Virus record (IMG/VR): IMGVR_UViG_3300042879_003514
Coordinates: 31,303-95,302 of that record
Length of the DNA: 64,000 bases
Reading direction: 5' to 3' (one strand)
Source: a virus
Below, piece by piece: positions 1 to 64,000 of the stretch (the stretch's first letter is position 1; each line of letters opens with the position of its first letter). Both the position numbers and the translations under genes were made by a program. The notes beneath the pieces were generated by a model that saw only the letters and a program-made list of their open reading frames with translations, made no database searches and was not told the DNA's origin.

Positions 1-11
1 AATCCCTAATT

Positions 12-30
12 GGTGTAATATAAAATATAA
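12..30 (+). promoter_or_regulatory. putative phage late-promoter motif GGTGTA + AT-rich tail
   Basis: GGTGTAATATAAAATATAA upstream of the first gene; related motif recurs in other intergenic gaps. Confidence 0.5.
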
Positions 31-51
31 CCCTTATTAATGGAGCTAATT

Positions 52-285
52 ATGGCCAGACCATTCACAGACATAACCAAATCAATAAGCGCTAATAATA
101 TTAAAAATGGCACCCTATTAGTAGCTACTGGTGGATTGCGTACTGGATCTTCCAGTAGTTATTTTAATAAGGTTTACGATCAATACGTTCAAACATATCC
201 AGTCATTACAGATATTCAAAGTAAATATGGTTATAGATTTTATAATGGTCTATTTATTGATAGTGTTGATAACGGCACCGTTTGA
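52..285 (+). CDS. hypothetical protein
   Basis: ORF 40..285; GGAG at 42-45 favours ATG at 52. Confidence 0.6.
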   Translation: MARPFTDITKSISANNIKNGTLLVATGGLRTGSSSSYFNKVYDQYVQTYPVITDIQSKYGYRFYNGLFIDSVDNGTV

Positions 286-293
286 GGTGATTC

Positions 294-656
294 ATGATAA
301 AACCCGGATATAGAACTAGTGAATTTTGGTTCACGATGGTTAGTTTTATTTTTAGTGGATTATTTTTAGCTGGTATTATAACAGATAACGCAGATAAGGA
401 AGATCTAATTAGAGATGTAAGTCATGGTGTTGAATCGTGCATCCTAATAGGAGGTCAATTGTTTATACTGTACAAATATATAAAGGGTAGATCAAATATT
501 AAACAATCTTGGTGGAACAGTCAATCAGTACCAATTTCTAAAGAGGTAGACACAAATGAATCTAACAAGCAAAGAACTAATAAAAACAGAAGTAGAAAAA
601 CTAATAGCAACAACAAAAGTAAAAGTACAAGAAGTAAAAAGAATAGCAGTAGATGA
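294..656 (+). CDS. holin-like membrane protein
   Basis: N-terminal KPGYRTSEFW motif, two hydrophobic segments, very basic C-tail; SD GAGGTG. Confidence 0.55.
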   Translation: MIKPGYRTSEFWFTMVSFIFSGLFLAGIITDNADKEDLIRDVSHGVESCILIGGQLFILYKYIKGRSNIKQSWWNSQSVPISKEVDTNESNKQRTNKNRSRKTNSNNKSKSTRSKKNSSR

Positions 657-942
657 AGCATGGAAAATTTTACAGTTAGCAACAGCAACAATTATTCAAA
701 TTATTGAATCTATTGGTAATGATTTGGCTGGTCCAGATAAAAAAGCATTAGCAATGGAACTTCTTAATAAATTCTATGATAGTGTGTTTACCGTTGTTGA
801 TATTCCAGTTGTGCCAAACTTTTTGGAGCCTATGATACATAAGTATGTGAAAGCTTTTCTCATGGTATTACTAAGTGCCACAATTGATGCTCTTGTCACA
901 ACTTTTAGAAATGCTGGAGTTTTTATTAAGAAAGTAGGTTAA
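556..942 (+). CDS. hypothetical helical protein, possibly membrane-associated
   Basis: SD AGAGG; amphipathic helices, hydrophobic C-terminal segment; overlaps the previous ORF by 101 nt. Confidence 0.7.
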   Translation: MNLTSKELIKTEVEKLIATTKVKVQEVKRIAVDEAWKILQLATATIIQIIESIGNDLAGPDKKALAMELLNKFYDSVFTVVDIPVVPNFLEPMIHKYVKAFLMVLLSATIDALVTTFRNAGVFIKKVG

Positions 943-943
943 T

Positions 944-1327
944 ATGAATTTTACTCAAAGTTTTGAAGAATTTAGTAGAAACGTGAGCACAATGGATTTG
1001 GCTCTGTATGCTGGTGTTGGAATTATTGTCTGGGTTTTATTTAAGGAAAGACTAAGCCCTATACAAAAACTTATACTATCTCTAGTAGACCAAGGCAAAA
1101 ATTTATTATCAACAAATAAATCTAAATCTTCTACTACTACTGATGTTGTTATGAATAAAACATCCGTTACTACACATGGTGAGGATGTCTTTTATCAATT
1201 AATTACATCCTGGAAACAAACTAGAGATCTTGCTGTGAAAAGCAATTGTGAGGAAGCCGTAAGGGTTGCAGATGAAATGTTTCCATTTCTAAGTCCAAGC
1301 GTTTGTAATAAGGATGAAAATCTATGA
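944..1327 (+). CDS. hypothetical membrane protein
   Basis: TM segment LALYAGVGIIVWVLF; tightly packed in operon. Confidence 0.7.
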   Translation: MNFTQSFEEFSRNVSTMDLALYAGVGIIVWVLFKERLSPIQKLILSLVDQGKNLLSTNKSKSSTTTDVVMNKTSVTTHGEDVFYQLITSWKQTRDLAVKSNCEEAVRVADEMFPFLSPSVCNKDENL

Positions 1328-1812
1328 ATCAAAAAATTGTGCTTGTTATTGCTGGTCTTTTGGTGTTTATTGGTTTAACTAAACCAGATTTATCAAAATT
1401 TATCAATCGTAATAACAATCCTGTTGTTGTAGACGAAATAATAGTCGTAACACCACCAGCAGATATAAAACTTAGAGAAGTTTGTCAACCAGTTATTGAA
1501 ACTCTAAAGGGTAATCCAAGAGATGCTCGTAGACTTTCAAATACGTTTTTGGATATTGCCAGACTAATCGAATTAGACGGAGAAGAAATGGTCATTAAAA
1601 ATACAGAAGAAATTAAACAAGCAAATAGTTTGGTTGGCGCAATGTTGCGTCTTGATATAAAAGGTAAGTATCCTTCATTATCTAAGGATTGTCAAGCAGT
1701 AGTTGTTAGTCAAATAGGAGATGATAACGTAACTCTAACAAAAGAATTACGAAGTTCTGCTGTTGAAGCGTTTAGGGGTCTTGGGTGGGCTTGTTATGAG
1801 GGGAGCAAATAA
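1324..1812 (+). CDS. hypothetical protein with N-terminal signal/anchor
   Basis: MNQKIVLVIAGLLVFIGL; ATGA overlap with previous gene. Confidence 0.7.
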   Translation: MNQKIVLVIAGLLVFIGLTKPDLSKFINRNNNPVVVDEIIVVTPPADIKLREVCQPVIETLKGNPRDARRLSNTFLDIARLIELDGEEMVIKNTEEIKQANSLVGAMLRLDIKGKYPSLSKDCQAVVVSQIGDDNVTLTKELRSSAVEAFRGLGWACYEGSK

Positions 1813-2738
1813 TGCCTCGTTTTTCACCAAAAGAATTATTTGAAAATTATAAAGAAGGTTTTCAAGGATGTCTTTGGGAACAACATATCTTTGATAGGCT
1901 TTTAGAAGAATCTAAATACGCATATTTTGGAGATGGGGCTAAAAGAATCCAAGGTAGCGGAAAAGGAAAACTATCAACACCATATAAGAGTGTGCTTAAG
2001 TTTGACAAAAGCTCTTACAATGAAAGACAAACCACAGGAGATTGTGTTAGTCATGCAACACGAAATGCTGTAGACGTTACTCGTGCTGTAGAAATTGATA
2101 TAGAGGGAGATAAGGAGAGTTGGTTAGCAAGAGGTGCTACAGAAGCGATTTATGGTGCTAGGGGGTGGGCTGGCCAAGGAATGAGTTGCTCAAGAGCAGC
2201 CGAGTTTGTTAGTAAAATAGGCGGGGTATTAGTTAGACAAAATTATAAAGGTGTTATAGATCTATCAAAATATAACGGTAGTCTTGGTGCTGGTTGGGGA
2301 GGCAGAGGTCTTCCAGATAAAGTAATCGACCTAGCCAATGACCACCAAATCAAAACAGTAAGTCTAGTTAGAACTATAGACGAAGCAAGAGACGCCTTAG
2401 CCAATGGTTATGGTTTAGCAGTCTGCTCTAACTATGGATTTAGTAGCAAAAGAGATAGTAAGGGTTTTGCAAAAACTAGTGGCAGTTGGGCACACGCTAT
2501 GGCCTGGATAGCATGTGACGATACTGGAAAAGAGCCATCGTTTTTAGTGCAGAATAGTTGGGGTAAATGGAATGATGGTGGTCATCCAGAATGGGGTCCA
2601 ATTCCAGATGGTTCGTTTTTAATTAATGCAGAAACCGCAGAAGGAATGTTATCTCAAAGCGGAGCATATGCTTTTAGTCAGTTTGACGGTTTTCCGGTGC
2701 AAAAACTTCCTTCATACGGATTTGAAGATTATCTATAA
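1812..2738 (+). CDS. papain-like (C1 family) cysteine peptidase
   Basis: Q-x-x-G-D-C-V-S-H-A catalytic Cys, HAM catalytic His, QNSWG catalytic Asn. Confidence 0.85.
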   Translation: MPRFSPKELFENYKEGFQGCLWEQHIFDRLLEESKYAYFGDGAKRIQGSGKGKLSTPYKSVLKFDKSSYNERQTTGDCVSHATRNAVDVTRAVEIDIEGDKESWLARGATEAIYGARGWAGQGMSCSRAAEFVSKIGGVLVRQNYKGVIDLSKYNGSLGAGWGGRGLPDKVIDLANDHQIKTVSLVRTIDEARDALANGYGLAVCSNYGFSSKRDSKGFAKTSGSWAHAMAWIACDDTGKEPSFLVQNSWGKWNDGGHPEWGPIPDGSFLINAETAEGMLSQSGAYAFSQFDGFPVQKLPSYGFEDYL

Positions 2739-2744
2739 AATATC

Positions 2745-2763
2745 GGTGTATTTATATTAATAA
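2745..2763 (+). promoter_or_regulatory. putative phage late-promoter motif
   Basis: GGTGTATTTATATTAATAA; 18/19 identical to the - strand copy at 59499-59517. Confidence 0.6.
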
Positions 2764-2777
2764 GAGAGGTTATTAAT

Positions 2778-2945
2778 ATGAGATTACTTGATAAAATTGC
2801 TCTTAATAGATTAATTAGTTTAATACTAGGTTTTATACTAACTATAGTAAAACTTTGTTTACCAGAAAGTGGTGATCAAAACACTATAGATAAACCAAAA
2901 GAAAAAAAGCTTTTTCCAAACATTAGACGAAAAAAGAAACAGTAA
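2778..2945 (+). CDS. small membrane protein, 55 aa (not in ORF track)
   Basis: SD GAGAGG; MRLLDKIALNRLISLILGFILTIVKLCLPES...RRKKKQ; one TM plus basic tail; fills the gap exactly. Confidence 0.7.
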   Translation: MRLLDKIALNRLISLILGFILTIVKLCLPESGDQNTIDKPKEKKLFPNIRRKKKQ

Positions 2946-2946
2946 A

Positions 2947-3261
2947 ATGATTAAATTTACTAGTTGTGTTCTTGTGTGTTCATTAATATTATTTTCTTCA
3001 TATGGTTACAACGGTTCCACAACTGCTGTGGTAACTGTTGTTGGTGGAGTTATTAAGGCTAAACACTCAGAAAGTATTAAAAAATATAAAAGAAAAGATT
3101 GTCCTGTTTGTAAAGGCAAAGGATGGTATATAAGTGGTGATGATATTCAAAAAGTACCCTGTGGATATTGCGAACCAGAAGAAAAACAAGAATCTGAAAT
3201 AACTCATCCGCCAATAATTATTAAAGGTGGTAATTGCAAAACTAAGGTAATGAAAAAATGA
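2947..3261 (+). CDS. signal-peptide protein with DnaJ-like CxxCxGxG zinc-finger fragment
   Basis: hydrophobic N-terminus; CPVCKGKG...CGYC. Confidence 0.65.
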   Translation: MIKFTSCVLVCSLILFSSYGYNGSTTAVVTVVGGVIKAKHSESIKKYKRKDCPVCKGKGWYISGDDIQKVPCGYCEPEEKQESEITHPPIIIKGGNCKTKVMKK

Positions 3262-3647
3262 ATAATGAAGATTTAAAAGTTATTGCAGAAAAAATTATCG
3301 CTAAGGTTCCTAATAAAGAACCAGAAAAATTTGGTAGTATTATTATGATACTTATGGTTATAAGTATTATTTTAACATTAATCAGAGTTATTCAGGAGTG
3401 CAATAAAAAGAAAATATCCATCTTCAATAGAAAACAAAAATACGAATATTATGGGCAGCAAGTTAAAGATATTTCTATTAGAAGGTCGTGGTTTACAAAA
3501 ATGATTGTAAAGAAATCCATTCGTAAAGAATTAGATAAAGAAGATTATAAATTATATGGCAATGACTTAGCAAAAGCTATTTTAGACACAGGAGAAAATC
3601 TCAAGGAGGATGAAATTATTACTTTAGTGGAGGCAGCAAATGTTTAG
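3258..3647 (+). CDS. hypothetical single-TM protein
   Basis: FGSIIMILMVISIILTLIRVI TM segment. Confidence 0.7.
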   Translation: MNNEDLKVIAEKIIAKVPNKEPEKFGSIIMILMVISIILTLIRVIQECNKKKISIFNRKQKYEYYGQQVKDISIRRSWFTKMIVKKSIRKELDKEDYKLYGNDLAKAILDTGENLKEDEIITLVEAANV

Positions 3648-3885
3648 TTTATTAGTATGGTGTGTATATGGAATTTTTGTTGGTAGTATAGCAAAAACAA
3701 TAGTTCCAGGAGATGAAAATTTCGGCTTTGTAAAAACAATAGTATTAGGGGTTGCTGGATCATACGCTGGAGGTATAATAACATATCTGCTGGGAATGAC
3801 ACCGCTCCAACCAGCAGGATTATTTATGGGTGTTGCCGGAGCAGTGGCATCTTTAGTATTTTATAAAAAATTACTTGAAAAATAA
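3640..3885 (+). CDS. GlsB/YeaQ/YmgE (transglycosylase-associated) family membrane protein
   Basis: W-x-x-x-G-x-x-x-G-x-IAK-x-IVPG...TIVLGVAGSYAGG pattern; three TM helices. Confidence 0.8.
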   Translation: MFSLLVWCVYGIFVGSIAKTIVPGDENFGFVKTIVLGVAGSYAGGIITYLLGMTPLQPAGLFMGVAGAVASLVFYKKLLEK

Positions 3886-3889
3886 GTTT

Positions 3890-3906
3890 AGTGTAATATA
3901 ATATAT
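3890..3906 (+). promoter_or_regulatory. putative late-promoter motif variant
   Basis: AGTGTAATATAATATAT in the intergenic gap. Confidence 0.4.
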
Positions 3907-3994
3907 TCATATTAAGGATATATTATGGCTATTTACTATATAAATGATCCACAATAAGGTATTGGGGTATTCTACTAATATAAGGAGTAGAATT

Positions 3995-4450
3995 ATGGCC
4001 ATATGGTATATTGATGATCCATATATCGAAGATGATTTTATAGTAAGTCCTGAAATTCAGGAGTATCTTGATGATGGATTTGTATTACCTGAAATTCCAT
4101 TTACTATTACTAATAATCAATCAGTAAATGATTGGGGGTATATTCAGGATCCAATAGCTTATAAACAAACTGTTGGTTCGCCATACAGCATAATTCATGT
4201 TAAGCCCACTAGTAGTTGGTCAAAAACACTACCTAATGAATTATTACAAAATAGTAAAATCATCTTTACAAATAATATTAATACTAATTATAAAAAATAT
4301 CAAAACTGTATTGATTTAGCAGATCAATTGCAAGAGACAATTGATGAAAATGGGTATGCATCAGTGATCGATAACTCCGCACCCACGACTGTTAATCATT
4401 TCGTACCAAACTATATACATATTATTCATGACTGTGATGGAACTAATTGA
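3995..4450 (+). CDS. hypothetical protein
   Basis: SD TAAGGAG at 3981-3987 supports ATG 3995 rather than 3944. Confidence 0.6.
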   Translation: MAIWYIDDPYIEDDFIVSPEIQEYLDDGFVLPEIPFTITNNQSVNDWGYIQDPIAYKQTVGSPYSIIHVKPTSSWSKTLPNELLQNSKIIFTNNINTNYKKYQNCIDLADQLQETIDENGYASVIDNSAPTTVNHFVPNYIHIIHDCDGTN

Positions 4451-4452
4451 TT

Positions 4453-5862
4453 ATGGCAAAATTAAAACCCAATCAATTTATCAGCGATGAAGTTCAAAAT
4501 ATTTATATAAATGGAACATTCTATAATAATTATCAAATTATAAAAGATATATCATCCACGAATAGCGTTGCGGTTATTTTAAATATAAATAATGATGATA
4601 ATGATGCACTATCTTGTTTTAATGATAATAACTAACAACTATGCTATGCTGTTAAAGATCTATTATCATCAAAATTTTTTATAGATTATCCTACTTTAAT
4701 CTCCGGAGGCTCATCTGCCACATCATTGAGTTTTGATTGTGCATTTTTAGGTATTAATAATTATAATGTTAATGTAACAATTGATAGAACTTATATTAAT
4801 AATATTTTAGCTTTAACTATTACATATGAATTATATACTGGCGAAATGGTTGGCGATCCATATTTAACATTAGTGGGTAAGATGGTTTGTAACAATGATT
4901 TATTAGAAACAACAATTGGCAAGTTACCATCTGTAGATGTTGATGTGTCACTATATGCTTTGCCAATCCAAGTCACATCTATAACATACTCATCCCCAGA
5001 GCATAATCTAATAGAACTAAATAAAGATAAATGCGTTATAATAATTGCTAGAACTTTTGAAAAATTTGTTGACAATACATTATGTGTAGAAATACCACCA
5101 ACCATAGCATTATCATTTAATGATATTCAAATCTCTGATTGCGAAATAGATCAAAGCGTTAAAAATGCTTTCAATATATTTTTTGATACACAAGCTGTTT
5201 ATCCTATAAAAAGCTCAAATTATACTATTGATGAATATGGATATCAAACTGGATTAACAGCAGAATATTCTGTATCTATTGATTTATTCTTATTCACCGT
5301 GTTACTAGAATATAATGATGGCGAAATTAATTTAACTATTAAAATGATTCAAAACAATGAAATAATATGCTCTATAGTCTTTGTCAAATCATTACCAAAT
5401 ATAGACGATATATTTACTGAAAAATTAGTATTTACTAATCCAACTATTACAGTAATGGATTGTGATAATTTAGATACAGGCATTATTACTTCAACCTCAT
5501 TTTATCCTGGATATACTACCACACCAGATTTATCTGCTAAATTTGATTATATATTCTTTAATACATCAACTGGCGATAGTTTTATTGTGAAAAATGTTGG
5601 CTTAAAGGGTAATAAGCTATCACTACACTCAAGAGTAGATGGTGCTCTTAATAAAATTGATGATTATGTTAGTTTTAGTGGTGATTTACAAATCAATTGC
5701 GCTATAGTTAATCCTATGGTTGATAGTTATCAGTATTGGAATGATGAACAATATGGAAAATTTAGTGAAACTACAATGAATATATTATCTATAAATAATT
5801 GGCCCGTATATGATCTTGATGTTAATCAAATAAATATCCAACTCGGCTGCATAACTCCATAA
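4453..5862 (+). pseudogene. hypothetical acidic beta-rich gene interrupted by one in-frame TAA (4633-4635), or two separate genes
   Basis: ORFs 4447..4635 and 4726..5862 share a frame; 4636-4725 is open. Confidence 0.45.
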
Positions 5863-5873
5863 AGGGATCAAAT

Positions 5874-6218
5874 ATGTCTGATATTAATGATGCTTGGTGT
5901 CGAGATAATAGTCAAAATAAATTAATTCTTTTATTTGATTGGCCAGGAATTAATCCGGCACAGCATCAAATAGTACCATCTCCAACAATAAGAGTATCCC
6001 ATTTGCCATATTATTATAATTCAGAGAAGTTTGGCTTTGGAGGACCAAAGGCTGCTATAGAAGGTATTAAAAAAAGTTGGGGTTGTCATGATAAAACAGA
6101 AAATGAAAAAAAAGCAGAAATGCCACCGGATCCTAAAAAAACTCGTAATTGTAGTATTGCGTATGCTGGTGGAGTTTGGGGTAGTACTCTTTACGATCCA
6201 ACTGTACGTTGCAAATAA
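5874..6218 (+). CDS. hypothetical protein
   Basis: SD AAGGGA; Cys/Trp/Gly/Pro-rich. Confidence 0.55.
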   Translation: MSDINDAWCRDNSQNKLILLFDWPGINPAQHQIVPSPTIRVSHLPYYYNSEKFGFGGPKAAIEGIKKSWGCHDKTENEKKAEMPPDPKKTRNCSIAYAGGVWGSTLYDPTVRCK

Positions 6219-6239
6219 AAGATCAAGGAATAATTTATT

Positions 6240-6605
6240 ATGTCACATCATTTAATTTTCGTAAATGGACATTGGGCTTTACCTTCCTATACAGATTATG
6301 GGATCAAAGATGTTGGTCAATGGAAAGGTTGTAGAAATCCTGGAATCTGGCCCCCAATATTAATATGTTCTCCAAGAACATCAGATTCATCAAACAATCA
6401 ACCTAAATCAATACCAATAAATACTGCACAGTCTAAAGATAGGGTGGTATTTATTAATCGTGGTGGTTTATTTGGCTTGGGTTCAGGTGTTGGTCCCGGA
6501 ACCAGAATATTTAATCGAAATGGTTTTGTAACAAGAAGCCGTAGAGGAAATCCAGTATATACTGCCAATTATTTTTTTGGCCCACCCATTACACGTTATG
6601 GATAA
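6240..6605 (+). CDS. hypothetical protein
   Basis: SD AAGGA; Gly/Pro/Arg-rich. Confidence 0.55.
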   Translation: MSHHLIFVNGHWALPSYTDYGIKDVGQWKGCRNPGIWPPILICSPRTSDSSNNQPKSIPINTAQSKDRVVFINRGGLFGLGSGVGPGTRIFNRNGFVTRSRRGNPVYTANYFFGPPITRYG

Positions 6606-6725
6606 TAAATATGCCAGAACCAATAGTTAAAGAATGGATTATTACTGATGCTAGATATCCTGGTTTATTTAGATTGTGTTGAGGCCCAGTTCATATTATA
6701 AATTTTTAACTTAACAATCGACCTG

Positions 6726-6753
6726 TTGACAAATCCTCAGCGTTTGATACAAT
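6726..6753 (+). promoter_or_regulatory. sigma70-type promoter with extended -10, probably leaderless
   Basis: TTGACA-16 nt-TACAAT with TG at the extended position; ATG 6 nt after the -10 box. Confidence 0.7.
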
Positions 6754-6759
6754 ACTTAT

Positions 6760-7242
6760 ATGAGCATAAGACCATCGTGGATAGATTATTTTTTAGGTTT
6801 AGCTACTGTTGTATCTCAACGTAGTCATGATATTCAAACCAAACACGGCTGTGTGATTGCCGACAGGAATAATAGAATCTTAGGTGTTGGCTATAATGGT
6901 TTTCCTCGTGGATTACTAGACGAGAATCTACCAAATACTAGACCAGATAAATATCCGTGGATGATTCATGCTGAGAGAAATGCTCTTTCTAATTGTGTTG
7001 TTAGACCAGATAATGGTGTTGCATATGTAACTGGTCAATGTTGTAACGATTGCATAATGGCTTTATGGCAAGAGGGGGTCACAAAAGTAATTATGTCTGA
7101 TGATCATGGTACACATTTATTTGATAGTGAAGCTCAAAAAAGATTTGATATATTTATAAAAATGACCGGCATGGATATAGAATATATTAAACCAGATCTT
7201 TCATGGATTACAAAAATGAGAGGTGTATTAAATGATAATTAG
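6760..7242 (+). CDS. dCMP deaminase (ComEB-like)
   Basis: GYNGFPRG, HAERNA, CCNDC zinc motif. Confidence 0.92.
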   Translation: MSIRPSWIDYFLGLATVVSQRSHDIQTKHGCVIADRNNRILGVGYNGFPRGLLDENLPNTRPDKYPWMIHAERNALSNCVVRPDNGVAYVTGQCCNDCIMALWQEGVTKVIMSDDHGTHLFDSEAQKRFDIFIKMTGMDIEYIKPDLSWITKMRGVLNDN

Positions 7243-7366
7243 TTTTTATATATGTTTAATGTTTTATTTATATTCTATAATTTTCACCACTGATCACAAC
7301 TCAATAATGAATGCTTTTTCTTTTACTGTTGTGACAGGATTACTTGTTCTAATCAATAGGAGATGA
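7232..7366 (+). CDS. small two-TM protein, 44 aa (not in ORF track)
   Basis: SD GAGGTG; MIISFYICLMFYLYSIIFTT...FSFTVVTGLLVLINRR; fills the gap to the RNR. Confidence 0.55.
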   Translation: MIISFYICLMFYLYSIIFTTDHNSIMNAFSFTVVTGLLVLINRR

Positions 7367-7367
7367 G

Positions 7368-9560
7368 ATGTCTGCTCTTCAAGAATTACAAAACTATACA
7401 TTTGTTAGTAAATATGCTCGTTGGCTAGAGGATAAGAACCGTCGTGAAACGTGGAAAGAGGCGGTTGAACGAGTAAAAAATATGATGCATACCAAGTATA
7501 GTGAATTTGGTATAGCAGATGATATTGATTGGGCTTATGATGTAATGTATAAGAAGCGTGTTCTTGGTAGTCAAAGAGCATTACAGTTTGGTGGCGAACC
7601 AATATTAAAGCGTCATGCTAAAATTTATAACTGCACAGCAAGTTATTGTGATCGACTAAGATTCTTTCAAGAATGTTTCTGGCTATTACTATGTGGTAGC
7701 GGCACAGGATTTAGTGTGCAAAAGCACCATATATCTAAACTACCATCATTAGAACACGATGTGGAAGATGGTAAAGGACGAGTATATTTAGTTGAAGATA
7801 GTATTGAGGGTTGGGCTAATAGTCTTGGTGTTCTATTGAGTAGTTATTTTAATAAACCGGTTGAAGAATTCAAAGACTGGAAAAATACTCATGTTATATT
7901 TGACTTTTCACAAATTCGTCCAAAGGGATCATCGTTAGCCAGTGGTGTTGGCAAAGCCCCAGGATATGAGCCACTAGCAAATGGTTTAGAAAAAATACGA
8001 GCACTACTTGATCGTTGTATTAATAATGGTCAAAAGAAACTAAGACCCATTGATGCTTATGATATTGTGATGCACAGTAGCGATGCTGTATTAAGTGGTG
8101 GTGTTAGAAGAAGTGCCTCATTAGCGTTGTTTAGTCCTAATGATGAAGAAATGGCCAAAGCCAAAACTGGCAATTGGTATATTGATAATCCACAACGAGC
8201 ACGAAGTAATAACTCAGCCCTCTTGCTAAAAAGTGAAACAGAGTTTGAAGAATTTAAGGTTTTAATGGAGAGTGTTAAGGAGTTTGGTGAGCCAGGATTT
8301 ATTTGGAGCGAATCCACAGAAATGATTTTTAATCCTTGTGTGGAAATTGGCATGTGGCCTGTTGATGAAGAAAGCGGTAAAAGTGGGTGGCAAGGCTGCA
8401 ATCTATCAACCATCAACTGCTCTAGCGTAACCGATGAAGATGATTTTTATGAAAGATGCAGAGCAGCAGCAATTATTGGCACTCTACAAGCTGGTTTTAC
8501 TAAATTAGAATATCTTGGTGAAATTAGCCAAAAGATTTTTGAAAGAGAAGCCTTGCTTGGCGTTTCTTTAACAGGCACAATGGAAAAGCACGAACTTGTA
8601 TTGACCGAAAAGGTTTTAACAAGGGGTGCTAAGATTGCTGTGGAAACAAACAAGGAATTGGCCAAAAAGATTAAAATTAATCAAGCGGCCAGAGTAACCT
8701 GTTTAAAGCCAGAAGGCACCAGCAGTAGTATGCTTGGAACCAGTTCTGGTATTCATCCTCATCACGCTAAACGCTATATACGCCATGTACAGGCAAATGT
8801 TTTAGAAGCACCATACCAGCACTTTAAGAAATTAAACCCACAAGCGTGTGAGAAGTCTAGTTGGTCAGCCAACAACACAGACGAAGTGGTAAAGTTCCCA
8901 ATTGAGGTTCCAGACGGAGCCAAATTAAAGAACCAATTGCCAGCAGTCGATATGCTTAAAGTGGTCAAAGAAACTCAAAAGAACTGGGTTCATTCTGGTA
9001 AAAATCGATCATTATGCACCCAAGATTATTTGAGTCATAATGTTAGCAATACTGTTACGGTCAAACCAGATGAATGGGAAGATGTTACCAAATTTATTTA
9101 TGATAATCGTAAATATTTTGCTGGTATTAGTCTTATTCCCCAAAGTGGAGATAAAGATTATCCTCAAGCACCATTCACAACTGTTTATACAAGCAGAGAA
9201 ATTGTTAAAGAATATGGTGATGCGGCATTATGGTGTTCTGGTTTGATCGAATTAGGCTTAAATGCTTTTAATAATAATTTGTGGGCCGCTTGTGATTATG
9301 TTAGTATGAATCAAGCAAAAGAGAATGATAGTCAGGATAGGTTATTATTTGTGACTAAAATGAAAAATTTTGCTGGTAAATATTTCAATAGTGACCTTAA
9401 ACGTCTAACATATTGCATGAAAGATGTTTATAATTGGAAGATCTATTGTGATCTATTTAATAGTTTCAAGAAGGTTGATTATACGCAACTATCAGAGACT
9501 GAGGACAATACAGTAGGAATTGAAGAAATTAGTTGCGCCGGTGGTGCTTGTCTAATTTAA
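7368..9560 (+). CDS. nrdJ: class II (adenosylcobalamin-dependent) ribonucleotide reductase, RTPR-like
   Basis: YNC, GGVRRSA, NPCVEI finger loop, CNLSTI, KPEGTSS, C-terminal CAGGAC redox pair; no NrdB nearby. Confidence 0.9.
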   Translation: MSALQELQNYTFVSKYARWLEDKNRRETWKEAVERVKNMMHTKYSEFGIADDIDWAYDVMYKKRVLGSQRALQFGGEPILKRHAKIYNCTASYCDRLRFFQECFWLLLCGSGTGFSVQKHHISKLPSLEHDVEDGKGRVYLVEDSIEGWANSLGVLLSSYFNKPVEEFKDWKNTHVIFDFSQIRPKGSSLASGVGKAPGYEPLANGLEKIRALLDRCINNGQKKLRPIDAYDIVMHSSDAVLSGGVRRSASLALFSPNDEEMAKAKTGNWYIDNPQRARSNNSALLLKSETEFEEFKVLMESVKEFGEPGFIWSESTEMIFNPCVEIGMWPVDEESGKSGWQGCNLSTINCSSVTDEDDFYERCRAAAIIGTLQAGFTKLEYLGEISQKIFEREALLGVSLTGTMEKHELVLTEKVLTRGAKIAVETNKELAKKIKINQAARVTCLKPEGTSSSMLGTSSGIHPHHAKRYIRHVQANVLEAPYQHFKKLNPQACEKSSWSANNTDEVVKFPIEVPDGAKLKNQLPAVDMLKVVKETQKNWVHSGKNRSLCTQDYLSHNVSNTVTVKPDEWEDVTKFIYDNRKYFAGISLIPQSGDKDYPQAPFTTVYTSREIVKEYGDAALWCSGLIELGLNAFNNNLWAACDYVSMNQAKENDSQDRLLFVTKMKNFAGKYFNSDLKRLTYCMKDVYNWKIYCDLFNSFKKVDYTQLSETEDNTVGIEEISCAGGACLI

Positions 9561-9585
9561 CAACTCCTATTGTAAAGGGTAAAAC

Positions 9586-10314
9586 TTGAGAAAAAATTCT
9601 AAGAACTCTAAAAATAAATCTAAAATTATTGACGCTACTCAAGAATTGGTTGTACATCAGCTTTATCGTAATAGATTAAAGCCAAGAAGTGAAAACCAAA
9701 AAGAATATATTAGAACTATAGCAGAAAGTACTATTATTTTTTGCCAAGGTTTGGCCGGTAGTGGTAAGACGCATATTGCCATAGGAATGGCTTTAGAATA
9801 CTTATTAGAAAATAAAGTTAATAGAATTATTATTACAAGGCCGGTATTAGAGGCTGGTGAAAAAATTGGTTATTTGCCCGGTACAGCAGAAGAGAAACTA
9901 CATCCTTATTTATTACCTATTATTGATGAAATTAATTATTTTATTTCTCATGCCCAGTACGCTAGTTTGAAATTAAATAATAAGATAGAGGTTGTGCCAC
10001 TAGGATTGATGAGAGGTCGTAATTTTCATAATTGTTTTATTGTGGCAGATGAGTGTCAAAATGCTTCGTATGAGCAGTTAAAAATGCTATTGACAAGAGT
10101 TGGAACACAAAGTAAATTAGTATTGACAGGAGATATCGGCCAATCTGACTTAAGCAGACATTTACAGGGTGGTTTTATAGATTTAATAAATGCTTTAGAC
10201 GGAGTGGAAGGTATTGGTAATTCTAAATTAGAATCATCAGATATTGTAAGAAACCCAATTATTGCTAAAATTTTATCACGACTAGATTCTTACGAAAATG
10301 GAAACCAAAAATAA
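9586..10314 (+). CDS. phoH: PhoH family ATPase
   Basis: GLAGSGKT, IGYLPG, MRGRNF, DECQN, GDIGQSDL, IVRNPII; TTG start. Confidence 0.95.
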   Translation: MRKNSKNSKNKSKIIDATQELVVHQLYRNRLKPRSENQKEYIRTIAESTIIFCQGLAGSGKTHIAIGMALEYLLENKVNRIIITRPVLEAGEKIGYLPGTAEEKLHPYLLPIIDEINYFISHAQYASLKLNNKIEVVPLGLMRGRNFHNCFIVADECQNASYEQLKMLLTRVGTQSKLVLTGDIGQSDLSRHLQGGFIDLINALDGVEGIGNSKLESSDIVRNPIIAKILSRLDSYENGNQK

Positions 10315-10882
10315 ACAGTGTTTGTTACTAAATTCAGATTATTCTCCACTTTCTATTATATCATGGAAAAGGTCTTTAATATGGTTGGTTAAATATGAAG
10401 ACAACCCAAGATATGGTATAGAAATTATTGATTTCTTTAAAAATGATTTTATCAATGGAACCAATAATAAAAAATATCCTATTCCAGCAGTAGCTAAAAC
10501 TCAAAGATTTTTTAGAATAAATAATCAACCTATAACATTTTCTAGAAAAAATATATACATTAGAGATAATTATACGTGTCAATATTGCGGCAATTCTTTT
10601 GATATTAAAAATTTAACTTATGATCATGTTATTCCTAAAAGTAAATGGAAAAATTCAATATCTTCATTAACATCATGGACTAATATTGTTACAGCCTGTG
10701 TTGATTGCAATAGAAGAAAGGGAAACAAAACCCCAACACAGGCCAATATGCCTTTAAAAACATTTCCTTCTATACCAACCAATAAACATATAAGATACTT
10801 GCCGGTGATATCTCGCTTATCTACTATAAAAGAGAACATTCCAGAAGAGTGGAAAATTTATTTACCAGAATCATATTTCTAA
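10298..10882 (+). CDS. HNH endonuclease (McrA-like)
   Basis: LLLNSDYSPL, RDNYTCQYCG, TYDHVIPKS, NIVTACVDCNRRKG. Confidence 0.9.
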   Translation: METKNKQCLLLNSDYSPLSIISWKRSLIWLVKYEDNPRYGIEIIDFFKNDFINGTNNKKYPIPAVAKTQRFFRINNQPITFSRKNIYIRDNYTCQYCGNSFDIKNLTYDHVIPKSKWKNSISSLTSWTNIVTACVDCNRRKGNKTPTQANMPLKTFPSIPTNKHIRYLPVISRLSTIKENIPEEWKIYLPESYF

Positions 10883-11271
10883 TGCCAACTTATTCATATT
10901 CATGCGATAATTGTAGTTCTAATTTTGAACTATTTTTTTATATCAAAGATTATATCGAACATCCAAAATGTACGGTTTGTAAAAGCAAAAAGACTAATAG
11001 AGACTATAATAAAGACGCTCTTACGCAGAGTGCTTCTGTAAGGAAATTGGATTGTGAACTTAAAACTATAGGTGATTTGGCTCAAAGAAATTCTGATAGA
11101 ATGAGCGATGACGAGAAAGCCAGCTTATATTTAAAACACAACGCATATAAACTAGAGGATAATCAAAAAGAATTACCTTCTGGAATGTCTAGAATGAAAA
11201 AACCCCCAAAACCAAAATGGCCTGGATCTAATAATCAACAAATAAAAAAGAGAAGAAAACCAAATGGATAA
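10882..11271 (+). CDS. FmdB-like zinc-ribbon protein
   Basis: MPTYSYSCDNC...CTVC; start coupled to the HNH stop (TAATG). Confidence 0.8.
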   Translation: MPTYSYSCDNCSSNFELFFYIKDYIEHPKCTVCKSKKTNRDYNKDALTQSASVRKLDCELKTIGDLAQRNSDRMSDDEKASLYLKHNAYKLEDNQKELPSGMSRMKKPPKPKWPGSNNQQIKKRRKPNG

Positions 11272-11635
11272 TATATTTAAAATTAATAATAAAACAGATG
11301 ATGTACTAGATTATGTATATTATACAACTCTGGGAGATCATGAAACGATTGATGATGACGGCAATCCCAGAATAGGTAATAAAGAAAACTGTCTTGCTTA
11401 TATAAGACAAAACGACAAAGATAAGCAATACTATATCAAAGTTGGTACATATGGCAAAATATATAATCCAATAGGATTGTTCTCTGAAGGTAAGTCGAAA
11501 AAATTCTTATCAAAAATTGGAAAGAACGAGTATACATTTAGTAAGGTTAATCAGAAGGTTTTTGATATGTATGTAAATTTCTTAAGAACAAAAAATATAG
11601 CATGGCTAAACAATGCAGAAAGGGAACTAGCATGA
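11264..11635 (+). CDS. hypothetical protein
   Basis: overlapping operon packing. Confidence 0.7.
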   Translation: MDNIFKINNKTDDVLDYVYYTTLGDHETIDDDGNPRIGNKENCLAYIRQNDKDKQYYIKVGTYGKIYNPIGLFSEGKSKKFLSKIGKNEYTFSKVNQKVFDMYVNFLRTKNIAWLNNAERELA

Positions 11636-11973
11636 AGAAAAACGAAAAAACGATTAATAACTATGCGGTTTATTATTTATCTGATAAGAATAAATCTATA
11701 AAAGAAATTTCTGAAGAACTTGGATTGACTTCCAAGATGGTGAGTGATATAATTTCTTCTAGGGAAGTTGAAAAAAATTCTGAGATAAATACCACATCTT
11801 CAAAGGTCACTAGTAAGGATTTAATGATCAGAGAAACATCAAATAAGAAAACCAAATCTGTTGCAATTATGACAAAATCTGCATCAGAAGTTAATGATTC
11901 TTTTAGACAAAAGATTAATAATACCACATCTAGGACTAGCAGAGATGCTATACATAGACCAAATAACAAATGA
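11632..11973 (+). CDS. putative helix-turn-helix protein
   Basis: KSIKEISEELGLTSKMVSDII; ATGA overlap gives start 11632. Confidence 0.6.
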   Translation: MKKNEKTINNYAVYYLSDKNKSIKEISEELGLTSKMVSDIISSREVEKNSEINTTSSKVTSKDLMIRETSNKKTKSVAIMTKSASEVNDSFRQKINNTTSRTSRDAIHRPNNK

Positions 11974-12380
11974 AATATATTTCAAAATACTCCAATGGTA
12001 AACACGTATCATGTGCTCAATATATAACAGAAATTATTTGTGAAAATAAAGCTAAGAAAGAAAAAAAGGACCTACATTATAGATTTTGGACTAATAAAGA
12101 ATGGTCTGCATACTACAGGAATCAAATTGCCACTGCTAATCAATTGCTTTTAAAATATGATGAACAAGCGATAATTAGGGCAATAAAAGCTAAAGAAGCA
12201 GAGAAAATTTATTCTTTGCGTGCTCCTCATCTTATTCCTATCATAGAAAAAGAAGAGAAAGCTTTGGCATTAGAAAATAAAAATTTATCTAAAGAATTTG
12301 ATCGATCAGAAAATAAAGTTTATAACACAAAAAACTTAAAAAATAAATCCATATTATCCAAATTAAAGGAATTAGAATGA
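11970..12380 (+). CDS. hypothetical protein
   Basis: ATGA-coupled ORF upstream of recA. Confidence 0.7.
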   Translation: MKYISKYSNGKHVSCAQYITEIICENKAKKEKKDLHYRFWTNKEWSAYYRNQIATANQLLLKYDEQAIIRAIKAKEAEKIYSLRAPHLIPIIEKEEKALALENKNLSKEFDRSENKVYNTKNLKNKSILSKLKELE

Positions 12381-13384
12381 GTTTAAAAGAGGATATCACT
12401 AAGCAATTTGGCTCTGATATTATTTTGAATGGTAATGCGGTGGTTGATAAGACAACATTAACAATTCCAATTAGTCCGTCTTTAGATATTGTTTTAAATG
12501 GTGGAATTCCGGAGGGTAGTTTTGTTGTGTTGACAGGGCAACCTAAATGTGGTAAAACGACAACATCCTTGGATTTTTCTGCTACAGCACAAAGAGATGA
12601 GTATGCTCACAGCTCTTTTAAAGATGGTAGAGAAGTGTATTACCTAAATATCGAAGGTAGATTAAAAAAGAGAGATTTAGAAGGAATACCAGGACTAAAA
12701 TTAGATAAATTTCATATTATAGGATCTCAAACGGGTAAAATTCTACATGCTGAAGAATATCTTCAAATAGCAGAAAGAATTATAAATGAAATACCAGGAT
12801 CGGTAGTTATAATAGATTCTTATTCTGCTCTGTGTACAGAAGCAGAAATTACAAGCGATATGGATAAAATGCAACGTGCTGACGGAGCAAAACTATTAGC
12901 AAAATTTTGTCGTAAAGTAGCAAATGTAATTCCAGTAAATAAGAATATAGTTATTGGTATTACGCATTTGATGGGTAATCCAACGGGATATGGAGCAGAG
13001 TTTAAAGAGAAGAGCGGTCAAGCTATTGCGTATCAAACAGATATTAAACTCAGAGCTAAAACTTTTAAGCCTTGGGTATTAAGCGCTGACAGTAATCAAA
13101 TAGGCCAAGAGATAGAATGGCAAGTTGTTTGTTCTGCTCTTGGTCCTCCTGGTGGGGTAATAACATCTTATATTAGATATGGCGAGGGTATAGATAAACA
13201 TACAGAGTTATTAACTTTTGCTGTTGATATTGGCCTTATCAATAAGGGCGGCGCTTGGTACACTTATGATAAAGAAAAATTTCAAGGTATGGAAAAACTT
13301 AGACAATATTTTGTTGATAATCCTCAAGAATATAAAAAATTAGAGCTATCTGTTAAAGAAACCATGGGTATTAAATGCAAATAA
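12377..13384 (+). CDS. recA: RecA/UvsX-like recombinase
   Basis: SLDIVLNGGIPEG, Walker A GQPKCGKTT, Walker B VIIDS, YGEGID, KGGAWY, KFQG. Confidence 0.9.
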   Translation: MSLKEDITKQFGSDIILNGNAVVDKTTLTIPISPSLDIVLNGGIPEGSFVVLTGQPKCGKTTTSLDFSATAQRDEYAHSSFKDGREVYYLNIEGRLKKRDLEGIPGLKLDKFHIIGSQTGKILHAEEYLQIAERIINEIPGSVVIIDSYSALCTEAEITSDMDKMQRADGAKLLAKFCRKVANVIPVNKNIVIGITHLMGNPTGYGAEFKEKSGQAIAYQTDIKLRAKTFKPWVLSADSNQIGQEIEWQVVCSALGPPGGVITSYIRYGEGIDKHTELLTFAVDIGLINKGGAWYTYDKEKFQGMEKLRQYFVDNPQEYKKLELSVKETMGIKCK

Positions 13385-13791
13385 AATCATTAGATGGTTT
13401 TATTCAAAACTGGCAACTTACTGGACATTATTCTCACGCTAATTTATTACACAAGTCTTCGCTTCATATTGAGGCTAGACAAGTAATAAAAGATAGTTAC
13501 CCTACTTTACAGCTTCTTGAAGAAGTTCCAATACCATTAAGAAAAAATGAAACATTATATCTAGATTTTTACCTACCTTTAAAAAAAATATGCATAGAAG
13601 TTCATGGAGAGCAACATTATAAGTTTGTTCCTTTTTATCACAGCAATCAACTTAATTATTTAAAATCTCAAAAGAGAGACAGAGAAAAAAGGGAATGGTG
13701 CGAAATCAACGGAATCAAATATATAGTATTGCCATATGACCAGAAGATTGAAACTTGGAGGGATATAGTTACAAATGACAATACAAACTAA
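13375..13791 (+). CDS. DUF559/Vsr-like endonuclease
   Basis: LYLDFYLP...IEVHGEQHY...RDREKREWC. Confidence 0.75.
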   Translation: MQIKSLDGFIQNWQLTGHYSHANLLHKSSLHIEARQVIKDSYPTLQLLEEVPIPLRKNETLYLDFYLPLKKICIEVHGEQHYKFVPFYHSNQLNYLKSQKRDREKREWCEINGIKYIVLPYDQKIETWRDIVTNDNTN

Positions 13792-14272
13792 AAACACATC
13801 GTCTGATCAAGTTAACTATTGGGATAAAGTTCTAGATGAATATGAGTCTTCTTTAGGCTTGCCGGCTTATGCAAACAAGGTATTACCAGAAGAAGAACTA
13901 AATCAATATTTAACAATGGATAGAAATGTTATAGAAAAATTAACACCAGAAGATTGTGCTCAAATATCCTACAGACTTGCTCAATTTTCTTTTCATATTC
14001 AAAGAACTATTAATAGAGAATTAGCAAGATATAACTGGGCAGAAGAGACTTTGAAAGAAACTATTGCTGATGAAATTAATAACTATAAAGGCTATGGATA
14101 TATAGAAAAATCTACGCAAGCAATTAAACATAACGAGAAGGCATCATCTTTAAATAAGATTAAAAAATACGCTAAACAGAGATCGGACAGATTAAGCTAT
14201 ATATCAGCATCGGTAAAAAATTTATCTGACATTATTCTATCAATTCAAAAAATGAAAGTTAAACATGGATAA
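13775..14272 (+). CDS. hypothetical helical/coiled-coil protein
   Basis: operon packing between recA and dnaB. Confidence 0.7.
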   Translation: MTIQTKNTSSDQVNYWDKVLDEYESSLGLPAYANKVLPEEELNQYLTMDRNVIEKLTPEDCAQISYRLAQFSFHIQRTINRELARYNWAEETLKETIADEINNYKGYGYIEKSTQAIKHNEKASSLNKIKKYAKQRSDRLSYISASVKNLSDIILSIQKMKVKHG

Positions 14273-14654
14273 TCTAACTAATCCAGAGCAAATTAAAGCA
14301 TTGATTCAAGCACTACAATCTCTTTTACCCAAAGAAGAATCCACAACATCTTCAAAAGAAGAATCCGTTGAAAAACCAAATTCTAAGGTAAAAACTAAAA
14401 CAAGACAAAAAAAACAAACTAATAATTCTACTAATAAATTTTTAAATATGCCAGAAATTAACATGTTTAAAAGCGATATAGAAATTGATAAAAAGTTATC
14501 AAGGTATCCGCCAACACCAAGAAATAGACAATATCAGCCAATAGAAGTCAAATGCAGATCTTGTGGTAAGCAAGAAGAAATAAATCCAGCAATCTTGCCA
14601 GACTCTGCTGATAGATATAGATGTAATAAGTGTTCATCAAGCTCAGGAGGTTGA
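14265..14654 (+). CDS. hypothetical protein with C-terminal zinc ribbon
   Basis: CRSCG...CNKC. Confidence 0.7.
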   Translation: MDNLTNPEQIKALIQALQSLLPKEESTTSSKEESVEKPNSKVKTKTRQKKQTNNSTNKFLNMPEINMFKSDIEIDKKLSRYPPTPRNRQYQPIEVKCRSCGKQEEINPAILPDSADRYRCNKCSSSSGG

Positions 14655-14658
14655 TTTA

Positions 14659-16125
14659 ATGATTTTGGCTGACCCGTCGGCAGAAAGAGCCGTATTGTCT
14701 GGTATCTGTAAATTTGGCGAAGAAGTTTATCTTGATATAGCAGATATTCTACAAGAGTCATCGTTTACCGTTGATAGTAATGGTATCATATTTAAGTGCA
14801 TCAAAGAGATTTGCGAAAAGAATCAATCTAAATCTATAGATATAGCATCAATTTATTCTGTTGCTCAAGACCTTGGAGTGTCTCATGTATTATCAAGAAA
14901 AGAAGAGGCTCAACATTTAAAGGCTATTATTGATTTTCCTGTTAATATAGAGAACATTCCCAAGTTCGCTGCTAAAATTAGAAAATTACAAATAGCAAGA
15001 TTACTGTATGAGCAACTAGATAAAGCTAAAGAAAAATTATTAGATGTAACTGGTAGCGAACCAGTAACAAGTATAATATCAATTGCTGAAGACACAGTAT
15101 TTGATTTTACATCATTAATTAATGATACAGATAATAATCCTGTGTGTATAGGTAATGATTTAGAAGCATATATTCAAAATTTAATTGATAATCCAATTGA
15201 TCAAGTTGGTATTCCTACGGGATTTCCTGTTTATGATCAGGCTATTGGTGGTGGTTTAAGAAGAAGCACAGTTAATGTTATTGCCGCCAGACCTAAAACC
15301 GGAAAAACATTATTGGTTGATAATATGGGATTTTATATTGCAAATAAATTAAAAATACCTGTATTGAATATGGATACAGAAATGACTAAAGACGATCATA
15401 TTAATCGTATTTTAGCAATGATAACGGAAACAGAAATCAATAATATAGAAACTGGTAAATTTGCAAATTCTCAAGACAAGAAAAAGAAGATTGAAAATGC
15501 TGTAAAAGAACTATTAAATACAAAATTATTTTATAAGTCTATTGCTGGAAAGCCTTTTGAGGAGCAATTGGCTTTAATGCGTAGATGGATTGTGAAAGAA
15601 GTTGGTCTTGAGGATGATGGAACAGCAAAGCCATGTGTTATTTTTTATGATTATTTGAAGCTTATGGATAGTTCTGGAATGAGTCAAGATCTTAAAGAGT
15701 ATCAAGTTCTAGGCTTCATGATGACCTCATTACATAATTTTGCAACTAGATATAAAGTACCGGTTGTGGCTTTTGTCCAATTAAATAGAGATGGTATTAC
15801 TAAAGAAAGCACAGATACAGCAAGCGGCTCGGACAGAATTATTTGGCTATGTAGTAATTTTACCATTTTCAAAAGAAAGTCTGATGAAGAAATTGCAGAA
15901 GATGGTCCTAATGAGGGTAATAGAAAATTAATTCCAGTGATAAGCCGTCATGGTGGTGGTCTTGATGATAACGACTATATTAATTGTCACATGAAGGGCT
16001 GGTGTGCAAAAATTACCGAAGGACGAACTAAACTAGAAATTGCTAATAATATTAACCAACAAAACACAAGTAATGGATTTATTTTAGATGACAACTCAAA
16101 TGACAAAAACATCCCCTTCGTATAA
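14659..16125 (+). CDS. dnaB: replicative DNA helicase
   Basis: AERAVLS, GIPTGF, AARPKTGKT, FYDYLKLM, QLNR. Confidence 0.93.
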   Translation: MILADPSAERAVLSGICKFGEEVYLDIADILQESSFTVDSNGIIFKCIKEICEKNQSKSIDIASIYSVAQDLGVSHVLSRKEEAQHLKAIIDFPVNIENIPKFAAKIRKLQIARLLYEQLDKAKEKLLDVTGSEPVTSIISIAEDTVFDFTSLINDTDNNPVCIGNDLEAYIQNLIDNPIDQVGIPTGFPVYDQAIGGGLRRSTVNVIAARPKTGKTLLVDNMGFYIANKLKIPVLNMDTEMTKDDHINRILAMITETEINNIETGKFANSQDKKKKIENAVKELLNTKLFYKSIAGKPFEEQLALMRRWIVKEVGLEDDGTAKPCVIFYDYLKLMDSSGMSQDLKEYQVLGFMMTSLHNFATRYKVPVVAFVQLNRDGITKESTDTASGSDRIIWLCSNFTIFKRKSDEEIAEDGPNEGNRKLIPVISRHGGGLDDNDYINCHMKGWCAKITEGRTKLEIANNINQQNTSNGFILDDNSNDKNIPFV

Positions 16126-17239
16126 TCAACATCAATTAAAAGTTATATGCGATAATTTATGTGATAATATCGATAGGCTGTTAGAAACTTTAGACCTAAC
16201 AGAAATTAATGATAATGGTAAAATGTATGTTGGAGAATGCCCTATACATAATGGAGATAACAAAACAGCGTTCAATCTCTATCCAACAGGAGACTCTTAT
16301 AGAGGCAACTGGAAGTGTAGAACACACCAGTGTGATAAAATATTTAAGGGATCTATTATTGGTTTTATTAGAGGCGTATTATCTACTAAAAAATATAATT
16401 GGCAAAAAGATGGAGATAAAACGGCTACTTTTAAAGAAACAATAGAATTTATACAAAACTTCTTAGGGGATAATTTATCTAATATAAAAATATCAAAAAC
16501 AGAAATAGAGAAAAAAACATTTTCAAATATTGTTAAAAATATAACTGAGGAATCATCTAATAATATTAAACAAAAAATTAATAGATCTAGTATTAGACAA
16601 TCATTAATTATTCCATCCGATTATTTTATTGACAGAGGTTTCGATAAGGAAATCTTAAATAGATACGATGTTGGGCTATGCAATAAGCAAGATAAAGAAA
16701 TGTATAACAGAGCTGTTGCTCCAGTATATGATAATAATCACAAATATTTAGTTGGATGTACAGGTAGAAGTATTTTTGATAAGTGCGAAGTTTGTAAACA
16801 TTATCATGATAAACAGAGGAGTTGTCCAAATAGTGAAGAGTTATGGAAATATCCTAAGTGGAAACATAATAAAGACTTTAAAAGCCAAAATCATTTATAT
16901 AATTTTTGGTTCGCAAAAGAACATATTCTACAATTGGCAAAAGTTATTCTTGTTGAAAGTCCAGGTAATGTTTGGAAACTAGAAGAAGCTGGAATTCATA
17001 ATTCTGTTGCTCTTTTTGGTTCAAACTTAAGCGATAGACAAAAAATAATGTTAGATGGATCTGGCGCTATGACTATAATAGTATTAATGGATAATGATGA
17101 TGCCGGAAGAAAAGCAGCCACGACAATTAATCATAAGTGTAAAAACACATACAATATTATAAATTTAAATATAGATAAGGCAGATGTTGCTGAGATGTCC
17201 ATAGAGGAAATTAATCAACAAATTAAGAAATATATATGA
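16088..17239 (+). CDS. dnaG: DNA primase (zinc finger + TOPRIM)
   Basis: CPIH...C...C zinc finger; ILVESPGN and MDNDDAGRKA TOPRIM motifs. Confidence 0.88.
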   Translation: MTTQMTKTSPSYNQHQLKVICDNLCDNIDRLLETLDLTEINDNGKMYVGECPIHNGDNKTAFNLYPTGDSYRGNWKCRTHQCDKIFKGSIIGFIRGVLSTKKYNWQKDGDKTATFKETIEFIQNFLGDNLSNIKISKTEIEKKTFSNIVKNITEESSNNIKQKINRSSIRQSLIIPSDYFIDRGFDKEILNRYDVGLCNKQDKEMYNRAVAPVYDNNHKYLVGCTGRSIFDKCEVCKHYHDKQRSCPNSEELWKYPKWKHNKDFKSQNHLYNFWFAKEHILQLAKVILVESPGNVWKLEEAGIHNSVALFGSNLSDRQKIMLDGSGAMTIIVLMDNDDAGRKAATTINHKCKNTYNIINLNIDKADVAEMSIEEINQQIKKYI

Positions 17240-17832
17240 CAAAAATTATAGCTTTTGCTGGGACCAAACAATCTGGCAAAACCACATGCTCCGAGGCTGT
17301 TGCTGCTTATTTTAATGGATCTTTTGAACCATTCAATTCCTCAAAAATATATAATTTTGCAGATCCCCTAAAAAAAGATGTTTGCATGAATATTCTTGGA
17401 TTAACATATGAACAGTGCTATGGATCAGACGAGGATAAAAACCAATTAACAAATAATTATTGGCAAGGTGTTCAACTAACCGCTAGAGAAGTCATGCAAT
17501 TTGTTGGCACAGATATATTTAGGAAAATGCAACAGGACGTTTGGGCTGGTGCAACAATACTAAAAATTAATAAAGAAAAACCACCATTAGCAATAATCGC
17601 AGATTGTAGATTCCCAAATGAAGTTGATGCTGTTAAGAAAGCCGGTGGTATTGTTATTAGATTAACACGCAAACCATTTAATTCTGATCATCCTAGCGAA
17701 AATGCTTTGGAACCCATGGTCTATGATTGGAAAAATTTTGATTTTATATTACATAATGCAACAATGACTATAGATGAACAAAAATCGTTTATTATAGGCT
17801 ATCTCCAAAGTAAAGGAATTTTACCATTATAA
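17236..17832 (+). CDS. deoxynucleoside monophosphate kinase
   Basis: GTKQSGKTT, FADPLK, REVMQFVGTD, DCRFPNE, HPSE. Confidence 0.9.
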   Translation: MTKIIAFAGTKQSGKTTCSEAVAAYFNGSFEPFNSSKIYNFADPLKKDVCMNILGLTYEQCYGSDEDKNQLTNNYWQGVQLTAREVMQFVGTDIFRKMQQDVWAGATILKINKEKPPLAIIADCRFPNEVDAVKKAGGIVIRLTRKPFNSDHPSENALEPMVYDWKNFDFILHNATMTIDEQKSFIIGYLQSKGILPL

Positions 17833-18869
17833 TTACTTATTTTCGCAGTAGTTCTTTTAATACTCATAATATGTGCGAGCAGCAATATTTTTTTGAGTAT
17901 GTGCTAGGATGGAGAGGTCCGTCAAATCAAAAGGCCGACAAAGGGACTATTTGTCATAAAGTATTAGAAATTTTAGCAATTATAAAAAAGAATATTCAAG
18001 ATGGTATACCAGAGTTTGAAGATGATTTAATTGGTAAAGTTAGTACAAATAACTATAATTTAGACAATATCATTGAATTAACATATAAATTTTATACAAC
18101 TAATTTTAATCATCATAAGTGGTCCGATAAAGATTTTAAAGATTGTAAATCATGGGTTTACAAAGCTATAGAATATAATAATCGAATGTTTGATCCAAGA
18201 AATAGAGACATATTATGTCCAGAACAACACTTCGATATACTAATCGAAAAACCTTGGGCAAAGTATAGTTATGATTCACCAGATGGTCTGCTAGAAGGAT
18301 ACCTTGGTCTTAAAGGCACTATTGACCTTGTTACTAAAATAGATAACAATACTATAGAAGTGATAGATTGGAAAACCGGAAAAAGATTAGATTGGGCCAC
18401 AGGACAAGAAAAAACACCAGAGAAGTTACAAAACGATCCTCAGTTAATGATTTATTATTATGCTATAAGTCGTTTATTTCCAGAATACGAACATATCATA
18501 CTAACCATATATTTTATTAACGATGGTGGTGCGTTCTCAATATTATTTGATAAGAGCGACTTGCTAAGAACAGAAGAAATGCTAAGAAAGAAATTTGAAA
18601 TAATAAAACAAACTAAAAAACCAAGGTTGCATCAAACATGGATGTGTAGTAAACTATGTCACTTCGGAAAAACAAGTTTCGCTGACACCCACATCACACC
18701 AACTATTGAATATAGAGACAATCAACATTGTAAAAAAGATTCAATCATGACAAAGTGTGAACAAGTTAAGCATGATATAGAACTAAAAGGAATGAACGAA
18801 GTTATTAAAGAATATAGATATCATAACCACTCATTTGGAAAATATAAGGCACCCGGTAGCACAGAATGA
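17826..18869 (+). CDS. PD-(D/E)XK nuclease (Cas4/RecB-like); probable non-ATG start
   Basis: SSS...C..QY..EY N-terminal motif, GTICH, GTIDLV, IDWKTG, QLMIY, C-terminal Cys cluster; frame open from 17814. Confidence 0.8.
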   Translation: MIITYFRSSSFNTHNMCEQQYFFEYVLGWRGPSNQKADKGTICHKVLEILAIIKKNIQDGIPEFEDDLIGKVSTNNYNLDNIIELTYKFYTTNFNHHKWSDKDFKDCKSWVYKAIEYNNRMFDPRNRDILCPEQHFDILIEKPWAKYSYDSPDGLLEGYLGLKGTIDLVTKIDNNTIEVIDWKTGKRLDWATGQEKTPEKLQNDPQLMIYYYAISRLFPEYEHIILTIYFINDGGAFSILFDKSDLLRTEEMLRKKFEIIKQTKKPRLHQTWMCSKLCHFGKTSFADTHITPTIEYRDNQHCKKDSIMTKCEQVKHDIELKGMNEVIKEYRYHNHSFGKYKAPGSTE

Positions 18870-20749
18870 AAAATTATAATCCTTTACATTGTCACTCAAT
18901 GTATTCTTTGCTAGATGGCTTATCTAAGCCGTCTCAAATAGCAGATCGTTGTCAAGAAATTGGAGCAACTGCATGTGCGTTAACAGATCACGGTTCAATA
19001 GCCGGAGCTATTAAATTTCACAAAGAGATGACTAAGGTTGGAATTAAGCCAATTTTAGGTTGTGAGATTTATCTCTGTAAAGATAGTCCAAATATTCAAA
19101 GTAAAGAAAATAGACATTTAACACATTTTTTGGTATTGGCCAAAAACCTTGAAGGATGGAGAAAACTCATTGGTTTAGTTTCAGAGTCTAACCGTCCAGA
19201 TTTTTATTATCACAAGCCCAGACTTGATCTGGAAAATCTAGGGAGGTTCTGCGACGGCAATTTGATTGGAATTTGTGGACATCTAGGATCGTTAATTGCA
19301 GATAATATAATAGATAATGGACAAATAATCTCAGACTGGAAAAACCAAGGAGAAAAAATTATTGGTCAATTAAGAGATATTTTTGGTAAAAATAATATTT
19401 TTCTAGAATCCCAAATGATGGATCATATAAACACACCCATACAAAAAGAATTGACTGGTTGTATCAGAGAGCTTGGTAGAATAACAGACACTAAAATTAT
19501 TTGTACTCCAGATGCTCATTATGTTAGAAAAGAAGATGCCTCTGATCAAAGAATACTTTTGTGTAATAATCTAAAAACAACCATGCCTGAAATTAGTCGC
19601 AAGATCAATATGAACCAGCCGGTGCCAATGGACTGTTTTTTCTTATCAGATAATTTTCATATACTATCACAAGAAGAGATTAACAATCTTCACACAGAAG
19701 AAGAAATTGAAAATACACAGTTGGTTTCTAATATGTGCGAGTCTTACGATATAAATAGTAGACCAAGATTACCGCCATTTGATTGTAAACCAAACCCAGA
19801 TGAGTTCTTAAGACAATTATGTAGAGATGGCTGGAGAGATAAGATAGCCAATAATATAGATAAGCAAAATCAACAAGAATATATAGATCGTATTAAATAT
19901 GAATTAGATATTTTACAGGGGGCTGGTCTTAGTAGTTATTTCTTGATTGTGCAAGATATCGTGAACCATGTTAAAATGAACGACTGGCTACCCGGACCAG
20001 GAAGAGGATCTGCTGCTGGTTGTTTAGTTTCATATCTAATAGGTATAACTAATATTGATCCTATAAAATACAGTTTATTGTTTGATAGATTTTATAATTC
20101 TGGTCGTAATACAAAAGATAGAGTTAGTATGCCAGATATTGATGTTGATGTACCAATAGAAAAAAGAGAAGACATTATTACGTATATTAAAAATAAGTAT
20201 GGTAATAATCAGGTTTCTCAGATGGTTACTTTTAATACGATTAAGGGTCGTGGTGCTATAAAGGATGTTCTCAGAGTTTATGGTAACATATCTTTTGAGG
20301 AAATGAATAGAATTACCAAAAATATACCAGACGAAGCTAAAATAGCAGACGAGTTGCAAGAAATGAAGGACGAATACGGCGAAGCCTCTATCATAAGATG
20401 GGCTTTAGAAAACCAAGGAGAAAAACTCAAAGATTGGTGTCATATTGACGAAAATAATGAATTACAAGGACCACTTGCAAAAAGATTTGAGCAGGCTATA
20501 AGATTAGAGGGTACTAAAGTTAACCAATCTAAACATGCCGCTGGGGTAGTTATAGCAGATACAGATTTGTCAACAATTTGCCCAACTATTTATGACACAA
20601 AAACAAAAACAAAAATTGCTGGTATGGAAATGGAAGACTTAGAAAGTATTGGAATTGTTAAATTTGATATTCTAGGTGTTGCGATGCTGGATAAAATTAT
20701 GTATATTTCTAAATATCTTAAAGAAGGAGTTACAGATGAAATTTCATGA
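18866..20749 (+). CDS. dnaE: DNA polymerase III alpha, N-terminal part (PHP + palm)
   Basis: LHCHSMYSLLDG, ALTDHG, PGRGSAAG, MPDIDVD, KHAAGVVI, KFDILG. Confidence 0.93.
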   Translation: MKNYNPLHCHSMYSLLDGLSKPSQIADRCQEIGATACALTDHGSIAGAIKFHKEMTKVGIKPILGCEIYLCKDSPNIQSKENRHLTHFLVLAKNLEGWRKLIGLVSESNRPDFYYHKPRLDLENLGRFCDGNLIGICGHLGSLIADNIIDNGQIISDWKNQGEKIIGQLRDIFGKNNIFLESQMMDHINTPIQKELTGCIRELGRITDTKIICTPDAHYVRKEDASDQRILLCNNLKTTMPEISRKINMNQPVPMDCFFLSDNFHILSQEEINNLHTEEEIENTQLVSNMCESYDINSRPRLPPFDCKPNPDEFLRQLCRDGWRDKIANNIDKQNQQEYIDRIKYELDILQGAGLSSYFLIVQDIVNHVKMNDWLPGPGRGSAAGCLVSYLIGITNIDPIKYSLLFDRFYNSGRNTKDRVSMPDIDVDVPIEKREDIITYIKNKYGNNQVSQMVTFNTIKGRGAIKDVLRVYGNISFEEMNRITKNIPDEAKIADELQEMKDEYGEASIIRWALENQGEKLKDWCHIDENNELQGPLAKRFEQAIRLEGTKVNQSKHAAGVVIADTDLSTICPTIYDTKTKTKIAGMEMEDLESIGIVKFDILGVAMLDKIMYISKYLKEGVTDEIS

Positions 20750-20912
20750 ATTGCAGATAAATGCTAAGTTCAAACATAATGGCACTATTTATGTTAAAAT
20801 CCCAGCAGAAAAAGCAAACTGCTGTAAGACAACTGCTAATTGTCAAAATTGGGAAACAAAACAAAAGGCAAAAATATCACCAGAAGATGAAGTTGAAGAG
20901 GTACAATCCTAA
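20736..20912 (+). CDS. small Cys-containing protein, 58 aa
   Basis: SD AAGGAG at 20724-20729; MKFHELQINAKF...CCK...C. Confidence 0.65.
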   Translation: MKFHELQINAKFKHNGTIYVKIPAEKANCCKTTANCQNWETKQKAKISPEDEVEEVQS

Positions 20913-20918
20913 TTATTT

Positions 20919-21614
20919 ATGTTAACTAAAAAAATTTGTGTTTTTGATTTTGAAACTGATGGCTCTGATCCAGAATCATGTAGTCCTGTTCAATTAGCCG
21001 CAATCATGATTGATCCTGTCAAGTTAGAAATAATTGATGGATCAGAATTTAATGTTCATTGTAAGCCAGAAGTAATAGAAAAAAATCCCGACTATATTTA
21101 TGAAACTGATATTATAGATTTTCATTCTAGAGTGAAAGGATGTAGTCAAGAAGATATTTATAAAGAGTGGAGACAATATCCTTCTCAACAAATAGCATGG
21201 AATTCTTTTATTTCATATTTAGACAAGTATCATTGCTTTGGTAGAAAGAAAAAAAATATATTTACAGCACCTATAGCTGCTGGATATAATATTAATAGAT
21301 TTGATTTAAAAATTATCAATAGACTAAGCCAGAAATACAAGACTATTGAACCAAAAGAAAAAACATCATCTCTGTTTTATCCAAGAGATGTTCTTGATAT
21401 TATGAATTTAGTTTTTTATTGGTTTGAAAGTTCGGATCTAAAAAGTTATTCTTTGGATACTGTTAGAGAATATCTTGGTATTTCAAAAGATGGTGCTCAC
21501 GATGCCTTGAAAGACGTTAAAGACTGTGCTATGATACTAACTAGGTTTATGAGATTGCACAGGAAATTATGTCCAAAAATTTCATTTAAAGGATCTTTTT
21601 TGAATGACGATTAA
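20919..21614 (+). CDS. DEDDh 3'-5' exonuclease (DnaQ/epsilon-like)
   Basis: VFDFETDG, AGYNINRFD, AHDALKD. Confidence 0.9.
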   Translation: MLTKKICVFDFETDGSDPESCSPVQLAAIMIDPVKLEIIDGSEFNVHCKPEVIEKNPDYIYETDIIDFHSRVKGCSQEDIYKEWRQYPSQQIAWNSFISYLDKYHCFGRKKKNIFTAPIAAGYNINRFDLKIINRLSQKYKTIEPKEKTSSLFYPRDVLDIMNLVFYWFESSDLKSYSLDTVREYLGISKDGAHDALKDVKDCAMILTRFMRLHRKLCPKISFKGSFLNDD

Positions 21615-23202
21615 GTTTAATTGCGGTTGTGAATTCAATAGTAATAGTGATAGTAAATTACATATTGATTATGATATAAATAAAATAAAGTTTGATTGCC
21701 CAAAAACTTGGGATATGATTTCTGAAGGAAACACTAAAGGTGTTTTTCAATTAGAGTCTAGGTTAGGGCAGAGTATGGCTAAAAAACTTAAGCCCGAAAA
21801 TATTGAGCAATTAGCCGCGCTAATTAGTATCATGAGACCGGGTTCTCTAGAAGCTTTTAGAGAAGGTAAAAGTGTTAGTAATCATTATATAGACAAAAAG
21901 AATGGTCAAGAAAGTCTTGATTATTTTCATCCTACATTAGAGCCATGTTTAAAGGCTACTTATGGAGAAATGATTTATCAAGAACAGGCTATGGAAATTG
22001 CCAAAGTGGTTGCTGGATTTGATCTACAAGAAGCTGATATGTTAAGAAAAGCTATTGGTAAGAAAAAACCAGAAGAAATGGCCAAAATCAAAAATAAATT
22101 CATTAGCGGATGCAATAATCTTGGCAAGGTTACTAATAATGAAGCGGAGCAGTTGTTTGGTTGGATAGAAAAAAGTCAAAGGTATTCATTTAATAAAAGC
22201 CATGCTGTTAGTTATGCTGTAAATGCCTTTATGTCCGCTCATGCTAAGGCTCATTTTCCTACTATCTTTTTCTTATCATATCTTAGACTAGCCAAAGATA
22301 AAATAGATCCTCAAGAAGAAATTCTTGAATTGATCATTAATGCTAAGTCTATGGATATAGATATTTTTTGTCCCACTATGGTGCTTAAAAATAAAGATTT
22401 TAAAATTCAAAATAAAAAGATATATTTTGGATTAACTAATATCAAGGGTGTTGGTCAATCTGTGTTTGATAAATTATATGGAATTATTGCCGATATAGAT
22501 TTAATTAAATACACTTGGAGCGAAACATTATTTTATATATTATTAAATATTAATTCGACAGCAGCCAAAGCATTGATTCAGTCTGGTGCGTTAGATTACT
22601 TAAAAGTCTCAAGAAATCAAATGCTATATGAGTTTAATCTGGTCTGCGAACTGACAAAAAAAGAAACTGAAAATACAATTAAATTAATCAAAGATAATCC
22701 AAAATTACAAATCATTGAGTTAATAAGGCAGTTAATCGCTAATACCAAAATTTCTAAGAATAGACAGCAAAAAGTCCTAAGTATAGTTAATCAACTATCA
22801 GAACCACCATATTCTCTTGTAGATAGTCCAGAATGGATATCTGATAACGAAAGAGAATTACTGGGTGCTCCAATAACCTGTACTAAAACAGATTCTTATG
22901 ATTCATCATACGCAAATACTGATTGTAAAGATATTCGTAATTTTCCAGATACTAAACAGTTTTTTATTATAGCAGAAATTCAATCTGTTAATATTATTGT
23001 AACTAAGCGTGGAAGATCTCCTGGAAAAGAAATGTGTTTTATACAAATATCAGACTCTTATGGCAGTCTAGATTGTGTATTATTTCCAGAAGAATTTGCC
23101 GAGAATAAAGCATTATTACAGGCTGGTAGAGTATTGATGTTTAATGGACAGAAGTCAAAAAAGGATAGTTCTGTGATCATAAAAAAAATCTTTGTTGTAT
23201 AG
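21604..23202 (+). CDS. dnaE: DNA polymerase III alpha, C-terminal part (fingers, HhH, OB fold)
   Basis: GVFQLES, RPG, YQEQ, ADMLRKAIGKKK, YSFNKSHAVSYA, FGLTNIKGVG, C-terminal OB fold. Confidence 0.93.
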   Translation: MTIKFNCGCEFNSNSDSKLHIDYDINKIKFDCPKTWDMISEGNTKGVFQLESRLGQSMAKKLKPENIEQLAALISIMRPGSLEAFREGKSVSNHYIDKKNGQESLDYFHPTLEPCLKATYGEMIYQEQAMEIAKVVAGFDLQEADMLRKAIGKKKPEEMAKIKNKFISGCNNLGKVTNNEAEQLFGWIEKSQRYSFNKSHAVSYAVNAFMSAHAKAHFPTIFFLSYLRLAKDKIDPQEEILELIINAKSMDIDIFCPTMVLKNKDFKIQNKKIYFGLTNIKGVGQSVFDKLYGIIADIDLIKYTWSETLFYILLNINSTAAKALIQSGALDYLKVSRNQMLYEFNLVCELTKKETENTIKLIKDNPKLQIIELIRQLIANTKISKNRQQKVLSIVNQLSEPPYSLVDSPEWISDNERELLGAPITCTKTDSYDSSYANTDCKDIRNFPDTKQFFIIAEIQSVNIIVTKRGRSPGKEMCFIQISDSYGSLDCVLFPEEFAENKALLQAGRVLMFNGQKSKKDSSVIIKKIFVV

Positions 23203-23203
23203 C

Positions 23204-23231
23204 TTGACACTCAGACCACAATCTGTATAAT
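23204..23231 (+). promoter_or_regulatory. consensus sigma70 promoter
   Basis: TTGACA-16 nt-TATAAT upstream of ssb. Confidence 0.75.
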
Positions 23232-23276
23232 AAAGTAGAATGTGTTTCTTCTTTTAGCAACTTAAGGAGTTTTGAA

Positions 23277-23642
23277 ATGAATATTGTTTTACTACGAGGA
23301 AATTTGACAAGAGACCCAGAGCTAAGAACAGTTAATAGTGGAGAAAAGCAAACATCTGTTGTTTCTTTTACTGTTGCTGTTTCTAGAGATTTTACCAGAG
23401 CTAATGGAACCAAGGATAAAATCGTATCTTATCTTCTATGTGAAGCATGGGATAGTGGAGCAGAGATAATCGGAGAATCCTTTAGGAAGGGTGATTTGGT
23501 TATGGTTGAAGGAAGTCTTCGTAATGATTCTTGGGAAAAGGATGGTGTCAAACATTCCACACTAAAGGTAAGAGTTAATAATTTTTCTAAGATCACAAAG
23601 CTTAAGAAAAAGGAAGTTTCAGAAGAAAGCGTTTCTTTCTAA
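23277..23642 (+). CDS. ssb: single-stranded DNA-binding protein
   Basis: NIVLLRGNLTRDPELR, KGDLVMVEGSL, acidic/F C-terminus; SD AAGGAG. Confidence 0.95.
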   Translation: MNIVLLRGNLTRDPELRTVNSGEKQTSVVSFTVAVSRDFTRANGTKDKIVSYLLCEAWDSGAEIIGESFRKGDLVMVEGSLRNDSWEKDGVKHSTLKVRVNNFSKITKLKKKEVSEESVSF

Positions 23643-23674
23643 GATAATTAATCACACAACCATTAACACAAACT

Positions 23675-23697
23675 AGGGGCGACAACGCCCCTTTTTT
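23675..23697 (+). terminator. intrinsic terminator
   Basis: AGGGGCG-acaa-CGCCCCT followed by a T run. Confidence 0.9.
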
Positions 23698-23707
23698 GTA
23701 AAATTAT

Positions 23708-25300
23708 ATGAAAAAAAAACGAATATTAATGTGTGCAGAAGCACATGATATAAATTCTGGATTTGGTAGATATACCAAGGAAATACTACAAAGATTATAT
23801 AATAATCCTAATTATGAGATCGCAGAATTTGCTTCTTATTTTAACTATGGTAAAACAAAAACAGTACCGTGGAAAGTTTATGCAAATGCTGTAGATGACT
23901 CTCATCCGGAAGCCGAGAACTACAAAAAAAATCCACTTAATCAATTTGGTTTATGGCGTTTCGATAAAGTGGTATCTCATTTCAAGCCAGATATTGTTTT
24001 TGATATTAGAGATTATTGGATGTTTGCTTATCAAGAGATGTCTGCGTTTAGAAAATATTTTCATTGGGTAATTGCTCCTACTGTAGACTCTATACCTCAA
24101 AGAACAGAGTGGTTGAAAACTTTTGAAAACGCAGATGTTGTTCTTACTCATACAGACTGGGCTGGCGATTATTTGAGATCATTAAATAGAAAAATAAATG
24201 TTGGCGGTTGTGTGTCTGATTCTGTTGATCCAGACACTTTTAAGCCCGTAAATTGGACAAAAAACTTTCATAAGACTAGGTATAATATACCATCAAATTC
24301 TGTTGTTATTGGTTCTGTTATGAGAAATCAGAAACGCAAATTAATAGCAGAATTATTCTCAAGTCTTAAAAAATTATTATCCATATCTAGTAATAAAAAT
24401 ATATATTTGTATCTACATACGTCTTTTCCAGAACCTGCTGGATGGGACATACCGCAATTACTACAAGAATATGGGGTATATAACAATGTTTTATTTACCT
24501 ATTATAATCCACAATCTAAGAATATTCTAGTTTCTCCATTCAAAGGAGCAATTTTTGCAAACGACAAGAACGAAACTTATATATTTCCTAATGTGGTAAA
24601 TGGCGTAAACAACGACCAACTATGTGAAATTTATAATTTATTTGATATTTATGTTCAGTATGCAATTTGCGAAGGTTTGGGCATACCACAGTTAGAGGCA
24701 GCGGCTTGTGGAATACCATTATTTTCTGTTAATTATAGTGGAATGGAAGAAATTACCTCTAAAGTAGATGGAGTAAAACTCCGCTATTTATTAAGTAAAG
24801 AATTGGAGACGGGTTCTGATAGAGCAACACCAGACAATGATCATCTAATTGCAGAAATTTTAAAATGGATGGATAAATCAACTCTAGAAAAGAAAAAAAT
24901 ATCTAAAAGAACAAGAGAATTATTAGTTGATAATTATAGCTGGGATATAACTGCTAATAATTTAATGAAAGTATTTGATAGTTTGGAACCAAAAAACATA
25001 TGGCATGAGCCTTTACAATTTAACACTTCCTTAAGTGCTCCTATTTCACTACCAAATCGTAGTTTTATTAATTTTGTTATTGATAATATTCTTATGGAAC
25101 CAAAGTTAAAAAATACACATTTTGCACAATCTATAATAAAAAATTTAGACGAATCGTGTTTTGGTCTTAGTCAAGACTTGGTAATTAAAAAAAGACAAGA
25201 AGCACTAAAGCCACTAGAAATGTATATGAATAGTAAAATGTCATGTGAACAAATTAGGTCGGGGCAAACTATTCTTTCTGATGACTTTTTATCTCAATGA
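23708..25300 (+). CDS. glycosyltransferase, GT-B fold (GT4-like)
   Basis: SGFGRY, VMRNQKRK, EGLGIPQLEAAACG (Ex7E), YSW. Confidence 0.88.
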   Translation: MKKKRILMCAEAHDINSGFGRYTKEILQRLYNNPNYEIAEFASYFNYGKTKTVPWKVYANAVDDSHPEAENYKKNPLNQFGLWRFDKVVSHFKPDIVFDIRDYWMFAYQEMSAFRKYFHWVIAPTVDSIPQRTEWLKTFENADVVLTHTDWAGDYLRSLNRKINVGGCVSDSVDPDTFKPVNWTKNFHKTRYNIPSNSVVIGSVMRNQKRKLIAELFSSLKKLLSISSNKNIYLYLHTSFPEPAGWDIPQLLQEYGVYNNVLFTYYNPQSKNILVSPFKGAIFANDKNETYIFPNVVNGVNNDQLCEIYNLFDIYVQYAICEGLGIPQLEAAACGIPLFSVNYSGMEEITSKVDGVKLRYLLSKELETGSDRATPDNDHLIAEILKWMDKSTLEKKKISKRTRELLVDNYSWDITANNLMKVFDSLEPKNIWHEPLQFNTSLSAPISLPNRSFINFVIDNILMEPKLKNTHFAQSIIKNLDESCFGLSQDLVIKKRQEALKPLEMYMNSKMSCEQIRSGQTILSDDFLSQ

Positions 25301-26397
25301 GTAATATTCTATATATAGGTCCGTATCGTGAATTTACAGGAATGGGTAATGCTGCCAGACAGTATATCAAAGCATTGTTAGTTGCTGGACACAATATTGG
25401 TATTCGTCCAATATACAATATATTTAAGGCATATCCAGAAAAAGATATTGATTATGAAATACTAGAACTAGAATCTAATATTTCTAAGCCATATGATATT
25501 CTAATTCAACACTGCTATCCACACCAACTGTATTACGATAATCGTTTTCAAAAAAATATTGGTATTATACATTTAGAATCTAATAATTATTATTCTAATC
25601 TTAGTAATTATATCAATATGATGGATGAAATTATTGTGGGGAGTAATTTCGTACATAAAACTTTGTCTTCTATTAATTTTGACAAACCAATTAAGGTTGT
25701 GCCAGAGCCTATAGATTTAGAATTTATTAAAAAATATAGAGATAATAATGCTAGATCTATTAAAAATAACTATTCTTTTTATGCTATTGGGGATCTATCA
25801 GAAAGAAAAAATCTATATGAGATTGTAAAAGCTTTTGTTGTAGCATACGATACCGATGATAATGTTGATTTAGTTTTAAAAATTATTAGCAATCAGGAAA
25901 GAGTAGCTACTGATCAAGAAATTGAGTATGAATTAAATAAAATATATTCACGAATCAAGAAAAACTATGAGAAGCGCCCCCGCATAGTATTTGGAGATAT
26001 AGACTACCATTCAATGCTTTATCTACACAATAATAATGACTGTTTTATAAATGTATCTAGCGGCGAAAGTTTTGGTTATTCTACTTTAGAAGCTATGGCT
26101 TTTAATAATCAACTTATCGTAAACGATCATATTGGCAGCTCTGAGATTATTGATGAAGATTGTGGCTTATTTAATAATGTCTACAAAAGAAGTTGCGAAG
26201 ATTCATCAAGACTATACCATATATATAATTCTTATCATCAGTCTTGGCACAAGCCAGAAATTGATAGTTTAATTGTAAATATGAACACGGCAAGAAATGA
26301 ATCTAAAGAAAATCGTGAAAAAAGAGTAGAAAAACAAAATGATAGACTAAATAATTTTTCTATAGAATCAATATCTAAAACATTAATTAATATATGA
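25297..26397 (+). CDS. glycosyltransferase, GT-B fold (GT4-like)
   Basis: TGMGNAAR, ERKNL, GESFGYSTLEAMAF (Ex7E). Confidence 0.85.
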   Translation: MSNILYIGPYREFTGMGNAARQYIKALLVAGHNIGIRPIYNIFKAYPEKDIDYEILELESNISKPYDILIQHCYPHQLYYDNRFQKNIGIIHLESNNYYSNLSNYINMMDEIIVGSNFVHKTLSSINFDKPIKVVPEPIDLEFIKKYRDNNARSIKNNYSFYAIGDLSERKNLYEIVKAFVVAYDTDDNVDLVLKIISNQERVATDQEIEYELNKIYSRIKKNYEKRPRIVFGDIDYHSMLYLHNNNDCFINVSSGESFGYSTLEAMAFNNQLIVNDHIGSSEIIDEDCGLFNNVYKRSCEDSSRLYHIYNSYHQSWHKPEIDSLIVNMNTARNESKENREKRVEKQNDRLNNFSIESISKTLINI

Positions 26398-26861
26398 TAT
26401 CATCAATAGTACATAGAGAGTTTACTGATATTGGAGATACTATTAATATAGCATGGACTCCTTGTGATAATATATTGTTTAAAAAATTTATTCAAGACAC
26501 TTGTTCTCCTTGCAACTTATTAGACCTAAATGAAACATACTATGGAATTAATGATATTACTTTGATTTTATGCAATAATCGGCTTACTCATTTAGAAAGA
26601 TCCCTAGAACTTGCAAAATTTCTATGTTGTCCTATATTAATAGTAGATCATGAAATCAAATCTAGTCATATCAAGGATGAAATTAATACTTCTTTTTTAA
26701 TTAAACAAGTTTATTCTGTTGCTTTGTCAGAGCAAATTGCGGCATCTTGGGGCTCAATTCATGATAATATCATATCTTTTAATGATTTAGATATAAGCAA
26801 TAAAGAAATATGGAGAAATCTAATTTTCCAACTATCTAAAACTAATATAACAATAACATAA
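26394..26861 (+). CDS. hypothetical protein, possibly a truncated GT-like Rossmann domain
   Basis: DITLILCNNR...PILIVDH pattern; lies inside the GT cluster. Confidence 0.55.
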   Translation: MISSIVHREFTDIGDTINIAWTPCDNILFKKFIQDTCSPCNLLDLNETYYGINDITLILCNNRLTHLERSLELAKFLCCPILIVDHEIKSSHIKDEINTSFLIKQVYSVALSEQIAASWGSIHDNIISFNDLDISNKEIWRNLIFQLSKTNITIT

Positions 26862-26862
26862 A

Positions 26863-27306
26863 ATGAAAAATAAAACAAAATATAAAAAATATTATATTCA
26901 TATAAATAAGCCTCAAATTGAGGTTAATGATTTTGAATTTTATGAAATAAGCAAGTTAAATAAATTAAAAGATAATTCAATCTCTGAGGTATTAATATAC
27001 GATTTGCTTGAATATATCAATTATGTTGATATTTATGAAATTTTTAAAACAATAACCGAGAAAGTTGTGGTTGATGGAAAAATACATATTCAAGGTACAG
27101 ATCTAAAGTCTTTGTGTTTGGCTGTTTTAGATAGTCAAATAGATTCTAATATTTTTCGCTCAATTCTGTTTGGGTTAAATAAAAAAAATATAATGTCGTT
27201 AAACGACACTCGCAAACTTATTGATTCATTTAGTAACATAACTGTTAATAAAATTAAGTTTTTAAATGGAGTACAATACTATATAGAATGCTTAAAAAAT
27301 GAATAA
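26863..27306 (+). CDS. degenerate SAM-methyltransferase-like protein
   Basis: DNSISEVLIYDLLEYI...DGKIHIQGTD resembles the post-motif-I half of class I MTases; no GxG motif I. Confidence 0.5.
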   Translation: MKNKTKYKKYYIHINKPQIEVNDFEFYEISKLNKLKDNSISEVLIYDLLEYINYVDIYEIFKTITEKVVVDGKIHIQGTDLKSLCLAVLDSQIDSNIFRSILFGLNKKNIMSLNDTRKLIDSFSNITVNKIKFLNGVQYYIECLKNE

Positions 27307-27976
27307 TATCACTTATATAATATTAGCATGTAATCCAGATAAAGGGATGAAATCTTACGGCTCAAAGGGTTTATTGGAGTTTAATAAAAAAAAATTATTC
27401 CAACACCAATTTGAATGGATACGATCAAACAGCAAAAATAAAAACTATGAAATCTTACTAATATGTAATTTTGATCTATGTAGAATTCAAAAAATTATAG
27501 ATCCAGATATAAAGATATTCTCTTCTGTAGGATCTAATCCAATATATGTGGCTTGTTCAAAGGCAAAATATAATAAGTTAATCTTTATGGATTATGGATG
27601 TTTGTTTAAACCAAAAATATTAAATAATATATCTTCTAGTGTAGAATCATCAGTTTTATATGTTAACGATAAGAAAAATCAACAATTAAAAATAGGATGC
27701 ATCATAAAGGATAATTATGTGGAGCATATATTTTTAGATTTACCAGACAATAAATTCTGTAATATCTTTTCTATATCGTCAATAGACAAACAAAAAATAC
27801 TAGATAATATAGAGTATCGGCGCTTTAATTTGTTATATTTCGAAATTTTGAACATGCTTATTAGTAGTGGATCGTTAGTTAAGTCTAGTTCTATAAATAG
27901 TAAAGATTTTTTATATTTTACACAAATGAGACAAAAAAATGACATCAACACTTTCATCAAAAAAATTACCAATTAA
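27299..27976 (+). CDS. nucleotidyltransferase-like (NTP_transferase/LicC/MobA fold), divergent
   Basis: IILACNPDKGMKSYGSKGLL resembles IILAAGxGxRMxxxxPKxLL. Confidence 0.6.
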   Translation: MNNITYIILACNPDKGMKSYGSKGLLEFNKKKLFQHQFEWIRSNSKNKNYEILLICNFDLCRIQKIIDPDIKIFSSVGSNPIYVACSKAKYNKLIFMDYGCLFKPKILNNISSSVESSVLYVNDKKNQQLKIGCIIKDNYVEHIFLDLPDNKFCNIFSISSIDKQKILDNIEYRRFNLLYFEILNMLISSGSLVKSSSINSKDFLYFTQMRQKNDINTFIKKITN

Positions 27977-28334
27977 TATTTCCATATATTCAAACTTACT
28001 AAACGATGATATTTTAAAGGATCCTAGAGTTATTCAATTGTTGAATATTGTTCATAGTCAGGATTCGCTACATAAGTATCAGTATGCTTTTTATTCAGAT
28101 AGCAATGAGTTAAAATCAAATATTTTTATACCTGTATTTCATACTATGTACTTGGCCTGCTCATCTAATAATGTGATAATAAAAGGTCAAGAAGATTTTT
28201 GGTTACTTGAAGCATTTTCAAATAATAGATATTTTATACTAAAAGAAAACACAGAACCCACCACAGACTATGCTGCTAAAAATATACAAATTATAGATTC
28301 AATAACAGATATGGAAAAAATATATGCACTATGA
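27939..28334 (+). CDS. hypothetical protein
   Basis: operon packing. Confidence 0.6.
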   Translation: MTSTLSSKKLPINISIYSNLLNDDILKDPRVIQLLNIVHSQDSLHKYQYAFYSDSNELKSNIFIPVFHTMYLACSSNNVIIKGQEDFWLLEAFSNNRYFILKENTEPTTDYAAKNIQIIDSITDMEKIYAL

Positions 28335-29118
28335 TAAAATGAAAGATTCTGAAAAAGAAAATATTATAAATAAATTATATACAATAAATAGAAAGTCTTT
28401 TCAGCAAATAGCCGACGAATTAAATACATATGCGAATAAAATTCGTAGAGATGCTAAAAAGTTTAATATTCCTATTAGAGATAAGAGCGAAGCACAAAAA
28501 AATGCTTTATCAAACGGTTCGTGTAAACATCCAACAAAAGGCACAAAAAGAGACTCTGAGACTAAACAAAAAATTGGCACTGGAGTAATGAATAGCTGGG
28601 ACTCATTAACAGACAAAGAATTATCTAATAGAAAAAAGAAAGCTAAACAGCAATGGGATAGTATGTCTCAGGACCAGAAGGATTTAATGATTAGCAATGC
28701 TAATAAAGCAGTAAGGCAGACTAGTAAGACAGGATCAAAATTGGAGAAGTTTATTTTAAACCATTTACTAAAGGATGGATACAAAGTAGACTTTCATAAA
28801 GAGCAAATTTTATCTAATACGAAACTACAAATTGATTTATTCATACCGACCTTAAATACCGCTATAGAGATTGATGGGCCATCACATTTTTTACCAGTGT
28901 GGGGAGAAGATGTGCTGAATAGAAATATCAAATACGACAACAAGAAAACAGGACTAATTCTTGGCAAAGGTAGCGTTCTGATTAGAATTAAGCAGACAAG
29001 GGACTTTTCTGTTGCTCGTGCAGCGGTAATTTATTCTGAACTTATTGAAGAATTATCAAAGATAAAATCTAAATTTCCGGATATAAATAATAGGATAATA
29101 GAAATAGGAGATAGATAA
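28324..29118 (+). CDS. Vsr/DUF559-like endonuclease with N-terminal HTH/NUMOD-like region
   Basis: SFQQIADEL HTH; ETKQKIG; SKLEK...IDLFIP...IEIDGPSHF...YDNKK. Confidence 0.7.
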   Translation: MHYDKMKDSEKENIINKLYTINRKSFQQIADELNTYANKIRRDAKKFNIPIRDKSEAQKNALSNGSCKHPTKGTKRDSETKQKIGTGVMNSWDSLTDKELSNRKKKAKQQWDSMSQDQKDLMISNANKAVRQTSKTGSKLEKFILNHLLKDGYKVDFHKEQILSNTKLQIDLFIPTLNTAIEIDGPSHFLPVWGEDVLNRNIKYDNKKTGLILGKGSVLIRIKQTRDFSVARAAVIYSELIEELSKIKSKFPDINNRIIEIGDR

Positions 29119-29119
29119 T

Positions 29120-29863
29120 ATGATGGCTAGACCCAAAAAAGATGTTGGAAACACAGAAACCATTAATGAAACAGTGTCTGTTGAGGTAACTAATAAATCT
29201 GTTACTCCCAATGATATAGAGTGGACAGACTACGTATTAAGCTTATTATCCGATGATGAAAAAATAAGTGGAAATCCAACTACAGATGGATTAAGAAGAA
29301 TTTTTGAAGTAGCATTAGATTGTGTTGTAATTGATTCGTTGTCAGAGGTTGTTCAGTCTCCTAGTCCAGATAATGAAAAAAGAGCAACGGTTATTCATAG
29401 ATTATCTTATGTTTTAAATGGACCCGTATCGCCTGAGCAAAACTTAAATTACAGGTCTGTGAGTGGCGCAGCAGACGTTTATTGGGGTAATTGCGACAAG
29501 ATCTATAGAAATCATCCTGTGGCTGTGGCTGAAACACGAGCCGAAGGTAGGGCTCTTAGAAGAGCATTAAAATTACGCAAGGTGGTGGCTGCTGAGGAAT
29601 TGGCCAAAGATATTGATGACCATCCTGATGCTAATAGTGTTAATAAAATAAGCAGTAATCAGATTAATTTTATCGATCTAATTAGTAAAAGATTAGATAT
29701 AAATGTTAATAATATGTTAGAAAGTTTTGGCTATACCGAAAAAAATGTTTATAATATAGAGCATAGTGATGCTATTAATATTATTAAATCATTGTCGTCA
29801 TATCAACAGGATATTTCCACAATCTCAGAAAATATCAAGGGGTATGACGCTAACTGGAAATAG
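29120..29863 (+). CDS. putative ssDNA-annealing protein (Rad52-like fold)
   Basis: AVAETRAEGRALRRAL motif and C-terminal ISSNQINFI helical cap. Confidence 0.5.
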   Translation: MMARPKKDVGNTETINETVSVEVTNKSVTPNDIEWTDYVLSLLSDDEKISGNPTTDGLRRIFEVALDCVVIDSLSEVVQSPSPDNEKRATVIHRLSYVLNGPVSPEQNLNYRSVSGAADVYWGNCDKIYRNHPVAVAETRAEGRALRRALKLRKVVAAEELAKDIDDHPDANSVNKISSNQINFIDLISKRLDINVNNMLESFGYTEKNVYNIEHSDAINIIKSLSSYQQDISTISENIKGYDANWK

Positions 29864-29872
29864 GAGTCGATT

Positions 29873-30196
29873 ATGAAAGTCAAATATAAGGTTGGTGATA
29901 AATTAGAGTTTGAATTAGAGGGTGCTGGCCAAAAAGAAATTTTCAAAGAATTAGCGTTAATTCAAGAAATTTTTGCTGAAGACAAGTGCGGTTTGTGCGG
30001 TAGTACCAATCTTAGATTTGTTGTTCGTAATGTTGAAGGCAATGACTATTATGAATTGCGTTGTGCTGACTGTGGAGCTATATTAGCATTTGGTCAACAT
30101 AAAAAAGGCGGTACTCTGTTTCCCAAGCGTAAAGATGATGATGGAAACTATTTACCAAACAAAGGATGGCACAAGTGGAATAAAGACGCTAAATAA
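29873..30196 (+). CDS. zinc-ribbon hypothetical protein
   Basis: CGLCG...CADCG; SD AGGAG. Confidence 0.75.
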   Translation: MKVKYKVGDKLEFELEGAGQKEIFKELALIQEIFAEDKCGLCGSTNLRFVVRNVEGNDYYELRCADCGAILAFGQHKKGGTLFPKRKDDDGNYLPNKGWHKWNKDAK

Positions 30197-30198
30197 AT

Positions 30199-30651
30199 AT
30201 GGTAAATGTTTATTCTCAAGGTGGTAAAATTGTATTGAGGGATGGCAAAATAGCAACAAGTAATTCATGTTGTTGTGGTACTGCTCCTAATTGCACTGGA
30301 TTTTGTTATGGGTGGAGTATATTTGATAATTATATATTAACAATAACAAGCACCATGGGAAACTATACTCTTCAAGGAAATGGTGATGTTTGGTATAATC
30401 CAGAGTTAGGGATATATGCTTCTCTTGTTTGTGCAACATATATACCTTGTGGTGAAGTATTAGAGGTTGATGTTGGCGCATATGTAGATATATACTTTGG
30501 CTTTTATCCAAATCTGACACTAGCTAGAGCCATATTGGGGCGAGCAAAAGAACCAAATTGTAATACTGGTGGTAATTTAAATAATAAAACATTTAACATC
30601 TTTAGCTGTGATGATAGTGTTACAGGAACGCTGGGGTTTACTGTTCCTTAA
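30199..30651 (+). CDS. Cys-rich hypothetical protein
   Basis: N-terminal ...SNSCCCG; beta-rich. Confidence 0.6.
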   Translation: MVNVYSQGGKIVLRDGKIATSNSCCCGTAPNCTGFCYGWSIFDNYILTITSTMGNYTLQGNGDVWYNPELGIYASLVCATYIPCGEVLEVDVGAYVDIYFGFYPNLTLARAILGRAKEPNCNTGGNLNNKTFNIFSCDDSVTGTLGFTVP

Positions 30652-30660
30652 GGAGAATTC

Positions 30661-31254
30661 ATGATAAACGCATATATTGGTACTCATAATAGTAAAATAT
30701 TATCTGTAGGGGCCGCAAAATATTTAAGAAAAAATATAGTAGAAGATATAAATATTACATTAATATGTGATGAAAATAAAAAATCAGAATTAGTCGATCC
30801 TATTTTTGATAATTATATTGAAAGTAATCTTATGCGTAAAGGCATGAGATCTGCTGGTTTTAATATTGCTTTGGGTGTTTCAGATAGGTTAGACAATGCT
30901 TTAAATCTTTATATAGACGATGATTTAAGATTAATGGAAAAAATATCTTTAAATGAAAAATATAGTAGTAATGTTTATGTACCACTTTATTGTAAAATGA
31001 TATTTATATGGAGAGGATGCTTTTCAAAAGATCTATCTAATAGGATAATAATGCCAATTATTAAGGTAGAAAATATCTATCAGTGTTATGAAAAATGGGA
31101 TGAAAAAATCAAAGAATTAGCAGTGGCTAATACTTGTGAAAAAATCGATGATATATGGTTGCATATAGACAAAGGCTCTTTGTTACCATGGCCATCAGTA
31201 AAAACTGAACTGGTAAATTATTTAGATAGTTATATTGATGTGGAAAATATATAA
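30661..31254 (+). CDS. hypothetical protein, possibly a GT-A-like fragment
   Basis: SD AAGGAG; LYIDDD DxD-like motif; WLHIDKGS. Confidence 0.6.
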   Translation: MINAYIGTHNSKILSVGAAKYLRKNIVEDINITLICDENKKSELVDPIFDNYIESNLMRKGMRSAGFNIALGVSDRLDNALNLYIDDDLRLMEKISLNEKYSSNVYVPLYCKMIFIWRGCFSKDLSNRIIMPIIKVENIYQCYEKWDEKIKELAVANTCEKIDDIWLHIDKGSLLPWPSVKTELVNYLDSYIDVENI

Positions 31255-31259
31255 CTATA

Positions 31260-34200
31260 TTACGGACTGCCGCCGTCTGTGCCACCACCACCACACTCGT
31301 CGATCTTTGCGCAAAAATCTGATTCTGATGTTTCTTCACATTCAGTAAACGGATACAATGTTAAGCAATTACTTTCATTTAGACCAATTAATCCTGGTGC
31401 TGTACCCAGAGATGTAAAACAACTAGATAATCCGCAATCATCGTTTGGGCATTCAGATTCTGATTCTGAAGAGGAAGATTCTGATGAGGAGGATTCTGAT
31501 GAGCAACAACTGTTATCTGATGACGAACCTATATTAGACTCAAGCACGATATATCTCTTATCTTCATAATAAGCATAAACTCTTGAACCTTTACAGATAC
31601 TGCGCCCCAAATAATCATATATAGTAATTTGTACAGATTTAAGGGATGTACCCAAATTTTCTCCATTATCCCCGTAGATTGGATAATCATCATAATATAG
31701 TTTACTATCTGCTGAAGGATTTAACAAAATAGCTTTCGCAGATTTATAAGGCGATAATTCTTCTATTAATTGTGCGACAAGAATTCTTTCAGAGGGAGGA
31801 GATACCCATACGCCCCTATCTCTATCCCATCTTAAATCTATTGGGCCAACAGGCCATGTTTTAGGATTAGACAACCAATTTGACATAAACTTATTTTTTG
31901 TTCCGTGTCTTTTAAATTTGCCACTCTCTGTGTCTGAAGGAGAGTCTACAGCATTAGGAATAGGTTTACCTTCTGTGTCATAGCCCCATGATTGTAATAC
32001 AAGTGGTCCTCTTAGACCCAAAAAGCCAAAGTCTGTTTCAGCCTGTCTTTTTTCATCTGTTCCAAAAATTTCTTGAATTTTATCTCCGTAAGTAAGAAAT
32101 AAAATATTAAAACCTTTTGTTGATGATCCTTTTCTATCGTCCCATTTGCTTAATAAGGCATAGGATGTTATTGGATTTATATACTCTTGATGAATATTTA
32201 ATTTATTTGTAGTAATTGGTGGCATTACTGGTCGTGATCTATGTATTGGTGTTTTATTAGTGACCGAAGATATCGTGTTCTTTGCTGTATATTCTGAAAA
32301 TCTACTAAGCCTATCATGTCTTCCATCAATAGATACTGGACTAAATAAACCATCTATAGAAATTGATCCTATGTTCCAAAAAGCCTCATTAGAAAATGAC
32401 ATATCAACTTCGTTCTGAGGATATAGTCCAACACTAATTGTTCTTTTAATTGTACCTGATCCTGTTACAGGCTCTGTGCCAGTCGAACCAGAAGATTGTG
32501 TATATGATTTTAATTCTTCACAAGTTAATGACTCTACTGCCGTTGCAACAGATTCTGACTGACCTGAGCCTGATGAAGAATTATTTTTAGATACGGTATC
32601 GAAAAAGCCACCAATTAATAATACTGATGGACTGTTTTTGTTATCTGCTGCTTCATTAGGATCTTTTTTGAAAGGATTTCTTTCATATTTCCTTTTTTCA
32701 AAGTCATTTAAAATACTATTAATTTCATTTCTAGATTTTTTCCTATTCTCTTTAAATAGTTTAATAGAAGATGATCTATCTTTATTCATCTGTTGTAAAG
32801 TTGCAGAAACAGCTTGTCCATACTGACCAAATTTCGGAATATGTGTTTTAAATGAATATGTTGTCGTTGATCCTTGAGCGCCATAAACAACATTCATGCT
32901 ATCAAGAATCATAGCATAGTTTTGTATAAAATATTGTATATTCCATCCTGGTGGTTCTGCTATAGTAACAGATCCAGAAAATTCCTTATTGACTGGTCTA
33001 ATTGCTTGCAATGCTAATGCTTCACCAGCAATATTCATTGCAGAATAACCTCCAAAACTCCATGGATTTAATGATGAATCAACCACAACATCTGTTGATC
33101 CAATAGACAGAGATGAACTACCCCATGGACCATAAACATATATATTACTTTTCATTGGCACGCAAGCCGCTTCTGGTCTAGCAGCAACTGGTGTTAGTTG
33201 AAATATGTTTAAAGACTGAATAGGATTTATTCCTTGATCTTGGAGTTGATTTAATTTATCTGGAAAAAGGGCCGCAAATGTTCTCAAAGCAGCAGTCAGA
33301 ATACGCTTAACATCTGGAGAATTAATAAGAGGAATCATATCAGATTCAACTAGTATTTGTGATTTATTTTTATATCTAATAATTTCTAAAGCACCATTAA
33401 TTTTTATAAAAATATTTGGAGATTCATTTAGACTATTACTATCTAGAGTATGTGAGCTAAACGTAAAATCCACTGGTTGCCGATTGATTGCAGCAGATAC
33501 TTTATCCTTTGAATTAAATCTCAAAAAACCATTATATTTACCATCTGTTGTTTCAAAAAATTCTTTATTTTTTAATTGTAAAATATTACCATTTTGTTGA
33601 GATGGACTTGGATATCCATCACTAGTGGGATAGTCTGATAAAAGATACGGACCACCCTCACCCTGTATAATTTCAGGAGGATTTGCAGGATAAACACAAG
33701 GACTATTAATTGGAATAAACCATTTTTTACCATAATATTCTTGAATAAAATTAGTAAACCATCTCCAGCATTGGATAAATTTTAATAAATCATCAGTCTG
33801 TTTATCTGCGGGTGCTTGATTAATACCTTTTATGTTAGCAAGATTACGATTGATAGTTTCAGCATCATTAGCATTATTTATAGTTGTAAAAGCAACTAAC
33901 ATTTCATTCATCAATGCGTTTATTCCTAATATAGTTTGAATTCTAGCAGATAAACTATTTGGCTTAATAGCTCCATAAAGCAACCAGATTTCTTGTGTTT
34001 TTGTTGCTAGTATCTCCGTCTCGTCAATTGCAAAACTATCTCCTAGTCCTCCTCCTAAAAGAGCATTAATAGCCGATGTATTTATCTTTACTCCTTTAAA
34101 AGGAGTTCCTTGCGCTCTAACAATAGAACCGTCCTCTAAATATCCTAACATCATATCAACATTATTTTTAAATGAAACCTCAGATAAATAATTTACATTA

Positions 34201-35117
34201 TCTCCAATAATAATTCTGTTGCTTTTTTCGTATAGTTCAACCTCTCCTTCTTCGCTATTTATTAAAGTTCCAGTACTTTTGGCTTGTTGAATAAGATAAG
34301 TTATTGGGGAGCTTGTAACAGCAACTGATCTATCAACTGTCCAAATTATGATAGTATTGCCTTCTAAAGTTGTGAAAGTATCACAAGCAGCATCTCTAGA
34401 TGCTTGATCTATTATTTCTCCAATAGTCATCGATGAGCTAGATGTTATAGACCATTCTGGCGTAACAGCTATTAACCTACTAAGATCCAAATTCAACTGG
34501 TCGGCGCCTGATGTTGTAAAAATTCTTCCACCAGAATCTATCTGTAATCTTTGTAAAACCTTTAATAAAGATATTCCATTTTGTGAACTACTGGTTCCTG
34601 GTCCAGAAGTTCCAAAACCAGTACAAGATTGAACACGCGGCCAATTTTGACTATCTTCTCCAGGAGGACAAACAGCGCAAGTCACTCCTTCTTGGAAATA
34701 CGCAAAATTAATAAAATTCGGCATCGTTGCTATAGCAGCATCATTGCAGTAGTAGTCTTTCAGTAAAACAGAAACATTATCTAAAATTTTTCTTGGATCA
34801 ATAATTTTAAATTTATATGTATAGCCATTACTAGATTCTGAAACGGATGCACTATTAACTATTCCACCAAATGCAAATGCTGTTGTAGTAGAAAAGAATT
34901 TGACTGCTCTGCCAACATCTGGTAAAGTAAATCCAACCCCAGCATCTGTGCCACACGGATCAACAACTAATTCTAAATCCAATATTGAACTATTTGAGCC
35001 TATACCAATATTAATATTGAAATTTAATAAATAAATTGATCCTGTAAAAACCCTACCTCCACCATTAGCATAGATCATATCAAAAGCAGAGCTAATAGTT
35101 TTACAAGTTGTGGTCAT
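31260..35117 (-). CDS. tail tip/hub-like virion protein
   Basis: position downstream of the tape measure; GPIDLRWDRDRGVW; Ser/Glu/Cys-rich C-terminus. Confidence 0.6.
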   Translation of the reverse strand: MTTTCKTISSAFDMIYANGGGRVFTGSIYLLNFNINIGIGSNSSILDLELVVDPCGTDAGVGFTLPDVGRAVKFFSTTTAFAFGGIVNSASVSESSNGYTYKFKIIDPRKILDNVSVLLKDYYCNDAAIATMPNFINFAYFQEGVTCAVCPPGEDSQNWPRVQSCTGFGTSGPGTSSSQNGISLLKVLQRLQIDSGGRIFTTSGADQLNLDLSRLIAVTPEWSITSSSSMTIGEIIDQASRDAACDTFTTLEGNTIIIWTVDRSVAVTSSPITYLIQQAKSTGTLINSEEGEVELYEKSNRIIIGDNVNYLSEVSFKNNVDMMLGYLEDGSIVRAQGTPFKGVKINTSAINALLGGGLGDSFAIDETEILATKTQEIWLLYGAIKPNSLSARIQTILGINALMNEMLVAFTTINNANDAETINRNLANIKGINQAPADKQTDDLLKFIQCWRWFTNFIQEYYGKKWFIPINSPCVYPANPPEIIQGEGGPYLLSDYPTSDGYPSPSQQNGNILQLKNKEFFETTDGKYNGFLRFNSKDKVSAAINRQPVDFTFSSHTLDSNSLNESPNIFIKINGALEIIRYKNKSQILVESDMIPLINSPDVKRILTAALRTFAALFPDKLNQLQDQGINPIQSLNIFQLTPVAARPEAACVPMKSNIYVYGPWGSSSLSIGSTDVVVDSSLNPWSFGGYSAMNIAGEALALQAIRPVNKEFSGSVTIAEPPGWNIQYFIQNYAMILDSMNVVYGAQGSTTTYSFKTHIPKFGQYGQAVSATLQQMNKDRSSSIKLFKENRKKSRNEINSILNDFEKRKYERNPFKKDPNEAADNKNSPSVLLIGGFFDTVSKNNSSSGSGQSESVATAVESLTCEELKSYTQSSGSTGTEPVTGSGTIKRTISVGLYPQNEVDMSFSNEAFWNIGSISIDGLFSPVSIDGRHDRLSRFSEYTAKNTISSVTNKTPIHRSRPVMPPITTNKLNIHQEYINPITSYALLSKWDDRKGSSTKGFNILFLTYGDKIQEIFGTDEKRQAETDFGFLGLRGPLVLQSWGYDTEGKPIPNAVDSPSDTESGKFKRHGTKNKFMSNWLSNPKTWPVGPIDLRWDRDRGVWVSPPSERILVAQLIEELSPYKSAKAILLNPSADSKLYYDDYPIYGDNGENLGTSLKSVQITIYDYLGRSICKGSRVYAYYEDKRYIVLESNIGSSSDNSCCSSESSSSESSSSESESECPNDDCGLSSCFTSLGTAPGLIGLNESNCLTLYPFTECEETSESDFCAKIDECGGGGTDGGSP

Positions 35118-35118
35118 T

Positions 35119-37506
35119 TTAGTTGTCCATAATGAATATTTGGTCTTGATAAGAATTAAAAATAATATCTATAGAATAATCAAGATTATCTTCCACTAAT
35201 ATCCTATATTCATTTTGATATAAATTATTTATTAATAATTCCTGCTCATCCCCCATTATTGTATACACACCGGGTAGTAGATTAATAAATAAAGTATTTT
35301 TAGCAAAGGTTTTATTGTAGTTTTTTGGCCCATATATCGTATGTTTAATTGGTTTATCAATATTGACCAATAATTTAGCAGTATTTGTTTCATCCTCTGT
35401 TTGTTTAATTGTTTGATATGCTTCTACAGGAGTGGTTATACTAGCTGGTATTTGTCGTGGTTGTGGAAGATATTCATCAATAGTTGTATTTTCACCAGCA
35501 GCTCTTACGTAAACCAAAATATCGCCATACAAGAATTGATCTACTACTAGTTTATTATAGTCTTGTAATATTTTTTTAGATATGGTAAAATGATTATCAT
35601 AGTTCTTATTTAAATTATTATATATAATATTATTTGGAATATTGTTATACTTATCTTTAATTCTAATAATAATATATCCATTTGATAATGCTTTTATGCT
35701 AGAACTATCAATAAGTTTATTATTTGACATAAGAGGTTTTATTGAATTAGACTTATTATCTAGTACATAAAAGTTCACAATATAGTTGTTATCGATAGTT
35801 GTACTATCTGGTAAAAGATACGAGGAATTTCCATCTATTACTATATCTATACCACCTGTGTGTGTCGCATTATCAAGATTATATACATAAATTTCTGATA
35901 AATTATTAATTTTATTTATTGATCTCAATAAGTTTTTAATATTTAACATATAAGCGGAATCTTCTGGACTGCTATCACAAACAGTTTGACTAGTGGTAAC
36001 ATATTGATTTAAAACATTAAATTTTTCTAAAAAACTAAGAATGGTTACGTAATTCAATTGGTATAAATTTTTATAAACAAGTTTTTTTGTATTAGTGGTT
36101 TTAAATTGATAAAAATCCTCGTTATTTGTATTGTCTCCAATAGAAACATAAACATTATCCATTCTAGATGATGTTATTTCTCTAAAACTAGAGTTTGTAA
36201 ATTGAGCATGAACATTGTCTTGAAGTATAAAACTTCCTCTAGCCAGACTTGCGTTTTCATTATTTATATCTCCAAATTCTGACAATCCTAGAGATAAATC
36301 AAACGCTTCATTGGTTTTTGGATTTGAAATTTGTAAAATACTATTTAGTAAGTTTGGATTAGCGTTTGGATTTAGTCCGGGAGCGATATAAAAATAATAA
36401 AACCAATCTTCTGATGAATTTCCTAATTTTAGAATTTCAATTTCATTATCTTGAATACTATACTTATCTAACATATTACGTACTATTAAGAATTCATATG
36501 GATTATTATCAATTTTAATTATTATATTATCTTTTAATTTTAATGTTTTAATATACTGCCAAAGAGCAGAATTATTACTAATAAGTTTATATGGTATTAG
36601 AATAGTATCATAAATTGGTAGCGTTATCGTTGGTGAATATAATTTAGATTTTATATCTTCCGTAATTTTTAAAGAAACAGAGAGAGGATTAATATTTGGT
36701 ATAATGATATCATCAATAACTGTGGTACATCCATACATATTCTCGATGGCTAGTGAGTAGGTTCCTGGCATCAGTAAATTTGTAATTTGATATGAATATC
36801 TATTATTTATAGTATCCACATTAGTAATATATTTTGTTTCAAACGCATCTAAAAAATATATAAGACCCTGATCATCAACATTTGTGAATAATAAACTAAA
36901 TGGACCATATCCAGTTATATCAAATTTTAAAGTACCATAACCATCAAATACAGTTGGTGGTATAGAAAATTGATCTAGATATTTGGTTTCTATATTAACT
37001 ATTGAAAAAGATGGCCCTGATACCGAGCATCCATTGTTATCGACAACAGATACTGAATAAGAACCAGCAGATAAATTACGAATTGTTACTGATGGTTCTG
37101 AGGAAACAAGAGTTTGCTCTTTAATATCATAAATATATGGTGGGGAGCCGCCAGAAACTTCTATATAAATATTAGCGTCATTATTGCATGAATATTCTTT
37201 ATGTTGGACCCCAGTAATTTTTAATTCTGGAGGAGATTCAATATTAAAGGTGTATGGCCCAAGAATAGAATTATCTATTAAACTACGAATAATAAATTCA
37301 TAATTACCATTTTTTAAGTTAGATATCAATCTATTATCGGTAGAAATTATGGTATCATCATCAATATCGCCACTCCACTCTATTATATTATTAAAAAAAC
37401 TAGTATTCTCTGCTTGTGTAATTAATATAATTTGAGTTATTTCTATAAAACCATTGCGTTGGTTTTTACATAAATTATCAACTTTCCTATAGTTTATTGT
37501 AGCCAT
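35119..37506 (-). CDS. virion protein with SprB/Ig-like repeats
   Basis: VSGGSPPYIY...NLSAGSYSVSVVDNNGC; LMPGTYSL; LLPGVYTI. Confidence 0.65.
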   Translation of the reverse strand: MATINYRKVDNLCKNQRNGFIEITQIILITQAENTSFFNNIIEWSGDIDDDTIISTDNRLISNLKNGNYEFIIRSLIDNSILGPYTFNIESPPELKITGVQHKEYSCNNDANIYIEVSGGSPPYIYDIKEQTLVSSEPSVTIRNLSAGSYSVSVVDNNGCSVSGPSFSIVNIETKYLDQFSIPPTVFDGYGTLKFDITGYGPFSLLFTNVDDQGLIYFLDAFETKYITNVDTINNRYSYQITNLLMPGTYSLAIENMYGCTTVIDDIIIPNINPLSVSLKITEDIKSKLYSPTITLPIYDTILIPYKLISNNSALWQYIKTLKLKDNIIIKIDNNPYEFLIVRNMLDKYSIQDNEIEILKLGNSSEDWFYYFYIAPGLNPNANPNLLNSILQISNPKTNEAFDLSLGLSEFGDINNENASLARGSFILQDNVHAQFTNSSFREITSSRMDNVYVSIGDNTNNEDFYQFKTTNTKKLVYKNLYQLNYVTILSFLEKFNVLNQYVTTSQTVCDSSPEDSAYMLNIKNLLRSINKINNLSEIYVYNLDNATHTGGIDIVIDGNSSYLLPDSTTIDNNYIVNFYVLDNKSNSIKPLMSNNKLIDSSSIKALSNGYIIIRIKDKYNNIPNNIIYNNLNKNYDNHFTISKKILQDYNKLVVDQFLYGDILVYVRAAGENTTIDEYLPQPRQIPASITTPVEAYQTIKQTEDETNTAKLLVNIDKPIKHTIYGPKNYNKTFAKNTLFINLLPGVYTIMGDEQELLINNLYQNEYRILVEDNLDYSIDIIFNSYQDQIFIMDN

Positions 37507-37515
37507 AATTAATAC

Positions 37516-39033
37516 TTATTTATATATTGGTTTAGTATTAGTTGTGCAAGTAAGGTTGTTTAGGGCTCCTTGTTCACATAACACATATTCTTTTGTTATA
37601 GTATATGAGGTTGACATAATATTTTTTTTCTCATTTAATAATATGAGAGAATAAGCATTAGGTAATGCCGAGAACGTACTATTTACCTCAGTATCCACAC
37701 AATTAGCTAATGTTGACATTTTTTTCTTATCACAACCATTTAATGTTCCCTTGCCTGTAATAATGAGCCTTTGGGGTGTAGACGGAGCTATTTGTTGAAC
37801 AATAGCTTTCGCAGAATTAGGGATTATAAATTCTTTGTATCTAATAGCTGAAAATGTTTCTTCTATTGTAACATCTATATTTCCAACGCCTGTTGTGGTA
37901 CATGAATTGATATCTCCAAACTCTGATTTAAATGATATTTCGCCAGCCACCACAGATCGTTTTACATTACTAGATAATCTTTGATAACAAAATGGCTTTG
38001 GTGTTGCTGGTGGTTCGATGCTACCTCCGTATAAAACTATACTATGATGATGCCAATCTCCATTTAATATTATATTAAGCGATGCATTATAAGCCCTATC
38101 TGCATTAGCTATTCTTTCGTTAGCAGTTGCTTTGTTTTCTAGATAATCACTAATAGATGCTTTAGATAATCCTTTGATTACACCACTTAATACTTTATTT
38201 TTCATGGTAGTTCTTTGATCAATTTTTTCTTCAGTATTGAAATCTATCCATGCGTAAGGCTTTCCTCCACCCTGACTAAGATACATGTCAAAAGACCATG
38301 TTAAGCTACCATCAATATTAATAGTAAGTTTTTTAGTATCTAACCATTTATTCCAGCCTTTATATTTATCTAAAATTTTAGTATTACAACCATTTAAAGA
38401 TAATAAACTATTAGCTCTTCTTTTGAGTATATCTTCAGAGTTTTTTGTTGGATTATATGATGGTTTACCACATATAGTTCTACCATATGATGAGACATTA
38501 ATTTCACCAGATATTTTAATATATGATTTTGTTGCGTCTAATACATTGTCCACACTTGATATGGCAGAAGCCTCCCCTATAAGACTTAGTTTTTCGCTAT
38601 AGTTTTGTAAAAATTCTATTTTTTGACCACCCTCAGACAAACAATTATCTTGTAAAAATGATTGGTCTGGATTTACAGCAGCGGCGCCATTGATAGTTTC
38701 TATGGCTATAACCATAGAATAATTTACAGAATAAGGCCCATTTCCTTGTGAAAAAGTTACTGTTCTAATTCTGCCAGTACCATCTAAAAAATCTGATCCA
38801 CCAGAACATCCTATTTTTAGCGTTACACAATCAGCATCTGCTTGTAATTGATTTATTTTTGCAACTTCATCATCTATTGTTTCACTAACTAGATTACCAG
38901 ATAATGTAACTATTAAAAGACCACCAATGACATACTCTCCAGATTTATTATACTCATAAGAGGTACTAACAAATGGTGCTGGCCTAAGCGACATACCAGC
39001 AACAAAAATAGAATCAAAATTTGATGCAGCCAT
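37516..39033 (-). CDS. tail protein, paralog of 39035..40534
   Basis: PAPFVSTSYEY...IGG...SG; EFIIP...IVQQI. Confidence 0.6.
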   Translation of the reverse strand: MAASNFDSIFVAGMSLRPAPFVSTSYEYNKSGEYVIGGLLIVTLSGNLVSETIDDEVAKINQLQADADCVTLKIGCSGGSDFLDGTGRIRTVTFSQGNGPYSVNYSMVIAIETINGAAAVNPDQSFLQDNCLSEGGQKIEFLQNYSEKLSLIGEASAISSVDNVLDATKSYIKISGEINVSSYGRTICGKPSYNPTKNSEDILKRRANSLLSLNGCNTKILDKYKGWNKWLDTKKLTINIDGSLTWSFDMYLSQGGGKPYAWIDFNTEEKIDQRTTMKNKVLSGVIKGLSKASISDYLENKATANERIANADRAYNASLNIILNGDWHHHSIVLYGGSIEPPATPKPFCYQRLSSNVKRSVVAGEISFKSEFGDINSCTTTGVGNIDVTIEETFSAIRYKEFIIPNSAKAIVQQIAPSTPQRLIITGKGTLNGCDKKKMSTLANCVDTEVNSTFSALPNAYSLILLNEKKNIMSTSYTITKEYVLCEQGALNNLTCTTNTKPIYK

Positions 39034-39034
39034 T

Positions 39035-40534
39035 TTAACACTTCTTTATAAATTCTTTAGTAACTGTATAATTTTTATTAGATACTAAACTAGTATGAGA
39101 AATTAATAACCAATCCTTTGGAGTTGCAGAACCTAAATAGTCTTTAACCGCTTGGTCTAAAGGTTCGAGTACACCAGTTGGTCTAGCACTTGTTGCAACA
39201 CATACATCTGAGCTACTAGCGCTACTAGTAAAAGAAATGCGTTTAGCACTACATGCATTTATATCTTGAATTAGTGTTCCGTATGAAGGAATTATATGCT
39301 CAACAATTTGGCGCTGTGGTTCTGTTATATCTACCACAAGTTCTCTTTTATATCCATCACCATCAACACAGTCATTATTATTTGACGATGAAGACCATTC
39401 AAAAACAAAATTTATAGTGCCTTCTGAACGAGATTTCGATACAGACGATGTTGATGGTTTTATTACTAATTGTTGTTGAGGGTCTTGTTTAGGATCATCG
39501 TCTAAACCTTTGCAATTTCCAACAGAAGATCCGCCAACCCCACCGCCCACAGGAGGACAATTTGGTTTTTCATTTAAAATTAAGGTTTTTCCATTGCTAT
39601 CAAACTCTTTTAAGTAATTATACTTATTTATAATTTTATCAAATGCTTCTTCTGCTGAAGCTAATTTTGAGCTTGATGCTGTATCTGGTAAATCAATAAG
39701 ATCTGTCCAAGAAATTGATGCTAATCCTATAATTGATCCAGTAATTCTTTTTGATTCTTCTTTTTCTTGGTATGTTTTATTATGTTCAAATTCTAAATCT
39801 ATAAATGCCCCTGTTGAAACAGAAGGTGGTAGCAATATTATATCAATAGAGAACGATGTTTCTGTTGAAGTAACCTCTAAAGATCTAGACTGAGCAAAAG
39901 GTTTCCAGTTTTTATATGCGCTTATAAGAGGGTGGTTAGGTATATATGCGACAAATTTTTTAATTAGTCGTAATGCAATTTCTTGAGGATTTGACGAATC
40001 ACATAATGGCCTACACGATGCGGATGCTTTACAACTGAATTTTACATAAGATTTCGATATATTGTTTTGATCATTTAGAAATACAAAACCGTGAGATTCT
40101 TCCCCAATTTCTATTGTTTCCGACTTGGATATGGAGACAACATGATCATCAACAGTTATTCCCATAGAATTTGGTGGAATAGATTTTAATTTAGTTTTAA
40201 TTTCTATTGTAAAAGACCCTTGGTTGACCCACGATGGGTCTGGTCCTTGGTCTATGCTAACATTAGTAATTTTACCCATACCGCTATATAAATTTGGAAT
40301 ACTAACACTAACACAACCACTATCTTGACCTAAATTTCTTATTTGAGCTAGTTTAGACATTACCGTTGCGCCAGATTTAGCCGCTTGAGAAACAGAAACC
40401 GTGCCTGTGACAGTAAATATTGTTGAGCCGCCTATTATTTCACCATTTGGACTGGTAAAATACTCATACGACATATTAGCAAATGGCGCGTATGTTTCAT
40501 CTAGGGTTACAGAACCTATAATAATAGTAGGCAT
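39035..40534 (-). CDS. tail protein, paralog of 37516..39033
   Basis: APFANMSYEY...IGG...TG; EHIIP...LIQDI. Confidence 0.6.
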   Translation of the reverse strand: MPTIIIGSVTLDETYAPFANMSYEYFTSPNGEIIGGSTIFTVTGTVSVSQAAKSGATVMSKLAQIRNLGQDSGCVSVSIPNLYSGMGKITNVSIDQGPDPSWVNQGSFTIEIKTKLKSIPPNSMGITVDDHVVSISKSETIEIGEESHGFVFLNDQNNISKSYVKFSCKASASCRPLCDSSNPQEIALRLIKKFVAYIPNHPLISAYKNWKPFAQSRSLEVTSTETSFSIDIILLPPSVSTGAFIDLEFEHNKTYQEKEESKRITGSIIGLASISWTDLIDLPDTASSSKLASAEEAFDKIINKYNYLKEFDSNGKTLILNEKPNCPPVGGGVGGSSVGNCKGLDDDPKQDPQQQLVIKPSTSSVSKSRSEGTINFVFEWSSSSNNNDCVDGDGYKRELVVDITEPQRQIVEHIIPSYGTLIQDINACSAKRISFTSSASSSDVCVATSARPTGVLEPLDQAVKDYLGSATPKDWLLISHTSLVSNKNYTVTKEFIKKC

Positions 40535-40567
40535 AATTATTATATCCTTTAATTTTCCTAATTAAAT

Positions 40568-43500
40568 TTATAGATTAATAATACTATCAGAGAGTTTAAA
40601 CCAATTATTATCCCCACCATGTACTATGGTTATATTATAGCCACCAGGCAATGTATGAAACGCACTTATCAAATCAGAAGATTTGTATATAGATATATTA
40701 TAAAATGATGAATTAATATTAACAATAGTAAATTTTTTACCCATATATAATCCTGTGCCATTTGGTAGATAAAGATTTGTGGCTCCAGAAGGATATAGAA
40801 ATTGATATTCAGCATCATTAGCAGATAAATACTTTGGAGTTACTGGAACACCAGAGGTTGCTAATGTTTCATATCTAAGTTTACTGTTAACATATGGATT
40901 ATTAGAATCATTTTGATAAATTATTTTATGTATTTGATTAACTCCAGTTGGCATAACAGATGGAGTTATATTTAATCCTGTTGGCGTTGTTAGAAAATTA
41001 AAAGTTAATCCACTGTTAGTAATTAGATTACCACTAGAAATTATATTTTGAAAAATTCCAGTTAAACCTAGTACAACATTACCAGAAGCAAAACTAAAGT
41101 TTGCATTACCAGAAGCTGTTAGGTTATTAGTAATTATATTAGAGCTAAAAATACCAGTTCCAGAACATACTAAGTTGGTTCCTATGGTTATACCAGAATT
41201 TGTAATAATATTTCCAGAACTAATTAAATTACCACCAATAGTAACTCCAGAGTTTATAATAGCATTACCAGATACTAGGATATTTCTATTAAATACAAAG
41301 TTTTCAGAACTGCTTTTGATAATCGATCCACTTGGATCTAGTATAATATGATTTTGATTATTAACATATAAACGAATACTGTTGTTACCGCTAAATGAAA
41401 CCGATTCATTATTAGATAATATAATATTGCTATTACCACTAGATGTGATACCAGAACCAACTAAAATATTAGAATTTCCAATAGAATTAGATAAATTAGC
41501 AAGAATGACTGAGTTATTACCAGAAATATCTGATGAAGAACCGAATATGAAATTAGACAATCCACTTGTGGAAGAATTATCCCCAACAAGAATATTATTA
41601 TTTCCAGATGAATATAGTCTTGATCCAACAAGAAATCCTCCATCACCATATAATTCATTATTATAACCAAATAAAATACCAGTATCAGATATTGTTCCAA
41701 GATTACCAACCCCAAGAGCAAACAATGTTGCAGATATATCTGTGTTTGATACGTTATTGCTACGCCCAAAAGCAACAGAGCCATTGGCTGTAACAGTATT
41801 ACTTTCTCCGATACCAACAGAATAGTCTCCATGAACGCCGTTTAAGTAACCACATGAAACTGAGTATAGTCCGTTATTAGCATTGTCGATACCAATTGAG
41901 ATGCCATAGTCTTCATCAATAGTGTTGCTATTACCAACAATAACAATTCCCATATTGCCACTAGTTAAACAACTATTATCACGACCAATTATTGTGTTAT
42001 CAATGCCAGAACATGTGATATTTTTGCCGAATAAAATATTATTAGTACCAGTCGCCTGAATATCTCTACCAAATATAAAATTACCACTATTAATTATATT
42101 ATTATTAAATCCATAAATAACATTATTGCCTGAATAATTATTAACTCCTATTGTTAGATTATTATTAGATAAATCAAGTATATTAAGCAAGGATCCTGTT
42201 GAGGCGATTTTGCAAATAAACTTTGAATTTTCATTTCCATTAGTTGTGTTATTGATATTAGAAGATAAAACTAAACCGGTCTTAGATACGCCACTAGAAT
42301 TTACAAACTTAAAAACAATATTTTCATTAATACCAGAAGATAAAATAGAGGTATTATCAATAATAAAATTAATATCATTATTAGATAGTGTTGAATATAC
42401 TAAAGATCCCGAGCCACCTAAACTTAAATTAGTATTATCATTTAATGCTAAGTAAACACTATTGCTGCCAGTAACACTAACTCCAGAACCTCCAAATACC
42501 CAGATATTATTTCCAGAGGCGGTGTGGTTAAGACCAAATAATCCGCCGTATGTTCCAGATGATAGGATTAAAGAATCTCCAATAGCTATACTATTTTCTG
42601 CACAAATATTATGGAATGATCCTATAACAATATTATTTCCTTCATTAGATGAGGCGCTTCCTATTACAACACCATTAGTATTTTGGTTATTAAATCCAAG
42701 AACTACTCCGTCAGAACTAAAAACTGCAACATCTTCGTTAGATCCATTATTAAGAGCCTCTATATGAATAGAAGAATTTTCACTAGAATTTAGGGCCGAG
42801 TCAATAATAGAATAAATTCTATTATAGCTAACACTACTATTACTACTATTTAATCCAGAGAATACTATAGAGCCAACTATATTATTTGTTGTTATTCCGC
42901 TTTGAGAATTATTAGAAAAAACTATTTTTGGACCAGAACCGCTGTTGTATATAGTGAGTCCATTTCCACCACTAGCATTGATAGTTAAAATATCATTTGG
43001 ACTAGATGAGTTAATGCCAATTTTATTAGTACTACCATCAATAAAAAACATGTGGGTTCTACCAGTACCCTCAACTCTAAAACTATTAGCATGAGACTGT
43101 TCGTTAAATACTGTGGTGGAGCCAATATATCCTGGTAGAATATTATGAGCGGTAGAAATATTTCCAGTACCACCAATTAATATGGCTTCATTAACACGAT
43201 CCCAACTCAACGCATTTGTGCCACTAAATGCACTATCATATTTAAATTGTATTGCGCCATTATTGCCATATGGATAAGAAGATTCTAAGATAGGATCAAG
43301 AGTTACCCATCCGCTCTGAGATGGAACAGAAACTATTTGTAGATAATCTTTTATAATAGAAATATCATAGGTTCCCGTACCATTAATAGTTTGAGATGAG
43401 TCTGGAGTTAATAGAATAGCATTTGCTTGTTCGTATTGATTGCCTATTGTTTTATCAAGCACAAAGCCTAATACAATTGGATCAGATCCTGATGTTACAG

Positions 43501-43933
43501 GTGGTAAAGAAACAGTTACACCCGAAACAGATGAGTCTACTATATATGTTGCGGATACGTTGGGTGCTGTGAAACTTGCGTTTTTTTCTTCTAAATTAAT
43601 ATTATTTAATGAATTTGAACTATCGCTACTAATAATACTTTCTATATATTTAGTACCAGAAGTAAAGCTTACTAAACTATTACTACTGCTTGAAGATATA
43701 ACTTTCTCTCTGACCAAAATATTTAAGCCACCACTAACCTGAATGTACCCAACACCAATTTCCCACTCAAAATTAGTATCTAGTCTATAAATATAGTAAT
43801 TAAATTTATTAGATGATCCTAATGCTGATACAAATGTGCGAAATCCTAGTGGTGCGCCATTAAGCACAAAATTTCCAGTGCCAGTTGATACAGAAGTTTC
43901 TTGAACTTTATTCGCATAGTATTTAATTGACAT
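40568..43933 (-). CDS. tail fibre/adhesin with YadA-head-like beta-roll repeats
   Basis: N-terminal VQETSVSTGTG module; about 14-residue NSIAIG/NNILFG repeats; Ser/Asn/Gly-rich. Confidence 0.7.
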   Translation of the reverse strand: MSIKYYANKVQETSVSTGTGNFVLNGAPLGFRTFVSALGSSNKFNYYIYRLDTNFEWEIGVGYIQVSGGLNILVREKVISSSSSNSLVSFTSGTKYIESIISSDSSNSLNNINLEEKNASFTAPNVSATYIVDSSVSGVTVSLPPVTSGSDPIVLGFVLDKTIGNQYEQANAILLTPDSSQTINGTGTYDISIIKDYLQIVSVPSQSGWVTLDPILESSYPYGNNGAIQFKYDSAFSGTNALSWDRVNEAILIGGTGNISTAHNILPGYIGSTTVFNEQSHANSFRVEGTGRTHMFFIDGSTNKIGINSSSPNDILTINASGGNGLTIYNSGSGPKIVFSNNSQSGITTNNIVGSIVFSGLNSSNSSVSYNRIYSIIDSALNSSENSSIHIEALNNGSNEDVAVFSSDGVVLGFNNQNTNGVVIGSASSNEGNNIVIGSFHNICAENSIAIGDSLILSSGTYGGLFGLNHTASGNNIWVFGGSGVSVTGSNSVYLALNDNTNLSLGGSGSLVYSTLSNNDINFIIDNTSILSSGINENIVFKFVNSSGVSKTGLVLSSNINNTTNGNENSKFICKIASTGSLLNILDLSNNNLTIGVNNYSGNNVIYGFNNNIINSGNFIFGRDIQATGTNNILFGKNITCSGIDNTIIGRDNSCLTSGNMGIVIVGNSNTIDEDYGISIGIDNANNGLYSVSCGYLNGVHGDYSVGIGESNTVTANGSVAFGRSNNVSNTDISATLFALGVGNLGTISDTGILFGYNNELYGDGGFLVGSRLYSSGNNNILVGDNSSTSGLSNFIFGSSSDISGNNSVILANLSNSIGNSNILVGSGITSSGNSNIILSNNESVSFSGNNSIRLYVNNQNHIILDPSGSIIKSSSENFVFNRNILVSGNAIINSGVTIGGNLISSGNIITNSGITIGTNLVCSGTGIFSSNIITNNLTASGNANFSFASGNVVLGLTGIFQNIISSGNLITNSGLTFNFLTTPTGLNITPSVMPTGVNQIHKIIYQNDSNNPYVNSKLRYETLATSGVPVTPKYLSANDAEYQFLYPSGATNLYLPNGTGLYMGKKFTIVNINSSFYNISIYKSSDLISAFHTLPGGYNITIVHGGDNNWFKLSDSIINL

Positions 43934-43950
43934 AGTAAATTAATCCCCTT

Positions 43951-46900
43951 TTAAGTTTGAACAATATTTAATGATCCAGCAGTTGCTTGGTTGATCGCAA
44001 GAGCTATCTTATCAAATACAGATTTTTGTATATTTTCTGCGTTAGTTTCATCAAGATTTCCTGCTCCTGGACCTTCTAATGTTACTGTTATTGTTCCATT
44101 TACTGGTATGGATCCTTGTGCTGTTAGTGTTATTGTGGATGGTATACGAGAGATTACACCGGCTAATTCTGTTACTGATGAACTAAATGGACCAATTTGA
44201 CCTTGTAGTATTGATGACGCATCTTTTATTGACACTGCTGCTAAGTTTAATGATCCTGCTGATGTTGTTAGATCAATTTGTGATAAAGATGATGCAACAT
44301 CAGATAGACCACCAAGTTTAGATGCTGCTTCATTAAATGCTCCAACAAATCCTCCAAAAGAACCAACATATGTTTGAAAATTACTAAATGCGGTATCCAA
44401 AGATGATGAGTCAACACTAATACTAGATACACCACCAGAAGTTGTGGGACTGGCTACTGGTCCAGCAGTTTCGTAGTATTGTGTATCTACAATACCCCCT
44501 TTATTAAATCGTTTTGGACTTATTGTTTGACCATTATTAATAGCTTTGAGAAGACCCATATTTTGTTTGGCCGCTTTTCTATTAATTACAAATTCGCCAG
44601 GAGTTAACATGGCCGGAACAGTATCTGTGCCTCGTGGTTGATATGGTACTAGCTTTCCTTGTGAAGCATATATTAATCCACCATTTGCTCTGGTTGTAGC
44701 ATTTAGAGCCCCTTTTCTTTTTCTATATTCTTCTGGTGCTCCTGGTAATACTTTTCCACTAAAAGGATCGACATTGCTTGATTGTGGTGATACAAATTGT
44801 CCTGTTACTGGGTCTCTTGGACTAGTTGTACGAGAGGGGGGTCGGGATAGAACATATCTTCCTCCTACTCTTCTTTGAGAAGCTGGATTCCTTAAATAAC
44901 TCGATATTTGTTGTTCTGTTGGCGTTCCTGTTCTAAATGGATCATTGGGATTATTAGGATATAATTCATCAAACCTGCTAAATATGTCATCATCAGGTTC
45001 TGGTCCTAAATTAGGTATATCTAAATCATCACCAACAGTTGGTATTCTGTCCATCTGTTGCATTAGAGCATCATTAACTGCATTTGTTCTTACTTGTTCT
45101 GCAAGATTAGGGAGCGGTGTTTGTTGTAATGCGCCTCTCACCTTATCTGCTGATTTTTCAGCCATATTATTCAATGGGTTTCTAATAAATGGTGGTCTAA
45201 CCTTTGGTGGTGGTTGGAAAACCATGCTGGGGAACTTTGGTCCAGTGGGGCTAGGAGTTAATGCTCCTACTGCTTTTGGTAATCCTCTGGCGCTTAACCT
45301 AGCAGCATCATCAATAAAACCAGCTCCAGGAATAACAGCGCTAACATCTGTGGCGGCCCCTACTACCGTCTCTCCTGCTGTTTGTCCAATAGAATCATAG
45401 AATTGAGCACTTTTTTGTTCTGGACTAGCATTTGGGTCTAATGGTTTTTGACTTAATCCACCACCATAAGCATTAACATTATATGTAGAATTAGCGCCTG
45501 TTAATATCCTTTGTAAAAAATCTTTGGGTTTTCTATGAGGAACTTTTCTTTCTAAGATACTATCTTTATTTCTTGGATGAGCTATTTGATAACCTAAATT
45601 ATAAACGGCTGTTCCAAAGTTTCTCGAACCAGCACCAATTAAACCAGCAACTTCAGAAACAAACGAGTCAGAGGCGTTTCGTCTTTTACTATTTCTACTA
45701 CCTTGGATTACATCTCTTACTATTGGTAATTTTGATAAAGTATCAAACATTTGCTTATTTGCCACATCAGTATCAAAATATGGATTAAATTGTCCATTAA
45801 ATGTTTCTATTTCTCTATCAAATCCAGCTTCTTTAATTCTTCTTTTTCGTTCTTCATTTGATGCGGCTATTCTATTTGTTGTCGTAGCGCCTCTTTGAGC
45901 AGCGTTCTGTCTAGCTCTAGCTATAATATCAGCAACAGAAGCATCTAGACTAGCTTGGTCTTCAAAACTTGGGGTCATGAAGAAACTATCCATCTCTGCT
46001 TGTGCAAGTTCTAATAGATTTTCTGATCCACTAGGGTCTAGCTCTGTAACTTTTCGTTGTAGAGCGCGTGTTACTGCTCTTTCTGGAGAAAATGCGTCCT
46101 CTCTTATCTTTCTATTGTATTCTATTTGTTCAATCGGAGATAAAAGATTAAATTCTTCTTTTCTTTTTTGTTCTTCGGTTATTGGTGCAGCATTTTGAGC
46201 TGCTTTTTCTCTAGCAGCTTGATCTGTTTTGCCTCTTTCAACTAAAAACTCGTTAAAACGAACAAAAGGAAATGGTGTTCCTGGGCCGCGACCAGCCCTT
46301 TTTTGTTCTTCCATCTGAGATTCTGTTAAGAATTGATAATCTATTGATCTTAAACCATACTTCTGCTCTCTTTCAAGTCGTGCTGCTTCAGCATCAGCAA
46401 TTTGTTTATTTCTAGCAGCTTGCTCTTCTGGTGTTCCTCGTGTTCTGAGAGTTATTTCAGCCTTTTCAGCTTCTAGTTTTGTCGCTCTCTTTTGTTCAAG
46501 AGCTTGTGCTTCCGCAGCATTTTTTGCTGATCTTTGTCTGAATTGATAGTCACCAATATAAGCATCAAGGTATGCTTGTTGTTCTGGTTTTAAATTATAG
46601 TATCCTTGGGGTCTTCCTCGATTAGCCTCTAGGTCTGTAAGAATATCGTCTGTGCTAGCATTAGAATATCTAGTTCCAGAACTAGTATACATTTGATTAA
46701 AATATACTCTTCCAGAATCCAATTGTGATTTTTCAGCTGCTGTTTTTTGATTTTTTTGAGTTCGTTCTCTGTCTTGAGCTTCTTTTTGACTTGAAGCTTC
46801 TCGTCTTTCTTCTAGTTTTGCCTTATAGTCAGCAGATGGTTCGCTTGCTCTTTGAAAATCTCTTAGTCCTTCTTGTTTTGATTCTATAGAAACGGCCTTG

Positions 46901-49900
46901 TCTTTTTGATATTGTTCAGATGCTTTGTATCTCTCAATAATTGTTTTAAGATCAGCTGTGAAACCAACACCTGGATTATCCATAAATCCGCCTCTGACCC
47001 ACCAATTTTGAGCAGATTCAATGGTCTGAGCGCTATCCTCAGATCCGCTCAAGCCCATAGCTTTGTTTGCTAAAGCTCTTTGCTCTTCTGCTCTTTTCCT
47101 TTCAGCATCTCTTCTGGCGGCTTCTGGAAGTCTTGAGATATTTGTCGCTACTCTGGCTGCTCTTTCCTGTTCTGCTGCTTCTTTTCTTGCTCTTCTCTCA
47201 TCTTCTAATCTTTCTTTAGGAGTTCTATTATTTAATCTTACTTGTTCTGCGGCTACAGCATCTGCTCTTCTTTGTTGTTCTTGTAATCTAGCATTCTTCT
47301 GTCTTTCTTCATAGGCTTCTATTCTTTTTTGATCCCTATCATCGTCTTCTTTTAGTTGTTTTGTGGCTCTTGCTTTATAGTCAGCATCGCTTTCTCCTTC
47401 ATTTCTTGGTATATTCTTTATTCTTTCATTAGTATCTGTCTCCATGCGTGTTTTAAGATCAACCTTCTTTTGTTCATAATTCAATGCTTCTTGTGCTTCT
47501 GTCTTTCTACGGAGAAGTTCCGTATATTCATTAGTTAGGCTTCTATCTTTATTAATTTTTTCTATTCCTACTTTTTGTCTATCCAAAGCTGCTTGATCTT
47601 TTGGATCTTCTATTACAGAATCTGTCCATTCTTGAATATATAGCCTTGTTTGGTTAACATACTCTGCAATTTGAGCATTTATTTCATCAAGTCTAGCCTT
47701 AGCTGCTTCTACTAATCCACCACCTTGTAAATAAACCATTCCACCCATACTATATCCTGCGGCCTTACCATTACTATTTATAGCTTTTAATAAAGAGAGA
47801 TTTTTCTTAGTAGCTTTAGCGTTAACAACAAACTCACCAGGAGTTAACATCGCAGGAACAGTATCAGTGCCCTTTGGCTGAAAATTAACATACTTACCAC
47901 GAGCAGCATATATTAAACCACCATTAGCTTTGGTCGTAGCAGTTGCAGATCCTGTGGTTGTTGTATTGTCTGCTGCGTTTGTAACTTTATCTGCAAAATA
48001 ATTTGCACTACCTTTTATAGCGGTTTCGAATATTCCGGCTGCCTCTAAACTTCTGCTTGCAAGAGCCTCATTAGCAGCTGCCATTGCTTTTATAGCATCA
48101 TTATATTCCTTAATAAAGTCAGAAACATTATATTCTGGAGCTTCTAATGTTTGCTTCACAGCATTAGCAAGATCAGCAGGAAGCATTTGAAAAATTTGTT
48201 CAAGAAAATCTCCTCTAGTTTTTAAAGCATCATCTGCTGTTTGTCCTCTCATTTTAATTTGTAATGCTTGTATGGCTCCTGGGATATCAAAACTATTCCC
48301 TTGACCAGCCATAATATTAGAAAATTTTTGTTGATTCATTATAAAATCTGTCATATATTCTGGATTATTAACATTAGATAATAAATCCATAAGAACATCA
48401 GTTCTTCCTTGTTTAGCCTTTTGAACCTCTTCTATCTTACTTAGCGCATTTGATGCTCTAGAAGAATCTGTGGCCAATTGCTTTAATGCTTTTTCTAAAT
48501 TAGTTGCTTGAGCATTAACTTGAGCAAATCTTACTTCTTCTTGAGGGGTTCTATTTTTATTTTCGTTTAATCTTTTTTGTTCTTCTTCTGTTTGTCTAAG
48601 TCTTGCTTCAATTGTTGCAACATCTGTTGTGCCACCATACGACTCAAATACTTGGGGACCACCTCTTCTATTATCACCAGCAAAAGTAACTCGCGTAAGA
48701 GATCTAATAGCATTATTAAAAGATTGATTTAACTGGTCTAATGCTACCGGTTCATTAAGAGTTTGAGATAATCTTAAAGAGCCTTCTGTTCTTGCTGACA
48801 CTGCCGCATTACTATATTCTTGAGCTAACACAAGACTTTCTGAGAGTTTAGAACCAAACCTTGTCACTTCTGCTGCTACTTCATTAGCAGCCTCACTCAT
48901 TTTATCAAGTTCACTAGATGATATGCCAACAGTATCAAAAAACTTTTGTAAGCCAGGATTATTTTTTGCTAACTCTGATAGTGTAACATCCGCACCACTT
49001 CCACTAAGATTATTAAATTCTCTTCTTAGGTCTTCTAAGATGGGAGGTAAAGAAGTTTTTGATAGTTTTAGTGGAGCAAGCAATTCTCTGATTGCTTTAT
49101 CAAACTCTCCACTAACATCTCCACCTGTACCTGACTTAACGGATAATGAACCAAATATACCCTGTATACCTTTTTCTAAGTTTTGTTTTACTGAAACCCT
49201 TTCTTTGGTTTGCTGTGTAAATTCAGGACTAAAATTTAATCTACTAGCTAAATTATCAATAGCTGATGATACTTCAGCCTGTGAATATGCTCTTAGATTT
49301 TTGAATATCTCTGTGTCTATTTTATTAGGTCTAGGCTGGAATTCACCACCGCCCTTAATGCCAACCTCAGCATTTATGTCTTGTACGTATTGACTAAATT
49401 CAGAGGATGCTCTTTGCACAGATGATACTGTATTCTGTAAGCTTTGAGAATACTGATTTGATGACTCAATTAGTTGTTTATTTATAGCTATATTTTGCTG
49501 TTTTGCTGTACTTTCTGCTTTATATGCTTCTACTAATCTACTAGTTGTTAATGCTATAGCTTGTTTAATTTCTGCTTCTTTTTTATTTCTTACAGTTTCT
49601 GGTAAAGTACGATCAGATTGTACAGCAGCTAATTTTGCTTCCAAATCTGTTATTGCTGAACCACCTCTGGCTATGGCAATATCTCTATCAGTTGCTCCAA
49701 CAGCAGTTCGTGCTTGATCAAAAGTTAACCCCCTTTTCAAAGCTTCTGATATTCCTTTTTGAGCAGCTTCGGCGGCTGGTCTGGCTGCTGATTCTAACTC
49801 TTTACTATATGATAATTCTTCTCGTTTGTCCATTTTGCCTATTCCAGTATCAACCAGATTAAGCATTGCAGCTTCAACAACTGTTCCTATAGCAGAGTAA

Positions 49901-52815
49901 ACTTGTCCTTCTATGGTTGCTGTTGGAACAAATTCTTCTGTTTTTGCCTGAGATATAACTTGTCCAGCATTTCTCAAGCCATCTATCGTGGTTCTAATCT
50001 CTCCAAATGAATCTGAGGTTGCATTAGTAGTTTTTGATAATCTTTCAAAAGCCTGACCAAGATTAGTTGATAATGTTTCAATTGATTTTTGAGCAGAAGA
50101 TACTCTTATTTCTCTAAGAGAAGCTAAATATGCTGATGCTGCCCCGGCAACAGCAGCAAGACCTACGGCAACAGCCTTCAACTGTGGGGGTAGGAACGAT
50201 AATGAGTCTACAACAGTTTTTGTAACTCCTGCTGCGCCAGCACCACCAGCAACAGCAGCACCCAACGCAGGAGCACCAGCCTTAGATAGTAAATCACCAG
50301 CTACTCCAGCTCCTAAAAGAAGACTAGTAGGACTTAGACCAGCGTCCTTTGCGGCCTTTTCTCGTCCTATTATATCTCTTCTTTCTGCTCTATCGTATCC
50401 TTGTGCTTTTAATTGTCTGGCTCTTTGTAATGTGTTGGTATCCGTTAATTGTTTAAACGACTGAATTACTTTATTAATAGATGATGTTAGCGAATCAAAA
50501 ATAGATGCGCCACCACCAGCAGCATAAGACTGAACAAAGCCAACAGAACCACCTTTATTATATCCACGAATTTTATCAGCATTATTTAATCTATTTAATT
50601 TATGATGGCCAATTCTTTGTGCTGCTTTTTTATTGATAACAAATTCACCAGGAGTTAGGAGTGCTGGAACAGTGTCATCAACCGATCCGCCACCAGCTAA
50701 TTTAGTATATTTTTCTGATGGTTTGTATTTAGCAAGATTGTATGCTATTCCGATATTTCCCAATTGAATCGAGTCTGCTTTTTGATTTTTTTTCTTTGTG
50801 AATCGTTTAATATAGTCTGTTTGCCCATCCTCAAGATAATATCTCATTAACTTATCTGCTAAAACAAAATCTGGAGTTCTTTCAGATCTATTTCTAACCT
50901 CAACTGGTCCTTTACCAGTGCCTATAATATCTACTGGATAATTACCGCCTTTATGAGTACCACGACCCAATTTGTCTTTAACTAATTTTTCGAATGTGTT
51001 TGATTGAACATCTTTGGAGGATTGAAGACCATATATAGTTTTATTAAAATTAATTGTATCTATACTATCTAAATTTTCTTCTACATACTTCTTCATTTTC
51101 ATGCTGTATAGTTTTTGTGGAGACACAGGGCCTCCACCAGCATATTTATTCATCTTATGTAGATTATTAATACCAATAGTCTCAACAGCTTTCTTTCTTA
51201 TAACAAACTCACCTGGAGTTAACATCGCTGGCACAGTATCTCCACTACCACCACCAGGAACCAATCCTCCTCTAGCAAATCTGCGTCTACCACCACCACC
51301 TAGGGACGAAGATAAACCGCTAACAAAGCTACCAATATTACTAATTCCTTTAACAGCAATAATAGCTGTCAATGCTGGTAAAACACTCTTTGCAGCATCA
51401 GCTATAGATATTAAAGCGCTAGCTAATTTTAATGATATATCTACAAAAGTTTGAAAGCCTTTGCTTTGTCCAACATCACGAACAAGACTAACAAATTGCT
51501 CTCTTACCTTTGTAATCTTAACCCCAAGTCCTTCTTGTGCTGTAGCAACGTCTTTGGCTAATGATCCAGCGCCTCTTTGAGCAACATTTAATGCTTCTTG
51601 AGCTGTTGCAAATTGCTGAATTAATGGAATAACCTTACCAACCTGACGAAAACCACCCAGTTCTTCTATAATAGCAGAAAACCTAATATCTCTTGTATCC
51701 AATTTACTTAGTCCATCACTAAGTCTTCTTACAGCTTCATAGGCTCCTACGAATTTACCTTCAACATCAGTTAATTCAACACCATATTGTTTAAGAGCTT
51801 CTATTGTACCTCCTCGTTGTATACGACTAAAAATAGTACGTAAACCTGTAGCAATAGTTTCCGCACTTTCACGAGTAGTTGCTCTTACGCTTGTAAATAC
51901 TGCTATAAATTCATTTAAAGCGTCTTTACCTTGGCTTACACCCTGACTAGCAGAAGCAAAAACACCGCCAGTTCTTTGGATAGCAGTGATAATATCACTC
52001 GCTTCAACAGCAAATTTAGCAGCAACTGCATTGATTGAGCCCAATGCGCTTTCTAAATCATTTGCGCTAATTCCGAACTGTTTCATTAGAGCAATACTGC
52101 CCTCAACTGTGCTATTCATATCATCAAAAGACGGAGCTAAAGATGACTTTGCCAATGCTTCTAAAGCAGTTTTAGTTTCTGCCGCAGATAAGCCTGCCTG
52201 AGATAGTGTTACTGATACTTGAAGTAGAGATTGAGATGTAACACCCAAGCCTTGTGATAATCTTACAATTTCTTGAGACAATCCTTTAAGACCAGTTGCT
52301 GTTTCAAATGTGACTTGTTGCAGTCTAATAAATTCTTTATTAAAATTTAAAAATTCACTATATGCTGAACCAAAAGCTTTTGCAATAGCATATATGCTTC
52401 CTGTTACTATAGAAAACGCGGCAAATCTACGAACAGCCAACCCGGCTTGCCTACCAAATGCTTCAATTTCAGATGTAGCCTCTGCTGTTCTTGTTCTAAC
52501 ATTATTAATAGCATTATTAGCATTATTAAGATTATTGCCTAAGTTTCCAATATTTGTGGAAGCACTACCAATACCAGCTCCTAGTGTTCTCAAAGCAGAA
52601 TTAAGAGAAGCAGCGTTTGATTCAGCATCCCTTAATGCTCTGCTTAAATTATTTATATTAGAAGTAATTCCCTGTATATTACTAGACGCTCTAGGGTCTA
52701 TTTTCAGATCTAAACTTACAGTAGATAATTGTTTACGTATATTTCCAACAACTTGATTAAGATTACTAGGTCCTCTTAAATTAAGTTCTGCTGTTAAGTT
52801 AAAAGATGATGCCAT
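43951..52815 (-). CDS. tail tape measure protein (TP901-like core) with repeated modules and inserts
   Basis: LSQAGL...INAVAAKFAV...IATGLRTIFSR core; long Ala-rich helices; four DTVPAxLTPGEFV modules. Confidence 0.9.
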   Translation of the reverse strand: MASSFNLTAELNLRGPSNLNQVVGNIRKQLSTVSLDLKIDPRASSNIQGITSNINNLSRALRDAESNAASLNSALRTLGAGIGSASTNIGNLGNNLNNANNAINNVRTRTAEATSEIEAFGRQAGLAVRRFAAFSIVTGSIYAIAKAFGSAYSEFLNFNKEFIRLQQVTFETATGLKGLSQEIVRLSQGLGVTSQSLLQVSVTLSQAGLSAAETKTALEALAKSSLAPSFDDMNSTVEGSIALMKQFGISANDLESALGSINAVAAKFAVEASDIITAIQRTGGVFASASQGVSQGKDALNEFIAVFTSVRATTRESAETIATGLRTIFSRIQRGGTIEALKQYGVELTDVEGKFVGAYEAVRRLSDGLSKLDTRDIRFSAIIEELGGFRQVGKVIPLIQQFATAQEALNVAQRGAGSLAKDVATAQEGLGVKITKVREQFVSLVRDVGQSKGFQTFVDISLKLASALISIADAAKSVLPALTAIIAVKGISNIGSFVSGLSSSLGGGGRRRFARGGLVPGGGSGDTVPAMLTPGEFVIRKKAVETIGINNLHKMNKYAGGGPVSPQKLYSMKMKKYVEENLDSIDTINFNKTIYGLQSSKDVQSNTFEKLVKDKLGRGTHKGGNYPVDIIGTGKGPVEVRNRSERTPDFVLADKLMRYYLEDGQTDYIKRFTKKKNQKADSIQLGNIGIAYNLAKYKPSEKYTKLAGGGSVDDTVPALLTPGEFVINKKAAQRIGHHKLNRLNNADKIRGYNKGGSVGFVQSYAAGGGASIFDSLTSSINKVIQSFKQLTDTNTLQRARQLKAQGYDRAERRDIIGREKAAKDAGLSPTSLLLGAGVAGDLLSKAGAPALGAAVAGGAGAAGVTKTVVDSLSFLPPQLKAVAVGLAAVAGAASAYLASLREIRVSSAQKSIETLSTNLGQAFERLSKTTNATSDSFGEIRTTIDGLRNAGQVISQAKTEEFVPTATIEGQVYSAIGTVVEAAMLNLVDTGIGKMDKREELSYSKELESAARPAAEAAQKGISEALKRGLTFDQARTAVGATDRDIAIARGGSAITDLEAKLAAVQSDRTLPETVRNKKEAEIKQAIALTTSRLVEAYKAESTAKQQNIAINKQLIESSNQYSQSLQNTVSSVQRASSEFSQYVQDINAEVGIKGGGEFQPRPNKIDTEIFKNLRAYSQAEVSSAIDNLASRLNFSPEFTQQTKERVSVKQNLEKGIQGIFGSLSVKSGTGGDVSGEFDKAIRELLAPLKLSKTSLPPILEDLRREFNNLSGSGADVTLSELAKNNPGLQKFFDTVGISSSELDKMSEAANEVAAEVTRFGSKLSESLVLAQEYSNAAVSARTEGSLRLSQTLNEPVALDQLNQSFNNAIRSLTRVTFAGDNRRGGPQVFESYGGTTDVATIEARLRQTEEEQKRLNENKNRTPQEEVRFAQVNAQATNLEKALKQLATDSSRASNALSKIEEVQKAKQGRTDVLMDLLSNVNNPEYMTDFIMNQQKFSNIMAGQGNSFDIPGAIQALQIKMRGQTADDALKTRGDFLEQIFQMLPADLANAVKQTLEAPEYNVSDFIKEYNDAIKAMAAANEALASRSLEAAGIFETAIKGSANYFADKVTNAADNTTTTGSATATTKANGGLIYAARGKYVNFQPKGTDTVPAMLTPGEFVVNAKATKKNLSLLKAINSNGKAAGYSMGGMVYLQGGGLVEAAKARLDEINAQIAEYVNQTRLYIQEWTDSVIEDPKDQAALDRQKVGIEKINKDRSLTNEYTELLRRKTEAQEALNYEQKKVDLKTRMETDTNERIKNIPRNEGESDADYKARATKQLKEDDDRDQKRIEAYEERQKNARLQEQQRRADAVAAEQVRLNNRTPKERLEDERRARKEAAEQERAARVATNISRLPEAARRDAERKRAEEQRALANKAMGLSGSEDSAQTIESAQNWWVRGGFMDNPGVGFTADLKTIIERYKASEQYQKDKAVSIESKQEGLRDFQRASEPSADYKAKLEERREASSQKEAQDRERTQKNQKTAAEKSQLDSGRVYFNQMYTSSGTRYSNASTDDILTDLEANRGRPQGYYNLKPEQQAYLDAYIGDYQFRQRSAKNAAEAQALEQKRATKLEAEKAEITLRTRGTPEEQAARNKQIADAEAARLEREQKYGLRSIDYQFLTESQMEEQKRAGRGPGTPFPFVRFNEFLVERGKTDQAAREKAAQNAAPITEEQKRKEEFNLLSPIEQIEYNRKIREDAFSPERAVTRALQRKVTELDPSGSENLLELAQAEMDSFFMTPSFEDQASLDASVADIIARARQNAAQRGATTTNRIAASNEERKRRIKEAGFDREIETFNGQFNPYFDTDVANKQMFDTLSKLPIVRDVIQGSRNSKRRNASDSFVSEVAGLIGAGSRNFGTAVYNLGYQIAHPRNKDSILERKVPHRKPKDFLQRILTGANSTYNVNAYGGGLSQKPLDPNASPEQKSAQFYDSIGQTAGETVVGAATDVSAVIPGAGFIDDAARLSARGLPKAVGALTPSPTGPKFPSMVFQPPPKVRPPFIRNPLNNMAEKSADKVRGALQQTPLPNLAEQVRTNAVNDALMQQMDRIPTVGDDLDIPNLGPEPDDDIFSRFDELYPNNPNDPFRTGTPTEQQISSYLRNPASQRRVGGRYVLSRPPSRTTSPRDPVTGQFVSPQSSNVDPFSGKVLPGAPEEYRKRKGALNATTRANGGLIYASQGKLVPYQPRGTDTVPAMLTPGEFVINRKAAKQNMGLLKAINNGQTISPKRFNKGGIVDTQYYETAGPVASPTTSGGVSSISVDSSSLDTAFSNFQTYVGSFGGFVGAFNEAASKLGGLSDVASSLSQIDLTTSAGSLNLAAVSIKDASSILQGQIGPFSSSVTELAGVISRIPSTITLTAQGSIPVNGTITVTLEGPGAGNLDETNAENIQKSVFDKIALAINQATAGSLNIVQT
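44535..51290 (-). repeat. four dispersed about 50-60 codon modules in the tape measure (cores 51205-51240, 50641-50676, 47830-47865, 44590-44625)
   Basis: GG...DTVPA(M/L)LTPGEFV(I/V)xxKA...; similarity visible at DNA level. Confidence 0.9.
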
Positions 52816-52829
52816 TTATTTCACCGATT

Positions 52830-52873
52830 AAAAATAAAAGACACCACAAGCGATTAAACTTGAGATGTCTTTT
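52830..52873 (-). terminator. hairpin + U tract directly upstream of the tape measure
   Basis: AAAAGACATCTCAAG-tttaatcg-CTTGTGGTGTCTTTT then ATTTTT on the - strand. Confidence 0.6.
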
Positions 52874-52897
52874 GATTTATATAGGGTAGTATGAGTA

Positions 52898-53779
52898 TTA
52901 ATTATCTGATTTGGTAATCTCTGAGACTGGTTGAGAAGACAAAGACGGCGAAGCTGTTTGTGGTTTTTCATCTTCCTTTTTTTCCTCGTCAACTATTGGG
53001 TTACCATTATCATCAATGAATGGTTTAAATTCTGTGATATAATCTCCATTTACGTCTACTGCATTCCCATTCTTGTCAACATATTTGCCTTGCTCATCAA
53101 CGAATCTACCAAACTCATCAATCAATCTACCATCAGCATCTGTTAATTGTCCCTTTTCATTAATTAATCTTAGTTTATCATCAACAAATTTGTATTTAAT
53201 TAAAAATTTATTTTCTGGTAATTTCTTTTCATAATCATTATCGAGTCCATACAACATATTGGCCAATACCTGGGCAGCTTTTACTGCAACAGGTTCTGCT
53301 GCGCGAGATAAGTAATCTTCATAATTTTTAAAATATTTATCTTTAGTATCTGAATACACCAATGATGCACTAATTAAATAGTTAAATCTAGCATTATCAG
53401 CCTGTCCTTCTGCTGTATGATTATCAAGATTGGTTCTAACAGAAATTAGATCTCGAATATCATCTCTAACATTTTTCATATCAATAGCTACTTTTTTAGC
53501 CTGTTTTAGACTAATACCACCCTTAGCAAGAGTTTTTTCATGATCCATTAATTCTTGTTGTAAAACAGCAAGCTTAGCTTGTTTAGAATCATCCCATAAT
53601 CCCTGATCCTTTAATAAATCATCAAGTCTAGCTCTTACAATACATCCAGATTTAACAGCATCAGAGAAAGCCTGATTGTAAACCTTCTGAGCCTCTCTTT
53701 GATCAGCAAGTGATGGCGACTTAATTGTAAAGTTTTGGTTTTTATTATCAATTACTATATCAAAAGAATCTGTAATCAT
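52898..53779 (-). CDS. putative tail assembly chaperone with DxxG repeats
   Basis: immediately upstream of the tape measure; heptad-like (I/V)DxxGx repeats at the C-terminus. Confidence 0.55.
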   Translation of the reverse strand: MITDSFDIVIDNKNQNFTIKSPSLADQREAQKVYNQAFSDAVKSGCIVRARLDDLLKDQGLWDDSKQAKLAVLQQELMDHEKTLAKGGISLKQAKKVAIDMKNVRDDIRDLISVRTNLDNHTAEGQADNARFNYLISASLVYSDTKDKYFKNYEDYLSRAAEPVAVKAAQVLANMLYGLDNDYEKKLPENKFLIKYKFVDDKLRLINEKGQLTDADGRLIDEFGRFVDEQGKYVDKNGNAVDVNGDYITEFKPFIDDNGNPIVDEEKKEDEKPQTASPSLSSQPVSEITKSDN

Positions 53780-54102
53780 GATTGATCTCCTGTGTCATTT
53801 TTATGTTTTAAATTATCGTTTATTAAAGTAACTCTATATTTATTTTGCTGATTTTCATCCTCAATATAATTAATGATATCATCAAGTGCCATTCTCATTT
53901 GGTTATTACCATGATTAAGAATAGATGTTCTAAGTATTTCCCACATATCTAAAAAATCCTGTTCTTTAGCAGTGAGGGGTTTATTAGAGTCCAATCCCCA
54001 TAGATAACCAAAAGATTCCTCAAATCTAACCAGTGATCCAATAATAGTTGTCTCAAATCTTTTACTAATCTGTTGAATTATTCCTTTTTTATTTCTGTTC
54101 AT
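53776..54102 (-). CDS. hypothetical protein
   Basis: operon packing in the tail module. Confidence 0.7.
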   Translation of the reverse strand: MNRNKKGIIQQISKRFETTIIGSLVRFEESFGYLWGLDSNKPLTAKEQDFLDMWEILRTSILNHGNNQMRMALDDIINYIEDENQQNKYRVTLINDNLKHKNDTGDQS

Positions 54103-54103
54103 A

Positions 54104-55132
54104 TTATTTAATTCCTGAGTTCTGTTCTGATAATCTATTTAGTAGTTCTTGTTTTACAATCGGAATATTTTCCCACTTTTCTTCCGGCTTTGCCTTTGCT
54201 GTTTCTATCAGTTGTTCTGCAAAAAGTTTTTCTCTTGGATTATTAGAATCCATAATAGCCTGAGCTTCTTCTGGACTACTAGCAAAAATAAAATTATGTT
54301 GATTATTCTTATTCCCAATTTTATTCTGTATAAGATTTTTTTTCTTTTCTTGTGCTGCTTTTCTATTATGAAATAAAAACCAGCCATCTAAAGCATCATC
54401 ATCATTTATTATATCTTCTGATGGGGCTTCTGGGTGTTGTCTAGCATTATCATACATCTTATGTAAATTTATTAAATATTTATAATCATCAGTTATATTA
54501 ATTAAATCTTTTTCTAGTTTACAACTTAATATATACGATCTCCAAAGATCAGATCTGGCTAATGCTTTCATATCGCTAACTTGTATGGTTTGATCAATAA
54601 TTTCTCTAATAAATATATTATGTAGTTTATTATAATTGCAATTATCTTCTTTTTGATTAAATAATAAATTATTATTTTTATCATAAATACATTTTTGTAT
54701 TATAAATTCATTTTTAATTGAAGAAGCGTATTCCTTAATTCCTAGAGAATCTAAAGATCTTTTTTTATTTAATAATTTAATATATTGGTTTTCTAATGAT
54801 TTTAATTGTTTTTTAAGCTTATCTTTAATTTTAAAATTAATAAAATTTTGAAAGATATCTATCTTTGTATCTTCTATAGATTTCTCAACAGCTTTTAATG
54901 TTGCTTCTTCATTTTTATTCCATAGATTATTAATTAATAAATAATATTCGATTTCATCATCTGTTAACCATCTTTTATCATATTTATTTTCTTCTATAGT
55001 TTTGTCGTATAGAATTTCTGATAAATATTTAATTTCAATAGAAGGAGATAAAACTTTATATGTTTCATTATGAATATCTATATAGTAATATCCTAATATA
55101 ATTCTATATAATATTTTTTCTAAATTTAACAT
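54104..55132 (-). CDS. hypothetical protein, possible tail assembly chaperone
   Basis: between tube genes and the tape measure; YDNARQHPEAPSEDIINDDDALDGW. Confidence 0.6.
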   Translation of the reverse strand: MLNLEKILYRIILGYYYIDIHNETYKVLSPSIEIKYLSEILYDKTIEENKYDKRWLTDDEIEYYLLINNLWNKNEEATLKAVEKSIEDTKIDIFQNFINFKIKDKLKKQLKSLENQYIKLLNKKRSLDSLGIKEYASSIKNEFIIQKCIYDKNNNLLFNQKEDNCNYNKLHNIFIREIIDQTIQVSDMKALARSDLWRSYILSCKLEKDLINITDDYKYLINLHKMYDNARQHPEAPSEDIINDDDALDGWFLFHNRKAAQEKKKNLIQNKIGNKNNQHNFIFASSPEEAQAIMDSNNPREKLFAEQLIETAKAKPEEKWENIPIVKQELLNRLSEQNSGIK

Positions 55133-55983
55133 GATGATACTTCATCAAACTTAATTACTGGTTTTAATCCTGATATGGTTTCATAGCTTGTAAAAGTAAC
55201 AGATCCTGTTTGTGGTTTAGAAGACTGACTAGCCTCACCACCAGAATACGACAAATCTGTGATAAATGCACTATTTACAGCAATTGAGATTCCACAAGAG
55301 CTAGCAGATAATGAATATTTAGTAGTATCTGGATCACCACAAGCCTGAGAAAATGCGTCTAGCACATATGAATCAACACCCTCTGTTAAAAAATCATATT
55401 TAATAGATGTTGTCATAGGAAACGACACCATGGAGGCATAGGGTTTATGAGTAGCAAATTCTGAAATATTTTCTCTGTTTACTGTAATATCAACAGTTAC
55501 TGCTGTTAAAAGGGTGGAATTTATTCCTGGCGGAGATGAACCAGAATAATCTTTTCTCATAAAAACTCGTTTTTCACCACCACAAGTTGATGAGCCTGAT
55601 CCGGCTGCTGCTTTACTATATCCAATATATGATTTTGTTACTAAAAAAGGACCATCTATAGTAAAAGAATATGAAATTCGATTTAGTAATGCCAAGTCAC
55701 AAACAGCAGACCCTGATCTATTCTTTAGTTCTATTTTAGAAACTTCATTAAAATCTGATACGCTGTGAACACCAGCAGAGTCAAGATACTGGCTGTAAGA
55801 TAATGTTATGTTTGGTATTTCTCCAAACTTGGCTATTGGACTACTATTATTAGGGGCAAAAATAGACTTAATAGATCTATTTAAACTATACTCAGCTGAA
55901 TATAATCCACACAATTGACTTCCACATTTACTTACGCCAAGCTGTGGAAATTGATTTAATAAAACAGTCTGTCCTTGAGCCAT
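55126..55983 (-). CDS. tail-tube-like protein (minor paralog)
   Basis: aligns with 56034..56855 (NRENISEFATHKPY vs NRESQYKLGQFKPF; YSGG vs FSGG). Confidence 0.55.
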   Translation of the reverse strand: MAQGQTVLLNQFPQLGVSKCGSQLCGLYSAEYSLNRSIKSIFAPNNSSPIAKFGEIPNITLSYSQYLDSAGVHSVSDFNEVSKIELKNRSGSAVCDLALLNRISYSFTIDGPFLVTKSYIGYSKAAAGSGSSTCGGEKRVFMRKDYSGSSPPGINSTLLTAVTVDITVNRENISEFATHKPYASMVSFPMTTSIKYDFLTEGVDSYVLDAFSQACGDPDTTKYSLSASSCGISIAVNSAFITDLSYSGGEASQSSKPQTGSVTFTSYETISGLKPVIKFDEVSSC

Positions 55984-56033
55984 AAACTTTTTCCTGTAAG
56001 TTTATTTTATTATATTAATTTAATAATAAATAT

Positions 56034-56855
56034 TTATGCAACTATTAGATTGTTCCAAGATGAGTAAGTATACTGAACTTCAACATTACCACCACCTGTA
56101 TCACCACCACTAAAGCCGATACTACTTAGTCTAGCATCCCCAATTGTCCAAGAAGAATTACAAGCAGTAATAACTTTAGTGAGTTTTTCTGTATCTGCTG
56201 GAGCGCATTTTTGTGGCTCTGTTGAACTAATAGCCCCGGCTTGTGGAATTAAAAGACTATACTGTAGTGTGCATTCAATTGGGAAGGTTACTGTTCTTAG
56301 AAATGGTTTGAATTGACCTAGCTTGTATTGACTTTCACGATTAAAATTGACACTAATACTAGCAGAAACAGCTCCGTCCATACCTTTTGTGTCGAAGTCT
56401 TGGCGTCTTGGTAAGTGTAGATTAGTATCATTTAGTGGAGAGAACGCTCCACCAGTAATGACTTCTTCTCCGGTATATGATAATTCTTCAGTGAATAAAC
56501 CATCAACACCAAAGTTAACACTATAGGAATTTAAATATGCGTTCTTAATTGTGAAACCTGTTGCTCCAGAAGCAACGCCGATTATAATTTCGTTTGTTTT
56601 TTGTAGTTCTGCTTCAATTTGTACGATATCGCCTGTTAGATTTAGCTTTAAACCTGGGCCACCAACTATGGATCTAGTGATAGTAACTTCTACTTCTGGG
56701 GTTACTGGAACAGCTTCTACGTGTTTAAGTTGACCTAGCTGGAAAACTGGTTCAATATTAGAATTTGATGTAAAACCAACGCTCTGAACTCCTTTAAGTG
56801 GAGTACCATTGAGTGAAACACCGTGTGTTGCATAAAATATACGCTCTAAAGCCAT
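56034..56855 (-). CDS. putative major tail tube protein
   Basis: own late-motif promoter; GVQSVG...VFQLGQ; position after the tail-completion gene. Confidence 0.6.
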   Translation of the reverse strand: MALERIFYATHGVSLNGTPLKGVQSVGFTSNSNIEPVFQLGQLKHVEAVPVTPEVEVTITRSIVGGPGLKLNLTGDIVQIEAELQKTNEIIIGVASGATGFTIKNAYLNSYSVNFGVDGLFTEELSYTGEEVITGGAFSPLNDTNLHLPRRQDFDTKGMDGAVSASISVNFNRESQYKLGQFKPFLRTVTFPIECTLQYSLLIPQAGAISSTEPQKCAPADTEKLTKVITACNSSWTIGDARLSSIGFSGGDTGGGNVEVQYTYSSWNNLIVA

Positions 56856-56903
56856 AGGAGTCTCCAGTATCTTGAATTGGTGCTATTGTAATTTTAATAA
56901 GAA

Positions 56904-56922
56904 CAACAGTAAACTATACACC
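56904..56922 (-). promoter_or_regulatory. putative late-promoter motif
   Basis: GGTGTATAGTTTACT in the gap upstream of the tube gene. Confidence 0.5.
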
Positions 56923-56926
56923 AGTA

Positions 56927-57901
56927 TTAAAAGGATCCGCATATAATTTCATTAGTGATGCGAATAACAGCACCAAACATTCTAATGTTAGTAAAATCAA
57001 TATCAGAAATTGTAATGTTTTTTAGTCTACATTCTTTCCATTTATAGCTATCATTTTTAACAATAGTATTGTAATTTTGTCCATTAATATTTATAGAACC
57101 ATCATAATTTAGTGGATAAACACCACTGTTGACAACAATATCTGTTTTATAAAGCTGCAATAGTCTATCTTCTTGAATCCTAATAATATCTACTATATTA
57201 TTTTTATCTGCGGGATTATCGGCCAATACATGGAGTAATATGTCCTGATTAAAAATTAAGTCTTTGCTACCTAATTGAAATGGTTCCTGAATTGATCTTG
57301 TTATAGTCTCAATAACAACAGCTGGTAATTGTATTCTGTATTCGCTACCTATAGAAAAATTACCCTTGTCTACATTTAATATTCCAGTTTTATCTTCTAG
57401 TGATCTAAATTGAATTTCTTTCCAGTATGGAAATTCTTCTGTTTTGTATACTTGAATGTTTCTATAACTATATTCTAAATGAACTGTTCCTGTTGCTGGT
57501 ATTGCCTGATTAAATATCACCTTTCCTTCTGGATAATTGATTTTATATCCAAGCGTTGAGTTACCAGTTGGAGCAGGATAAAGAGTAGAATTGACATAAA
57601 TTCCACTAATATTTATTGGTGATTGATTATTAAAAACTATTCCAGTTTCATAAACCCAATCTTTACGCGGTGTTTGCCAAACCGTATTAGTAGATTGATT
57701 TTTGTCTTCTGTGGGTTTTAAAACATGAAGATTAAAATTTGAAATATTTGTAGTTGGTATTTTAACATTTGTAAATCCACCAATTTTTATAAATCCCCAA
57801 TCTAAAAATGATTTATAGTTATTCTCAAGTTCATTAAGAAATTTCGTGGATCCTATATTTGTTACACCAGTAAATTCTGGTTCAAAAACACATCTAGACA
57901 T
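56927..57901 (-). CDS. putative tail completion/terminator protein
   Basis: QLPAVVIE...FQLGS...QDILLHVLA; neck-tail junction position. Confidence 0.5.
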   Translation of the reverse strand: MSRCVFEPEFTGVTNIGSTKFLNELENNYKSFLDWGFIKIGGFTNVKIPTTNISNFNLHVLKPTEDKNQSTNTVWQTPRKDWVYETGIVFNNQSPINISGIYVNSTLYPAPTGNSTLGYKINYPEGKVIFNQAIPATGTVHLEYSYRNIQVYKTEEFPYWKEIQFRSLEDKTGILNVDKGNFSIGSEYRIQLPAVVIETITRSIQEPFQLGSKDLIFNQDILLHVLADNPADKNNIVDIIRIQEDRLLQLYKTDIVVNSGVYPLNYDGSININGQNYNTIVKNDSYKWKECRLKNITISDIDFTNIRMFGAVIRITNEIICGSF

Positions 57902-57911
57902 TATTGTATCC

Positions 57912-58553
57912 TTATGTTATTAATTTTTTCATAATATCATTAATTTGAGCAGATGAGGCGTCGATTGCTCTTGTTATCCAATTATTATTTATTGAACCAG
58001 CAAACTCTGGAGGCACTCTCCATCCACCACTACCTTGTCTCATTATACCCAAGCCTGTGCGAGAGAATGGGCTGGGTCCAAAAACAAATTCATGACTACC
58101 AATTATTATGGAATCTCCTTCTGTTAATAACCATCTTAGCCATTCTAAATTTGATCCTTTCTCTGTGCTAAAAGAAGCTGATCCCAGACTAAGCAAGTCT
58201 TGTAAATCTTTTCTAACCATTTCTAATTTAATACCACCTTTAATTTTTTGGCCCACAATAGAAACAGGAGTTTTTGTTACAACTTTCCCATTTTTAATAG
58301 TACTTAAAATATCATTAATTCTACTTTGTGGATCAACAATACCAAATTCACCCCGTAACTGACCACCAAGTAATGACGCATATTCTGGTTGAGCTTGTAT
58401 ACTATTTATTAATATATCTGGAATCTCATTTGACATTCTATTATATATTTTATCTAAATATTTATTTAATTCGGGAATCAAAGCATTTAGAATAGCCTTG
58501 TTCACAGTTGCATCAGAATCTACTAATTTTATATTAAATTTTAAAGAACTCAT
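57912..58553 (-). CDS. putative neck/head-tail joining protein
   Basis: WLRWLL...SRTG...WRVPPEFAG...NWITRA; gene order. Confidence 0.5.
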   Translation of the reverse strand: MSSLKFNIKLVDSDATVNKAILNALIPELNKYLDKIYNRMSNEIPDILINSIQAQPEYASLLGGQLRGEFGIVDPQSRINDILSTIKNGKVVTKTPVSIVGQKIKGGIKLEMVRKDLQDLLSLGSASFSTEKGSNLEWLRWLLTEGDSIIIGSHEFVFGPSPFSRTGLGIMRQGSGGWRVPPEFAGSINNNWITRAIDASSAQINDIMKKLIT

Positions 58554-59065
58554 ATTTTCTTCCAGTATGTGAAAAAATAAGAACTCTCTCCAAATCCAGC
58601 TGGTTCGGAATCACTATTTCGTTGATAAAAATTATCTGTGTAACTTGATATATTAGTATCAACAATTAATTTAGAACATTTTTTTATTTTAGGATAATCA
58701 GTTAATTTATTAATTGTTTGAATCGTTCCTTCTGGATTATGAACCTTACTATTGAAATTTGTCCAATACTTAGAATTGAAAACTACTAATAAATCTATTA
58801 GATCATAAGCTTCAGAATATGTTCCGCCTAAACCTCTACAGTACGAACATATTTGACCATCAGCAAATTGCAATGGTCCATTTGGCTTATATCTATTGCT
58901 AGACTTACCAGATATTGGATCAATATAGCAATTTGAACATTCTGTAAATAACGATCCCTCATAAATTAATTTACACGGCAAAGATAAAGAGCTATTTCTT
59001 AATAACTCATCAATAAAAGAATTAAAAGTATTTTTAAGATCAGAGGTTATTATATCTAAACTCAT
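58550..59065 (-). CDS. putative head-closure protein with zinc motif
   Basis: CSNC...CSYCRGLG; gene order. Confidence 0.45.
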   Translation of the reverse strand: MSLDIITSDLKNTFNSFIDELLRNSSLSLPCKLIYEGSLFTECSNCYIDPISGKSSNRYKPNGPLQFADGQICSYCRGLGGTYSEAYDLIDLLVVFNSKYWTNFNSKVHNPEGTIQTINKLTDYPKIKKCSKLIVDTNISSYTDNFYQRNSDSEPAGFGESSYFFTYWKKI

Positions 59066-59472
59066 TGAGTTACCTCTGGAATAAAGGTAATTAGTCCTGT
59101 TACTATTTTTGATACTTCTCCAATATTATTAATTAATTCTATATCATAAAGTGCAATAGATTGAGTTACCTTGCGAGTAAAGCTTTCTGGTAAATTCATT
59201 TCAATTGTACTATTCGAATTATTTATTTTTAATAGCAAATTAGCAGATGTCATACTTAGTAAGATAGTTGGGGACGAAATTGATGGTCTGATTTGCCCAC
59301 GCAAAGAATATCCAGTTAAGTTAACACTATTATCATCTTTGGATAATAGAAAAGAAATTCTATAACTACTTCCTTTATTTAATGTTAAGTTTTTAGTAGA
59401 TGTAACAAAACATGCATCACTTTCTGATGGATTTTCAATACTATCAAATATAGATATACAAAATGAGGCCAT
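59062..59472 (-). CDS. BppU-N-like Ig-fold virion protein
   Basis: VNLTGYSLRGQIR...YDIEL...GLITFIPEVT. Confidence 0.65.
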   Translation of the reverse strand: MASFCISIFDSIENPSESDACFVTSTKNLTLNKGSSYRISFLLSKDDNSVNLTGYSLRGQIRPSISSPTILLSMTSANLLLKINNSNSTIEMNLPESFTRKVTQSIALYDIELINNIGEVSKIVTGLITFIPEVTQ

Positions 59473-59498
59473 ATTAGTATCCTTAAAAAATTAAAGAA

Positions 59499-59517
59499 TT
59501 ATTAATTTAAATACACC
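59499..59517 (-). promoter_or_regulatory. putative phage late-promoter motif
   Basis: GGTGTATTTAAATTAATAA; 18/19 match to 2745-2763. Confidence 0.6.
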
Positions 59518-59571
59518 CTCTGTTGTTTTTTATTCTTATCCTTTATTTACCTTATAAGATGGAAGCATTTT

Positions 59572-59600
59572 ATGCTATAAAAGATAAAGAAAGTAGTCAA
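59572..59600 (-). promoter_or_regulatory. possible sigma70-type promoter
   Basis: TTGACT-17 nt-TAGCAT in an AT-rich gap. Confidence 0.3.
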
Positions 59601-59605
59601 TTTTA

Positions 59606-60520
59606 TTATTTGTTTCTTCCCAAAACTGTTTGAAACTGTTGCAGAGCTTGATAGTAGGACAGTTGTTGATCATATGTTAAAAATGGCCCAAATGAATAAG
59701 AGGATATATGACCAGTACCATAAGTATCGTTTGATAAGCAAGAAGAATCGTTGGGATCAACTGCGATATGATTATATCCAAAAATTGTTATACTTAATCC
59801 AATATTATTTAAGCTATTGCTATTCATATCTCCAAAGGTAAAGTCATTGTCATAAGCTCCGTTTCGATATGTACTAGAATTAGCTCCGCTTTCACCAGTA
59901 TCACAACATCCTAAAAATAATCCGTTGTCTGAAGAACTAAAAAATTGTCCACCATAACTTCCTCCACTATCATTATCTCCCATATAGTATTGTCCAGGAT
60001 AACCGCTTTGTTCCACATACAACCAGATCCAAGCACATGTACCAGCGCAACAACTAAAACTATCATCACAGCCCATGTAAAAATCGTATGTGCGATTCAT
60101 CATATAAGCACTCATATGATTGTTAATACCCGTAAAACCATTATTATTATTAGGTAACACTCCCGTGTCCAAATATTTGGTTCCGCCCCCACCAGCATTT
60201 AGTCCACCACTACTACCTCTTTCAGTATAGTCTCCATCAACAAAATTAGTATTTGTATCTATACTATTTCCATACTGAGATCCAGTAAAAGATAATCCTC
60301 TATATAAAGGAACTCTGGCAGCAGTTAGATTATCTCCACAAATTAAATTTAATCTACTAAATTTCTCTCTTATACCAGCAGCATCTATTCTATAACAAAA
60401 ATCACTAACGGCTTTCAGAGTATCTTTAGAGACTCTACCACCATTAGATAAAACCCTATTGTGCCAGTCTCGTGCTTCTCTATGAATATTGGTTGTTGGA
60501 AATAGGTTTGCATTAAGCAT
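59606..60520 (-). CDS. virion-associated protein, possibly with a lectin/LamG-like C-terminal domain
   Basis: WHNRVLSNGGRVS...RLNLICG N-terminal module; KYLDTG; FQTVLGR end. Confidence 0.55.
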   Translation of the reverse strand: MLNANLFPTTNIHREARDWHNRVLSNGGRVSKDTLKAVSDFCYRIDAAGIREKFSRLNLICGDNLTAARVPLYRGLSFTGSQYGNSIDTNTNFVDGDYTERGSSGGLNAGGGGTKYLDTGVLPNNNNGFTGINNHMSAYMMNRTYDFYMGCDDSFSCCAGTCAWIWLYVEQSGYPGQYYMGDNDSGGSYGGQFFSSSDNGLFLGCCDTGESGANSSTYRNGAYDNDFTFGDMNSNSLNNIGLSITIFGYNHIAVDPNDSSCLSNDTYGTGHISSYSFGPFLTYDQQLSYYQALQQFQTVLGRNK

Positions 60521-60524
60521 AATC

Positions 60525-60839
60525 TTATATTACCGTTACGGTTCCATCTTCATTAAGTGTGAAATTACCAATATGACTATTAGTTTCTAATATAGCTTCT
60601 GGTTTAATTGAGTTAATTAATTGACCAAGTTTATAGTGTAATTCAAACATTTCCTTAGCGTCATTTCCTAATGCTGTTGACATCTCCGCCGGCGTATAAT
60701 ATGGATTGTTCCAGAAAGATAAAGTGCCATTAATATATGTAGACACTATAACATTAAATAGGCTTGATGCTTCAGTTTTTAATCCTTGTGCAACAGAGTC
60801 TGATGATGGTTTATAGTTATTAGAATCTAGAATACTCAT
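60525..60839 (-). CDS. small fibre-associated protein (possible chaperone)
   Basis: follows the fibre gene; FWNNP...ALGNDAKEMFELH...NEDGTVTV. Confidence 0.55.
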   Translation of the reverse strand: MSILDSNNYKPSSDSVAQGLKTEASSLFNVIVSTYINGTLSFWNNPYYTPAEMSTALGNDAKEMFELHYKLGQLINSIKPEAILETNSHIGNFTLNEDGTVTVI

Positions 60840-60851
60840 TAATTTCTCCTT

Positions 60852-63800
60852 TTATAGAATTCTCCATCTGCTATCAACAGTATCATATAAAATACTAACG
60901 GTACCAGTTGGAGGAATAATATGATCTCCACCTGTGGATGTAATAAATCTATTTTCCGATGATGAACTAGCTGATTGGTGATTGATTGTAAGATTATGTG
61001 ATGGTCCAGTATTTATTACAATTCTCACATATTGAGAGCCAAGACCTGTTGGTGCTGTTAATCCTGTTATATTAATTCCACCAGTACTACCACTAACTCT
61101 AATAATATCACCATAACCAGGATTCCAATTATTAGTATTTGTTGTTAGTGCTGATGTTTGTAAGAATGTTGGTATGGTATTTACTGTGGTTATATTTCCT
61201 GTGCCAACAACATGCAAAGTTCCGCTAGGCGTGGTGGTACCAATTCCTAGTTTACCATCGCTAGTAAGAGTCATTTTATCTACAGAACTAGATTGAAATT
61301 TAATTCCAGAAGCAGCGCTTATAGCTAAATTACCATTTGCTGTCTGTTCTAAAGTTATACTAGCATTACCATTGTCTCCTCTTATTTGTTTTGTAGCGGC
61401 CATTTGTATACCACTAAAGAAAATAACATTTTCTGTTCCTGGTATTATACCAAAACTTCTATTTTCATTTCTATAAAATATAGCATAATTTTGAAAACAT
61501 CCAGATGCTCCTATACCAATACCCAAATATACTCCACTGTTTTGCAGTCTTAGTATTTCGCTACCACAAGCAAAATTGCCACTAATATGTACAAATTGTT
61601 GAGGAGAGGCTGTGCCTATACCAACTTTACCATTACCATCAACAAGCATAGCCACATTGGATTTTGTACTATTTTTGCTAAGTCTAAATAATATACCGCT
61701 AGAGATATGAGTTCCGCCTATGGGAAACAAATCAATTCCTGGCTCTGTGATGCTAGATATACTTTCTCCCCAAGCAAAATCCATGCCTGCTGTTGTTGTG
61801 GCTCGTCTCATACCATGAGCAATTAAAGCACCGTTACCTGCGGATGGTGTTGTAGACGGCACCACAAGATTACCATTAGTAGCATCTATTGTGGTAGATC
61901 CGGCTCCATCGATATACAATACTCTTGTGGAAATATTTTTTCTAAAATCAAAAATTGTATGACTTGCAGAGGTATGATTAGCTGTTACACTTTGAAAACT
62001 TAATGCTGGTACGGTAGATGTTGTGGATAAACCAGCTATAACCCCCGTATTTGCCGGCGCACCAATATGAAGATTTTGACTAAAATTACCAGTACCAATA
62101 ACATGTAACTGTCCACTAGGAGTAGAGGTTCCTATACCTAGTCGATTGTTCGTGGCATCCCAGTATAATTGACCGCTATCAGCCACTATTCCACTAGAGC
62201 TATTCCAGTATGCAACATGACTAGCAATTCCTGTTCCAGTAACAGGATTTGTTAAAGTATTTTGTTTAGCGTTCAATTGGGTTTGTATTGCGCTAGTAAC
62301 ACCCTTAACATAACTCAATTCAGTTAAGTTTGGATATGTTCCCGTATCAAGAGAGGTGACATTTTTATTAGCGTCAAAACTAGCTATGGTGTTAGCTGTT
62401 TGATTTGTAATACTAAAGTTATTATTAGAAGTTACTCCGCTACTTACAATATTTATTGTGCCATCATTATTGATACCAATATAGTTAGTGGGGCCAGATA
62501 GAACAAGAGTATCATTTAAACTATACACATAGCTTGTATTCTCATCGTTATCCCAATATATTTTTAATTTAGTATTATCATCATAATCTTTAAAATTAAT
62601 ACTTGGTTCTCCATCACCGCCATCATTAGTATATAAATTAATTATCGCTTCTGTTCCAGCATTACCAGATGATCCTATATTCAATGTTTTATTTTCAAAA
62701 GTTAAATCACTTTCAGCATCTATCCCGGTGGTTGTGCCAGTACTTGTGAGTATTCTGTTATTGCCACTATTAGCAATAGTCGGCAATAGTCCGCTAACAG
62801 CACTGTTAAAATCAGTAATATTTGACGATATGTGAGTATGACCGCTAACGCTAACATTTATTCCACTAACTTGTAATGTTGAGAAATTTCCACTAGAGCT
62901 AGCAACCCAATAATCTGTGGTACTATCGTATTGTAAAAATTGACCATTAGTAACTCCGCTAATATTAACATCATGATTATAACTAAGATCACCAAAGTTT
63001 GTTGGTCTTACGAATAATTGACCATTAGCATTACCATTATCTAAAATAATAGCCAGACTAATAGCGTGTTTTGGTTTAACATTAGTTAATTTGCCAGCAA
63101 CTGTTGGATGAGCATATAGAATATCTCCATCGTTCCAAGTCTCATCACCAACAGCATAATTTGTTGCTGATCCATCAAGATCTAAATGTCTGAGATGACC
63201 AAAATCTATAACATATCCATTATTATTATTGTTGATAGTATCCCAAATTAATCCAATAAATCGTATTTCATTAATAGTATTATTAGCAATATATAAGTTT
63301 GGAGTTATAATACCATTAGGATGAACACCATTAGCATAAACTACTTGTCCTTTATATAAAGGACTTCCTGTGGTATTTCTTACTCTGAAAAATCTATGTT
63401 GACCAATCTCCATTATTGTTGAATCAGTAAGAGCAATATCAACTGTGCCTTCGGTACTATTCCAGCCCATTTGTCCTTGAGATCCCACAGGGCCATTATT
63501 AGTATTAAATTGTATAATATCTAATGTGCCAGTATTAGCAACAAGATTTCCGCTAACACTTAACAAGCTCCCGTCAAACATTAAATTGCTTTCAGCATCA
63601 ATTCCAGTGGTTGTACTATCTCTGCTCGTAAGAATCCTATTACCAGAAGGATTTGCTATTAAATCTGTTACACTAACAGTAAAGGTGTTTCCAGCATCAT
63701 TATAATTTAAATTAATACCAGTTCCGGCAACAAATAATCCAGACCCGATTCTATCGTCTACAGCCTCGTTAAAATCCGTAATTGAAGAAGCGGTATGAGT

Positions 63801-64000
63801 ATGGCCGCTGATACTGTAGTTCGTTAACAAGCCACTCACAGCGCTATTGAAATCCGTGATATTACTAGCAGTATGAGTATGGCCGCTAATACTGTAGTTC
63901 GTTAACAAGCCGCTCACAGCATTGTTAAAATCCGTGATATTACTAGCAGTATGAGTATGGCCGCTGATACTGTAGTTCGTTAACAAGCCGCTCACAGCAT
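60852..64000 (-). CDS. long tail fibre protein, 5' end outside the window
   Basis: HTH-motif repeats, three GIGTxxP modules, TELSYVKGVTSAIQTQLNAK; frame open to the window edge. Confidence 0.75.
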   Translation of the reverse strand, partial: AVSGLLTNYSISGHTHTASNITDFNNAVSGLLTNYSISGHTHTASNITDFNSAVSGLLTNYSISGHTHTASSITDFNEAVDDRIGSGLFVAGTGINLNYNDAGNTFTVSVTDLIANPSGNRILTSRDSTTTGIDAESNLMFDGSLLSVSGNLVANTGTLDIIQFNTNNGPVGSQGQMGWNSTEGTVDIALTDSTIMEIGQHRFFRVRNTTGSPLYKGQVVYANGVHPNGIITPNLYIANNTINEIRFIGLIWDTINNNNNGYVIDFGHLRHLDLDGSATNYAVGDETWNDGDILYAHPTVAGKLTNVKPKHAISLAIILDNGNANGQLFVRPTNFGDLSYNHDVNISGVTNGQFLQYDSTTDYWVASSSGNFSTLQVSGINVSVSGHTHISSNITDFNSAVSGLLPTIANSGNNRILTSTGTTTGIDAESDLTFENKTLNIGSSGNAGTEAIINLYTNDGGDGEPSINFKDYDDNTKLKIYWDNDENTSYVYSLNDTLVLSGPTNYIGINNDGTINIVSSGVTSNNNFSITNQTANTIASFDANKNVTSLDTGTYPNLTELSYVKGVTSAIQTQLNAKQNTLTNPVTGTGIASHVAYWNSSSGIVADSGQLYWDATNNRLGIGTSTPSGQLHVIGTGNFSQNLHIGAPANTGVIAGLSTTSTVPALSFQSVTANHTSASHTIFDFRKNISTRVLYIDGAGSTTIDATNGNLVVPSTTPSAGNGALIAHGMRRATTTAGMDFAWGESISSITEPGIDLFPIGGTHISSGILFRLSKNSTKSNVAMLVDGNGKVGIGTASPQQFVHISGNFACGSEILRLQNSGVYLGIGIGASGCFQNYAIFYRNENRSFGIIPGTENVIFFSGIQMAATKQIRGDNGNASITLEQTANGNLAISAASGIKFQSSSVDKMTLTSDGKLGIGTTTPSGTLHVVGTGNITTVNTIPTFLQTSALTTNTNNWNPGYGDIIRVSGSTGGINITGLTAPTGLGSQYVRIVINTGPSHNLTINHQSASSSSENRFITSTGGDHIIPPTGTVSILYDTVDSRWRIL
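63773..64000 (-). repeat. 78-bp (26-aa) tandem repeat, about 3 copies visible and running off the window
   Basis: aatccgt at 63773, 63851, 63929; unit SGLLTNYSISGHTHTASNITDFNxAV. Confidence 0.95.

Follow-up and report, generated by a model that had tools for sequence, protein, structure and literature searches.

Tape measure proteins (TMPs) are usually viewed as passive rulers of the phage tail, which occasionally carry one embedded enzyme. The locus described here raises the question of why a small sequence module should recur four times along a single ruler of this kind. An initial annotation of the 64,000-nucleotide stretch of viral DNA that contains the gene (hereafter the window; positions 31,303 to 95,302 of IMG/VR virus record IMGVR_UViG_3300042879_003514) interpreted the copies as in-frame recombination anchors and/or cleavage sites, which would turn the TMP into a delivery system with swappable effector cargo. 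The explanation that we favor, and that we consider probable though far from certain, is that of a mosaic TMP in which a conserved TP901-type N-terminal domain is followed by unrelated segments separated by four old modules, the edges of these modules being preferred sites of exchange.

With respect to the gene itself, one open frame of 2,954 amino acids (P0001) occupies window positions 43951–52815 on the minus strand. Residues 181–386 match PF10145 (E = 2e-23; 83.7 bits against a cut-off of 33.2) and residues 142–451 match TIGR01760 (E = 3.5e-23; 82.2 bits against a cut-off of 28.8). The PHROG tape measure families also match this ORF, and its full-length homologues are 88–96% identical to it. 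Judged by these profile matches, the ORF is a TP901-type phage tail tape measure protein. Its N-terminal core (residues 1–504; 51304–52815, minus strand) comprises the helical TP901-type domain and was matched in 188 of 188 relatives; specifically, residues 150–460 were predicted by AlphaFold2 to be all helical with a pLDDT of about 90 (54 sequences). The opposite end of the protein, a C-terminal tail of residues 2780–2954 (43951–44478 including the stop codon, minus strand), is conserved in about 30–40 relatives and, by analogy with solved TMP C-termini, is presumed to be the hub-docking end. Two hydrophobic stretches, at residues 467–488 just before module 1 (51352–51417) and at residues 879–900 after module 2 (50116–50181), are candidate membrane-inserting parts by comparison with other TMPs.

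The DNA comes from an uncultured phage of lake water, about 140 kb in size, which is represented by a 95-kb IMG/VR virus record with an estimated completeness of 67%. The TMP gene lies within a same-strand block of large ORFs, and ten of these flanking ORFs (35119–43933 and 52898–57901) gave no significant PHROG or Pfam match, two Pfam matches remaining below threshold. We therefore regard the phage as belonging to a poorly described lineage with an essentially unannotated tail module.

The four modules could be placed with confidence. As the initial annotation had reported, the core DTVPA[ML]LTPGEFV is present at residues 526, 714, 1651 and 2731 (window positions 51202–51240, 50638–50676, 47827–47865 and 44587–44625), with core-to-core spacings of 188, 937 and 1,080 codons. 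When limits were set by a profile built from family copies, each module measured 65–74 residues, with the consensus GG-h-h-Y-A..G.L....P.GTDTVPAMLTPGEFV.N..AT...L.LL..IN.G...YS.GG.V. All four lie on the minus strand and were found by the module HMM: module 1 at residues 505–570 (51106–51303), module 2 at 697–764 (50524–50727), module 3 at 1626–1697 (47725–47940) and module 4 at 2706–2779 (44479–44700). Modules 3 and 4 were also identified by BLAST, as was module 2, which matches the other three with E values of 3e-12 to 5e-11. Pairwise BLAST of the four module regions yielded E values of 2e-8 to 3e-28, a similarity far beyond chance; a whole-protein self-BLAST returned the trivial self match alone, and the copies were recovered by region-by-region comparison. 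AlphaFold2 modeled the module as three short strands and two helices with a pLDDT of 30–60.

Some details of the earlier description required adjustment. Modules 3 and 4 had been called near-identical, and 33 of the 42 residues quoted in support do match, but identity over 79 residues is 62% and the term is somewhat generous. The grouping of the copies into two pairs was the annotation's own, and what the family displays is a string of one module type. Module 1 is a position-fixed, core-adjacent subtype, found immediately after the core in all relatives. Doublet modules, with starts 40–60 residues apart, are frequent in relatives, usually at the second module position (for example residues 1825/1867 in G021 and 1222/1276 in G019); the window TMP has none.

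At the nucleotide level, the four modules share an average column identity of about 70% and exact runs of no more than 14 nt, and recent duplication or gene conversion among the copies is thereby ruled out. The modules remain constant as protein, modules 3 and 4 being 62–79% identical, while their synonymous sites have diverged, a pattern that in sequence terms shows purifying selection.

To place these copies in a wider context, we turned to the family of relatives. A full-library search with residues 1–1200 as the query returned 1,748 cluster representatives at E ≤ 1e-30; in IMG/VR, 80 loci with cores 41–70% identical were identified, complete TMP genes were obtained for 26 further relatives, and module statistics were taken over 184 distinct TMPs. 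In every family member, the start of the first module falls at residues 454–739 (median 520), and across the family the tail beyond the final module measures 171 residues in the median. Between these points, TMPs carry from 1 to 11 modules and reach lengths of up to 7,872 residues. Across the 184 TMPs, the number of modules rises with protein length (Spearman 0.75), and the commonest inter-module spacing is 1,000–1,200 residues. The initial annotation had named a fixed module number and conserved helical sequence between modules as findings that would speak against it; what these relatives show is a conserved core combined with variable module number and variable inter-module content. The longest frames in the collection (P0064, P0054/G021 and G024; loci L102–L107) encode 7,733–7,872 residues with 9–11 modules, as against the 5,002-residue TMP of Thermus phage P23-45, and would imply tails of about a micrometer if the proteins formed fully extended helices.

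The regular spacing of the modules would be expected if these proteins had grown by tandem duplication of units of about 1,000 residues, with the modules as their best-preserved relic, and duplication of TMP units is among the proposals made for other phages (PMC3271669). Comparison of the window TMP with five long relatives speaks strongly against such an origin. In each of these proteins, the inter-module units have only the module (70–120 residues) in common, and the modules, far from being decaying relics, show the strongest conservation of any part of the protein. Simple tandem duplication is ruled out because the inter-module units share nothing except the module, and we regard growth by duplication in any form as very improbable. 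Across the family, alignment shows the modules to be the sole sequence common to otherwise unrelated segments.

A second explanation that draws on the scaling of module count with length, and on the typical spacing of about 1,000–1,200 residues, is that the modules are purely structural repeats of a very long tail. Variation between them would then reflect the tolerance of disordered linkers for insertions and deletions, and its coincidence with modules would be incidental. The distribution of exchange points bears directly on this proposal. In our seam test, we located the ends of blocks shared by relatives at 75% identity or more, and found 31–34% of them within 10 residues of a module edge as compared with 4.4% expected, a sevenfold enrichment that is drawn from related sequences and not from independent events. 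When module 1 is left out, left ends coincide with the start of a module in 27% of cases and right ends with the end of a module in 14%, as against 4.3% expected by chance near an edge of either kind. Left ends of conserved blocks are thus several times more frequent at module starts than expected by chance, which is difficult to reconcile with incidental coincidence. Only about a third of all block ends lie at modules.

Further evidence came from the relationships of individual blocks. Among six TMPs, one and the same pair of clades is recovered from the core, from the block between modules 2 and 3 and from the C-terminal block, and the block between modules 1 and 2 deviates from it. Specifically, this block is 93% identical between G005 and G007, for which the next block is 52% identical, and that of P0045 is about 50% identical to those of all others in the set. 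The nearest relative of whole blocks therefore changes between module-bounded units, as would not be expected of purely structural repeats. The junction between G005 and G007 falls 100–200 residues before a module and not at it.

A further view of exchange is offered by alleles of the window TMP. Five near relatives were found, and four of these are alleles with flanks 88–98% identical. All four differ from the window TMP at one slot, 0–13 residues before module 4, which identifies residues 2692–2711 (44683–44742, minus strand) as a hotspot of insertion, deletion and replacement. In P0152, an additional 116 residues follow residue 2692. In P0154, residues 2391–2692 are swapped for 343 others. 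In P0002 and P0153, about 15 residues are swapped for about 265 that include an HExxH motif (HEFGH), and the sequence again agrees with the window TMP from the first conserved strand of module 4 onward. The same region varies in metagenome contigs from run X16, which carry either 820 nt between 44686 and 44742, where the window has 55 nt, or 1,070 nt between 44734 and 45682, where it has 947 nt, so that two allelic forms are present together in one lake metagenome sample.

This hotspot also provides support for repeats with a purely structural role. It is a Pro-rich, low-complexity stretch that may tolerate insertions and deletions with or without an adjoining module, and the insertion in P0152 resembles a simple indel between short EEY repeats. 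Against this stand the complete zincin-like domain that is present or absent at a module edge, together with the block incongruence and the excess of left ends already described. On this evidence, we judge it improbable that the modules are structural repeats and nothing else. Taken together, the comparisons of alleles and relatives show, at the level of sequence, that module edges are the preferred sites of segment insertion, deletion and exchange.

The suggestion that the modules act as recombination anchors is consequently borne out in part. Block ends are enriched at module edges, blocks are incongruent, and alleles differ beside module 4, all as that suggestion would predict, but the copies share exact runs of only about 14 nt or less and no deletion from one module to another was encountered. 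The initial annotation had called for read mapping to detect such deletions; in the metagenome contigs, a type of data in which rare variants are hidden, none that was credible was seen. Contig joints such as that from 44632 to 47822 were considered as deletions and rejected, as they belong to contigs of other phages, in which similarity extends over only about 50 nt of the module core and is lost beyond it.

The content of the segments between modules was examined for signs of effector cargo. Insert 1 (residues 571–696; 50728–51105, minus strand), which separates modules 1 and 2, is a conserved small domain with the nuclease-like signature E...P-D...E-x-(K/R). Homologues follow module 1 in about 25–47 relatives, often with no second module close behind, and in our alignment (A5) the residues E44, P62, D64 and E74 are invariant, the (K/R) position being R in the subgroup of the window. 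Searches of insert 1 against PDB sequences and Pfam gave no match, AlphaFold2 modeled it at a pLDDT below 50, and a language model provided a weak lead to PDDEXK_14/16, which are PD-(D/E)XK families (score 0.87). Judging from the conserved signature residues, a nuclease-like fold is a plausible prediction for this domain.

Beyond module 2, residues 765–1625 (47941–50523, minus strand) form a segment in which an Ala-rich part and the hydrophobic stretch at residues 879–900 are followed by a shared block. This block, at about residues 900–1700, is 25–32% identical to its counterparts in relatives and always ends at a module. The 1,008 residues between modules 3 and 4 (residues 1698–2705; 44701–47724, minus strand) are in turn lineage-specific, with a charged helical part followed by a Pro-rich one. 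The composition of this segment was correctly said to differ from that of the Ala-rich core, with 37% D/E/K/R at residues 1698–2300 and 10% Pro at residues 2301–2705. Within the 188-member set, residues 1800–2650 are matched by P0002 only, and a wider search returned no more than the four close alleles plus a single relative (49% identity). In L114, a match to residues 2072–2542 at 42% likewise lies between two modules. Searches with this segment yielded no match in Pfam, no relative in viral contigs and no shorter free-standing homologue. The window TMP as a whole contains no Pfam domain besides PF10145, no HExxH motif and no toxin family. The proposal that its two inserts are effector cargo thus finds no backing, since neither has a domain match and insert 1 has no confident fold; effector delivery by the window TMP could only be inferred.

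The relatives provide a richer picture in this respect. HExxH motifs are present in 54 of 189 TMPs and fall into at least six sequence classes. Class II, the type inserted in P0002, lies directly N-terminal of a module, 92–140 residues before it, and contains invariant H, E, H, Y and E residues. Its model (pLDDT 65–89) matched zincin metallopeptidases almost exclusively in a wider structural alignment, with modest Z values of 6.9 for PPEP-2, 6.8 for PPEP-3 and 5.4 for thermolysin; a Foldseek search of the PDB with the zincin model gave no significant match. We accordingly describe class II as zincin-like on the strength of its coherent match list and its motif. Class IV motifs are located about 100 residues after a module. 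An HExxH class separate from class II, with the consensus TETVAHExGHLAD, is always found about 100 residues after a module, in mirror image of class II (L068, P0106, P0108, P0115, P0116 and P0133). In G019 (residues 4479–4784; L098:2313–3230, minus strand), a long polyproline tract lies immediately upstream of a zincin-like domain, the best structural matches of which are Pro-Pro endopeptidases; that the tract serves as a substrate or a linker is speculation on our part. Pfam searches of five relatives revealed nothing beyond PF10145 and no toxin family.

Additional insight into the module was obtained from better characterized phages. The module profile matches mycobacteriophage Douge gp16 twice (residues 965–1028 and 1412–1470; E = 7e-12), lambda gpH once (residues 750–784; E = 6e-4) and, weakly, the TMP of JBD30 (gp46; residues 1015–1066; E = 0.23). 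T5 pb2 gave no match to the profile, and annotated TMPs in 150 cultured phage records match the module in tblastn searches. On the basis of these homologies, the module is an old and widespread TMP element. Neither Pfam nor NCBIfam holds a model for it, and a possible resemblance of its core to the S24/S26 peptidase motif was dropped when searches of these two databases failed to support it. Similarly, the module showed no match to known autoproteolytic or protease families.

Solved structures cover the C-terminal ends of these proteins, and none of them includes the module. The Douge gp16 structure (PDB 8ZDO) contains residues 1658–1699 only, with the module outside, and that of JBD30 (PDB 8RK3) contains the last 33 TMP residues. 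For lambda, residues 818–849 of gpH are seen (PDB 8IYK; PMC12617516). Lambda gpH undergoes processing close to a Gly-rich region, its ejection precedes that of the DNA, and it matures to gpH* and gpHC, a fragment of about 14 kDa (PMC12617516). Since gpHC spans roughly residues 690–853, the lambda module lies inside gpHC and not at the cut, about 60 residues downstream of the approximate cut region. For JBD30, residues 1022–1066 were predicted by the authors to form a ‘hook’ and a cut at residue 1066 was hypothesized.

Such cuts bear on a third explanation, in which each module would be a site of proteolysis, so that the TMP gives rise to several proteins, each of which enters the host on ejection as a separate effector. 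Cleavage of TMPs has been documented for lambda and T5 and inferred from oligomeric states for phiTE, and the hypothesized JBD30 cut would fall right after a homolog of the module. In relatives, zincin-like domains adjoin modules (class II before, class IV after), and P23-45 provides a case of a TMP that bears an injected enzyme. Nonetheless, the lambda module sits within gpHC, most modules, including all four in the window TMP, have no protease-like neighbor, the module corresponds to no known autoproteolytic family, and the segments of the window TMP are not recognizable as effectors. We therefore think it unlikely that the modules delimit a train of effectors. We are similarly doubtful of a more elaborate scheme, according to which the giant TMPs of lake phages would be polyproteins cut at each module in the tail, such that changeable proteins (nuclease-like, zincin-like and others) are injected ahead of the DNA and the payload is reshuffled in frame via the shared modules.

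Returning to the mosaic TMP that we favor, each copy of the module would perform the same local structural job, for example that of a beta-hairpin clasp or a docking element that serves the TMP multimer within the tail tube, and might also mark a processing point. Viable recombinants would tend to join at modules because these are conserved in DNA and located at domain borders, which would make the modules seams in practice but not a specialized recombination device. Tail length would be set by the segments between modules, and in some relatives those with enzyme-like domains would enter the host along with the TMP.

In terms of known systems, the window TMP can be compared with several precedents. 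Lambda gpH carries the same module, roughly 70–100 residues from the C-terminus, and module 4 is 175 residues from the end of the window TMP. Lambda has one copy in 853 residues, however, whereas the window TMP has four in 2,954 residues and relatives have up to 11, and mosaic exchange at the module is undescribed for lambda. The single copy near the C-terminus that characterizes lambda and the JBD30 hook is accordingly not what is observed here, as module 4 alone of the four is near the end. JBD30 gp46 and Douge gp16 are alike in matching the module profile, the latter with two copies, but the resolved part of the TMP is the last 33–42 residues and neither paper calls the copies exchange seams.

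Other TMPs provide precedents for enzymatic content. T5 pb2 contains a metallopeptidase motif and is cleaved to pb2* and pb2C, mycobacteriophage TM4 gp17 contains the mt3 peptidoglycan hydrolase, and Thermus phage P23-45 gp96 is a TMP fused to a virion RNA polymerase. In all three, the ruler carries an enzyme that acts at or after entry, a feature to which the relatives with zincin-like HExxH domains correspond. In contrast, the window TMP has no HExxH motif or recognized enzyme domain, and a repeated module as a boundary marker is undescribed in these three proteins. Polymorphic toxins (Rhs, CdiA and T6SS effectors) offer a different parallel, as there too a conserved peptide motif borders exchanged variable sequence. 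They differ in having one C-terminal tip where the present family has several internal slots, and no toxin domain was found here in what is a structural protein of the virion.

The family as a whole, with its 1,748 cluster representatives, forms a large lineage in which the ruler attains up to 7,872 residues and a small module marks sites of exchange. It therefore offers a testable handle on the function of the module in lambda gpHC, on TMP processing and on the diversification of what phages inject first. With its four modules and without a proven enzyme, the gene in the window is a modest case. As alleles of its TMP co-occur in one lake, they make exchange accessible to study in a living population. 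In several studies of lake water (2019–2025), the TMP gene is tiled by metagenome contigs identical to the window. Zero-difference contigs across 43900–52900 were present in runs X6, X9 and X13, and runs from 2019 to 2025 contain half or more of the sampled words of the TMP gene. Given this recurrence, the phage population looks persistent.
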